Assembly: GCF_000025925.1 (NCBI RefSeq)
Contig: NC_014033.1
Location: 2,700,001 to 2,732,000 of the forward strand
DNA from: Xylanibacter ruminicola 23
GTDB lineage: Bacteria; Bacteroidota; Bacteroidia; Bacteroidales; Bacteroidaceae
Direction of reading: 5' to 3'
Length of the DNA: 32,000 nucleotides
Shown piece by piece: positions 1 to 32,000 of this stretch. The position numbers were made by a program, and so were the translations under genes. Numbering within the stretch: the stretch's first letter is position 1; each line of letters opens with the position of its first letter. Below the pieces are notes generated by a model that ran no database searches, was not told the origin of the DNA, and saw only the letters and a program-made list of their open reading frames with translations.

Positions 1-1
1 C

Positions 2-124
2 AGCATCCCCGCCGCCTTTGTACAGCTGATGGGCTATGGCTTCGGCTTCATCGAGTCGTGGTGGAAACGCTGCGTACTGAAGCAAGACGAATTTACCGCT
101 TTCGAAAAGAATTTCTACAAATGA
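2..124 (+). CDS. 3-prime end of an unidentified CDS entering from the left edge
   Basis: Frame +2 is open from the window edge (...FVQLMGYGFGFIESWWKRCVLKQDEFTAFEKNFYK*). Its TGA (122-124) overlaps the radC ATG (121-123) as ATGA, a typical coupled junction. No family recognised. Confidence 0.4.
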   Translation, partial: SIPAAFVQLMGYGFGFIESWWKRCVLKQDEFTAFEKNFYK

Positions 125-810
125 ACGAGAAACTGAACATTAATCAGTGGGCCGAAGAGGATCGTCCTCGCGAAAAGATGGCTACGCAGGGTGCCGAGGC
201 ACTGAGCAGCGCAGAGCTATTGGCCATACTGATTGGTTCGGGTTCAACCAAAGAGAGCGCCGTAGATTTAATGAAGCGCATCCTGGCCGACTGCAACAAC
301 AGTCTGAACACCTTAGGCAAGAAATCCATTCACGACCTGTGCCAGTATAATGGCGTGGGCGAGGCCAAGGCCATCACCATCCTGGCAGCCTGCGAACTGG
401 GCAAGCGCCGACAGATGGAAACACCCGAGGAGCGTCCCGATTTAGGCACAGCCACTCGTATCTACAACCACATGCACCCAGTGATGCAGGATTTGGACGT
501 AGAGGAGTTCTGGGTACTGCTGCTTAACCAGCAATACCGACTCATCAAGAAACTGCGTATTGCCCGTGGCGGCATTACCGCAACAACAGTAGATATACGC
601 CTCATCATCCGCGAGGCAGTACTCTGCAACGCCACACAGCTGGTGGCATGTCACAACCACCCATCGGGTGGCATCACACCCAGCAAACAGGATGATGAGT
701 TAACCATCAGCATCATGAATGCCTGCAAGCTGATGGACATCCACTTTGCCGATCACGTCATCGTTACCGATGGCCACTACTACAGCTACCACGAACAAGG
801 AAAATGCTAA
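121..810 (+). CDS. radC: RadC-family (UPF0758) JAB/MPN domain protein
   Basis: Has the N-terminal HhH-like segment (EDRPREKM...LSSAELLAILIGSGS) and the JAMM-type motif LVACHNHPSGG...PSKQD. Start moved to the ATG at 121 (MNEKLNINQW) rather than the ORF-track start at 58. Confidence 0.9.
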   Translation: MNEKLNINQWAEEDRPREKMATQGAEALSSAELLAILIGSGSTKESAVDLMKRILADCNNSLNTLGKKSIHDLCQYNGVGEAKAITILAACELGKRRQMETPEERPDLGTATRIYNHMHPVMQDLDVEEFWVLLLNQQYRLIKKLRIARGGITATTVDIRLIIREAVLCNATQLVACHNHPSGGITPSKQDDELTISIMNACKLMDIHFADHVIVTDGHYYSYHEQGKC

Positions 811-831
811 GATTGATATTCCAACAAAGAA

Positions 832-1524
832 TTACGGGTTATCCTTCGTTGGAATATGATCAACCCTCTCCAAACGGAAACCATAGCCCTTCTTCTTTTT
901 AGTAGGAGGAGTATCCGTGGACTTTGATGAACGCTTACGAGTCGACTTATTTCGGTTCACAGCTTTCGACTGCGGATTTTGCTGAGGCGTAACCTTCGGC
1001 TTTTCCGGCTCTGGTTCTGGCACAGAAACCTCAACTGGCTCAGGTTTAGGTTCCTCAACTATCGCTGGTTCTTCAACAGGTTCTGTAACCTCTTGTTCTG
1101 TTTCTGGTTCAGCAATAGTCTCAGGTTCTGCGACTGGTTCTGATTCCACTATTGTACTATCAGCAACAGCTTTTACCTGATGACCATCGTCATCAATTCC
1201 CATGCATGTACCGAGTCCCCAAAGTAAGGCAATGATGACGACAATACCAACAACCAGTATCAAGCATCCACGTTTTAGAAATTTTCCAAGTCCACCGAAC
1301 AGTGAAACGATGCCTGTACCCAGTGAGATTATTCCAGAGAGTCTTGGGAAAAACCTTGTAAGACTTGGCAATAGGGCGTTAAGTCCCGACAGGGCACTAC
1401 TGTTCCCAGCCTTATGCTTCGAGGTTCCACCTTTAGCTTTTTGTCTACGCTTCGGCTGATAGTTAGGATTGGGTTCAAAGTTGCTTTCCACCCAGAAACC
1501 CTGACCATTTTTATTCTCTTCCAT
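832..1524 (-). CDS. Hypothetical membrane protein with Glu-Pro / Lys-Pro low-complexity rod and basic tail (last gene of cassette A)
   Basis: ATG at 1524 (MEENKNGQGFW); the track start at 1557 is a TTG. Basic N-terminus, a Gly-rich amphipathic segment plus a strong hydrophobic helix (GCLILVVGIVVIIALLWGLG), then EPVAEPETIAEPETEQEVTEPVEEPAIVEEPKPEPVEVSVPEPEPEKPK and a K/R/S-rich tail. Starts 22 nt after the giant A stop. Confidence 0.7.
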   Translation of the reverse strand: MEENKNGQGFWVESNFEPNPNYQPKRRQKAKGGTSKHKAGNSSALSGLNALLPSLTRFFPRLSGIISLGTGIVSLFGGLGKFLKRGCLILVVGIVVIIALLWGLGTCMGIDDDGHQVKAVADSTIVESEPVAEPETIAEPETEQEVTEPVEEPAIVEEPKPEPVEVSVPEPEPEKPKVTPQQNPQSKAVNRNKSTRKRSSKSTDTPPTKKKKGYGFRLERVDHIPTKDNP

Positions 1525-1546
1525 ATAGAATCCTTTGTTTATACGT

Positions 1547-4500
1547 TTACTTTGCAATCTCCCAACTCTTAGCTGTAGTTATCCGCTTCATGCAGGCACC
1601 CATATCGTCAGCGAATTGGTAGAAACTATAGTTCATACTACGGAAAGCTCGCTGTATCTGGTCGATAGAGACCGTCGATCCAGCCTTGAACATATCCTCA
1701 ACCATCTCCACTGCCTCACGCATATGCTGCGGAATCATGCTTGTACCGTTGACTTTATAACGGGCAATATCATAGGGCTTGACGAAGTTGTTGAACTCTT
1801 TGGCCATCTGGCGCAGACCTTCCATATACTCGTTTACGGCCTCGCTCTGCACGAGCAGTCGTTCTGCTTCGTTGGTGATGGTTTCTGCCTCCTGTAGCAA
1901 CTTCTCTGCCGATTGAAAACGGTCATAACCCTTGAAGGTCATGGCATCACCCACCTTGGTTGGGTTAGTGAGTGCCTCACCATGACGACTCTTATCTGCA
2001 AGTTTCTCCCAATCGATGCCGAAACTCTCATTATCATGCAATACGTCTTGGATGACAGTCTGATCCTTACCCTTGGCATACCTGCCATATACCTCAGCAG
2101 ACGATGCAGACGAATCCGCAATCACATTCGATTTCGACGTGAAACGTCGAGTCGTCTCGTAGAAGTTGCGGTTATAGACTTCTACCACCTCTTCATGGGG
2201 CAGATAATGCGTCACATTGTTCTCGTCAACGAAATAATAAGTAATGTCACGGTCCATCGTAATGGTTTTGCCACTAGCCAGCATGTCAGCTTTCGACGAT
2301 GTGGCATTCATCACCTGTATCTTTCTGCCAGGATACTTCTTCGACAACTCCGCAATACTCTTGGCATCAGTAATCTCATAGATATTCTTCAAGGTGCCGT
2401 TCAATTCCTTGCGGACAACATCGTACTTCGAGCTGGCATTCTTCAACATATACATGGCTTGCTTATCGCCTTGTACCTCCAGAATCAGACGGTTCTTCAG
2501 AGCTACATTCGTCCATTCACCATTTTGTTCCGCCATCTCAATGGCAGCTCTCAGGTTCTTCACCTTCTCAGCAGCATTGGCACGTCCTGTCGCCATCGCT
2601 TTGTCGAGGTTCAAATCACCTGGCAAACGTGGCGCATTCTTGGCAGCATTCAGACGCATCTCCGCTACCGAAGAAGCACGACGCGTAGCCTCCAGGCTCT
2701 TCTCCGCCGACTCACGCAACAGCCAACCCTTTAAGGTGTTGTACGGCTTTTCGAAGCCCTTCTTGGCATTCTGTATAGCCTCACGCATACCTTGACGGGT
2801 AAGGTTCTTGGCCTTTATCGTGCTGGCGGCGCCAGTGGCACCCAGCACCATGAATGCACCGTTCTTGATGCCTATCCAGAACATCTTGAGCATGCTGTCG
2901 CCGTTCTTGTCGTAAACATACTCACGAATCTCTTCGGCAAAATCAACGGGCATAAAGATAAGTTCTGAGAGGCCCCAAGAGCCGACACCAGCAACAATAC
3001 GTCCAATAAAACCAATGTCTTTCTCCACCTGTTTTATGGCTTCGAACCACCACTCCAACTCATCCTTAATGCCTAACTCTGGTGGCAGTTCCTCGTCCAC
3101 GCCACCGATGTCACCCATGACCAAACGGGCATACGTGCTTCGGATACGATTAACGTTGCGCTTATCATAACCATAGGTAGCATCATAGCCTTCAATCTGC
3201 ATTTCGGTATATTTCACCAACGGGAACATGCGGTTCAATTGTCCTGTCTGGACGACTGACTCGATGATATGCATCAAGCGGTCGTAGGTATGTTGGTCTT
3301 CCTTCATGAAGGCCTCGGCACTATTCATATCCAGGACTTCACGACGAGGCTGCGATGCCAGACGTATAGCATGAGTACAAGTGTAGATCTTTGGCTCTGG
3401 ATTGTTCGGACCCTGATATTCCACCTTAATAATACACTCGGCATCAATACGGTTAGGCGCATCGAGCACACCCTTCAAACTACGAATGAGGCAGAGGCGT
3501 CCCTCGTCGCATCGGTCGGTCAGTGCTTCCATCTGCAGCCCCAACTTATCCACAAACTCCTGTTTCGACTCGTCCTTAGCCTTCACGGTAAATCCATCCT
3601 TGCGCAATGGAATAGGAGAAATCTTCAGCAGGGTGTTGCGAGAGATATCATAATCATAAAGCGTAAGAATAGCCTGATTCTCCTGCGACATATACTGCTT
3701 GCCACCAGCCTTGATACGTAGTTCCGGACGGGTGCGATGTTTCATCGGATCATACTTTGTGATGTAACAACCTATCTCACCCTTGTCCTTAAACTCCACC
3801 GCCAGGCCCATGTAAAAGCGCAGCACAGGCAATGTACCTTCAAGCTTGGTGCCACGATCGTTCTTTGCCTCCACATGAAGCGTATAGGTGAGGTACTGAC
3901 CTGGGATGCCCTCATCCTTTGCAGGATCTTTCACATTATCGAGAATACGCGCAAAATGATGTTTTTTCTGGTCATCCCAATAAACATCTACGCCATAGTC
4001 TCCTTCGTTTCCTTCACTATCTGTGATGTAGGCTGTTACGCCATTCTCACCCTCAAAGCCAGGAACGAGGAAAGGCAGTTCCAAAACAGACTCATACTGA
4101 GCGGGGATGGTCAGATTCTCCTGTCCGAACTGTATTTCGCCTTTTTCAATGCGGAAGTGAACACGGTTGGTATAAGTACCCCTATCAACAGAAAGGCGGA
4201 ACTTCACGACGCCCTCTTCGGGCGGATTATCATCCTGTGGGGCCGAAACGAAACACGAACGCCAACCATTTACCATACCATCGTCCTCCACTTCAAGGTA
4301 ATTATCAGCAGAAGTAATCTCGATTTGTCGGGTCAGATTCTCATCCACCCATTCGCCTCCCTTGGCAGGATGACGCACGATACAAGCACTAACGCGCTGT
4401 GCAACATCGCCACTTATCAATGTACCATCGAAGTCTTTGTAGAACTTCATCTCCAACTGGTCAGGTTCTTCTTCGTCATCATCTTCCTCGTCGTCATCAT

Positions 4501-5389
4501 TGTCATCCGAGTTGTCCTCGTCTTGTTGGTCTTTAGCGTTTGCTTTCCGTCTCTTTCTGAGTTTATTGATAAGATGAGTCAGGTAACCGATGATACCAGC
4601 ACCGACGGCAATAGGAATGGCTGTTCCCCACGGTCCTTTTTGATCAGGCGCATCCGTATCATCCTCTGCACTGGCTGTTATATCGCCTTCGCTGACTTTT
4701 ACTTCTTCAACTTCTCCAGAAATATAAAGATACTGACCGCTTAGTGCACCATCATATTCGCCCCACTTGTATTCTATTACATCTGGGTTATGATAATCTG
4801 CAAGGGTTGTACCTGTAAGAGGCTTACGCGTCAGCTTATCCCATTTCAGTCCAATATTAACAGAACCATTACTGGTGAAGCCTGCATTGATAAAAAAGCG
4901 GATAATACCAGCAGTTTCGAACCAAGGTTCCTGACTGGCAGACAACACATAGTCTTTTGTTGCTTTATATCCAGTCTCAGTGCCATCAATTTTTACGGCT
5001 ATATCAAAATGAAGGTTTGTAGGGCTAACCGTCACATTGCCGACGGGCAAGAGTGCGAAATGAGGAGAGCCACCATAAGTTGCGCGTTCCACCTTACACT
5101 TTCCTTTAACCGTGATGGCCGGGAGTTTAGCTGTATACACCTCATAATTGGTCTTTCTGGTAACTGTCTGGGCAGGAATGGTTATAATGAATTCATCATT
5201 CGTTGCCCAGAAATGAGCTTTCCCAGAAAAGCCTCCCCATCCCTCTCCGTCATTCACGTTGAACTCCTTCAGTTTGAAGTCCATATCAATCAGGGCTTTC
5301 TTTGAGTCGCCACTAGCCCATGCACCTAAGGGCATCAGGAGTGCCAATGCCGTCAGCAGGGTTTTGAGATATCTCCTAATTTGAGTCAT
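1547..5389 (-). CDS. Giant A: 1280-aa single-pass membrane protein, unknown family (paralogue of 7769-11797)
   Basis: Uninterrupted 3.8-kb ORF with an ATG start. Signal peptide MTQIRRYLKTLLTALALLMPLGAWASG, TM helix AIPIAVGAGIIGYLTHLI, then KLRKRRKANAK and DEDNSDDNDDDEEDDDEEE. About 1000 aa of C-terminal sequence align in many blocks with the second giant. Confidence 0.85.
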   Translation of the reverse strand: MTQIRRYLKTLLTALALLMPLGAWASGDSKKALIDMDFKLKEFNVNDGEGWGGFSGKAHFWATNDEFIITIPAQTVTRKTNYEVYTAKLPAITVKGKCKVERATYGGSPHFALLPVGNVTVSPTNLHFDIAVKIDGTETGYKATKDYVLSASQEPWFETAGIIRFFINAGFTSNGSVNIGLKWDKLTRKPLTGTTLADYHNPDVIEYKWGEYDGALSGQYLYISGEVEEVKVSEGDITASAEDDTDAPDQKGPWGTAIPIAVGAGIIGYLTHLINKLRKRRKANAKDQQDEDNSDDNDDDEEDDDEEEPDQLEMKFYKDFDGTLISGDVAQRVSACIVRHPAKGGEWVDENLTRQIEITSADNYLEVEDDGMVNGWRSCFVSAPQDDNPPEEGVVKFRLSVDRGTYTNRVHFRIEKGEIQFGQENLTIPAQYESVLELPFLVPGFEGENGVTAYITDSEGNEGDYGVDVYWDDQKKHHFARILDNVKDPAKDEGIPGQYLTYTLHVEAKNDRGTKLEGTLPVLRFYMGLAVEFKDKGEIGCYITKYDPMKHRTRPELRIKAGGKQYMSQENQAILTLYDYDISRNTLLKISPIPLRKDGFTVKAKDESKQEFVDKLGLQMEALTDRCDEGRLCLIRSLKGVLDAPNRIDAECIIKVEYQGPNNPEPKIYTCTHAIRLASQPRREVLDMNSAEAFMKEDQHTYDRLMHIIESVVQTGQLNRMFPLVKYTEMQIEGYDATYGYDKRNVNRIRSTYARLVMGDIGGVDEELPPELGIKDELEWWFEAIKQVEKDIGFIGRIVAGVGSWGLSELIFMPVDFAEEIREYVYDKNGDSMLKMFWIGIKNGAFMVLGATGAASTIKAKNLTRQGMREAIQNAKKGFEKPYNTLKGWLLRESAEKSLEATRRASSVAEMRLNAAKNAPRLPGDLNLDKAMATGRANAAEKVKNLRAAIEMAEQNGEWTNVALKNRLILEVQGDKQAMYMLKNASSKYDVVRKELNGTLKNIYEITDAKSIAELSKKYPGRKIQVMNATSSKADMLASGKTITMDRDITYYFVDENNVTHYLPHEEVVEVYNRNFYETTRRFTSKSNVIADSSASSAEVYGRYAKGKDQTVIQDVLHDNESFGIDWEKLADKSRHGEALTNPTKVGDAMTFKGYDRFQSAEKLLQEAETITNEAERLLVQSEAVNEYMEGLRQMAKEFNNFVKPYDIARYKVNGTSMIPQHMREAVEMVEDMFKAGSTVSIDQIQRAFRSMNYSFYQFADDMGACMKRITTAKSWEIAK

Positions 5390-5401
5390 AGCATAACGGT
5401 A

Positions 5402-5848
5402 TTATTCGGTTGCTTTATACATTTTCCATTGACTATGGGGCAATACCAAGAAGAAACCCTGCGTCTGGGTATTCTGTGGTCCCATCTCTCCATGCAATCC
5501 CACTTTCTTTGAACCTTGGGAAATCTGTGCAGGAGTGGCAATGGAGAATTTCAGGACGCCTTTTGTCTCAGCATTCAACTTCTTAACCATATTCTCTGCC
5601 TGCGTCCTTGTAACTTTTGCAGCCTTCGTGACACTGGTACCAGCAGAATGAGCCTTCGAGCCAGTGGCAGCCCAGTATTCATTATAAGTAACGGGGGTAG
5701 TAGTGATAGCATATTGAGTGCCAACAGGTCTCATACGAACAATCAGATTATACAGTGTTTTCTCACGCTGCTCTTCAGACATACCTTGAGCATTCACTGC
5801 TGTAACAATAGCAACAAGTGCTAATAATGTAATAACTAACTTTTTCAT
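5402..5848 (-). CDS. Small secreted protein (signal peptide ending VNAQ), unknown function
   Basis: ATG at 5848 (MKKLVITLLALVAIVTAVNAQ); the track start at 5878 is a TTG inside the upstream gene's end. Its stop lies 12 nt upstream of the giant A start. Confidence 0.7.
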   Translation of the reverse strand: MKKLVITLLALVAIVTAVNAQGMSEEQREKTLYNLIVRMRPVGTQYAITTTPVTYNEYWAATGSKAHSAGTSVTKAAKVTRTQAENMVKKLNAETKGVLKFSIATPAQISQGSKKVGLHGEMGPQNTQTQGFFLVLPHSQWKMYKATE

Positions 5849-5874
5849 AATATTTATAGTTTTATTTGTTAATA

Positions 5875-6417
5875 TCAATCACGTGGTCTTACAATCCAGA
5901 CTGGTTTCTCTGTAGTTTTCAGACTATCAGTTGCCGTTCTGGTAGAATATCTCCAACTATCATACCCCCAATGATAACCTGTGTAATTTGGACGACTAAC
6001 ATTATAAAGGTTGAATGCAACTTTATTCCCATGATCATAGATGTAACCTGAGAATCTGTTGTCGTCCAAGCGATAATCGCTAATCTGAATAGAGGTCCCT
6101 TCCTCGATGAATTTTACATAGATATCACCGAAATCTACTCTCCAGTCAATATGATTGGCCACATAATCCCACGGAGCATCGCTATAGTAATCTACCCAAT
6201 AGCCAGATCCACTCGAATATGCATACGGGTCTTTCAAAAAGGTAACCTCCGTATAAGTGGCATCATAGTATCTTCCATCCCACTCCGACGATATATACAT
6301 GTCACCTTTCCATGTTCCCTCAAGAGTTCTGGCAATTTCTTCATCATCGCATGAGGTGAGTGAGACCGCCATCAGTCCCAGCATTGCCATCAATAATCGA
6401 TTAAACTGTTTCTTCAT
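5875..6417 (-). CDS. Lipoprotein, lipocalin-like-domain type (tentative)
   Basis: Signal peptide plus lipobox (MAVSLTSC). The mature part starts ...LEGTWKGDMY, the GTW motif typical of Bacteroidota lipocalin-like lipoproteins, and is Tyr/Trp/Asp-rich and beta-like. Confidence 0.7.
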   Translation of the reverse strand: MKKQFNRLLMAMLGLMAVSLTSCDDEEIARTLEGTWKGDMYISSEWDGRYYDATYTEVTFLKDPYAYSSGSGYWVDYYSDAPWDYVANHIDWRVDFGDIYVKFIEEGTSIQISDYRLDDNRFSGYIYDHGNKVAFNLYNVSRPNYTGYHWGYDSWRYSTRTATDSLKTTEKPVWIVRPRD

Positions 6418-6442
6418 ATCTTTATAGTTTTTGGTTTGTTAT

Positions 6443-6979
6443 TCACTTGTCTGGCTCAACGGGTGGCTGATTCATGCCATTATGATCGTAGTAAAGCACA
6501 GTACCGCAGAGATCGCAATAGTTCTCGCCTGCAACCCCTTTATTATGGCAACATGCACAATCCAACTCATCACCAACTGCAGCTTTTGCATTATTCTTAC
6601 GGTGAACCGCCGGCACTGCCAAGGCTTTAGACAAGAAATACCACGCAAGCCACACTACCCAGAACGAGCAGAGAATCATACATATCTTCTCATACACACC
6701 TTCGTCATAATTATCTATCATATAAATGACGCTCAGAACGATTACTGCTGTGATGATGCTTCCGATGATGTATTTAAACAGGAAACGAACAAACGTAAAA
6801 TGGAATGGACCCAGACCTACATGGGGCGAGATACGCTTGTTGACGGGGTAGCTAAACTTACTGTGTTTGGCGGTTCCATTATATCGTGCACCACAATGCG
6901 GGCAGAATTTCTTCCCTAAATGAACACGCTTCCCGCAGTGCCAACAGAACATATTTCCATAACCGATGTATTTATGCAT
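6443..6979 (-). CDS. Zinc-ribbon membrane protein (first gene of cassette A)
   Basis: N-terminal CxxC-N10-CxxC (CWHCGKRVHLGKKFCPHCG) with no signal peptide. Two hydrophobic helices (IIGSIITAVIVLSVIYMI; ICMILCSFWVVWLAWYFL). C-terminal second Cys cluster CACCH...CDLCG. TATATTTG -7 box lies 24 nt upstream. Confidence 0.75.
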   Translation of the reverse strand: MHKYIGYGNMFCWHCGKRVHLGKKFCPHCGARYNGTAKHSKFSYPVNKRISPHVGLGPFHFTFVRFLFKYIIGSIITAVIVLSVIYMIDNYDEGVYEKICMILCSFWVVWLAWYFLSKALAVPAVHRKNNAKAAVGDELDCACCHNKGVAGENYCDLCGTVLYYDHNGMNQPPVEPDK

Positions 6980-7002
6980 AATAACTAGGTTTGTTTATTT
7001 CG

Positions 7003-7010
7003 CAAATATA
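7003..7010 (-). promoter_or_regulatory. Bacteroidota -7 promoter box (TATATTTG) for cassette A operon
   Basis: Exact match to TAnnTTTG on the minus strand, 24 nt upstream of the ATG at 6979. Confidence 0.5.
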
Positions 7011-7030
7011 GGGAAAAAGTCTGACTGCGT

Positions 7031-7082
7031 TACTTACAAAAATCGTAAAAAGACTATCAATTCTTGCATTGTAAGTCGTTTT
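7031..7082. repeat. 52-nt promoter-upstream element, copy L1 (degenerate hairpin; homologous to 14771-14822)
   Basis: Ungapped alignment with 14771-14822 gives 41/52 identical positions. It starts exactly 21 nt from the -7 box in both loci. Contains ACTTACAA and GACTATCAA 21 bp apart plus an inverted TTGTAAGTC. Confidence 0.75.
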
Positions 7083-7118
7083 AGCCCCATCATTATTGCT
7101 TTTCTTGGATATTAGCGG

Positions 7119-7126
7119 TAAATTTG
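7119..7126 (+). promoter_or_regulatory. Bacteroidota -7 promoter box (TAAATTTG) for cassette B operon
   Basis: Exact TAnnTTTG, 25 nt upstream of the ATG at 7151. Confidence 0.5.
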
Positions 7127-7150
7127 CGGAATAACTATAGGATTCACGAT

Positions 7151-7747
7151 ATGAATAAGATTTTTTGTTTTGCAACTGTTCTGCTAATGGCTTGCGGTCC
7201 TACCCCATCCCAGCAGATAACTAACGATGCCGCTAATATCGAAGAGGATGCCGTTAAACATCTTCATGCAGTATTAAATAGTGCCAAGGGACACATGATG
7301 AGCGCCACAGAACTGGCTCATCAAGACGGCTATCAAAACAATAGTGTTTTTGTTGTCAATATCCCTACCACGGATGCTGACGAACTTCCATTGTTTGACA
7401 CACCTTACATCGATGATGCAACAGGCAGCACTATCGTCTTCCATCAAGATACTATCAAGGGAGACACCATCTGCCCCATTGGCACAGCCGACCTTCGGAC
7501 AGTTATACATGATTGGGAGCAGCAAGCACCAGATACAACAATAAATTATCGTGTGCATGCTCGAGGTAATGGCCTTTACACCTTTTATAATATCAAGCAC
7601 AAAGGTTGCCATTGCCTGAATCACGACAAGCATCCCGATGGATTCCCAGAGTATGCAGAATGCATCGTCTGGATAAAGCCAGGCAGCAAGGAGCTCCTCA
7701 TTACCTGGGGCTACAAACGCTCAGAGAAAACCTATCATACAAAATAA
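7151..7747 (+). CDS. Lipoprotein, unknown family (paralogue of 12405-12971)
   Basis: ATG at 7151 (MNKIFCFATVLLMAC, lipobox). Shares TGS[TS]IVFHQ and Y.V..RG.GLYT[FL]YN blocks with the 12405-12971 lipoprotein. Confidence 0.8.
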   Translation: MNKIFCFATVLLMACGPTPSQQITNDAANIEEDAVKHLHAVLNSAKGHMMSATELAHQDGYQNNSVFVVNIPTTDADELPLFDTPYIDDATGSTIVFHQDTIKGDTICPIGTADLRTVIHDWEQQAPDTTINYRVHARGNGLYTFYNIKHKGCHCLNHDKHPDGFPEYAECIVWIKPGSKELLITWGYKRSEKTYHTK

Positions 7748-7768
7748 GAACTAAAAACACCTAAGACT

Positions 7769-10700
7769 ATGCTTAAAACAATATTCCAGAGACACCTAAT
7801 AGTTATTATAGCCCTTTTCTTTATTTCTGCTGCTATGGCTCAAGAAAAGGCTCATTGGGAACTGATAGATGTTGAGGTTCAGACTCCTCCGGCAAAATAT
7901 GAGTCAAGAGGATCGATGAGCCCTGACAATAATGTCGAGGTAACTTATCGTCTTAGCCGCGGTTCCATCTACATCCAGAAAAAAGTTGTTGAAAGATGTT
8001 TATCAAATTATAGAGACGACCCTGTCAAGCAAAAAAAATGGACTTTAGCACACGACCATAAAGGTGAGACCGCTACAGGACAGTTCATCATCAGTGGACT
8101 TCCAGAAAACATCTATGCTGATAAAGAGGTCGTCTTAAGAGTTTCTTTTACAGCCAACACCAGCTGCCCTCATGGAGATTTATTTGGTATCATAGCACAA
8201 ATCACAGCTATTGACGGCCTCAACAAAGCAAGCGTTAGAGGAAGTTCCAAAATACTTCCAACTTGTAATCAAGAAAAAAACGGGAATATTTCCGTAAGAG
8301 ATTATACGAATGCTATTTTGCGAAAATCTGGTGATTATGGAGAATGGAATGTACCATTTAATATACCTGGCGCACGTATGGATGGAGATCAGACATACCG
8401 ATATATAGGAATCGCTCTAGCAAGATCTTCTTGGGTTTCACAGCCCGAAACACCAATTGTATATTTCAAATACAAGTTCATAAAAGGTGAGAAAGCAAAG
8501 AACAATGACACCCCTACTGATGAAGACGACACGCCAGAATATATTCCACCCTATGAGGAAGATAACGATGCTTCTGACGAGGAAGGTATCTGGAAGTATA
8601 TCATACCGCCATTTGTTGCAGGTGGTCTGGTAGGCTGGTGGAGAAACCGCAAAAAGAAAAAGAAGCAGCAGAAGGATGATGATCCTGAACCAGAACCCGA
8701 AGAGGAGGAAAAGGAAGAGGAGGAAGATGATGAACCCGATCAGCTGCAGATGCAGGTATATAAAAACTTTGGCGATACACTACTTGTTGGTGATAAAGGT
8801 CAGCAGGTAAATGCCCTTATTGTCCGCAAGCCAAAGAAGGGTCCTGAATATGTGGATGAGAATCTGACTCGCCAGATTCAGATTATGAGCGGAGACGAAT
8901 ATCTGCACGTAGAGATGGGCGATATAGAAAACGGTTGGAAGACTGCCTACGTATGGGCACCGGAAGCAGAGAACCCACCTCAAGAGGGAATCGTGAAGTT
9001 CGTGTTGGCCAACGAAGGTGCCAGCTATACCAACCGCCTGCACTTTAAGGTAACCAAGGGTGAAATCATCTTTTTCCAAGAGAACCTTACGCTACCGGCA
9101 TGCTTCGGCCCTGAAGCAAGATTACCATTCTTAGTTAATGGCATTGAAAAAGAGAAAGCCAAGATAACTGCAGCTATCCTTGACATAGAGAATAAACCTA
9201 CCAACGACTACCGCATAGATGTGAAATGGGACGAAAAGAAACAATATTATTTAGCAAACATTAACGACCAACTTCAGGATAAAGAAAAAGACAAAGGTGT
9301 GCCTGGTACTTATGCTACATATGCTATCGAGATTGTTGCAGATAATCAGGACGGGGTTATTATTAAAGGATACCTGCCACTATACCGTTACTACATGGGC
9401 TTGGTATTGGATATTAATCCCAATGTTGCTTGCTATTTGGAGGAGCAGGATCCCATGCGCCACGAACTGCAGCTTCCAAAGGTAAATCGTGATGGCAAGG
9501 AATGCAGGCCAGCAGAGAACCGATGCACATTGAAGCTGTATGACTGGGATGATGAAACCAACGAACTGCTGGTTATTGATCCACGACCTGAGAATATTAT
9601 TTGGAATGTACGCGATGACGAGGGACTGCTAAAAATCGAACTTGATGAAGGTATGGACTTAGATAATTCTGTGGCAGAGCGCCGTCAACGTCTTATCGAA
9701 TACCAGAAGATGCTGGACGCTTTGGGCTTGCAGCTCCAGCCACGATACAATGAAACTGTTGGTCTGTACTATATGCTCTACTGTCGTACAGGTGTGCTAA
9801 ATGCGCCCAACCGCTTCGATGTGGAGTTTGAGATTAGTGCATCCTACCAACCCAAAGACCCCAAGAAACCGAAGATACAAAAATTCAAGCGTGTTGTTCA
9901 CCTACTATCTCAGCCAAAGCGCGAGTTCGCGAGCTACGAAGCAAGAGTGGAAGCAGTGAAACGTGAACGCAAGATAGAAGATGAACTGCGACAATTGGAG
10001 GATGATATCTATATGGCAGGATTAAATGATCGCCTGGCTCCCTTGTTGTTCTTCATTCGCCTGCAAATTGAATTCTATAAAGAAGAGTACGGTTTCTACG
10101 AACGCAATATCAAGGCCATTTACACCACATACCAGCACGTTATGGAAGGCGTTGGACAGGAGGCAATAGAGCGTGCTGAGGCCTGTGACGACCTGGAGCA
10201 GATGACATACGAATGGTTGGAGAGTGCTCACCAAACGATAGAAGACATGCCCCTTGCAGTACGCATTGGCATAGGTTTCGCAACACTGGGCAGTTCAGAG
10301 GCTGCTTTCATGTGTATTGAGGTTCCATACAGCATGAAGAAATATGTTGATGCGGGTGGAAATAGTGTTTACGAGATGTTTAAAGTTGGTGTTACGCCAG
10401 TAGTCAAAGCTTATCTTTTCGAGAACACCTTTAAAGCTGCAGCTTCCGCAGTCAAAATATTCGGAGGTGGAGCCATTAAAGGCGCAAAAGGTTTAGGGAA
10501 AATGGCATGGAATGGCACTATGTCGAGAAAAGCAGTAACGGAGTTTGGTACGCAACTTGGCAAAGGCATGTTAAACGAAGTGAGCACAGGACTGAAGGCT
10601 TGGACAAAAACACAGTTTGGCTGGCAGGTAGGCATGGCAGAAAAGGCTGCAAGGAAATCGGCATTAAGCCTGCTAGAAGAAGGTAAGCAAATAGCTAAGG

Positions 10701-11797
10701 GGAGCCGCTTCAATGCTGCTGAATTATATGGCAAGAATCGTGCTACCCGCAATATACAAGACCTGATGGCGGCAGTAGAGCTATACGACAGTTGTCCTTC
10801 GGTTGAGAATTTCCTGTTGCGTAACAGGATGATTAAAGCATGTCAGGGTGACAAGCGCACCATGTTTATGCTCAAGAATACAGAGCAGCTACTTGCCAAT
10901 CAAAATAATAAGGCGATAGGCAATCTGCTTATCAACAATACGCGAATGCAATTCAACAAGACACTAAAAGGAGTCTACTCACAAGCCGGTAAAGAGTCTA
11001 TCAAAGAACTGGCTAAAGAAACGGGTATTAACCCCGCCATGATCAGAATCAAGAATGCCACGTCATCGAACATCGACGACCTACTGTCAGGAAAGACCGT
11101 AACTTTCGACAACGACATCACATTCTATTATATAGACAAAAATGGCGTAACGAGGTATTTCGATCAAAAGCTGACGGAAAGAATATACAACGCGAAATTC
11201 CGCGAGGCGTTAAATGCCATAACACTACCTAAGAATGCCGCTGGTATAGGCATCAAACCTACAGCTGCACAACTTTTGAAAACTCAAGAACTGGCTGACC
11301 GTTTGGCCAAACACATGGACCAGACAGTAATTGAGGACATTCTGAAACATCATGAGAGTTATGGTGTGGATCTGGAGAAAATGATTGTTAAGGCACTGCA
11401 TGGCGAGGGGCTAAGTAATCCTAAGAAGGTGGCCGATGCTGTATTGCACAAGGGGTTAGACCGCTTCAATTATGCTGCAAAACTTATTAATGCTGCTGAT
11501 GAAATTACAGATAATATACTCAAAAACGAGCTGAAGGCTACAGCTATTGGTGAGATTATGGAGGGTTGTCGCCAACAAGTAAAAGTATTCAAACTGATAG
11601 AGTCGCGCGATATTATGCGGAACTTCACGAGTAAGATTCCCACTAAACTTCGCGAGGCAATAGCCGTTATGGAAGAGATGACATCCAAGGGCAATGCATC
11701 GCTCGGTGAAGTGGAATATGCGTTGCAGCAGTTAGGCTATAATTCGTTTGAGAGCGTCACAAAAGCCGTGTCTGACTTAGTCATAAAAGTAGGATAG
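7769..11797 (+). CDS. Giant B: 1342-aa single-pass membrane protein, unknown family (paralogue of 1547-5389)
   Basis: Uninterrupted 4-kb ORF. Signal peptide MLKTIFQRHLIVIIALFFISAAMAQE, TM IIPPFVAGGLVGWW, then RNRKKKKKQQK and DDDPEPEPEEEEKEEEEDDE. The cytoplasmic region aligns block-wise with giant A. Confidence 0.9.
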   Translation: MLKTIFQRHLIVIIALFFISAAMAQEKAHWELIDVEVQTPPAKYESRGSMSPDNNVEVTYRLSRGSIYIQKKVVERCLSNYRDDPVKQKKWTLAHDHKGETATGQFIISGLPENIYADKEVVLRVSFTANTSCPHGDLFGIIAQITAIDGLNKASVRGSSKILPTCNQEKNGNISVRDYTNAILRKSGDYGEWNVPFNIPGARMDGDQTYRYIGIALARSSWVSQPETPIVYFKYKFIKGEKAKNNDTPTDEDDTPEYIPPYEEDNDASDEEGIWKYIIPPFVAGGLVGWWRNRKKKKKQQKDDDPEPEPEEEEKEEEEDDEPDQLQMQVYKNFGDTLLVGDKGQQVNALIVRKPKKGPEYVDENLTRQIQIMSGDEYLHVEMGDIENGWKTAYVWAPEAENPPQEGIVKFVLANEGASYTNRLHFKVTKGEIIFFQENLTLPACFGPEARLPFLVNGIEKEKAKITAAILDIENKPTNDYRIDVKWDEKKQYYLANINDQLQDKEKDKGVPGTYATYAIEIVADNQDGVIIKGYLPLYRYYMGLVLDINPNVACYLEEQDPMRHELQLPKVNRDGKECRPAENRCTLKLYDWDDETNELLVIDPRPENIIWNVRDDEGLLKIELDEGMDLDNSVAERRQRLIEYQKMLDALGLQLQPRYNETVGLYYMLYCRTGVLNAPNRFDVEFEISASYQPKDPKKPKIQKFKRVVHLLSQPKREFASYEARVEAVKRERKIEDELRQLEDDIYMAGLNDRLAPLLFFIRLQIEFYKEEYGFYERNIKAIYTTYQHVMEGVGQEAIERAEACDDLEQMTYEWLESAHQTIEDMPLAVRIGIGFATLGSSEAAFMCIEVPYSMKKYVDAGGNSVYEMFKVGVTPVVKAYLFENTFKAAASAVKIFGGGAIKGAKGLGKMAWNGTMSRKAVTEFGTQLGKGMLNEVSTGLKAWTKTQFGWQVGMAEKAARKSALSLLEEGKQIAKGSRFNAAELYGKNRATRNIQDLMAAVELYDSCPSVENFLLRNRMIKACQGDKRTMFMLKNTEQLLANQNNKAIGNLLINNTRMQFNKTLKGVYSQAGKESIKELAKETGINPAMIRIKNATSSNIDDLLSGKTVTFDNDITFYYIDKNGVTRYFDQKLTERIYNAKFREALNAITLPKNAAGIGIKPTAAQLLKTQELADRLAKHMDQTVIEDILKHHESYGVDLEKMIVKALHGEGLSNPKKVADAVLHKGLDRFNYAAKLINAADEITDNILKNELKATAIGEIMEGCRQQVKVFKLIESRDIMRNFTSKIPTKLREAIAVMEEMTSKGNASLGEVEYALQQLGYNSFESVTKAVSDLVIKVG

Positions 11798-11817
11798 TAC
11801 ATTAAAAATAGCATAAT

Positions 11818-12426
11818 ATGAGCGAAGATATTAAAAATGGTATTAAGTTATGCCCAGATGGCAAGTACCGTTGGGCCTATGAGGTAAATATGTATCGGAA
11901 CCCAACCATCTTCTATGTGATAGCAAACATGTTCCTGATCTGCTATCTGGTATGCGTTGTGCTCTTCTCGGTCATCAATTTCTGCTTGGACGAGGAGGTG
12001 CTATCATCCATACTGATGTTGACGGGTGTGTTTTTGTTCCTCTTCCTGATCACCATTCCAGCCTATCTGGTTATTGCAGCCATCATGGGAGGCACCTATG
12101 CCGCCCTGTTTGTGATGGACGAAAATGGTATTGAGCACCATCAGATGCCCAAGAAAGTTAAGAAACTTCAGCTGATCAATACCATTGGCGGTTGGATGGG
12201 AGCAGCCAAGGGCGACCTGAGCATGGTGGGACTATCCCTCTTTTCATCTGGTGTACAAGTCACCAAGACAGATTTCAAGAATGTTCGTTTAGTAAAGACA
12301 GCCCCTCGCCGCAATCTTATCAAGCTCACAGAGGCATGGTACAGTTGGAACCACATCTATGTGGATGAAGAGGATTACGACTGGGTTTGCCAATACATCA
12401 AAGATCACTGCCCAACGGCATCATAA
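11818..12426 (+). CDS. Two-TM membrane protein with C-terminal soluble domain, unknown function (last gene of cassette B)
   Basis: ATG 20 nt after the giant B stop. Two long hydrophobic helices (IFYVIANMFLICYLVCVVLFSVINF; ILMLTGVFLFLFLITIPAYLVIAAIMGG) followed by a ~90-aa hydrophilic tail. Confidence 0.75.
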   Translation: MSEDIKNGIKLCPDGKYRWAYEVNMYRNPTIFYVIANMFLICYLVCVVLFSVINFCLDEEVLSSILMLTGVFLFLFLITIPAYLVIAAIMGGTYAALFVMDENGIEHHQMPKKVKKLQLINTIGGWMGAAKGDLSMVGLSLFSSGVQVTKTDFKNVRLVKTAPRRNLIKLTEAWYSWNHIYVDEEDYDWVCQYIKDHCPTAS

Positions 12427-12971
12427 TCTGTAGCAGTTCTAAAGAAAGTCTGCTGTGTTTCCTGGCTACCACGAGTAACAATAATACTATCAGCACCAGG
12501 AAACACATATACTAATCGTCCTTCAAAACGAGCTTCCTCATTATTATATAAGGTATAGAGGCCTTTTCCGCGAGATTGCACTACATATTGTGCAGTACCC
12601 TCCAAACTGTCAGCAGGCATACCCCAATGATTCTCTCGCAAAGCAATGGTTACGGTAACACTTGAGCCGTTCTGATGGAACACAATACTACTACCTGTAG
12701 AGGAGGAAACATAAAGTTGACCAGTTTTAGGCAACGCGTTTTCATCTGTAAGCGGCAAATGAATTTCGCAACCAGCCCCTCGCAACTTATCAGCAAAACC
12801 AGGCGTCATCTCAGCCAGCTGGTCAGCTGTCATCTTCTGTCCCTCTTCACTATTTAAGAGCGTCTCTAACTCATTCTGCGCATTAACATACGACGGATGA
12901 CAGGCTGTTAGGATAGTACTAACAACCAATAACATCGTGATTAATTCAAGTAATTGATAAAAATTCTTCAT
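12405..12971 (-). CDS. Lipoprotein, unknown family (paralogue of 7151-7747)
   Basis: Lipobox (VVSTILTAC). Its ATG overlaps the upstream stop by 1 nt (TAATG at 12969-12973). Shares motifs with the 7151 lipoprotein. Its 3-prime end overlaps the convergent gene 11818-12426 by 22 nt. Confidence 0.8.
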   Translation of the reverse strand: MKNFYQLLELITMLLVVSTILTACHPSYVNAQNELETLLNSEEGQKMTADQLAEMTPGFADKLRGAGCEIHLPLTDENALPKTGQLYVSSSTGSSIVFHQNGSSVTVTIALRENHWGMPADSLEGTAQYVVQSRGKGLYTLYNNEEARFEGRLVYVFPGADSIIVTRGSQETQQTFFRTATDYDAVGQ

Positions 12972-14293
12972 TAGTTCAATATAAATTTATCTGTGGCACC
13001 AGCAGAAGATACTAGGATAGTATGACCATTATCGAGTACCACCACATGGCAGCGTACAAATTCATCGTCCTTCTTTGTTAACGAGTAAGCACTATGACCG
13101 AACGACTTGACAACATAATTTTCGGTGAGGTTGATAGTACCGCGATAGATGTGCTGAGCTGTACCAGTGATTGTGCCATTACTATGTTCTTTTACATCGA
13201 AAATCCATCTCTGAGAGTCTCTATCAGTATATAATTTCCCCGGCAACTTATTTACATCAATACATTTCACCGAGTTGTCCCATGCACCGTCTTGACCAGC
13301 ATAAAAGCCATCGTGAGCATAGTTATTCTTCATGCGACAGCCACTAGCATCTACATAATAAAATTTACCGCCATCCTTTATCCATATACTATGGGCATAG
13401 GTACCACTTGGATAGATATAGACCGTCTCACCTGATTGCAGTGTTTCCCATTTACCTTTATCCGATCCTGCCGTGATGGCATAGCGTGCTGGTGTATAGC
13501 TGGGATCGGTACTGCTGACAGCCTCTGAGAAACTCTCGGCAGATTGGAATATCACCTCTACACCTTTGCTTGATATACGTACCTTCTCTGCGCCAGGATA
13601 GATATAGAGCTCAGCATCGGGAGTCATTCCATCCGACTTATAAAGCGTAAAGTGCCCCTTACCTGAGGGGCTTATCTTCACGATATCATGTCCCTTAGTA
13701 TCGTCTGTTGAGAAATAAACGACATATACAGGTTCGGAACTACTCTCACTTTTGGCAAAACCAATCTTTGTATTAAGTTCTCTGTTGATATACTCCTTCC
13801 CAATAGGGAGTGTTTCTTCACCATTCTCTTCTGAAGCTTCACTATCCTTAGATAAGGATACACCTGAAACACCTACAATATTAATAGTATCCTCTGGAGT
13901 TTCAATGCTGTCTAAGATGCCCCTGCTTTCTTTTTCATCATCCTGATAAAACAGGTAGGCCATAATTCCACTACAGACTAGGAAAGCAACCAACAGAACC
14001 AAACACCCTTTGAGCATGCACCCCCTCGACAAAGAACCAGGAGTGCTACTACGCTCAACATACTTACTCTTTGGTTTGGGCTCTGACGACTGCGAGGCGG
14101 GACGAGGCTCATATGGTGGAGGTACAGATCCTCTATGTTCGCGCTTTGGTTGTTTAGGCGATTCCTCATCAGGTTCAAGGTCGAACACAAGAGGAGGAGG
14201 TGTTGACCGTCTTACATCCATACGGGCACCACAACCACCACAGAATTTCACATTGTCATCATTGGAATGACCACACTTTTCACAAATTGCCAT
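12971..14293 (-). CDS. Zinc-ribbon - Pro-rich linker - TM - exported domain protein
   Basis: N-terminal CEKCG...FCGGCG zinc ribbon, Pro/Ser-rich linker, TM GCLVLLVAFLVCSGIMAYLFY, and a ~320-aa exported part. The exported part contains a copy of the lipoprotein domain (SPSGKGHFTLYKSDG...LYIYPGAEKVRISSKG) and one cell-wall-binding-repeat-like stretch (WIKDGGKFYYVDASGCRM). Confidence 0.8.
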   Translation of the reverse strand: MAICEKCGHSNDDNVKFCGGCGARMDVRRSTPPPLVFDLEPDEESPKQPKREHRGSVPPPYEPRPASQSSEPKPKSKYVERSSTPGSLSRGCMLKGCLVLLVAFLVCSGIMAYLFYQDDEKESRGILDSIETPEDTINIVGVSGVSLSKDSEASEENGEETLPIGKEYINRELNTKIGFAKSESSSEPVYVVYFSTDDTKGHDIVKISPSGKGHFTLYKSDGMTPDAELYIYPGAEKVRISSKGVEVIFQSAESFSEAVSSTDPSYTPARYAITAGSDKGKWETLQSGETVYIYPSGTYAHSIWIKDGGKFYYVDASGCRMKNNYAHDGFYAGQDGAWDNSVKCIDVNKLPGKLYTDRDSQRWIFDVKEHSNGTITGTAQHIYRGTINLTENYVVKSFGHSAYSLTKKDDEFVRCHVVVLDNGHTILVSSAGATDKFILN

Positions 14294-14312
14294 AAGTTAT
14301 AGCATTTTATAA

Positions 14313-14720
14313 TCAATCTTTTGTGTTGACATTAAACACAGACTCTGTCTCAGAAGAAGAGTTGTTATTCTTCTTGTTATTGGAAGTTTTCTTTTCGAGC
14401 AGTTTCTTTTTTACTGCTTTATCTGCTTCTTTGCGATCAATTTTAGACAATGATTTCTTTGAAATCTCATCTATTGCTTGCGCTCTGATCTTGTCAGCTT
14501 CCTTCTTTTCACTAACAGTGACAGAGTATTTATACTCACCGAGATTGTCGCCATTAGAATTAGTCCAGATTTTCACACCATTCTTAATGGTGGTGTGAAC
14601 CCCAGGAGCCTTATCGTTAACCACATACTTATATACAAGCGCTCTTTCTTTGAGCGATTGGGCATTAACACCAGCTACAAAAGCCATCAAGGTCGCCACA
14701 CATAATAGAATCTTTTTCAT
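14313..14720 (-). CDS. Small secreted Lys-rich protein (signal peptide ending VNAQ), first gene of cassette C
   Basis: ATG at 14720 (MKKILLCVATLMAFVAGVNAQ); alternative ATGs at 14726 and 14729. TATCTTTG box at 14743-14750. C-terminal K/N/S low-complexity region. Confidence 0.65.
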   Translation of the reverse strand: MKKILLCVATLMAFVAGVNAQSLKERALVYKYVVNDKAPGVHTTIKNGVKIWTNSNGDNLGEYKYSVTVSEKKEADKIRAQAIDEISKKSLSKIDRKEADKAVKKKLLEKKTSNNKKNNNSSSETESVFNVNTKD

Positions 14721-14742
14721 AAGCATCATATTTTTTGTGGGG

Positions 14743-14750
14743 CAAAGATA
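14743..14750 (-). promoter_or_regulatory. Bacteroidota -7 promoter box (TATCTTTG) for cassette C operon
   Basis: Exact TAnnTTTG on the minus strand, just upstream of the 14720-14729 ATGs. Confidence 0.5.
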
Positions 14751-14770
14751 GCCATAATAGCCCATAAAGC

Positions 14771-14822
14771 GACTATCAAAAATTGCAAAACGACTGACAA
14801 TTCTTGTTTTGTCAGTCGTTTT
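14771..14822. repeat. 52-nt promoter-upstream element, copy L2 (homologous to 7031-7082)
   Basis: 41/52 identity with L1 in the same orientation and the same 21-nt distance from the -7 box. GACTATCAA (14771) and GACTGACAA (14792) are direct repeats 21 bp apart, with an inverted TTGTCAGTC at 14809. Confidence 0.75.
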
Positions 14823-14824
14823 GC
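14785..14824 (-). terminator. Rho-independent terminator of the AraC-type gene (perfect 16-bp stem, 8-nt loop)
   Basis: GCAAAACGACTGACAA-ttcttgtt-TTGTCAGTCGTTTTGC. On the minus strand it is followed by AATTTTTGA. The stem overlaps the regulator's TGA stop (14812-14814). Confidence 0.75.
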
Positions 14825-16491
14825 AGGTTTTTCCAATCTTTAGGTGTCATTCCTGTAATAGCCTTAAACGCTCGGAAGAATGTTGTTTCGTTAGTAAAAC
14901 CCGAATCTATATAAATGGTAGAGATCTTCTGATCCGGGAAATCACGCATCAGTTGCTGGGCATGCTGTATACGATAACTATTAACGTATTGAGTAAAGGA
15001 ATAATTCGTTGAGTTTTTAATGCAGTCGGATACATAACGGGCATTGGTTCTTAACTCACTTGCGATATCCAAGACCTTCAAATCAGGAACTTTATAAAGT
15101 TGTTTCTCTTCCATTAACTCTGTAATACGCTGCATTAACTGAGTATCAACATTTACAGATGTTGGTTGGTCAGCTCCCTCGAGTTCCATTCTACGTCCAC
15201 GCAGCTTTCTCTGTATAAAGAAAACAGAAGTTGCGATTATGATTAATACTAATATAACGCCCCATATCCAAAGAGGCGATTCCGCCTTGCTTTCTTCTGT
15301 GAAACGTAACAACCAAACAGAAGCCTTGGGCTGGAAATTTTCGTTTGGTCTTTTATCATCGATACCACCTGTTAATAACAGATTACCATCTTTTGTAAGA
15401 ACAGGAATGCTCAACATACCCGCATCTTTTGGCAAAGGATCAGTATAATAAAGCGTTAGTTTGGCTGGTATCTGGGCATAGTCGATACAGAGTGCATATA
15501 CACGGCGTGTTTTATCGAAACCTAATACATAACCACGATGATTCAAACGATCTGCATAAACCGGAGTTATATATTTAATAGTCCCCCACTGACTCTTCAT
15601 TGGGATAGGACAAATCGTTGGGAGAAGAGAAAAGATTGTATCACGAACATCAACAATCGCTAATTGGCCACGACTATTCTCAACAGGTACCAGATAACGA
15701 TAAAAATGCTGAGCCTCATCGCCGATAAAACTATCATCACTATGCTGAGAGAGGTCATAATGCAATGGGCGCCAAGTATAAAACAATGTATCTCTGACAG
15801 CCTCTCCATATAAGCGATCAACAATAATCGTATCAAGCGGTTCGCCATGCATATCATAACCTGCAATAATCATCGCATCATTGCCAGAAGTACGTAACAC
15901 ATGAGGCAGATAGCGCGATTGGGAAACGGCCTTTGCATGAGAGAACGAGGCCTTACCATCGTAAAGTTCTATCTCGTCATCAGCATACCAATTACCTGTA
16001 ATCAGCACCTTACCATCATCCATTTCTACAGCAGCTGCCGAAGCACGTTTTTGGTTCAGGCATCCGAATCCTTTGCAAGAATGAGTCATGGGGTCATAGA
16101 GTTCTACTTCATAACTCTGCGAAATGCCCAAGTTATCCTTAAAGCCACCCGCCAACAGCACTTTTCCCGACTTCATGACTATAGACATTCCACCATCATG
16201 CGAATAGACGGTAGGCAACAGATACCACTTATTGTCTTTAAGATATTCTGCAGTCGATGTCAACTTGAATCCAGATGTATGACCACCAACAACCGTTACC
16301 TCGCCATTCACTACGAAAACAGAGTGCCCACTACGTGGTATCGTCATATCAGGCAAACGTTCAGCCTCTATCTTAACCATTGGACAATGGTTTCCTGCAG
16401 AGATAGCCATTGCAGGTATTGACAACGTCAACGACATTATCAATATACATATAAGTTGTTTTATATTAACTTGTACACTTATAAAGCCCAT
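14812..16491 (-). CDS. Hybrid regulator: exported Kelch-like beta-propeller - TM - cytoplasmic AraC-family HTH
   Basis: Start set at the ATG at 16491 (MGFISVQ...SIPAMA signal-like; alternative ATG at 16437). Repeated Kelch-like units (GHSVFVVNGEVTVVGG, VLLAGGF, VLITGNWY), TM LWIWGVILVLIIIATSVFFI, and a C-terminal AraC HTH (YSFTQYVNSYRIQHAQQLM...SGFTNETTFFRAFKAITGMTP). The part of the track ORF upstream of 16491 overlaps genes on the other strand. Confidence 0.8.
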   Translation of the reverse strand: MGFISVQVNIKQLICILIMSLTLSIPAMAISAGNHCPMVKIEAERLPDMTIPRSGHSVFVVNGEVTVVGGHTSGFKLTSTAEYLKDNKWYLLPTVYSHDGGMSIVMKSGKVLLAGGFKDNLGISQSYEVELYDPMTHSCKGFGCLNQKRASAAAVEMDDGKVLITGNWYADDEIELYDGKASFSHAKAVSQSRYLPHVLRTSGNDAMIIAGYDMHGEPLDTIIVDRLYGEAVRDTLFYTWRPLHYDLSQHSDDSFIGDEAQHFYRYLVPVENSRGQLAIVDVRDTIFSLLPTICPIPMKSQWGTIKYITPVYADRLNHRGYVLGFDKTRRVYALCIDYAQIPAKLTLYYTDPLPKDAGMLSIPVLTKDGNLLLTGGIDDKRPNENFQPKASVWLLRFTEESKAESPLWIWGVILVLIIIATSVFFIQRKLRGRRMELEGADQPTSVNVDTQLMQRITELMEEKQLYKVPDLKVLDIASELRTNARYVSDCIKNSTNYSFTQYVNSYRIQHAQQLMRDFPDQKISTIYIDSGFTNETTFFRAFKAITGMTPKDWKNLQND

Positions 16492-16508
16492 CTGATAGGT
16501 TTTGGTTG

Positions 16509-16516
16509 CAAAGATA
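16509..16516 (-). promoter_or_regulatory. -7 promoter box (TATCTTTG) for the AraC-type gene
   Basis: Exact TAnnTTTG on the minus strand, 18 nt upstream of the ATG at 16491. Confidence 0.45.
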
Positions 16517-16580
16517 CGAAATAATTCCATATCTGAACAAAAAAGGAAAGATTTTCTTTTGTCCTGAGAATGTTTTTTTG

Positions 16581-16588
16581 TATCTTTG
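16581..16588 (+). promoter_or_regulatory. -7 promoter box (TATCTTTG) for the DUF59-lpxH operon
   Basis: Exact TAnnTTTG; only 8 nt separate it from the ATG at 16597. Confidence 0.45.
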
Positions 16589-16596
16589 CAGCGATT

Positions 16597-16917
16597 ATGA
16601 CACAAGAAGAGAAGACACAGATAGAAGAGCGGATTGTAGATGTACTGAAGACCGTTTACGATCCCGAGATTCCCGTCAACATCTACGACCTGGGAATGAT
16701 TTACAAGATAGATGTACAGGACGACAGTTCTGTTGAGTTGGACATGACCTTTACAGCCCCCAACTGCCCTGCTGCAGATTTTATCCTTGAGGATGTCCGC
16801 ACCAAGGTAGAGAGTGTGGATGGCGTAAAGGGAGCCAATGTTAATCTCGTGTTCGAACCCGCTTGGGATCAGAGTATGATGAGCGAAGAAGCGAGAGTTG
16901 AACTTGGATTCGATTAA
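16597..16917 (+). CDS. DUF59/MIP18-family Fe-S cluster assembly protein (SufT-like)
   Basis: MTQEEKTQIEERIVDVLKTVYDPEIPVNIYDLGMIY...MTFTAPNCPA matches the DUF59 signature. Start moved to the ATG at 16597, downstream of the promoter box. Confidence 0.85.
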   Translation: MTQEEKTQIEERIVDVLKTVYDPEIPVNIYDLGMIYKIDVQDDSSVELDMTFTAPNCPAADFILEDVRTKVESVDGVKGANVNLVFEPAWDQSMMSEEARVELGFD

Positions 16918-16918
16918 T

Positions 16919-17683
16919 ATGAAGAACGTATATTTCCTTTCCGATGCCCACTTGGGCTCGTTAGCCATTCCGCACCAGCGCATGCAGGAACGCCGACTGG
17001 TTCGCTTTCTCGATAGCATCAAGGAGAAGGCAGCAGCCATCTATCTGTTGGGCGACATGTTCGACTTCTGGTACGAATATAAATATGTGGTTCCCAAGGG
17101 CTACACCCGTTTCTTAGGCAAACTCTCGGAACTCACCGACATGGGTGTCGAGGTACATTACTTTACCGGCAACCACGACATCTGGGCCTACGAGTATCTG
17201 GAAAAGGAGTGCGGGGTGATTCTGCATAAGAAACCCGAGACGACTGAGATATACGGAAAGATGTTCTTCCTGGCACATGGCGACGGACTGGGTGATCCTG
17301 ATAAGAAGTTCAAGCTTATCAAGAGTATCTTCCACAACAAGGTCTGCCAGTGGGCCTTCTCGTCATTACATCCCCGTTGGGGCATGTGGTTTGGATTAAA
17401 CTGGGCCAAGCACAGTCGTATGAAGCGTCCTAACGGCGAAGAGCCTGCCTATATGGGCGAGAACCGCGAGCATCTGGTACTGTTTACCAAAAAGTACATC
17501 CAGTACCACTCTAACGTAGATTATTTCATCTACGGTCATCGTCACATCGAAGTAGATCTGCAGCTCACCAAGAAAGCCCGCATGATTATCTTAGGCGACT
17601 GGATCAGTCAGTTCTCTTATGTGATGTTTGATGGCGAACACCTGCTCCTTTCGCAATACATCGAAGGCGAAAGCCGCCCATGA
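16919..17683 (+). CDS. lpxH: UDP-2,3-diacylglucosamine diphosphatase (calcineurin-like metallophosphoesterase)
   Basis: Motifs FLSDAHLG, LLGDMFDFW, GNHD and AHGDG. The ATG at 16919 lies 1 nt after the upstream stop. Confidence 0.85.
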   Translation: MKNVYFLSDAHLGSLAIPHQRMQERRLVRFLDSIKEKAAAIYLLGDMFDFWYEYKYVVPKGYTRFLGKLSELTDMGVEVHYFTGNHDIWAYEYLEKECGVILHKKPETTEIYGKMFFLAHGDGLGDPDKKFKLIKSIFHNKVCQWAFSSLHPRWGMWFGLNWAKHSRMKRPNGEEPAYMGENREHLVLFTKKYIQYHSNVDYFIYGHRHIEVDLQLTKKARMIILGDWISQFSYVMFDGEHLLLSQYIEGESRP

Positions 17684-17716
17684 AAAAGCACTTCACTGCA
17701 AATTATTCGAATTTTT

Positions 17717-18040
17717 AACGTCATAACGTCATATTCATTATAACCATCTGACTTTTAGTTGGTTATATATGACGTTATGATGTCATATTAAAACACATGA
17801 TGTCATACAAGGTACATCACTGCATAAAAGAACCTATGTTTTCAACATGTTTCATCAGTAGAAACAAAGTGTTTCACCCTGAGAAACAAAGTGTTTCTCC
17901 TGATGAAACACTTTATACAACCTATCTCAATGTCATATAACAGCCCCAATATGACGTTAAAGAATTTAATATCATATAATATCATCATCTGTAATTTACT
18001 ATCTTACAGATGTTTACATCAGATATGACGTTATGACATC
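17717..18040. repeat. AT-rich repeat island bounded by 18-bp inverted repeats and filled with TATGACGT-type motifs
   Basis: AACGTCATAACGTCATAT (17717-17734) versus ATATGACGTTATGACATC (18023-18040) match 16/18 as an inverted repeat. Further copies at 17767-17784, 17797-17807, 17931-17938 and 17950-17958. No ORF of 60 aa or more. Confidence 0.6.
17848..17913. repeat. Three tandem 22-bp units, each TGTTTC-N7-GAAACA
   Basis: TGTTTCatcagtaGAAACAaag / TGTTTCaccctgaGAAACAaag / TGTTTCtcctgatGAAACActt. Hexamers start at 17848, 17861, 17870, 17883, 17892 and 17905. Confidence 0.8.
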
Positions 18041-18063
18041 AAAAATCAGATTTCAATGCTTTT

Positions 18064-18098
18064 AAAAAACTTCTTTACTCATTAAACGACTAAGAAGT
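18064..18098 (-). terminator. Possible terminator of 18137-18685 (weak hairpin plus T-run)
   Basis: Minus strand reads ACTTCTT-16 nt-AAGAAGT followed by TTTTT. The stem is only 7 bp. It lies inside the 56-bp repeat X. Confidence 0.35.
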
Positions 18099-18125
18099 AA
18101 AAATACTGCATCAAAATATGTTAAA
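18070..18125 (-). repeat. 56-bp repeat X (inverted partner of 19862-19917)
   Basis: The reverse complement aligns ungapped with 19862-19917 at 47/56 identical: TTTAACAT..TTGATGCAGTATTT...CTTCTT..TCGTTTAATG..TAAAGAAG. Confidence 0.8.
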
Positions 18126-18136
18126 GAGTATCGTGG

Positions 18137-18685
18137 TCACTTCTGGGGTGCCTTTAGGGCATCCCATTTGGCTTCATACTCCTGCTCTTTCTGGCGTACT
18201 ACTTTCAGGGCCCTCTTTCTACGCTGTTTAGCCTCAATCTTTGGGGCCACGGTCTTTTCGAATAGCCAGCCTAACATGGCTAACACATTGGGACCAGCTG
18301 GTACCACTTGTGGCAGTGGCACTTCCTTAGGGATTGCAGGACGCATGATGTTGGCCATCATCTGTTTGCTACGGTCGGTTCCATACACCACTACCTCGTC
18401 GATGGCATGCAAGGTTGGTATCAAGTAAATGGTATCGTTCTTCAGTTCATCGTGCAGCACATAACGGTGCTGGAACTTGGGATGACTCAGGGTGATACGC
18501 TTAAAGCTGTCGGGCACCTCAATCTCGCCATTCCATGGGGTAACAATCTCATCGCCATTATCAACACGAACCTTGATATCACGCTGCGGCGCTTTCGACT
18601 CTAAACTGGCCACCACCAGTTTGCGCTGAGCAAACACCTCAGAGCCCCACAACATTAACCATATGATCAGATACAGTTTCATCAT
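18137..18685 (-). CDS. Hypothetical exported protein
   Basis: Signal peptide MMKLYLIIWLMLWGSEVFAQ and a TACATTTG box 22 nt upstream. No family recognised. Basic coiled C-terminus. Confidence 0.65.
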   Translation of the reverse strand: MMKLYLIIWLMLWGSEVFAQRKLVVASLESKAPQRDIKVRVDNGDEIVTPWNGEIEVPDSFKRITLSHPKFQHRYVLHDELKNDTIYLIPTLHAIDEVVVYGTDRSKQMMANIMRPAIPKEVPLPQVVPAGPNVLAMLGWLFEKTVAPKIEAKQRRKRALKVVRQKEQEYEAKWDALKAPQK

Positions 18686-18706
18686 TTAGTCTTTTCAATA
18701 CGGGTG

Positions 18707-18714
18707 CAAATGTA
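18707..18714 (-). promoter_or_regulatory. -7 promoter box (TACATTTG) for 18137-18685
   Basis: Exact TAnnTTTG on the minus strand. Confidence 0.45.
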
Positions 18715-18808
18715 ATACTTTTCTGCATATCTTTTCAAAATGAAATATTATATTATCTTACAGATATAAAAATTAATGTAACATTAAGTCTTTTTGAATT
18801 AAAATATG

Positions 18809-18816
18809 TATCTTTG
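18809..18816 (+). promoter_or_regulatory. -7 promoter box (TATCTTTG) for the sugar kinase gene
   Basis: Exact TAnnTTTG, 19 nt upstream of the ATG at 18835. Confidence 0.45.
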
Positions 18817-18834
18817 CAGCGAAGTTATCAGATA

Positions 18835-19866
18835 ATGACCAACATGAACAGAAAGAAGATAGTAACGTTTGGCGAGCTGTTGCTCAGGTTTTCGAAGCCC
18901 GGACAACTGCGACTGACTCAGGGCGACCTGTTTACCAGTAAGTATGGTGGTAGCGAGGCTAATGTGGCCGTATCGTTGGCTACCCAGGGCGAAGATGTAA
19001 CCTATATTACCCGACTGCCTGATACGCCAGTAGGTCATGCAGGAGCCATGAGCTTAGCAGAACTTGGTGTGGATACCAGCCGTGTGCTTTATGGCGGACA
19101 GCGTATTGGTACCTATTACTTTGAGCCTGCTGCCGGCATGCGTGCTGCCAAGGTGATTTACGACCGTAATGGCTCGGCTTATTCCGATCTGAAACCAGGC
19201 ATGATTCCCTGGCGCGAGATACTGAAGGATTGCAACTACTTCCATGTGTCGGGTATCACGGCAGCCATCTCGCAACAGGCTGCTGATGCCACCTTCGAGG
19301 CACTCGACGTGGCCGATGAGTTGGGTATTACTGTATGCTTCGATATCAACTACCGCAAGAACCTTTGGAAGTATGAGGGCGCTGAGCCTAGAAAGACATT
19401 GAGTCGCATGCTGTCGCGTTGCGATATGATGTTTGGCGATGCCATCGAGTTCGACTGGCTGTCGCAGCATCCACAGCCACCATTCACGGCTACCGACTCT
19501 AACTTCGAGATGCAGATGAAGGAGTATGGCGAGTGGTTCGACGAGTTGCATGCTGCCTACCCCCGTGTAAAACACTGGATGATGGGTATGCGTAATATCG
19601 TAAGCTCGAACCATCACACCCTGACAGCCCTGCTTTATACCGACAATAAACTGTTGCAGGCACCTATCATGGATATCCCTGATGTGGTGGAGCCTGTAGG
19701 TGTGGGCGATGCCTTTATGGGTGGTTGGCTGCATGCCATCAGTCTGTTCCCCAACGACATGCAGAAGCAGTTGAATTACTCGTTAGCTGCCGCAGCCCTC
19801 AAGAACACCATCCCCGGCGATTTCAACCTCTCAACCGAGGAAGAGATTCTTGATGTGAAAATTTAA
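18835..19866 (+). CDS. kdgK: PfkB-family sugar kinase, 2-dehydro-3-deoxygluconokinase-like
   Basis: N-terminal IVTFGELLLRF and C-terminal GVGDAFMGG motifs of the ribokinase/PfkB fold. Start at the ATG at 18835 or 18844, downstream of the promoter box. Confidence 0.75.
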   Translation: MTNMNRKKIVTFGELLLRFSKPGQLRLTQGDLFTSKYGGSEANVAVSLATQGEDVTYITRLPDTPVGHAGAMSLAELGVDTSRVLYGGQRIGTYYFEPAAGMRAAKVIYDRNGSAYSDLKPGMIPWREILKDCNYFHVSGITAAISQQAADATFEALDVADELGITVCFDINYRKNLWKYEGAEPRKTLSRMLSRCDMMFGDAIEFDWLSQHPQPPFTATDSNFEMQMKEYGEWFDELHAAYPRVKHWMMGMRNIVSSNHHTLTALLYTDNKLLQAPIMDIPDVVEPVGVGDAFMGGWLHAISLFPNDMQKQLNYSLAAAALKNTIPGDFNLSTEEEILDVKI

Positions 19867-19917
19867 CATTTCTTGATGCAGTATTTGGCCTTCTTCATCG
19901 TTTAATGGATAAAGAAG
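19862..19917 (+). repeat. 56-bp repeat Y (inverted partner of 18070-18125)
   Basis: 47/56 identity to the reverse complement of X. Includes the kdgK TAA stop (19864-19866). Confidence 0.8.
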
Positions 19918-19936
19918 CAATAAAACGTGTACAAAT

Positions 19937-20623
19937 ATGAAGCGAATATTTCCATTATTTATAGTATTAGTAACGCTGCTATCATGCAGCCCTGGCAGCG
20001 ATATGCTTGAAACAGGTGACCCACATCTCGACCCTTCTGACCAACCATCCCTCGATTACACTTTCAAAGGTGTATGGATGGTTGACAACGTGAAAGGCAA
20101 CGAGACTTATATACGTACTGTATTAGGCTTTAAAGGCGAAAACTACGTAGCTTGTGCGGATTATCCTTACGCAGCTATCATGGAGAAATTCCTGCCTGAG
20201 GTAAAGGTGGCCAAGCTTTCGGCTGAAGCACCCTATGGCAACACACCAACACCCGAAGAAGAGCTTTGGATGCAGACCCTGATTGACTATCGAAACGGAA
20301 GTTGCCTGGAGTCGACCCTCGCCGTTCCTTATCGCATTATCGGCATATCAGATCTATCGTTCTATCTGGAGATGATGCCAAGCGAAACATATAGCACCAT
20401 ATACCTGCCATTTATCGTAACCAAGGATGACGGCACGCTGATGGCTGTAGTATTGACGATAGCACCTACCGAATCTACCGCTTTGCTTGATCGTAGTGGC
20501 GCATCGTTCACAAACATACTAACAGTAACGCAGATAGAAATCATCATCGACGGGCAGAAGGAAATTCAAACGCTCAATCCCACGATGCAGCTCAAGTTCA
20601 CCAGTATCGAAAGAGTTAAGTAA
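19937..20623 (+). CDS. Hypothetical lipoprotein
   Basis: Signal peptide plus lipobox (LVTLLSCS). Its stop lies 6 nt before the sigma factor gene start. Confidence 0.65.
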   Translation: MKRIFPLFIVLVTLLSCSPGSDMLETGDPHLDPSDQPSLDYTFKGVWMVDNVKGNETYIRTVLGFKGENYVACADYPYAAIMEKFLPEVKVAKLSAEAPYGNTPTPEEELWMQTLIDYRNGSCLESTLAVPYRIIGISDLSFYLEMMPSETYSTIYLPFIVTKDDGTLMAVVLTIAPTESTALLDRSGASFTNILTVTQIEIIIDGQKEIQTLNPTMQLKFTSIERVK

Positions 20624-20629
20624 AAAGAA

Positions 20630-21169
20630 GTGGAGAACGAACAGCAACTGCTATCAGCCATCAACCAAGGCGATCGTGCTGCCATGAGGCAACTCTACGA
20701 GCGCTACAAGGGCTATGCCATGTCAATCGGACTAAGGTATATAGCCGAAGTGAGCGACGTGGAAGACGTGGTGCAGGACAGCTTTGTGACCATCCTTACC
20801 TCTATCGGCAAGTTCGATTACCGAGGTGAGGGTTCGTTGAAAGGCTGGATAGGCAGGATTGTTGCTAATAAGGCCTTTGATTTTGTGAAACATCATGAGC
20901 GCATGACGTTTACCGATGTCATCCCTGATACACAGGACGAAGAGCCAGAGATAGAACGGATACCGCCCAATGTGCTGACGGCAATGATTGCCAAGCTACC
21001 TACAGGCTACAGAATGGTACTAAACCTGTATGTGTTCGAGCATTGCTCGCATCGCGAAATAGCCAATAAGTTAGGTATCAAAGAGAGTTCATCCTCCTCA
21101 CAGCTGTCGAGAGCGCGACAGATACTCACCCAAATGATAACAGATTACATCAAACGACACGAGATATGA
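20630..21169 (+). CDS. ECF-type RNA polymerase sigma-70 factor
   Basis: Region 2 (YERYKGYAMSIGLRY...DVVQDSFV) and region 4 HTH (HREIANKLGIKESSSSSQLSRARQIL). GTG start as in the ORF track. Confidence 0.85.
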   Translation: MENEQQLLSAINQGDRAAMRQLYERYKGYAMSIGLRYIAEVSDVEDVVQDSFVTILTSIGKFDYRGEGSLKGWIGRIVANKAFDFVKHHERMTFTDVIPDTQDEEPEIERIPPNVLTAMIAKLPTGYRMVLNLYVFEHCSHREIANKLGIKESSSSSQLSRARQILTQMITDYIKRHEI

Positions 21170-22338
21170 AGCAAGAAGAATGGGCCGAAAGGCTTAACAA
21201 CCACCTGAAAGACTGCCACCAGGAGCCATCGCGCGACTTGTGGGAGGGCATTGAGGCTTCGCTCGATAAGCAGGCTAAAGGTCAGACGCGCCACATAGCT
21301 CTGCGTCGTTGGATGATGGCAGCTGCTATCATTGGTGTGCTGTTTGGTGGTGCCTATCTGATGTGGAACAACGAGCCCGTACAGCCACAAGTGGCACAGG
21401 TTAAGGCTACCAATCATGCCGATAAGGAAGAAGCGCCCGTAGCCACCCAAGCAGATATCACCCCAGATGCAGCAGTAAAGGCTCCAGAGAAACTTGTTGC
21501 TCAGGTAGTAACAGCAGCAAAAGCAGTTACACAGATAGCAGAAACAGCTATGCAAACAGAAAGCGAAGTTCCTGAACCTACAGAGAAGGCCACGCAGCCC
21601 GATGAAACGGCTAACAAGCCCAAGGAAGATACACCAAGCCCACAGGTACATCCCCTACTGTCAGCAGAGCCTAAGGCAAATTCTCATGTGGAGCATCATC
21701 AGCAAAAGCCGATGCGCCTTACCATGGGCCTGTTTGCTCAGGGTAACACCAACGATATGAACAACAAGAATGCGGTGATGATGAACCCGCAGTTGATGCA
21801 TCGCGTGGCTGCAACGCGTGCTTTTCTAGCAGATTACGAAGAGCAAGAGAGTCACAACCAGCCCATATCGTTCGGTCTTTCTGTTGGATATCCACTCAAT
21901 AGCTGGTTGTCGCTCAGTTCGGGTTTGGTTTATACCAAGCTGAATTCAACCTTTACCACCCTGATGCCCAACCATCAGATACAGCGCCATCAGAAGCTCC
22001 ACTACATAGGCGTGCCCCTGAACCTGCAGGCCCACCTGTTGCAATGGCATGGCATCAGCCTTTATCTTACTGCAGGCGCCCAAGCCGACTGGAATATCAA
22101 AGCCGAATCGAATACCGATGGGGTGAATCAGGTGATGGACAAGGATCGCATGCAGTGGTCGATAGGTGGCAGTTTGGGATTGGCCTACCATATCATCCCT
22201 CAGCTGAGTCTGTATGCCGAGCCTGGCATTCGGCACTATATAGATAATGGTAGTACTATCAATAATTATTTTAAAGATAAACCTACGAGTTTCAATCTAC
22301 AGTTGGGACTCAGATTCGACTTAAACTCACCAAAATGA
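21166..22338 (+). CDS. Anti-sigma-like N-terminus + TM + Ala/Pro/Glu-rich linker + beta-barrel-like C-terminal domain
   Basis: ATGA overlap with the sigma gene. TM MMAAAIIGVLFGGAYLMW. The C-terminus has alternating-hydrophobic strands ending ...NLQLGLRFDL, typical of an OMP beta-barrel. Confidence 0.65.
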   Translation: MKQEEWAERLNNHLKDCHQEPSRDLWEGIEASLDKQAKGQTRHIALRRWMMAAAIIGVLFGGAYLMWNNEPVQPQVAQVKATNHADKEEAPVATQADITPDAAVKAPEKLVAQVVTAAKAVTQIAETAMQTESEVPEPTEKATQPDETANKPKEDTPSPQVHPLLSAEPKANSHVEHHQQKPMRLTMGLFAQGNTNDMNNKNAVMMNPQLMHRVAATRAFLADYEEQESHNQPISFGLSVGYPLNSWLSLSSGLVYTKLNSTFTTLMPNHQIQRHQKLHYIGVPLNLQAHLLQWHGISLYLTAGAQADWNIKAESNTDGVNQVMDKDRMQWSIGGSLGLAYHIIPQLSLYAEPGIRHYIDNGSTINNYFKDKPTSFNLQLGLRFDLNSPK

Positions 22339-22829
22339 AGAAACTATTATTACTCTCACTACTTGCTTTCTCTTTGACGGCAAGCGCACAAACCAGCGAA
22401 AAGCCCGCCAGGAGTATCTCAGCAGAGTTTCTTGGTGCACACTTAGGATATGGCATCAACTACGACTCGCGATTTAAAGGTAACGAAGGTACTGGCTATC
22501 GAGTTGGATTAAGCTATTCCCATCTTTTTCCAGGACAAGACCAAGAAACGCATGGTGTGGCCGTCCCTTTAGAACTAAACTACCTCTTCGGTAGCAAAGT
22601 GTTGAAATTTGAGCTGGGAGGCGGTAGCACGGTTGGCTACTATCATACAAGAAATTTTGCGACAGCCCCTGATCACCCAGAGGAAATAAAAAATCGTATC
22701 GGTTTCATTCCATTCCTGAATGCTGGTATCAGATTACAACCTAAGCGTGGCCTAACACTACGACTGGGAGTTACCCCCATCTGGGCCATATTTCCATACC
22801 CCTACGTCAGCGTAGGCTATGCCTTTTAA
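22335..22829 (+). CDS. Small exported beta-barrel-like protein
   Basis: ATGA overlap with the upstream gene. Signal peptide MKKLLLLSLLAFSLTASAQ, Gly/Tyr-rich alternating strands, and a terminal ...VSVGYAF. Confidence 0.6.
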   Translation: MKKLLLLSLLAFSLTASAQTSEKPARSISAEFLGAHLGYGINYDSRFKGNEGTGYRVGLSYSHLFPGQDQETHGVAVPLELNYLFGSKVLKFELGGGSTVGYYHTRNFATAPDHPEEIKNRIGFIPFLNAGIRLQPKRGLTLRLGVTPIWAIFPYPYVSVGYAF

Positions 22830-22835
22830 ACAACA

Positions 22836-22858
22836 ATCCCCGCCTGTTGGGCGGGGAT
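22836..22858. terminator. Bidirectional terminator hairpin between convergent genes
   Basis: ATCCCCGCC-tgttg-GGCGGGGAT, a perfect 9-bp GC-rich stem. The minus-strand reading is followed by TTGTTGTTTAAAA, downstream of ackA. Confidence 0.7.
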
Positions 22859-22880
22859 CGTCATATTATTATAAGCTAAA

Positions 22881-24074
22881 TTACTTCAGCAGATTCATTG
22901 TATCGGTAGCAATCATCAGCTCCTCGTCGGTTGGGATGACAACAACCTTAACCTTTGAGTCATCGGCAGAGATGATGGCCTCTTCGCCACGAACGTTGTT
23001 CTTCTCGTCGTCGAACTTAACACCCAGGAACTCCAGGCCCTTGCAAACCTCAGAACGCATAGAAATCTGGTTCTCGCCAACACCGGCGGTGAACACGATT
23101 ACATCTACACCACCCATGGCAGCAGCATAAGCACCGATATACTTCTTAATACGATAGAAATACATCTGCTGAGCCAGTACAGCCTTAGGCTCACCAGCCT
23201 TAGCAGCGTTCTCTACGTCGCGCATATCGCTCGAGCCACCAGTGATACCAGCTACACCACTCTTCTTGTTGAGCAGGTCGCTCATACCATCAGCGTCGAG
23301 ACCGAGTTTCTTCTCGATGAAGGTAACAGCACCACCGTCGATATCACCAGCACGAGTACCCATTACCAAACCCTCGAGTGGGGTAAGACCCATTGAGGTA
23401 TCAATACACTTGCCATCCAGAACAGCAGCGATAGAACCACCATTACCGATATGGCAGGTAATCATCTTAGTACCCTCGGCCTTGATACCCAGGAACTCGC
23501 AAGCACGAGCTGATACGTAACGGTGAGAGGTGCCGTGGAAACCATAGCGGCGAACACCGTACTTCTCGTACAGATCGTAAGGGATAGCGTACATATAAGC
23601 CTTAGCAGGCATGGTCTGGTGGAAGGCGGTGTCGAACACACCAACCTGAGGCAGACCTGGCATCAGCTCCTTAACAGCATTAACACCCTTCAGGTTAGCA
23701 GGGTTGTGCAGGGGAGCCAGATCAGAGCACTCCTCGAAAGCCTTCAGAACCTCGTCGGTGAGGATAACTGACTTATTGAATTTCTCGCCGCCATGCACCA
23801 TACGGTGACCTACAGCGTCGATCTCCTTCAGATCTTTGATCACACCGATTTCGGGATCGGTAAGCAGAGAGAAGATAAACTTAACACCCTCGGTATGCTC
23901 GGGGATATCGTGCATAATCTGCTTCTTCTCGCCATTGGCCAGCTTCACCTTTACAAAGGCATTGTCCAAGCCTACACGCTCAGCACCACCACTGGTCATC
24001 ACGCTCTTATCGTCCATGTTGTACAGGGCGTACTTGATAGATGAAGAGCCACAATTCAATACAAGAATCTTCAT
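22881..24074 (-). CDS. ackA: Acetate kinase
   Basis: MKILVLNCGSSSIKY N-terminus, HRMVHGG, GFHGTSH and ITCHIGNGGS motifs. Confidence 0.95.
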   Translation of the reverse strand: MKILVLNCGSSSIKYALYNMDDKSVMTSGGAERVGLDNAFVKVKLANGEKKQIMHDIPEHTEGVKFIFSLLTDPEIGVIKDLKEIDAVGHRMVHGGEKFNKSVILTDEVLKAFEECSDLAPLHNPANLKGVNAVKELMPGLPQVGVFDTAFHQTMPAKAYMYAIPYDLYEKYGVRRYGFHGTSHRYVSARACEFLGIKAEGTKMITCHIGNGGSIAAVLDGKCIDTSMGLTPLEGLVMGTRAGDIDGGAVTFIEKKLGLDADGMSDLLNKKSGVAGITGGSSDMRDVENAAKAGEPKAVLAQQMYFYRIKKYIGAYAAAMGGVDVIVFTAGVGENQISMRSEVCKGLEFLGVKFDDEKNNVRGEEAIISADDSKVKVVVIPTDEELMIATDTMNLLK

Positions 24075-24105
24075 ATTTAATGTTTAATCTTTAATGTTTA
24101 ATGTA

Positions 24106-25116
24106 TTACTTCTTGGCGTCCATAGCCTGACAAGCGGTGATGGCAATCATGTAGTAGATGTCATCAACAGAGCAACCACGCGACAGGTCGTTTACAGGAC
24201 GTGCGATACCCTGTAGGATAGGACCGATAGCGATAGCATCGCCCAGGCGCTGAACCATCTTATAACCAATGTTACCTACCTCGAGGTTAGGGAATACCAG
24301 TACGTTAGCCTTACCAGCGATATCAGAACCAGGAGCCTTCTTAGCACCTACTGATGGAACCAGAGCGGCATCGGCCTGCAACTCACCGTCAATCTTGAGT
24401 GCTGGATCGAGTTCCTTAGCCAAACGAGTAGCCTCAACTACCTTATCTACTACCTCGTGCTTAGCTGAGCCCTTAGTAGAGAAGCTGAGCATAGCCACAC
24501 GTGGCTCAGCAAAACCAGCCACGCTCTTAGCAGTCTGAGCGGTGCAGACAGCAATCTGTGAGAGCTGAGCAGCATCTGGCATTGGGGTAACAGCTACGTC
24601 GCCAACTACCAATACGCCATCCTCGCCATACTGCTTCTGCTTAGAGATGAGCAGCAAACCACCACTTACACAGGTGATACCAGGCTGGCACTTGATAATC
24701 TGCAGGGCAGGACGCAGTGTATCGCCAGTAGTAGAGAGTGCACCATAAATCTGACCATCGGCACCTTCGGTCTTGATAATCATACAACCCAGGTACAGAG
24801 GATTCTTAATGAGCTTACGAGCCTCCTCGATAGTCATCCCCTTGCTCTTGCGAATCTCAGCCAGCTTCTCAGCAAGCTCTTCGCTCTTGTCGTAGTTTTC
24901 AGGGTCGATCAAGGTTGCCTTACCAATGTTGGTGAGTCCCTTCTCCTTAGCCAGAGCCTCAACCTTAGCAGGGTTACCAATCAGGATGATGTCGGCGAGG
25001 TCGTCGGCCAGAGCCTTATCGGCTGCACAGAGTGTACGCTCCTCTTCTGCCTCAGGGAGCACAATGCGCTGCTTATCACTTTTAGCACGCGCTACAATTG
25101 AACTTAATAGATCCAT
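24106..25116 (-). CDS. pta: Phosphate acetyltransferase (short form)
   Basis: 336-aa Pta-type sequence (RIVLPEAEEERTL..., ...VNDLSRGCSVDDI) immediately upstream of ackA. Confidence 0.93.
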   Translation of the reverse strand: MDLLSSIVARAKSDKQRIVLPEAEEERTLCAADKALADDLADIILIGNPAKVEALAKEKGLTNIGKATLIDPENYDKSEELAEKLAEIRKSKGMTIEEARKLIKNPLYLGCMIIKTEGADGQIYGALSTTGDTLRPALQIIKCQPGITCVSGGLLLISKQKQYGEDGVLVVGDVAVTPMPDAAQLSQIAVCTAQTAKSVAGFAEPRVAMLSFSTKGSAKHEVVDKVVEATRLAKELDPALKIDGELQADAALVPSVGAKKAPGSDIAGKANVLVFPNLEVGNIGYKMVQRLGDAIAIGPILQGIARPVNDLSRGCSVDDIYYMIAITACQAMDAKK

Positions 25117-25155
25117 AACTTTGATTTGTTTTAAAATGTTATATATATGAATTCT

Positions 25156-25938
25156 TTATTGTTCTAATTCTTTGGTGAGGATACTCTCCAGTTCCTCGGC
25201 CGAGAGACGCAGATGGAACTCGCCTTTAACAGCGACAGAGATACCACCCGTTTCCTCGGATACAACGATGGCCACAGCATCGCTCTCTTGCGATACGCCC
25301 ATGGCAGCACGGTGTCGCAACCCCAACTCCTTTGGGATATCCATATCGTGACTTACCGGCAGGATACAACCTGCGGCCTTGATACGTTTCTTGGATACGA
25401 TCATGGCACCATCGTGCAGGGGTGAGTTCTTAAAGAAGATGTTCTCGATGAGTCGCTGATTGATATTGGAGTCGATCTGATCGCCGGTCACAGCTATCTC
25501 GTCGAGTGGCATCGCACGCTCTATCACGATGAGCGCACCTACCTTGCCACGACTCATATTCATCGATGCCATCACAATAGGCATGATAATCTCCTTAAGT
25601 GCCTTCTTATCATCTTCGCCCACATCCCTTGATGTAAATAGTTTGGCAAATGCCCGCATACGACGGTGGGCACCTACGTTATAAAGGAACTTACGGATTT
25701 CGTCCTGGAAAAGTACGATGAGCGCGATAACACCCACACTCACCAGCTTATCAAGTATCGAGCCAAGCAACTTCATCTCGACCACCTGCGACACGAACAG
25801 CCACGTAATCACAAACATCAGAATGCCTATGAACACGTTAAGCGAACGTGATTCGCGCATCAGCCTGTAGATGTAGTAAAGTATCATAGCTACAAGCAGG
25901 ATGTCGATGAAGTCCTTTATGCCAAACTCGAAGAACAT
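25156..25938 (-). CDS. cdaA: Diadenylate cyclase (c-di-AMP synthase), membrane-anchored
   Basis: Three N-terminal TM helices plus a DAC domain with the motifs LHDGAMIV and RHRAAMGVSQESDA. Confidence 0.9.
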   Translation of the reverse strand: MFFEFGIKDFIDILLVAMILYYIYRLMRESRSLNVFIGILMFVITWLFVSQVVEMKLLGSILDKLVSVGVIALIVLFQDEIRKFLYNVGAHRRMRAFAKLFTSRDVGEDDKKALKEIIMPIVMASMNMSRGKVGALIVIERAMPLDEIAVTGDQIDSNINQRLIENIFFKNSPLHDGAMIVSKKRIKAAGCILPVSHDMDIPKELGLRHRAAMGVSQESDAVAIVVSEETGGISVAVKGEFHLRLSAEELESILTKELEQ

Positions 25939-25940
25939 GT

Positions 25941-26741
25941 TTATTTTGCGATTTGACTATTTAACGATTGCACCATTTTTACGCATTCTACGGCCTGACG
26001 TACATCATGCACTCGGAGGATGTGAGCCCCCTTCATGAGCGAGATGGTGTTAAGCACCGTAGTACCATTGAGCGACTCCATAGGCGTAGTACCCAAGAGT
26101 TTAAAAATCATCGACTTACGCGAGATGCCTACCAACAGGGGCAGTTCCATCACGTGCAGACGCTCCATCTGGTTCATAATCTCGTAATTCTGCTCCAGCG
26201 TCTTACCGAAACCAAAACCAGGATCAAGAATGATATCGCAAGCACCACAATCACGCAACTGCTGTACCTGTCGGGCAAACGACATCAGCATGCTTTTCAG
26301 CGTGGGCTGCTGCGACATTAATATATAAGGTACGCGTAAGCGCGACACTAACCGGTACATGGTCTCGTTGCCTTCGCTCACATCGTTAATGATATCGGCA
26401 CCAAACTCCTCAACCGTCATATGGGCCACATCGGGACGGAACGTATCTACCGAAATAATGGCATCGGGCAACTCACGACGGATAATCTTCAAACCAAAAC
26501 GCAGGCGCTCCATCTCCTCGGCCTCCGACACCTCGGTGCCACCAGGACGGGTAGAATAGCCACCCACGTCAATCATGCTGGCACCTTCGTCGATAATCTG
26601 ATGACAACGCTGCACAATTTCAGCCTCAGTCTGCACTCGGCTCCCTGCATAAAAAGAGTCGGGCGTAACGTTCAGGATTCCCATCACCTGCGGGGTGCTG
26701 AGATCCACTAATTTGCCTCGAATTTGAATCGTTTCGTTCAT
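25941..26741 (-). CDS. folP: Dihydropteroate synthase
   Basis: GILNVTPDSFY, DVGGYSTRPG and DPGFGFGKT motifs. Start moved to the ATG at 26741 (MNETIQIRG) because the TATCTTTG box at 26750-26757 lies inside the longer track ORF. Confidence 0.9.
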   Translation of the reverse strand: MNETIQIRGKLVDLSTPQVMGILNVTPDSFYAGSRVQTEAEIVQRCHQIIDEGASMIDVGGYSTRPGGTEVSEAEEMERLRFGLKIIRRELPDAIISVDTFRPDVAHMTVEEFGADIINDVSEGNETMYRLVSRLRVPYILMSQQPTLKSMLMSFARQVQQLRDCGACDIILDPGFGFGKTLEQNYEIMNQMERLHVMELPLLVGISRKSMIFKLLGTTPMESLNGTTVLNTISLMKGAHILRVHDVRQAVECVKMVQSLNSQIAK

Positions 26742-26749
26742 ATCGCCCA

Positions 26750-26757
26750 CAAAGATA
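26750..26757 (-). promoter_or_regulatory. -7 promoter box (TATCTTTG) for folP-cdaA
   Basis: Exact TAnnTTTG on the minus strand; 8 nt separate it from the ATG at 26741. Confidence 0.45.
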
Positions 26758-26800
26758 CACATTTTTTTTGGATTAAGAATCCTGAATTAAGAATTTTCAC

Positions 26801-26808
26801 TATCTTTG
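26801..26808 (+). promoter_or_regulatory. -7 promoter box (TATCTTTG) for murF
   Basis: Exact TAnnTTTG, 20 nt upstream of the ATG at 26829. Confidence 0.45.
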
Positions 26809-26828
26809 CACCAAAAATAACGAAGTTT

Positions 26829-28160
26829 ATGGATATTAAGGAACTATACAAGCTGTATGAGCAGCATCCGTGCATCACAACCGATAGTCGTGACTGCCCC
26901 GAAGGAAGCATCTTTCTGGCACTGAAAGGTGAGTCGTTTAATGGTAATAAGTTCGCCTTGCAGGCACTCGAAAAAGGCTGTGCTTATGCCATCGTAGATG
27001 AAGACGTGGCCAACGATCCCCGCATCATCAAGGTTGACAACTGTCTGCAGACTTTCAAGGACCTGGCCCGCGAGCATCGCCGCCAGTTCGATATCCCCGT
27101 AATCGGTATCACAGGCACCAACGGCAAGACCACCACCAAGGAGCTTATTGCCGCTGTGCTCTCACAGAAATACAATGTGCTCTACACCCAGGGTAACTTT
27201 AACAATGATGTAGGTGTACCCAAGACGCTGTTCCGTTTGAACAAGGAGCACGAAATAGCCGTAATTGAGATGGGTGCCAGTCACCCTGGCGACATCAAGA
27301 CGCTGGCTGAGACCGCTGAACCTACTTGCGGACTGATTACCAACGTTGGTCGTGCCCACTTGCAGGGCTTCGGTTCGTTCGAAGGTGTGATTAAAACAAA
27401 ATGCGAACTTTACGATTTCCTGCGCAGTCGCGAGGACAGTCTTATCTTTATCAATGCCGACAACGAGCACCTGATAGATCAGATTAGCGACGACGAGGAG
27501 ATGTGGTTATCACCCTACTCTACCGATCCCGACAACCAGTACTCGTGCATCAGCGGCGAGGTATTGGAGTGCAACCCATTCCTGAAGTTCCGTTGGCGCG
27601 AGCCTTTGATGGTACTCGAAGAAGAAGGTCGCAGCACCAAGTGGCACAAGGTACAGACCAAGCTGATTGGATCGTATAACATCGACAACCTGCTGGCAGC
27701 CATCGCCGTAGGTATCAACTTTGGTGTAGATCGCAAAAAGATTGTAGCCGCCCTCGAAGCCTACGAGCCATCCAACAACCGCAGTCAGATGACCGTTACC
27801 GAGAAGAACCATCTGATAGTAGATGCCTATAATGCCAACCCCTCATCAATGCAGGCTGCCCTCGAGAACTTCAAGATTATGCAGGCCGACAACAAGATGG
27901 CCATCCTTGGTGCCATGCGTGAACTCGGCGAGGTATCGGCCGAGGAGCACCAGCATGTGGTTGACTACCTGAAAACATCGGATATCAAGACTGTATGGTT
28001 GGTAGGCGAAGAGTTCGAGGACACCCAGTGCGACTTCCGTAAGTTTAAGGATGTAGAGGAGGTAAAAGCCGCCATCGCTGCCGAACAGCCAACAGGCCAT
28101 TACATTCTTATCAAGGGTTCAAACAGCACAAAGCTCTATCAACTGCCCGAACTGCTGTAA
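26829..28160 (+). CDS. murF: UDP-N-acetylmuramoyl-tripeptide--D-alanyl-D-alanine ligase
   Basis: MDIKELYKLY...TTDSRDCPEGSIFLALKGESFNGN and the GITGTNGKTTTKE P-loop of Mur ligases. Start set at 26829, downstream of the promoter box. Confidence 0.9.
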   Translation: MDIKELYKLYEQHPCITTDSRDCPEGSIFLALKGESFNGNKFALQALEKGCAYAIVDEDVANDPRIIKVDNCLQTFKDLAREHRRQFDIPVIGITGTNGKTTTKELIAAVLSQKYNVLYTQGNFNNDVGVPKTLFRLNKEHEIAVIEMGASHPGDIKTLAETAEPTCGLITNVGRAHLQGFGSFEGVIKTKCELYDFLRSREDSLIFINADNEHLIDQISDDEEMWLSPYSTDPDNQYSCISGEVLECNPFLKFRWREPLMVLEEEGRSTKWHKVQTKLIGSYNIDNLLAAIAVGINFGVDRKKIVAALEAYEPSNNRSQMTVTEKNHLIVDAYNANPSSMQAALENFKIMQADNKMAILGAMRELGEVSAEEHQHVVDYLKTSDIKTVWLVGEEFEDTQCDFRKFKDVEEVKAAIAAEQPTGHYILIKGSNSTKLYQLPELL

Positions 28161-28185
28161 GACATTGATCATTGAAGTTTAGGCT

Positions 28186-29073
28186 TTGAACTTTAAAGGT
28201 TGCACGCTGTGGGCAATTCTGCTGGGGCTACTAATGATTAGTTGCGGAAAGCAGAGATATCAAGACGAGAGCCTTGAGCAGAGTAATGGTGTGTACTACT
28301 GGCGCACCGACTTGCATCTCGATTCTACCGAGCGTGCCTTCTTAAAGCAACACCATATTAATAAGGTATATTGCAGATATTTTGATGTAGTGATGAGCGA
28401 TGATGGCACTGAGCCCAAGCCCAATGCCACCATCGCTTTTACTGATACGTTACCAGCCGGCATCGAGCTCATACCCACCGTTTATATTACCGAGGACTGT
28501 ATGCAAAAGCCCCACAAGGACCTGGCCGAAAAACTGGTGAAACGCATTATGCAGATGAACGAGACCAACCACATCGGCAACGTTCACGAGATACAGATTG
28601 ACTGCGATTACACCTCAAAAAGTCGCGCCACCTATTATCAGTTCCTCGAAACCATCAAATCACAACTGTCAACTATCCACTATCAATTGTCAACTACCAT
28701 CCGACTGCACCAGCTATCAATGCCCGTGCCACCTGTGGATTATGGTGTGCTGATGGTTTACAACACGGGCGATCCACGTAAGTGGCAGGAACGGAATCCC
28801 ATTCTCGACTATCGCGATGTGTATCCATACCTTAACAAGCTGGCCCAGTATCAGTTACCCCTTGCTGCAGCCTACCCCGTTTACCAATGGATACGCAACA
28901 TACAGAACGTAAGGATAGAGCATACCATTGAGGCGGCCGAGCTATTGAAAGTAAAGAAAACCTTAGAAAAAGAGCGCCCCTGCCTAAGCAAGGCTGTCAT
29001 TACCTATCATTTGGAAACAGATAACATTAACAGATATAAGACCGAGACCTATGAAGAGATTTATCATCATTAG
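28186..29073 (+). CDS. Hypothetical lipoprotein
   Basis: TTG start as in the track. Signal peptide plus lipobox (LLGLLMISCG). No family recognised. Confidence 0.55.
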   Translation: MNFKGCTLWAILLGLLMISCGKQRYQDESLEQSNGVYYWRTDLHLDSTERAFLKQHHINKVYCRYFDVVMSDDGTEPKPNATIAFTDTLPAGIELIPTVYITEDCMQKPHKDLAEKLVKRIMQMNETNHIGNVHEIQIDCDYTSKSRATYYQFLETIKSQLSTIHYQLSTTIRLHQLSMPVPPVDYGVLMVYNTGDPRKWQERNPILDYRDVYPYLNKLAQYQLPLAAAYPVYQWIRNIQNVRIEHTIEAAELLKVKKTLEKERPCLSKAVITYHLETDNINRYKTETYEEIYHH

Positions 29074-31105
29074 CCTTTTATGTGTACTCGCCATGCCCAT
29101 GATGGCATGCTTGTGGTGGGACACCACCAACTCCTATCTGTTCAGCATGTACGAGCAGAAGAACTTTAAGAACCGTGTGGAGCGTATCTGCAACGACAAC
29201 TGGAAAGCCTATCTCGGATCTACCGAGGAGTACTTCTGGTTTAATGCCGACGATGCCATCAAGGCCGCCCGAAAGAAAGGCGATGTCCTGATGGTGAGCT
29301 ACCTACAGAACCTGAAGAAATACCTGAACTGCGTAGATATTGAACAGCGCAAGCAATACGAGTGGAACTACCCCACTCCTCAGGACATAAACGCCCAGAA
29401 ACGCGACCTGCAAACGGTACGCACCTATGCCATTGGCAAAACCAAGACCAAACTGCGCTCGCAGCATGCCCTGCTCTATATGCGCTGCAACATGATATTG
29501 GGTCGCCATCAGGACAACATTAACTTCTGGGAGCAAACAGCCAGCAAGTTCATCGAGACCGTATATAAGGATATGATGAAGAACATCTATGCCGGTGCCC
29601 TGTATAAGAGCGGTCGCACAGCCGAAGCTGGCGAGATGTTTGCCGAGATGGACGACTACGAGAGTTTGATGACCATCTATTATAAGAAACGCTCGTTCCA
29701 GGCCATCAGTCAGCAATACCAGCAGAACCCCAATGCCAAGGTGCTGCCATTCCTGTTGCAGGACTTTGTAAACAATGCTCAGGAAGCTGAAGATGCCAAG
29801 ACCGAAGGAGCTTTGGGCGGTAAGCTCTTTATCCGCGACATCAACCAGCAGGAGTCGGCTCAGATGCAGCAGTTCTGTCAGAAAGTGGTACGCGAAGGTA
29901 AAACCGAAACACCCATTATGTGGCAGAGTGCGAAGGCCTGGCTCGAATACCTGGCAGGCAAGAAACAGGAAGCCCTGAAAGACATCAACACCGCCATGCA
30001 AATGGAAGGTACCCAGCGTATGAAGGATAATGCCCGCGTGTTGAAATTCTTCATGACTACCGCCACAGCTAAACCCAGCGACAGTTTTGACACGTATTTT
30101 ACCGAAGAGCTGACATGGATGCAGTCTAAACAGCAAACAGCCGACGGATTCTTTGACAGTGCATTGCGACGAATCTCGTATCAGGCTATCGTGCCCCACT
30201 ATCAGAACAAACCCGAGCAGCAGTTGGCGCTGATGATTATCACCAACAACACCGATTACATCGAGCGTATGGAAACCATGCCTGTGGCCGACCTGGAGAA
30301 GTTTTTCTATTACACCAAGACACCAGGCGACAAGCCCTTCGACCAGTTCCTGCAGCGCCAGTTCCAGATTAACGATTCATCGTACATCGAGCTCATCGGC
30401 ACCAAGTACATGCGCTTAGCCAAATGGGACAAAGCCATCGAGTGGCTCAGCAAACTGCCCCTGACATACTTTAACTATCACCACAGTCAGGAGTACCTTT
30501 ATTATTCTACAGCACGCAAGTACGATGTTGAACCTTGGATAACACGCCAGTGGCTTGATAGCAGCAATGCCTACAAGCGCGAGCAGAAGTGGAACAAAAA
30601 CATCAAACTCGAATTCTGTAAGGAGATGCAGACCATGGAAAGTTCGCTGAACCTATTGCAAGACAAAGCTCTCGACCAGCGTTATTACGACCTGGCCGTA
30701 CGCTATGCCCAAGCCAGTTTGAAGGGCGACTGCTGGTGGCTGCTCCGCAGCTCGAAGAACATCTACGACTCGGTACGTGTAAACGAGATTGACTTTGGCG
30801 CTAAAGCTGCGGAGCTGTTGCAGAAGACAACCATGACAAAGGATAAGAACCTGAAGTTGAAGGCTATGTTTGCCATGGGCTGGCAGGAACTCTATAACGC
30901 CACACCAGGTGCCAAGCTGTGGACCAGCAATGAATGGAACGAGCAGGCAGCCGACTATATCAGGCAGTATAACCGCGAATCGTGGCAGTTCCGCGCCTTC
31001 CAGAATCTGTACAATATGGTTGAGAATATGACCAACAAACCAGCGTACATTACCAAGTGCGATGAGTACGACCAGTTCCGTCAATACTACAGTAAGCATA
31101 AATAA
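29051..31105 (+). CDS. Hypothetical exported helical protein (684 aa)
   Basis: Signal peptide MKRFIIISLLCVLAMPMMAC and a helix-rich composition. Overlaps the upstream gene by 23 nt. No family recognised. Confidence 0.6.
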   Translation: MKRFIIISLLCVLAMPMMACLWWDTTNSYLFSMYEQKNFKNRVERICNDNWKAYLGSTEEYFWFNADDAIKAARKKGDVLMVSYLQNLKKYLNCVDIEQRKQYEWNYPTPQDINAQKRDLQTVRTYAIGKTKTKLRSQHALLYMRCNMILGRHQDNINFWEQTASKFIETVYKDMMKNIYAGALYKSGRTAEAGEMFAEMDDYESLMTIYYKKRSFQAISQQYQQNPNAKVLPFLLQDFVNNAQEAEDAKTEGALGGKLFIRDINQQESAQMQQFCQKVVREGKTETPIMWQSAKAWLEYLAGKKQEALKDINTAMQMEGTQRMKDNARVLKFFMTTATAKPSDSFDTYFTEELTWMQSKQQTADGFFDSALRRISYQAIVPHYQNKPEQQLALMIITNNTDYIERMETMPVADLEKFFYYTKTPGDKPFDQFLQRQFQINDSSYIELIGTKYMRLAKWDKAIEWLSKLPLTYFNYHHSQEYLYYSTARKYDVEPWITRQWLDSSNAYKREQKWNKNIKLEFCKEMQTMESSLNLLQDKALDQRYYDLAVRYAQASLKGDCWWLLRSSKNIYDSVRVNEIDFGAKAAELLQKTTMTKDKNLKLKAMFAMGWQELYNATPGAKLWTSNEWNEQAADYIRQYNRESWQFRAFQNLYNMVENMTNKPAYITKCDEYDQFRQYYSKHK

Positions 31106-31131
31106 GGGATTTAGTAAAAATTATCCCTTTT
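31104..31131 (+). terminator. Possible terminator (AAGGGAT-12 nt-ATCCCTT then TT)
   Basis: 7-bp stem immediately after the stop at 31105, followed only by a short T-run. Confidence 0.35.
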
Positions 31132-31157
31132 CGTGCACGTATTTCAAAAAATAGATG

Positions 31158-31165
31158 TACCTTTG
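31158..31165 (+). promoter_or_regulatory. -7 promoter box (TACCTTTG) for tRNA-Pro
   Basis: Exact TAnnTTTG, 31 nt upstream of the tRNA 5-prime end. Confidence 0.45.
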
Positions 31166-31195
31166 CAGGCGATTCTTCGGAATCACCCGCAAAAT

Positions 31196-31268
31196 CGGGA
31201 TGTAGCGCAGTTGGTAGCGCACTACGTTCGGGACGTAGGGGTCGGGCGTTCGAGTCGCCTCATCCCGA
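31196..31268 (+). tRNA. tRNA-Pro (anticodon CGG)
   Basis: Hand-folded cloverleaf. Acceptor CGGGATG/CATCCCG, D stem GCGC/GCGC, anticodon stem CTACG/CGTAG with loop TTCGGGA (U33, CGG, G37), T arm GGGCG-TTCGAGT-CGCCT, discriminator A. CCA is not encoded. Confidence 0.85.
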
Positions 31269-31386
31269 CCTAGAGCAAGAGAGGTGACTGTGTAAAACGG
31301 CCACCTTTTTTATGGCTTTATGTATAAATTTTCGTCCAGAAATGCATTTTTTTGCGTTTTTCCTTGGATATTCCGCTAAAATTGAA

Positions 31387-31394
31387 TAAATTTG
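31387..31394 (+). promoter_or_regulatory. -7 promoter box (TAAATTTG) for korA
   Basis: Exact TAnnTTTG, 42 nt upstream of the ATG at 31436. Confidence 0.4.
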
Positions 31395-31435
31395 CACCCC
31401 GTAAGTTAGAAACGTTAGAAACAAAACTGAATATT

Positions 31436-32000
31436 ATGGCAGAAACATTGGAAGTAAAGGAGCTTGACCAAGTGGTTGTACGCTTCTCTGGTGACTCCGG
31501 CGACGGCATGCAGCTTGCTGGAAACATCTTCTCTACGGTCAGTGCCACCGTTGGTAACGGCATTTCAACATTCCCCGACTATCCAGCCGACATCCGCGCC
31601 CCGCAAGGTTCGCTCACTGGTGTATCAGGTTTCCAGGTACACATCGGTGCTGGTAAAGTTTACACCCCTGGTGACAAGTGCGACGTGCTCGTAGCCATGA
31701 ACGCAGCCGCGCTAAAGACACAGTATCGTTACGCCAAGCCCGGTGCAACGATTATCATCGACACAGACTCATTCGGTCCTAAGGATCTGGAGAAGGCCCA
31801 GTTTGCTACCGAGGATTACCTCGGCGAGATGGGTATCGACCCCGACCGTGTGATCCAGTGCCCTCTCACTACCATGGTTAAGGATTGTCTGGCCGACAGC
31901 GGTATGGACAACAAGGCTATGCTGAAATGTAGAAACATGTTCGCGCTCGGATTGGTTTGCTGGCTCTTCGATCGCGACCTGAACCTCGTAGCTAACTTCC
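31436..32000 (+). CDS. korA: 2-oxoglutarate/2-oxoacid:ferredoxin oxidoreductase subunit alpha (5-prime partial, runs off the window)
   Basis: My own translation from the ATG at 31436: MAETLEVKELDQVVVRFSGDSGDGMQLAGNIFSTVSATVGNGISTFPDYPADIRAPQGSLTGVSGFQVHIG... It is open to the window end. Not in the ORF track because it has no stop. Confidence 0.8.
   Translation, partial: MAETLEVKELDQVVVRFSGDSGDGMQLAGNIFSTVSATVGNGISTFPDYPADIRAPQGSLTGVSGFQVHIGAGKVYTPGDKCDVLVAMNAAALKTQYRYAKPGATIIIDTDSFGPKDLEKAQFATEDYLGEMGIDPDRVIQCPLTTMVKDCLADSGMDNKAMLKCRNMFALGLVCWLFDRDLNLVANF

Follow-up and report, generated by a model that had tools for sequence, protein, structure and literature searches.

A Bacteroidales locus of giant membrane proteins, recurrent partners and a predicted membrane-bound regulator, with a possible role in envelope surveillance

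The window analysed here, a 32,000-nucleotide stretch of Xylanibacter ruminicola 23 DNA, contains a locus whose four transcription units we tentatively interpret as one co-regulated regulon. The regulon may encode a new Bacteroidales inner-membrane complex, most likely for inducible envelope surveillance, although our confidence in this reading falls a little short of even. The locus includes two giant proteins of a large family that, judging from homology searches, is restricted to Bacteroidales, which are dominant in gut and rumen communities. This family of about 750 clusters has no annotation or Pfam model, and no structural relative was found for its most conserved domain. The giants can now be tied to a set of partners, a predicted regulator that is dedicated to them and bound to the membrane, and a precise operator; together these make a testable regulon.

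Organisation of the locus

An initial sequence-only reading had described three gene cassettes, and a check of the open reading frames bore out their layout and strands as well as their tight internal spacing (gaps of –1 to about 26 nt). Cassette A lies on the minus strand and runs from A_ZnR (6443..6979), with an N-terminal Zn-ribbon, two TM helices and a second CxxC...CxxC at the C-terminus, through A_lipo (5875..6417; lipobox LTSC followed by DDEE), the secreted A_small (5402..5878, likely start 5848; about 125 residues once cleaved at VNA/Q) and giant A (1547..5389; 1280 aa) to A_tail (832..1557, likely start 1524), the TM protein that closes the cassette. Cassette B, on the plus strand, comprises B_lipo (7151..7747; lipobox LMAC, LIPO_BC family), giant B (7769..11797; 1342 aa) and B_tail (11818..12426), a TAIL_B family protein that carries a DGKYRWxYE motif and is predicted to cross the membrane twice, with its C-domain in the cytoplasm. 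Cassette C, again on the minus strand, encodes the secreted C_small (14313..14729; start 14729 or 14720), C_ZnR (12971..14293) and the lipoprotein C_lipo (12405..12971), a paralogue of B_lipo. C_ZnR combines an N-terminal Zn-ribbon with a TM helix at residues 97–115 and a periplasmic domain of about 340 residues (ECTO340). Predicted signal peptides, lipoboxes and TM helices agree with the earlier view that the products are membrane-bound or exported.

On the left, an inverted repeat (816..857; 20 nt, 2-nt loop) between the radC stop codon and the end of cassette A is likely a bidirectional terminator that marks the border. On the right, the AraC-type gene that had been taken for the border is itself a member of the locus; in its true extent (14812..16491, minus strand) it encodes a membrane-bound regulator of 559 residues in which, behind a signal peptide, a TM helix is predicted to join a periplasmic Kelch propeller to a cytoplasmic HTH. 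The flanks consist of radC and DUF59/lpxH-like genes and, as previously stated, there is no integrase or transposase at the borders; a tRNA and RNA-family search of the locus found none. The giant family has no relatives in phage, viral or plasmid collections (IMG/VR, PLSDB, INPHARED), and neither these collections nor the borders identify the locus as a mobile element, prophage or plasmid cargo.

A common operator and its predicted regulator

All three cassettes share a 14-nt palindromic motif located 54.5 nt upstream of their promoter boxes. Between the divergent cassettes A and B lies an operator-like imperfect palindrome, AAAAAGACTATCAA-N8-TTGTAAGTCGTTTT (7047..7082), whose centre is 54.5 nt from both –7 boxes. 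The cassette A box, TATATTTG (7003..7010, minus strand), is of the Bacteroidetes type and invariant in six related loci; cassette B has TAAATTTG (7119..7126, plus strand) and cassette C has TATCTTTG (14743..14750, minus strand), and all three boxes are of the TAnnTTTG type. Upstream of cassette C, at the same 54.5 nt from the –7 box, is the centre of an inverted perfect pair of the 14-nt motif TTGTCAGTCGTTTT with an 8-nt spacer (14787..14822), and this pair overlaps the AraC stop codon. Three exact copies of TTGTMAGTCGTTTT occur in the 32 kb, where 0.44 would be expected even allowing two mismatches. The TAnnTTTG boxes were found by eye and with a regular expression; a sigma-70 scanner was passed over because the Bacteroidetes promoter consensus differs. 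As a separate candidate, we considered an invertible promoter formed by a 16-nt inverted repeat (7103–7118/7230–7245) and rejected it, as the repeat is unconserved and no inverted form was present in five related assemblies.

The regulator gene has its own –7 box immediately upstream of 16491, and its product falls into the AraC/XylS class with scores of 66.1 bits for HTH_18 (cut-off 33.6) and 37.5 bits for HTH_AraC (cut-off 26.6). Homologues sit at the edges of eight related giant loci (L004, L010, L011, L012, L016, L018, L019 and L026). The same operator–promoter design follows AraC genes in L012, L011, L004 and L026, with half-sites that vary. This conserved adjacency and spacing suggest that the regulator pairs with the common palindromic operator. 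ToxR-like one-component regulators and Bacteroides hybrid two-component systems, with their periplasmic propellers and AraC output, offer a comparison group. The locus regulator likewise is predicted to act on neighbouring genes through a cytoplasmic AraC HTH that a TM helix connects to a periplasmic beta-propeller sensor; it differs in having no kinase or receiver domain, in the Kelch type of its propeller, and in that its binding to the palindrome is deduced from gene context.

Architecture of the giant proteins

From topology signals, each giant is predicted to be a bitopic inner-membrane protein: behind the signal peptide, an exchangeable head of about 240 residues lies in the periplasm, and a single TM helix joins it to a body of about 1,000 residues in the cytoplasm. 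In giant A, a head of about 230 residues precedes the TM helix (aa 256–274), a linker that is first basic and then acidic, and a body of about 960 residues. Giant B has its head at aa 25–260 and its TM helix at aa 276–293. Its body is predicted to contain four Ig-like domains (about aa 325–715), a helical Gly-rich region with amphipathic helices (about aa 720–950) and a helical/beta C-terminal domain (about aa 957–1342). AlphaFold2 models reached pLDDT values of 74.6 and 80.0, the latter with a pTM of 0.78. Foldseek matched the whole cytoplasmic model with tandem-Ig proteins of a generic kind only, via the stalk; for the C-terminal model it returned no match in PDB or BFVD and nothing at E<0.04. 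Nor did the PDB yield any match at sequence or profile level, whether the query was the giant, its profile or a profile of the C-terminal segment.

The family numbers 748 clusters at E≤1e-3, with members of 1,200–1,500 residues, and its Pfam hits are confined to the Zn-ribbon. Among them are records of "hypothetical proteins" from the cultured species Bacteroides heparinolyticus and Porphyromonas macacae. Repeating the homology search in word-indexed form from a divergent alignment yielded little, with three hits. A second giant in L007 was rejected as a family member, being a different polytopic protein, and partner families were rejected as relatives of the giant heads since their HMM hits were to the Zn-ribbon only.

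Across the family, the C-terminal domain carries an invariant DxD...K...K arrangement. The motif reads h-x-h-x-N-[AV]-[ST]-[GS]-N, about 10 residues, then G-x5-D-x-D-h-[TS], and is followed by invariant Lys residues, conserved Arg residues and a conserved DQ[ST]. In giant B the invariant DxD residues (D1114 and D1116; codons at 11108..11116, plus strand) lie within NATSS-x10-GK-TVTFDNDIT. A HAD-like (DxDxT) reading of the motif was rejected for want of fold or profile support. The [ST][GS]N...DxD pattern also recalls, at the level of pattern, the Pol-beta signature hG[GS]...DhD. On this reading the C-terminal domain would be a nucleotidyltransferase, a divergent one of the Pol-beta type, and would produce or transfer a nucleotide signal at the membrane. 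In the model the motif lies on a strand-helix-strand hairpin, a further strand bears the DQ[ST], and the downstream Lys and Arg would fit such an enzyme; family-wide, the order and spacing of these elements only approximate the canonical hG[GS]-x9-13-DhD plus third acidic residue. However, the predicted sheet is very small, no nucleotidyltransferase is among the Foldseek matches listed from PDB or BFVD, and neither a relaxed Pfam scan (E≤5, 25 diverse segments) nor PDB profile searches returned such a family. We consider this assignment improbable.

The giants vary in a distinctive manner. Bodies have dN/dS values of 0.03–0.06 as against 0.18–0.39 for heads (giant A: body 0.03, head 0.28–0.39). 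Giant B is a mosaic in which head and body alleles are shuffled among near-identical strains, and body alleles diverge by 70% inside loci that are otherwise 96–100% identical. No partner gene co-varies with the swapped body: B_tail is 92–94% identical beside either type. P0009, a distant giant A orthologue, retains the same head type. We saw no sign of co-evolution between heads and lipoproteins, as the A_lipo copy in L007 is 82% identical next to a giant of only 29% identity, and B_lipo is 84% identical where the adjoining head is unrelated.

Shuffled, modular alleles next to arrays of small proteins, both periplasmic lipoproteins and secreted ones, would also suit interbacterial antagonism, with the giants as polymorphic toxins or delivery scaffolds and the small proteins as immunity factors. 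The C-terminal models show a weak, non-significant structural likeness to the alpha-pore-forming toxins AhlB and SmhB (E 1.5–2.1, probability 0.04–0.06), which does not place them in the ClyA/Hbl/AhlB group, and in the relaxed Pfam scan one of the 25 segments hit Bacillus_HBL at 0.038. Against this, the predicted topology holds the body and C-terminus in the cytoplasm of the producer, variability affects the head and the whole body rather than a C-terminal tip, and the neighbours do not follow the body type as an immunity gene would. No export or delivery domain, secretion system, Rhs, CDI or T6SS/T9SS signal and no toxin-family match was found. Antagonism appears very improbable.

Partner proteins and conserved linkage

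It had been proposed that the locus uses the same five part-types twice, once in cassette A and once in cassettes B and C together. This holds for the giants and for the B and C lipoproteins, whereas no common descent was found for the remaining parts. Giants A and B are true paralogues from the TM helix onward (35% identity over about 1,100 residues, E 4e-180), with heads unrelated to each other, and B_lipo and C_lipo share 26% identity (E 2e-21). Neither A_lipo and B_lipo nor the trailing proteins A_tail and B_tail show homology; A_ZnR and C_ZnR align over the ribbon of about 24 residues only, and A_small and C_small match mainly in the signal peptide. At the sequence level, what these counterparts have in common is a generic Zn-ribbon, signal peptide or TM helix. 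The "VNAQ" ending proposed as a family signature instead reflects the Bacteroidetes Q-rule, a general property of signal-peptidase I substrates (PMC5837995).

Comparison with other genomes confirmed a Zn-ribbon protein as neighbour of the giants and, within Prevotellaceae, a lipoprotein; the small secreted protein, also expected there, was inconsistent. A Zn-ribbon membrane protein is fused to or adjoins the giant homologue in 18 of 20 representative loci of uncultured Bacteroidales, and ribbon-motif ORFs account for 22 of the 157 ORFs lying no more than 5 kb from a giant versus 1 of 77 beyond (Fisher p = 0.0017). Zn-ribbon and giant are fused in P0012 and P0013, and such fusions make up 14 of 133 full-length members. 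In the window, A_ZnR and C_ZnR score 29.6 and 27.4 bits for PF13240 (cut-off 25), each followed by one or two TM helices. A TAIL_B protein adjoins the giant in 13 of the 20 loci, including the most distant; this family of 690 clusters belongs to Bacteroidia throughout, and its distant members bear an N-terminal Zn-ribbon.

LIPO_BC, ECTO340, the amphipathic helical family F272 and AraC genes recur near giants, the lipoprotein and ectodomain families doing so within Prevotellaceae. LIPO_BC occurs in the window and in L001, L004, L007, L008, L011, L012, L017–L019, L021 and L034. The ECTO340 ectodomain, which in C_ZnR contains a sub-threshold choline-binding-like repeat, is a separate gene beside the ZnR gene in L004 and L011. 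The accessory genes of cassette A are conserved in close relatives only: A_small in L008, L018 and L019, with a weaker relative in L016, and A_tail as a 99.6% identical orthologue in L008. No family was found for A_lipo in Pfam or NCBIfam. Searches of all eleven proteins against Pfam, NCBIfam, PADLOC and PHROGs returned only the Zn-ribbon, low-complexity TonB-like matches and the choline-binding repeat. PADLOC-DB v2 gave no significant defence match: its sole hits were PD-T4-6 at 24.6 bits on the low-complexity Pro-rich linker of A_tail and another, of 12.8 bits, on A_small, with nothing on the giants.

The lack of homology among most of the repeated parts is what would be seen if unrelated hypothetical membrane proteins had clustered by chance. 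This reading is already contradicted by the linkage kept across about 20 independent loci, the domain fusions, the common operator and purifying selection on every gene, and we give it hardly any probability. Zn-ribbon linkage, recurrent partners and the operator instead uphold the initial proposal of a linked multi-component membrane system. The term "envelope machine" overstated it, however: about 75% of each giant is predicted to lie in the cytoplasm, the locus lacks any component for energizing or secretion, and L034 and L035 have the accessory module but no giant. Giants are found nearly alone in L031 and L032, and we counted both separate occurrences against the proposed complex.

Neighbours of related giants include conflict-type genes (caspase+Sel1, C1+DUF4384, an FGE-sulfatase lipoprotein and VWA) and, within L004, L007 and L012, LemA+DUF2207 genes. 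In L012 and L004, the AraC gene and operator seen here also occur, and the LemA–DUF2207 pair is encoded immediately downstream of them. The locus could alternatively encode an envelope-homeostasis or stress scaffold that preserves or repairs the inner membrane or ties it to the wall, the role commonly proposed for Psp-like and LemA/DUF2207-type stress modules; its allele diversity would be a by-product of paralogue recombination. An S. mutans DUF2207 mutant is stress-sensitive (PMC10457818), which supports this idea, as do the TonB-like linker protein, the choline-binding-like ectodomain, the recurrence of F272, the low dN/dS of the giant bodies and the predicted periplasm-sensing regulator. 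The giant loci are, moreover, embedded among chromosomal housekeeping genes without an integrase. Conversely, they are patchily distributed, shift in genomic position between genomes and have multiple paralogues with variable neighbour sets, and the body-allele divergence within otherwise near-identical loci is difficult to reconcile with such a role. LemA and DUF2207, although also bitopic or polytopic membrane proteins, are absent from the window and have no homologue among its proteins. Homeostasis is possible, if on the unlikely side.

Discussion

We favour envelope surveillance over a housekeeping role because head and body alleles are reshuffled in near-identical strains and because caspase, FGE-sulfatase and VWA genes neighbour the giants elsewhere. 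In the mechanism that we propose, the Kelch-TM-AraC protein would sense a periplasmic cue and activate the three cassettes via the common operator, and the products would come together at the inner membrane. On its periplasmic face would be the lipoproteins, the small secreted proteins and the wall-binding-like ectodomain; the Zn-ribbons, the B-tail protein and the bodies of the giants would lie on the cytoplasmic face. The giant head may detect an envelope-level event and relay it to the C-terminal domain, which could then bind a ligand or catalyse a reaction in its predicted DxD...K...K pocket. The system would thereby guard the envelope against invaders, for example phage or periplasm-acting toxins.

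Several observations count against surveillance. Scans against PADLOC, PHROGs, Pfam and NCBIfam revealed no known defence or toxin domain, head dN/dS never reaches 1, and strong purifying selection on the body suits a housekeeping role equally well. We also weighed against it the housekeeping surroundings, the absence from phage, viral and plasmid collections and the lack of a partner that co-varies with the body.

If surveillance is nevertheless correct, the locus would represent a new architecture for bacterial envelope immunity; if homeostasis is, a lineage-specific membrane-maintenance device. Under either reading, the C-terminal domain is a candidate new fold or enzyme. It seems unlikely that the giants form a new class of membrane-anchored immune sensor-effectors with a variable head, an Ig stalk, a novel-fold catalytic domain and Zn-ribbon adaptors, with the whole set switched on by the AraC regulator. 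Such a class would be specific to gut and rumen Bacteroidales, its hypervariable head sensing an envelope invader. The nucleotidyltransferase assignment is a more specific form of the general sensor-effector proposal.

The locus is reminiscent of the Zn-ribbon-anchored, membrane-proximal conflict systems described by Kaur, Burroughs, Iyer and Aravind (eLife 2020, PMC7159879), such as DO-GTPase/GAP1 and vWA-MoxR. Both have N-terminal Zn-ribbons with TM helices, variable wall- or ligand-binding ectodomains, FGE-sulfatase, caspase and vWA partners, and diversification with paralogue expansion. In contrast to those systems, the locus has no GTPase, MoxR ATPase, STAND NTPase or recognised effector domain, the giant has no detectable relative among them, and its range is Bacteroidales rather than the multicellular lineages stressed in that study. 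In the literature on LemA/DUF2207 and on caspase, FGE-sulfatase and Zn-ribbon contexts, we found no description of the giant system.

A_tail, with one N-terminal TM helix followed by a Pro/Glu-rich rod and a basic tail, resembles TonB and TolA, which span the periplasm. It differs from them in lacking a TonB C-terminal domain, and no ExbB/ExbD or TolQ/R genes accompany it in the window; its TonB match covers the Pro-rich linker only and scores 29 bits, where the cut-off is 315. In L007, the equivalent place is held by a true TonB_C protein.

Gene content of the locus

The locus contains eleven closely packed genes in three cassettes, on the strands given by the sequence-only reading, whose observations were largely accurate. 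On the minus strand, cassette A encodes a Zn-ribbon transmembrane (TM) protein (A_ZnR, 6443–6979), a lipoprotein (A_lipo, 5875–6417), a small secreted protein (A_small, 5402–5878), giant A (1547–5389) and a trailing membrane protein (A_tail, 832–1557). Cassette B, on the plus strand, consists of B_lipo (7151–7747), giant B (7769–11797) and B_tail (11818–12426). Cassette C returns to the minus strand with C_small (about 14729–14313), C_ZnR (12971–14293) and C_lipo (12405–12971). The signal peptides, three lipoboxes and TM helices of the locus proteins were upheld by hydropathy and N-terminal sequences. The G+C content of 0.41–0.45 is somewhat lower than that of the flanks (0.47–0.51). No tRNA, Rfam match or integrase was found in or beside the locus; the sole RNA gene of the window, tRNA-Pro(CGG) at 31196–31270, is distant from it. 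The convergent B_tail and C_lipo genes share 22 nt at their 3′ ends (12405–12426), an overlap retained in the related loci L008 and L012.

The proposal that the same five parts occur twice stands for the giants and for one pair of lipoproteins. Giants A and B are clear paralogues (35% identity over ~1,100 residues, E 4e-180), with an alignment that begins at the TM helix and leaves the first ~240 residues unrelated, and B_lipo and C_lipo are likewise paralogous (E 2e-21). For the remaining parts the proposal did not hold. Comparisons of A_lipo with B_lipo and of A_tail with B_tail gave no match, A_ZnR and C_ZnR have only the ribbon in common, and A_small and C_small share little outside the signal peptide. 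The "VNAQ" common to the small proteins corresponds to the Bacteroidetes Q-rule of signal peptidase I substrates (PMC5837995). Given this uneven homology, the recurrence is one of topology classes rather than of duplicated cassettes.

Regulator and operator

The AraC-type gene, previously taken as the right border, belongs to the locus, as its homologues flank eight giant loci (L004, L010, L011, L012, L016, L018, L019 and L026) and a palindrome spans its stop codon. The 742-aa ORF at 14812–17040 is over-extended; orthologue alignment and the TATCTTTG box place the true gene at 14812–16491, whose product combines a signal peptide and a Kelch propeller with a TM helix and an AraC helix-turn-helix. 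The upstream 183 codons of the ORF overlie the divergent promoter region as well as a DUF59-like gene on the plus strand (16570–16917); that gene in turn extends over the start of a calcineurin-like phosphoesterase ORF (16898–17683).

Exactly three copies of the 14-nt motif TTGTMAGTCGTTTT are present in the 32-kb window. Two of them, inverted relative to each other and 8 nt apart, span the AraC stop codon (14787–14822), and the third (7069–7082) is paired with a degenerate partner (7047–7060) in the region that separates the divergent promoters of cassettes A and B. In each of cassettes A, B and C, the distance from the palindrome centre to the TAnnTTTG box is 54.5 nt. The A/B palindrome is not explained by a terminator role alone, because no gene upstream of it needs terminating. 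Copies of the motif occupy the same positions in L008, L012, L018 and L019. In L012, L011, L004 and L026, the AraC gene is followed by a palindrome whose half-sites are related but have diverged, 53.5–54.5 nt from the next -7 box. This arrangement persists at AraC identities down to 43% and where the cassette downstream is another one, such as LemA-DUF2207. The sequence evidence argues strongly that the cassettes form one regulon, and the AraC protein presumably binds the TTGTMAGTCGTTTT motif.

In the closest strain (L012, 5411–11381), where the giant B body is 96–100% identical, the content of cassette C differs: AraC, LemA, DUF2207, a shorter ZnR of 277 aa, a small protein of 177 aa and the lipoprotein lie downstream of the same operator. 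Separately, a 16-nt inverted repeat (7103–7118 and 7230–7245, 15/16 complementary) flanks the -7 box of cassette B and the first ~31 codons of B_lipo in a layout like that of an invertible promoter. This reading was rejected, as the repeat is degraded in L008 and L012 and its left arm is missing in L017 and L018; no inverted form of the segment was seen in the related loci compared.

Architecture and family of the giants

From N- to C-terminus, both giants comprise a cleavable signal peptide, a head of ~230–240 aa, a single TM helix with a Lys/Arg run and an acidic linker behind it, and a body of ~1,000 aa. Two homologues, P0012 and P0013, carry an N-terminal Zn-ribbon and an additional TM helix ahead of the head, which argues for a periplasmic head and a cytoplasmic body. 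In the AlphaFold2 model of the body (pLDDT 74.6), four Ig-like sandwiches precede a helical stretch of low confidence, whose Gly-rich helices are weakly hydrophobic, and a confidently predicted C-terminal domain, which modelled by itself reached a pLDDT of 80 and a pTM of 0.78. Foldseek matched the whole body to generic tandem-Ig proteins only and returned no significant match for the C-terminal domain in the PDB and BFVD; PDB sequence and profile searches were empty. The exact C-terminus is the dipeptide I-G in most family members examined (P0003, P0009, P0012–P0014) and V-G in giant B (11792–11794). A conserved [ST][GS]N...DxD resembles a nucleotidyltransferase signature, an assignment to which neither Foldseek nor Pfam/PDB profiles lent fold or profile support.

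A word-indexed search yielded 14 relatives of the giants, and a full HMMER profile search yielded 748 clusters at E<=1e-3 (226 at E<=1e-30). Nearly all members measure 1,150–1,600 aa and combine a variable N-terminus with the conserved core. Invariant residues family-wide are a DxD, two Lys, two Arg and several Gly/Pro. In a set of 31 long, divergent members, Pfam recognised one domain only, an N-terminal Zn-ribbon (8/31); by motif, a ribbon is present in 14 of 133 full-length members. All named members, from Bacteroides heparinolyticus, Porphyromonas macacae and a Bacteroidaceae MAG, are annotated "hypothetical protein". Genome matches are uncultured rumen or gut Bacteroidales throughout, the closest (98%) being Prevotella sp. 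RUG116, and no relatives were found in IMG/VR, PLSDB or INPHARED.

Conserved neighbourhood

We fetched 35 loci and mapped them with HMMs from the window proteins and their neighbours; counts refer to 20 representative giant loci. In this comparison, proposed in the sequence-only reading, giants elsewhere are accompanied by Zn-ribbons, either fused or encoded within 5 kb, in 18 of the 20 loci. The ribbon motif occurs in 22 of 157 ORFs within 5 kb of a giant versus 1 of 77 farther off (p = 0.0017). TAIL_B, the family of B_tail, adjoins the giant in 13/20 loci, including the most distant ones, in which it bears its own N-terminal Zn-ribbon. With 690 clusters, all in Bacteroidia, TAIL_B is similar in size and range to the giant family. 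Recurrent within Prevotellaceae are LIPO_BC (the B_lipo/C_lipo family), ECTO340 (the periplasmic portion of C_ZnR, ~340 aa, which L004 and L011 encode as a gene of its own), the amphipathic helical family F272, F173 and ZNR263. The cassette A accessories, A_lipo excepted, are kept in close relatives only. A_lipo (5875–6417), in which CDDEE follows the lipobox, is an unusually conserved small lipoprotein, 82% identical to its L007 counterpart (3378–3929; dS 0.68, dN/dS 0.11) although the giants of the two loci share 29%.

Other neighbours of giants include LemA with DUF2207, a TonB_C protein, caspase with Sel1, papain-like C1 with DUF4384, FGE-sulfatase lipoproteins, VWA, DUF805 and lipoprotein peptide deformylases. 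The deformylase homologues (PF01327, E about 1e-34) adjoin distant giants (L022, 10966–11577; L025, 2005–2637) and have a signal peptide with Cys; export is unusual for a deformylase. In L007, the giant is directly followed by a different, polytopic, Gly-rich protein of 1223 aa (10377–14048) without a Pfam hit or a significant match to the giant profile.

The linkage between giant and accessory genes is not obligatory. Giants stand nearly alone amid housekeeping genes in L031 and L032. Conversely, a Muribaculaceae contig (L034, 4176–9505) carries ZnR-LIPO_BC-F272-TAIL_B-LIPO_BC-ECTO340 with no giant within 7 kb, which indicates that the accessory module can stand alone, and L035, likewise without a giant, contains just ZnR and TAIL_B. 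A toxin/immunity role for the locus is unlikely, as both the topology of the giants and the lack of co-varying neighbours speak against it.

Proposed function and allele exchange

The best-supported interpretation is a complex in the inner membrane, inducible and built around a bitopic sensor-effector giant, whose mechanism we infer. Zn-ribbon membrane proteins and TAIL_B would lie on its cytoplasmic side, and on the periplasmic side would be lipoproteins, secreted proteins and a wall-binding-like ectodomain. The multi-component system first proposed is supported and widened by the regulator, operator, family size, fold and mosaicism, and none of the described systems matches the locus.

We favour a role in envelope surveillance, that is, in conflict with phage or periplasm-acting toxins, because alleles are shuffled as modules, heads evolve fast, neighbours are of conflict type and the distribution is patchy, multi-copy and at varying chromosomal sites. 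Envelope homeostasis is a serious rival, supported by the association with LemA/DUF2207, the strong constraint on the bodies and the absence of a mobile-element context and of known defence domains.

Values of dN/dS are 0.03–0.06 for giant bodies, 0.18–0.39 for heads, a roughly tenfold weaker constraint, and 0.08–0.15 for accessory genes; these low values throughout indicate that all are functional genes. Residues 1–430 of the window giant B are 96–100% identical to the L018/L019 allele and 68–98% identical to that of L008, and past residue 430 identity to all three drops to ~30%. The L012 allele is 96–100% identical from residue 260 on and has an unrelated head. With the genes flanking giant B 84–99% identical throughout, this mosaic structure indicates that heads and bodies are swapped as modules between close strains.

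What the first reader, a model, noticed from the sequence alone, without database searches (positions are those of the whole stretch)
1547..11797. Two divergent paralogues of a ~1300-aa single-pass membrane protein with no recognisable enzymatic family
ORFs 1547-5389(-) and 7769-11797(+) share one architecture. Each has a signal peptide, a ~230-260-aa exported region, one TM helix, a K/R run, a D/E run, and then ~1000 aa that align block by block. The shared blocks are: EPDQL[EQ]M..YK.F; [WY]VDENLTRQI[EQ]I; NPP[EQ]EG[VI]VKF; YTNR[VL]HF...KGEI.F.QENLT[IL]PA; LP..R[FY]YMGL; GVL[DN]APNR[IF]D; SQP[RK]RE; QGDK..M[YF]MLKN; NATSS..D.L.SGKT[IV]T.D.DIT[YF]Y..D.N.VT.Y; DQTVI[QE]D[VI]L; HGE[AG]L[TS]NP.KV.DA. 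The positive-inside rule places the large conserved part in the cytoplasm, which gives a receptor-like topology. By composition the cytoplasmic part looks like about three beta-rich modules followed by a ~580-aa helical region. I found no Walker A, HExxH, histidine-kinase, cyclase, nuclease or T9SS-CTD signature conserved in both copies. A protein that is large, duplicated, conserved and unclassifiable is the best candidate core of an undescribed system.
Basis: partly seen in the sequence, partly recalled or inferred. Interest (0 to 1): 0.85.

Follow-up and report, generated by a model that had tools for sequence, protein, structure and literature searches.

The report
Uncharacterised receptor-like membrane protein pair
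Two rumen-Prevotella genes encode large inner-membrane proteins with a fast-changing outer part and a big, strongly conserved inner part that matches no described family or solved structure; the family is real and widespread in gut and rumen anaerobes, and its function is unknown.

Summary
ORFs 1547-5389(-) and 7769-11797(+) are paralogues: 35% identity over about 1,100 aa, E 4e-180. Both read signal peptide, unrelated ~230-250-aa ectodomains, one TM helix, a K/R run, a D/E run and ~970-1,020 conserved residues.

No match was found in Pfam, NCBIfam, PADLOC, PHROGs or PDB sequences. AlphaFold2 models show 3-4 tandem Ig-like beta-sandwiches, a helical region, and a confidently modelled C-terminal helical/small-sheet domain (pLDDT 88, pTM 0.83). 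That domain has no Foldseek relative in PDB or BFVD.

The family is large: 753 clusters at 50% identity. It occurs in Prevotellaceae and in Clostridia. Either an N-terminal zinc ribbon is fused to the protein, or zinc-ribbon membrane proteins sit next door. A 2-TM "T" protein often follows directly.

Alleles are strongly mosaic, with ectodomain and distal cytoplasmic modules swapped around a near-identical juxtamembrane cassette. The ectodomain is about 30-fold more polymorphic than the C-terminal domain.

My best reading (confidence about 0.35) is a modular outside-in membrane sensor/transducer working with zinc-ribbon partners. The output chemistry is unknown. A nucleotidyltransferase-like motif lead failed every test. 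The "dedicated system" claim is only partly supported, because fused Firmicute forms stand alone.

The parts
1547..5389 (-). Paralogue A, 1280 aa. Signal peptide at 5315-5389, variable ectodomain at 4631-5314, TM helix at 4568-4630, K/R then D/E runs at 4466-4567, conserved cytoplasmic part at 1550-4468.
   Evidence: ORF and translation; motif and segment coordinates; hydrophobicity; 96-98% identical orthologues in Xylanibacter ruminicola D31d and Prevotella sp. UBA2456.
3344..4468 (-). A: 3-4 tandem Ig-like beta-sandwich modules (A residues 308-682), predicted cytoplasmic.
   Evidence: AlphaFold2 model, block pLDDT mostly 80-92 (range 72-94). Foldseek top hits are S-layer, cadherin and titin Ig arrays, E 2e-8 and weaker, with low TM-scores.
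2738..3343 (-). A: helical region (residues 683-884). It holds the GYD motif, a moderately hydrophobic Gly-rich helix pair (about 792-853) and a K/A-rich linker.
   Evidence: Helices are confident up to model residue 450, and residues 453-582 are low confidence. Hydrophobic peak at 794-816. Residues 761-890 show no polymorphism among 60 close orthologues. No Pfam hit at E<=10.
1550..2737 (-). A: C-terminal helical bundle with a small 4-stranded sheet (residues 885-1280). It carries the family-invariant DxD (MDRDITYY, 2234-2257), the NATSS loop (2294-2308), DQT (2048-2068) and two invariant Lys.
   Evidence: AlphaFold2 pLDDT 88.3, pTM 0.83. No Foldseek hit with E<=1e-3 in PDB or BFVD. Invariant residues.
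7769..11797 (+). Paralogue B, 1342 aa. Signal peptide plus ectodomain at 7769-8590, TM at 8591-8641, K/R and D/E runs at 8642-8734, Ig-like part about 8732-9925, helical part about 9926-10435, C-terminal domain at 10436-11794.
   Evidence: This position is a hot spot of allele replacement between close strains.
11818..12426 (+). 'T' protein, 202 aa: conserved CPDGKYRW.YE..N.NP head, TM helices and a cytoplasmic tail. It lies 20 nt downstream of B.
   Evidence: Homologues lie directly or second downstream of family members in L001, L002, L007, L010, L013, L014 and L019. In three of these it carries an N-terminal zinc ribbon. No Pfam, NCBIfam or PADLOC hit passes those libraries' thresholds.
7124..7747 (+). 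'L' lipoprotein (about 200 aa) immediately upstream of B.
   Evidence: It is a paralogue of 12405-12971(-). Homologues lie upstream of family members in L004, L007, L011 and L014.
12405..12971 (-). Second 'L' lipoprotein paralogue.
   Evidence: 26% identity to 7124-7747, E 1e-19; 38% identity to L004 7102-7713.
6443..6979 (-). Zinc-ribbon membrane protein, 178 aa, first gene of the A operon.
   Evidence: Pfam Zn_Ribbon_1 E 5.5e-7; 80% identical homologue in the syntenic locus L014.
12971..14293 (-). Zinc-ribbon membrane protein, 440 aa, with an exported domain that has choline-binding-like repeats.
   Evidence: Pfam Zn_Ribbon_1 E 2.7e-6. Choline_bind_2 E 1.7e-5, 25.4 bits, below the 27-bit cutoff. 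The exported domain recurs in L007 and L014.
5875..6417 (-). Lipoprotein, 180 aa, in the A operon.
   Evidence: 82% identical homologue in L011 next to another family member.
5402..5878 (-). Small exported protein, 158 aa, directly upstream of A. It has a weak paralogue at 14313-14765(-).
   Evidence: 27% identity, E 4e-4.
14313..14765 (-). Small exported protein, 150 aa, first gene of the third operon.
   Evidence: A strong hairpin at 14778-14831 separates it from the AraC-type gene.
832..1557 (-). 241-aa membrane protein with a Pro/Glu/Lys-rich (TonB/TolA-like) exported linker. It overlaps the end of A by 11 nt.
   Evidence: Homologue downstream of the A-type gene in L014 (41% identity) and in L001 and L002 (98%). 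Only low-complexity TonB/TolA and PD-T4-6 hits.

Best explanation
A and B belong to a previously undescribed family of bitopic inner-membrane proteins. The family occurs in anaerobic gut, rumen and digester bacteria, in Prevotellaceae and Clostridia.

Shown:
- A cleavable signal peptide, or in relatives a cytoplasmic zinc ribbon plus an extra TM helix, places a hypervariable ~230-700-aa domain outside the cytoplasmic membrane.
- One TM helix follows, flanked by a K/R run and then a D/E run.
- About 1,000 conserved residues then lie in the cytoplasm. They form a stalk of 3-4 Ig-like sandwiches, a helical module with a buried hydrophobic helix pair, a flexible linker, and a C-terminal helical/small-sheet domain with invariant Asp-x-Asp and Lys residues.
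- The ectodomain and the distal cytoplasmic block are exchanged by recombination around a nearly invariant TM + linker + first-Ig cassette.
- A zinc ribbon is either fused to the protein or supplied by neighbouring membrane proteins, some of which share ectodomain types with the family.

Inferred: the protein works as a modular outside-in sensor/transducer. The variable ectodomain, periplasmic in Prevotella and wall-facing in Clostridia, binds a fast-evolving extracytoplasmic ligand. The signal passes through the conserved juxtamembrane cassette. The conserved cytoplasmic machine then delivers one common output, most plausibly metal-dependent catalysis or regulated assembly at the DxD-bearing C-terminal domain, together with zinc-ribbon and T-protein partners. 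The nature of the ligand and the output chemistry are not known.
For: Paralogy and architecture.

Topology: K/R run directly after the TM helix. Eleven of 122 full-length representatives begin with a CxxC...CxxC motif, and 10 of 32 scanned diverse members hit Pfam Zn_Ribbon_1.

Domain structure.

Family size and breadth: 753 clusters with E<=1e-3 and 226 with E<=1e-30, all listed full-length hits having the same layout. Names show X. ruminicola, Ruminococcaceae, Saccharofermentans, Lachnospiraceae, Thermoclostridium and Ruminiclostridium.

Conserved polar site: invariant DxD and Lys residues.

Diversification:
- B versus P0001: ectodomain 14-28% identical, cytoplasmic part 92-100%.
- B versus the UBA2456 allele: residues 50-400 are 96-100% identical, residues beyond 430 only 24-48%.
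- Strain D31d has a 761-aa gene with a B-like ectodomain and an unrelated tail at the same site.
- Among 60 close A orthologues, amino-acid heterozygosity is 0.33 in the ectodomain, 0.011 in the C-terminal domain and 0.000 for residues 761-890.

Partners: a zinc ribbon is fused or adjacent in most loci examined, the clear exception being L012. A T protein is directly or second downstream in seven fetched loci besides the window. The ectodomain of a neighbouring zinc-ribbon protein is homologous to ectodomains of family members.
Against: - No output domain of any known signalling type is present.
- Nothing links the locus to a regulator in a consistent way. The Kelch-AraC gene next door is separated by its own hairpin.
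- The high ectodomain variability could reflect relaxed constraint plus recombination rather than ligand-driven selection. No dN/dS test was possible.
- The invariant DxD/Lys residues could be structural.
- The AlphaFold2 models rest on shallow alignments of 10-13 sequences, and the 130-residue middle segment is unmodelled.
Confidence: 0.35

Rival explanations
1. Passive structural tether or scaffold. The protein anchors a cytoplasmic Ig-like/coiled-helix assembly to the envelope, for example organising membrane domains or a trans-envelope complex with the lipoproteins and the TonB-like Pro-rich protein. There would be no sensing or catalysis.
For: The Ig-like arrays and long helices resemble structural proteins such as S-layer, titin and cadherin. 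No catalytic family is detected. The operons are full of lipoproteins and a TonB/TolA-like Pro-rich spanner. Several loci sit among housekeeping genes.
Against: A scaffold does not explain wholesale swapping of non-homologous ectodomains and of deep cytoplasmic allele classes between strains that are otherwise 88-100% identical. It also does not explain invariant DxD/Lys residues across two phyla, or the patchy cross-phylum distribution typical of accessory genes.
Confidence: 0.2
2. Envelope-level conflict or defence module. The ectodomain detects phage or an injected toxin, and the hydrophobic Gly-rich helix pair or the C-terminal domain then kills or arrests the cell, as in abortive infection.
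For: Mosaic, hypervariable alleles at a fixed chromosomal site. Paralogue expansion and cross-phylum spread. Toxin-antitoxin genes lie near three loci (PIN in L014, ParE in L013, RelB in L012), and caspase-like and Sel1 genes lie in L011.
Against: No PADLOC hit for A or B. Among the neighbours the only hit is one to a low-complexity Pro/Glu/Lys-rich stretch. No homologue in 50,697 phage records, and one marginal hit in plasmids. Most neighbourhoods are housekeeping with no recurrent known defence genes. The hydrophobic helices carry charged residues and are below normal TM hydrophobicity.
Confidence: 0.12
3. Polymorphic-toxin-like arrangement. A conserved N-terminal carrier bears an exchangeable C-terminal effector, and the downstream small gene is its cognate immunity or partner.
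For: There is a sharp recombination breakpoint after a conserved cassette, with alternative distal blocks 24-48% identical. A small gene always follows the large one.
Against: The exchangeable part is predicted cytoplasmic in the producer, not exported. The downstream T gene stays 92-94% identical while the upstream C-terminal block is replaced, so there is no covariation. No secretion-system marker or toxin domain is detected.
Confidence: 0.04
4. Topology is mispredicted and the Ig-like array is an exported adhesin or surface-layer-like structure.
For: Tandem Ig-like sandwiches are typical of extracellular proteins, and the Foldseek hits are S-layer and cadherin proteins. The TM helix of B is only weakly hydrophobic.
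Against: There is a signal peptide, then one TM helix, then 6-9 K/R residues directly after that helix. The variants with zinc ribbon, TM, ectodomain and second TM give the same orientation. No cell-wall anchor, SLH domain or T9SS C-terminal domain was found in any of 32 members.
Confidence: 0.05

Closest known systems
Bacterial zinc-ribbon (Pfam PF13240 Zn_Ribbon_1) membrane proteins with variable exported domains
   Same: Ten of 32 scanned relatives carry this zinc ribbon at the N-terminus. Such proteins flank A and B at 6443-6979 and 12971-14293. At least one neighbour's ectodomain is homologous to ectodomains of family members.
   Different: A and B themselves have a signal peptide instead of the ribbon. 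The defining ~1,000-aa cytoplasmic region is absent from ordinary zinc-ribbon membrane proteins. PF13240 proteins are themselves functionally uncharacterised.
Bitopic transmembrane sensors and transducers, e.g. ToxR/CadC-type one-component regulators, RsgI-type anti-sigma factors, eukaryotic type-I receptors (comparison from general knowledge)
   Same: They share a variable extracytoplasmic module, a single TM helix and a conserved cytoplasmic module. Modular exchange of the sensing part is also shared.
   Different: The bacterial examples are N-in (type II) with small DNA- or sigma-binding cytoplasmic domains. Here the orientation is type I, with a cleaved signal peptide and the C-terminus inside. 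The cytoplasmic part is about 1,000 aa, with Ig-like repeats and no HTH, kinase, cyclase or anti-sigma domain.
Polymorphic toxin systems (Rhs/CdiA-type), as described in PMC3482391
   Same: Recombination swaps alternative C-terminal blocks after a conserved junction, and a small gene lies immediately downstream.
   Different: The variable block is cytoplasmic. There is no secretion signal for it and no toxin domain, and the downstream gene does not covary.
Pol-beta-superfamily nucleotidyltransferases (motif-level resemblance only)
   Same: The order strand / [ST][GS] loop / short helix / strand starting with DxD / later strand preceded by [DE] matches the order of the hG[GS], [DE]h[DE]h and h[DE]h motifs (motif definition from my own knowledge of the superfamily).
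   Different: No nucleotidyltransferase among the 50 listed Foldseek PDB hits. No Pfam or PDB profile hit. hhalign against an ANT(3'') profile gives probability 1.2% with the motifs not aligned.
Tandem Ig-like arrays (S-layer SbsC/EA1, cadherins, titin)
   Same: Foldseek E 2e-8 to 4e-6 over about 230-510 aligned columns for cytoplasmic residues 1-375.
   Different: The similarity is generic to the fold: TM-score <=0.14 on the query and 7-14% identity. The known examples are extracellular or sarcomeric, whereas here the array is predicted to be cytoplasmic in a bacterium.

Membership tests
Pol-beta nucleotidyltransferase superfamily | hG[GS] loop, then [DE]h[DE]h on the next strand | tested here: inconclusive
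   Consensus N-A-[ST]-[GS]-x~12-D-x-D-x-[TS] with an invariant DxD. The AlphaFold2 secondary-structure order is compatible. The spacing and flanking residues are atypical.
Pol-beta nucleotidyltransferase superfamily | Fold or profile similarity to known nucleotidyltransferases | tested here: not met
   Foldseek PDB and BFVD: no hit with E<=1e-3, and no nucleotidyltransferase among the 50 hits listed from each library. Pfam scan of 28 core sequences: no recurrent hit. PDB profile search: nothing relevant. hhalign against an AadA-family profile: probability 1.2%.
Known anti-phage defence systems (PADLOC-DB v2) | HMM match of the protein or its neighbours to a catalogued defence protein | tested here: not met
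   No hits for A or B. Among 10 neighbours there is only one hit, in a low-complexity Pro-rich stretch, to PD-T4-6.
Polymorphic toxin systems | Exported variable C-terminal toxin with a covarying downstream immunity gene | tested here: not met
   The C-terminal block is predicted cytoplasmic. The T gene is 92-94% identical beside unrelated C-terminal alleles. No toxin domain is present.
Zn_Ribbon_1 (PF13240) membrane proteins | N-terminal CxxC...CxxC zinc ribbon | tested here: not met
   Absent from A and B, which have signal peptides. Present in 10 of 32 relatives and in neighbours.
SMC/Rad50/ABC ATPase heads (weak Foldseek hits, probability 0.2-0.4) | Walker A P-loop, signature motif, Walker B | tested here: not met
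   No P-loop family hit in Pfam or NCBIfam. Foldseek E 0.5-1.1 with TM-score <=0.19.
Histidine kinase, cyclase, chemoreceptor or anti-sigma signalling proteins | Presence of the corresponding catalytic or signalling domain | tested here: not met
   No such Pfam or NCBIfam domain in A or B, and none in Pfam scans of 32 relatives.
Extracellular Ig-like adhesins and S-layer proteins | Exported location plus a wall or outer-membrane anchoring or secretion signal | tested here: not met
   The Ig-like fold is present, but it lies on the cytoplasmic side of a positive-inside TM helix. No SLH, LPXTG or T9SS C-terminal domain was found.

The most novel reading that the evidence does not exclude
The confidently folded C-terminal domain, with its invariant Asp-x-Asp, a Ser/Gly-rich loop, a later acidic strand and two invariant Lys, may be a previously unrecognised metal-dependent nucleotidyl- or phospho-transferase. 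In that case the family would be a new class of receptor enzymes. A hypervariable extracytoplasmic sensor would control synthesis of a nucleotide signal, or modification of a target, inside gut and rumen anaerobes of two phyla.
Probability: 0.1. Interest if true: 0.85.

Novelty: categorically new. Interest (0 to 1): 0.6.

Why it matters
Prevotella and Clostridia dominate rumen and gut communities, yet much of their envelope biology is uncharacterised. This family is large, with at least 753 clusters at 50% identity, and recurs in many metagenome contigs, with single 90%-identity clusters holding up to about 240 member sequences. It is strongly conserved inside the cell and hypervariable outside. 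It also combines features that, to my knowledge, are uncommon in bacteria: type-I topology, a cytoplasmic Ig-like array, and a well-folded terminal domain with no relative in PDB or BFVD. If it is a sensor/transducer, it defines a new route by which these bacteria read their surroundings (phage, competitors, glycans or host factors). It would also provide a strain-level marker locus. If it is structural, it points to an unknown membrane-associated cytoplasmic assembly. Either way it is a concrete, testable target with clear mutational handles: the DxD motif, the invariant Lys residues, ectodomain swaps and the T partner.

Tried and rejected
1. Direct family assignment. Pfam, NCBIfam, PADLOC and PHROGs on A and B, and Pfam again on sub-fragments of A and B, gave only sub-threshold noise. 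Examples are PIMT_C at 21.5 bits against a 22.9-bit cutoff in B only, and LPD14 at E 0.09.
2. PDB by sequence and by profile returned nothing.
3. Foldseek of the whole cytoplasmic model was dominated by generic Ig arrays. Foldseek of the separate C-terminal model against PDB and BFVD gave no hit with E<=1e-3.
4. Nucleotidyltransferase idea. It was raised from the motif order, then tested by Foldseek, by a Pfam scan of 28 core sequences, by a PDB profile search, and by hhalign against an AadA-family profile built from real database hits. It was not supported. HAD (DxDxT), Toprim, GT-A and ABC-signature readings of the DxD region were considered and dropped, because the modelled sheet has only four short strands and the motifs sit in the wrong elements.
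5. Toxin/immunity reading was rejected because the T gene does not covary.
6. Phage or plasmid origin. There was no tblastn hit in phages, and one marginal hit in a 2.6-Mb 'plasmid' record.
7. Invertible-promoter or repeat-driven variation. Only short, probably chance repeats were found, plus one 16-nt inverted repeat around the start of the 7124 gene that extends into coding sequence.
8. Promoter and terminator scans were at background levels, apart from the strong hairpin at 14778-14831.
9. Literature searches found no description of the family.
10. Short database entries that match only the C-terminal part look like fragmentary gene calls, not stand-alone domains.

Full report
OBSERVATION. 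The window carries ORF A at 1547-5389(-), 1280 aa, and ORF B at 7769-11797(+), 1342 aa. BLASTP aligns them over 1,099 columns at 35% identity, E 4e-180. The alignment starts just before the TM helix, and the N-terminal exported parts are unrelated. In A the segments are: signal peptide 1-25, ectodomain 26-253, TM 254-274, K/R run 275-286, D/E run 287-308, conserved part 308-1280. B has the same order, with TM 275-291, K/R 292-302 and D/E 303-322. The B helix is only weakly hydrophobic by Kyte-Doolittle and is assigned by homology.

ORGANISM AND LOCUS. Orthologues of A at 96-98% identity lie in Xylanibacter (Prevotella) ruminicola D31d and in the MAG Prevotella sp. UBA2456. There the product is annotated only as a hypothetical or uncharacterised protein. 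Around the two genes is a 14-kb block (832-14765) of envelope proteins in three tight operons:
- Minus strand: zinc-ribbon membrane protein 6443-6979, lipoprotein 5875-6417, small exported protein 5402-5878, A, and a Pro-rich TonB/TolA-like membrane protein 832-1557.
- Plus strand: 'L' lipoprotein 7124-7747, B, and 'T' membrane protein 11818-12426.
- Minus strand: small exported protein 14313-14765, zinc-ribbon protein 12971-14293 with choline-binding-like repeats, and a second 'L' lipoprotein 12405-12971.
The flanks are ordinary genes: RadC at 58-810, a Kelch-TM-AraC regulator, an Fe-S assembly protein, and pta-ackA.

NO KNOWN FAMILY. For A and B, Pfam, NCBIfam, PADLOC, PHROGs and PDB sequences give only sub-threshold noise. 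The same holds for fragments against Pfam and for a 10-sequence profile against PDB. A Pfam scan of 32 diverse relatives finds only N-terminal zinc ribbons, in 10 of 32, and nothing on the conserved ~1,000 residues.

STRUCTURE. An AlphaFold2 model of the cytoplasmic part of A (973 aa, 10-sequence alignment) has mean pLDDT 76.
- Residues 1-375 are 3-4 beta-sandwich modules, block pLDDT mostly 80-92.
- Residues 381-450 are helices.
- Residues 453-582 are unmodelled. This stretch holds a moderately hydrophobic Gly-rich helix pair and a K/A-rich linker.
- Residues 590-965 are again confident.
Foldseek on this model returns only generic tandem-Ig arrays such as S-layer SbsC, cadherins and titin, with E from 2e-8 and low TM-scores.
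A separate model of the C-terminal 396 residues (13 sequences) reaches pLDDT 88.3 and pTM 0.83. It has five long helices, a small four-stranded sheet and a further helical bundle. Foldseek finds no match with E<=1e-3 in PDB or BFVD, and the best TM-scores are about 0.25. AlphaFold DB could not be searched, so 'new fold' is provisional.

FAMILY. A first word-indexed search found 14 relatives. A full HMMER search of 1.84 billion cluster representatives with the cytoplasmic profile found 753 clusters with E<=1e-3 and 226 with E<=1e-30. Nearly all full-length listed hits have a variable 230-770-aa N-terminal part, up to 1,307 aa in one protein, followed by the conserved block. Of 122 full-length representatives, 11 begin with a CxxC...CxxC zinc ribbon followed by one or more TM helices. 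This independently fixes the orientation as N-in, ectodomain out, conserved part in. Named members come from Ruminococcaceae YRB3002, Saccharofermentans, Clostridiales, Lachnospiraceae, Thermoclostridium and Ruminiclostridium, as 'zinc-ribbon domain-containing' or 'hypothetical' proteins. The family therefore spans Bacteroidota and Bacillota from rumen, gut and digesters. Invariant or near-invariant residues across 32 diverse members include YR..MGL, P.R, SQP.R, GYD, glycines in the hydrophobic segment, DxD, and two lysines near the C-terminus.

MOSAICISM.
- B and database protein P0001 are 92-100% identical from residue ~300 onward (72% in the preceding 50-residue window) but 14-28% identical in the ectodomain. 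The P0001 ectodomain is of the A type.
- B and the allele at the same site in UBA2456 are 96-100% identical for residues 50-400 and only 24-48% identical afterwards.
- P0006 shares only the TM + linker + first-Ig cassette with B.
- Strain D31d has, at the B position, a 761-aa gene with a B-like first ectodomain module, a TM helix and an unrelated short cytoplasmic tail.
- All flanking genes remain 87-100% identical, including the downstream T gene at 92-94%. This rules out toxin/immunity-style covariation.
- Among 60 close orthologues of A, per-site amino-acid heterozygosity is 0.33 in the ectodomain (159 of 225 sites polymorphic). It is 0.03-0.05 in the Ig array, 0.000 for residues 761-890 and 0.011 in the C-terminal domain.
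- The A-type gene and the divergent two-gene arrangement are also kept in a more distant Prevotella-like contig, L014. There the second position holds yet another allele class.

NEIGHBOURS.
- Across the 15 distinct fetched loci, a zinc ribbon is fused to the protein in L010, L015/16, L017 and L019, or is encoded by an adjacent membrane protein in the window, L001, L002, L007, L011, L013, L014 and L018.
- L004 has a ribbon-less homologue of such a protein, and L012 has only a homologue of that ribbon-less protein.
- The T family lies directly or second downstream in the window, L001, L002, L007, L010, L013, L014 and L019. In three of these loci it has its own zinc ribbon.
- The L lipoprotein is upstream in the window, L004, L007, L011 and L014.
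- The ectodomain of one neighbouring zinc-ribbon protein (L007 3730-6000) is homologous to ectodomains of three family members.
- Fused Firmicute versions stand alone among unrelated genes. The large protein can therefore operate without separate partner genes.
- Surroundings are mostly housekeeping. Toxin-antitoxin genes occur near three loci, but no recurrent defence genes appear. PADLOC is negative. There are no phage homologues and one marginal plasmid-collection hit.

MECHANISM. The shown facts are the topology, the domain layout, conservation inside with hypervariability outside, modular recombination, and the zinc-ribbon and T association. From these I infer a modular outside-in sensor/transducer. 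A replaceable ectodomain recognises a fast-evolving extracytoplasmic ligand. An almost invariant TM + K/R + D/E + first-Ig cassette couples it to a conserved cytoplasmic machine. The invariant DxD/Lys site in the C-terminal domain is the most likely place of catalysis or regulated binding. I put this at about 0.35.

Rivals, with rough confidence:
- A passive scaffold or tether (0.2).
- An envelope-triggered defence or abortive-infection module (0.12).
- An exported adhesin with mispredicted topology (0.05).
- A polymorphic-toxin-like arrangement (0.04, largely refuted).

A LEAD THAT FAILED. The order strand / [ST][GS] loop / helix / DxD strand / later [DE]-Q-T strand recalls the Pol-beta nucleotidyltransferase motifs. 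However, Foldseek, a Pfam scan of 28 core sequences, a PDB profile search and hhalign against an AadA-family profile (probability 1.2%) give no support. I keep it only as the most novel reading that is not excluded, at about 0.1.

COMPARISON AND NOVELTY. The closest comparisons are:
- zinc-ribbon membrane proteins, which share the ribbon, neighbours and ectodomain pool but lack the cytoplasmic block;
- bitopic bacterial sensors, which share the logic but have opposite orientation and known output domains;
- polymorphic toxins, which share the recombination style but differ in location and show immunity covariation;
- generic Ig arrays.
Each defining feature tested for membership of a known family was not met or was inconclusive. 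No paper describing the family was found. By exclusion it lies outside every described kind of system. The sequences themselves are already in databases as hypothetical proteins.

VERDICT. This is a real, large, uncharacterised family with unusual anatomy and a clear experimental path. Its function is still unknown, and the 'core of a dedicated system' claim is only partly supported. Interest 0.6.

Noticed in passing
window 14812-~16500 (-): Predicted one-component transmembrane regulator: signal peptide, Kelch beta-propeller, TM helix and a cytoplasmic AraC-type HTH (Pfam HTH_18 E 3.6e-18, Kelch_1 E 1.2e-7). The mechanical 742-aa ORF up to 17040 overlaps the Fe-S assembly gene 16570-16917 on the other strand, so the true start is probably internal. 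An AraC-HTH gene also sits at the edge of related locus L007.
   Followed up: partly
window 14778-14831: 23-nt inverted repeat, 91% complementary with an 8-nt loop, scored as a terminator on both strands. It separates the AraC-type gene from the 14313-14765 operon.
   Followed up: no
L002 5000-7285 (X. ruminicola D31d): At the position of B this strain has a 761-aa gene. Its first ectodomain module is 44-49% identical to that of B, followed by a second exported module, a TM helix and an unrelated ~260-aa K/E- and Gly-rich cytoplasmic tail. This is a different 'output' on the same kind of ectodomain.
   Followed up: partly
L011 10377-14048: A 1223-aa protein lies directly downstream of a family member. 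It has a Gly-rich multi-TM N-terminal module by eye resembling (LT[FY]AQGG ... G.GIK.LF; no alignment was run) the N-terminus of the Firmicute family member P0078. It then has an exported domain, a TM helix and a different Gly-rich helical cytoplasmic part, with no BLAST similarity to A or B.
   Followed up: partly
L007 3730-6000, residues 525-722: The exported domain of this 756-aa zinc-ribbon neighbour is homologous (26-27% identity, E 1.5e-7 to 5e-5) to the ectodomains of family members P0132, P0097 and P0152. This suggests a shared pool of ectodomain cassettes.
   Followed up: partly
L007 6577-7395 and L011 14577-15350: A conserved ~260-aa soluble protein, 42% identical between the two loci, recurs in two clusters. 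It has an acidic C-terminal domain containing a CDGNYTARER-type motif and no Pfam hit.
   Followed up: no
window 7103-7118 / 7230-7245: 16-nt inverted repeat (94% complementary) spaced by 111 nt and bracketing the start of the L lipoprotein gene. The right arm lies inside coding sequence, so an invertible promoter seems unlikely.
   Followed up: no
window 29051-31105 (+) and 19937-20623 (+): ORFs of 684 aa and 228 aa with no Pfam hit at E<=1e-3. They lie next to ordinary metabolic genes: pfkB kinase at 18814-19866 and pta-ackA at 22881-25116.
   Followed up: no
L011 278-3340: A Sel1-repeat caspase-like (Peptidase_C14) protein and a Peptidase_C1/DUF4384 protein lie upstream of the cluster, followed by a 183-aa lipoprotein and a DUF2207 gene. 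A LemA/DUF2207 pair sits in L007.
   Followed up: no
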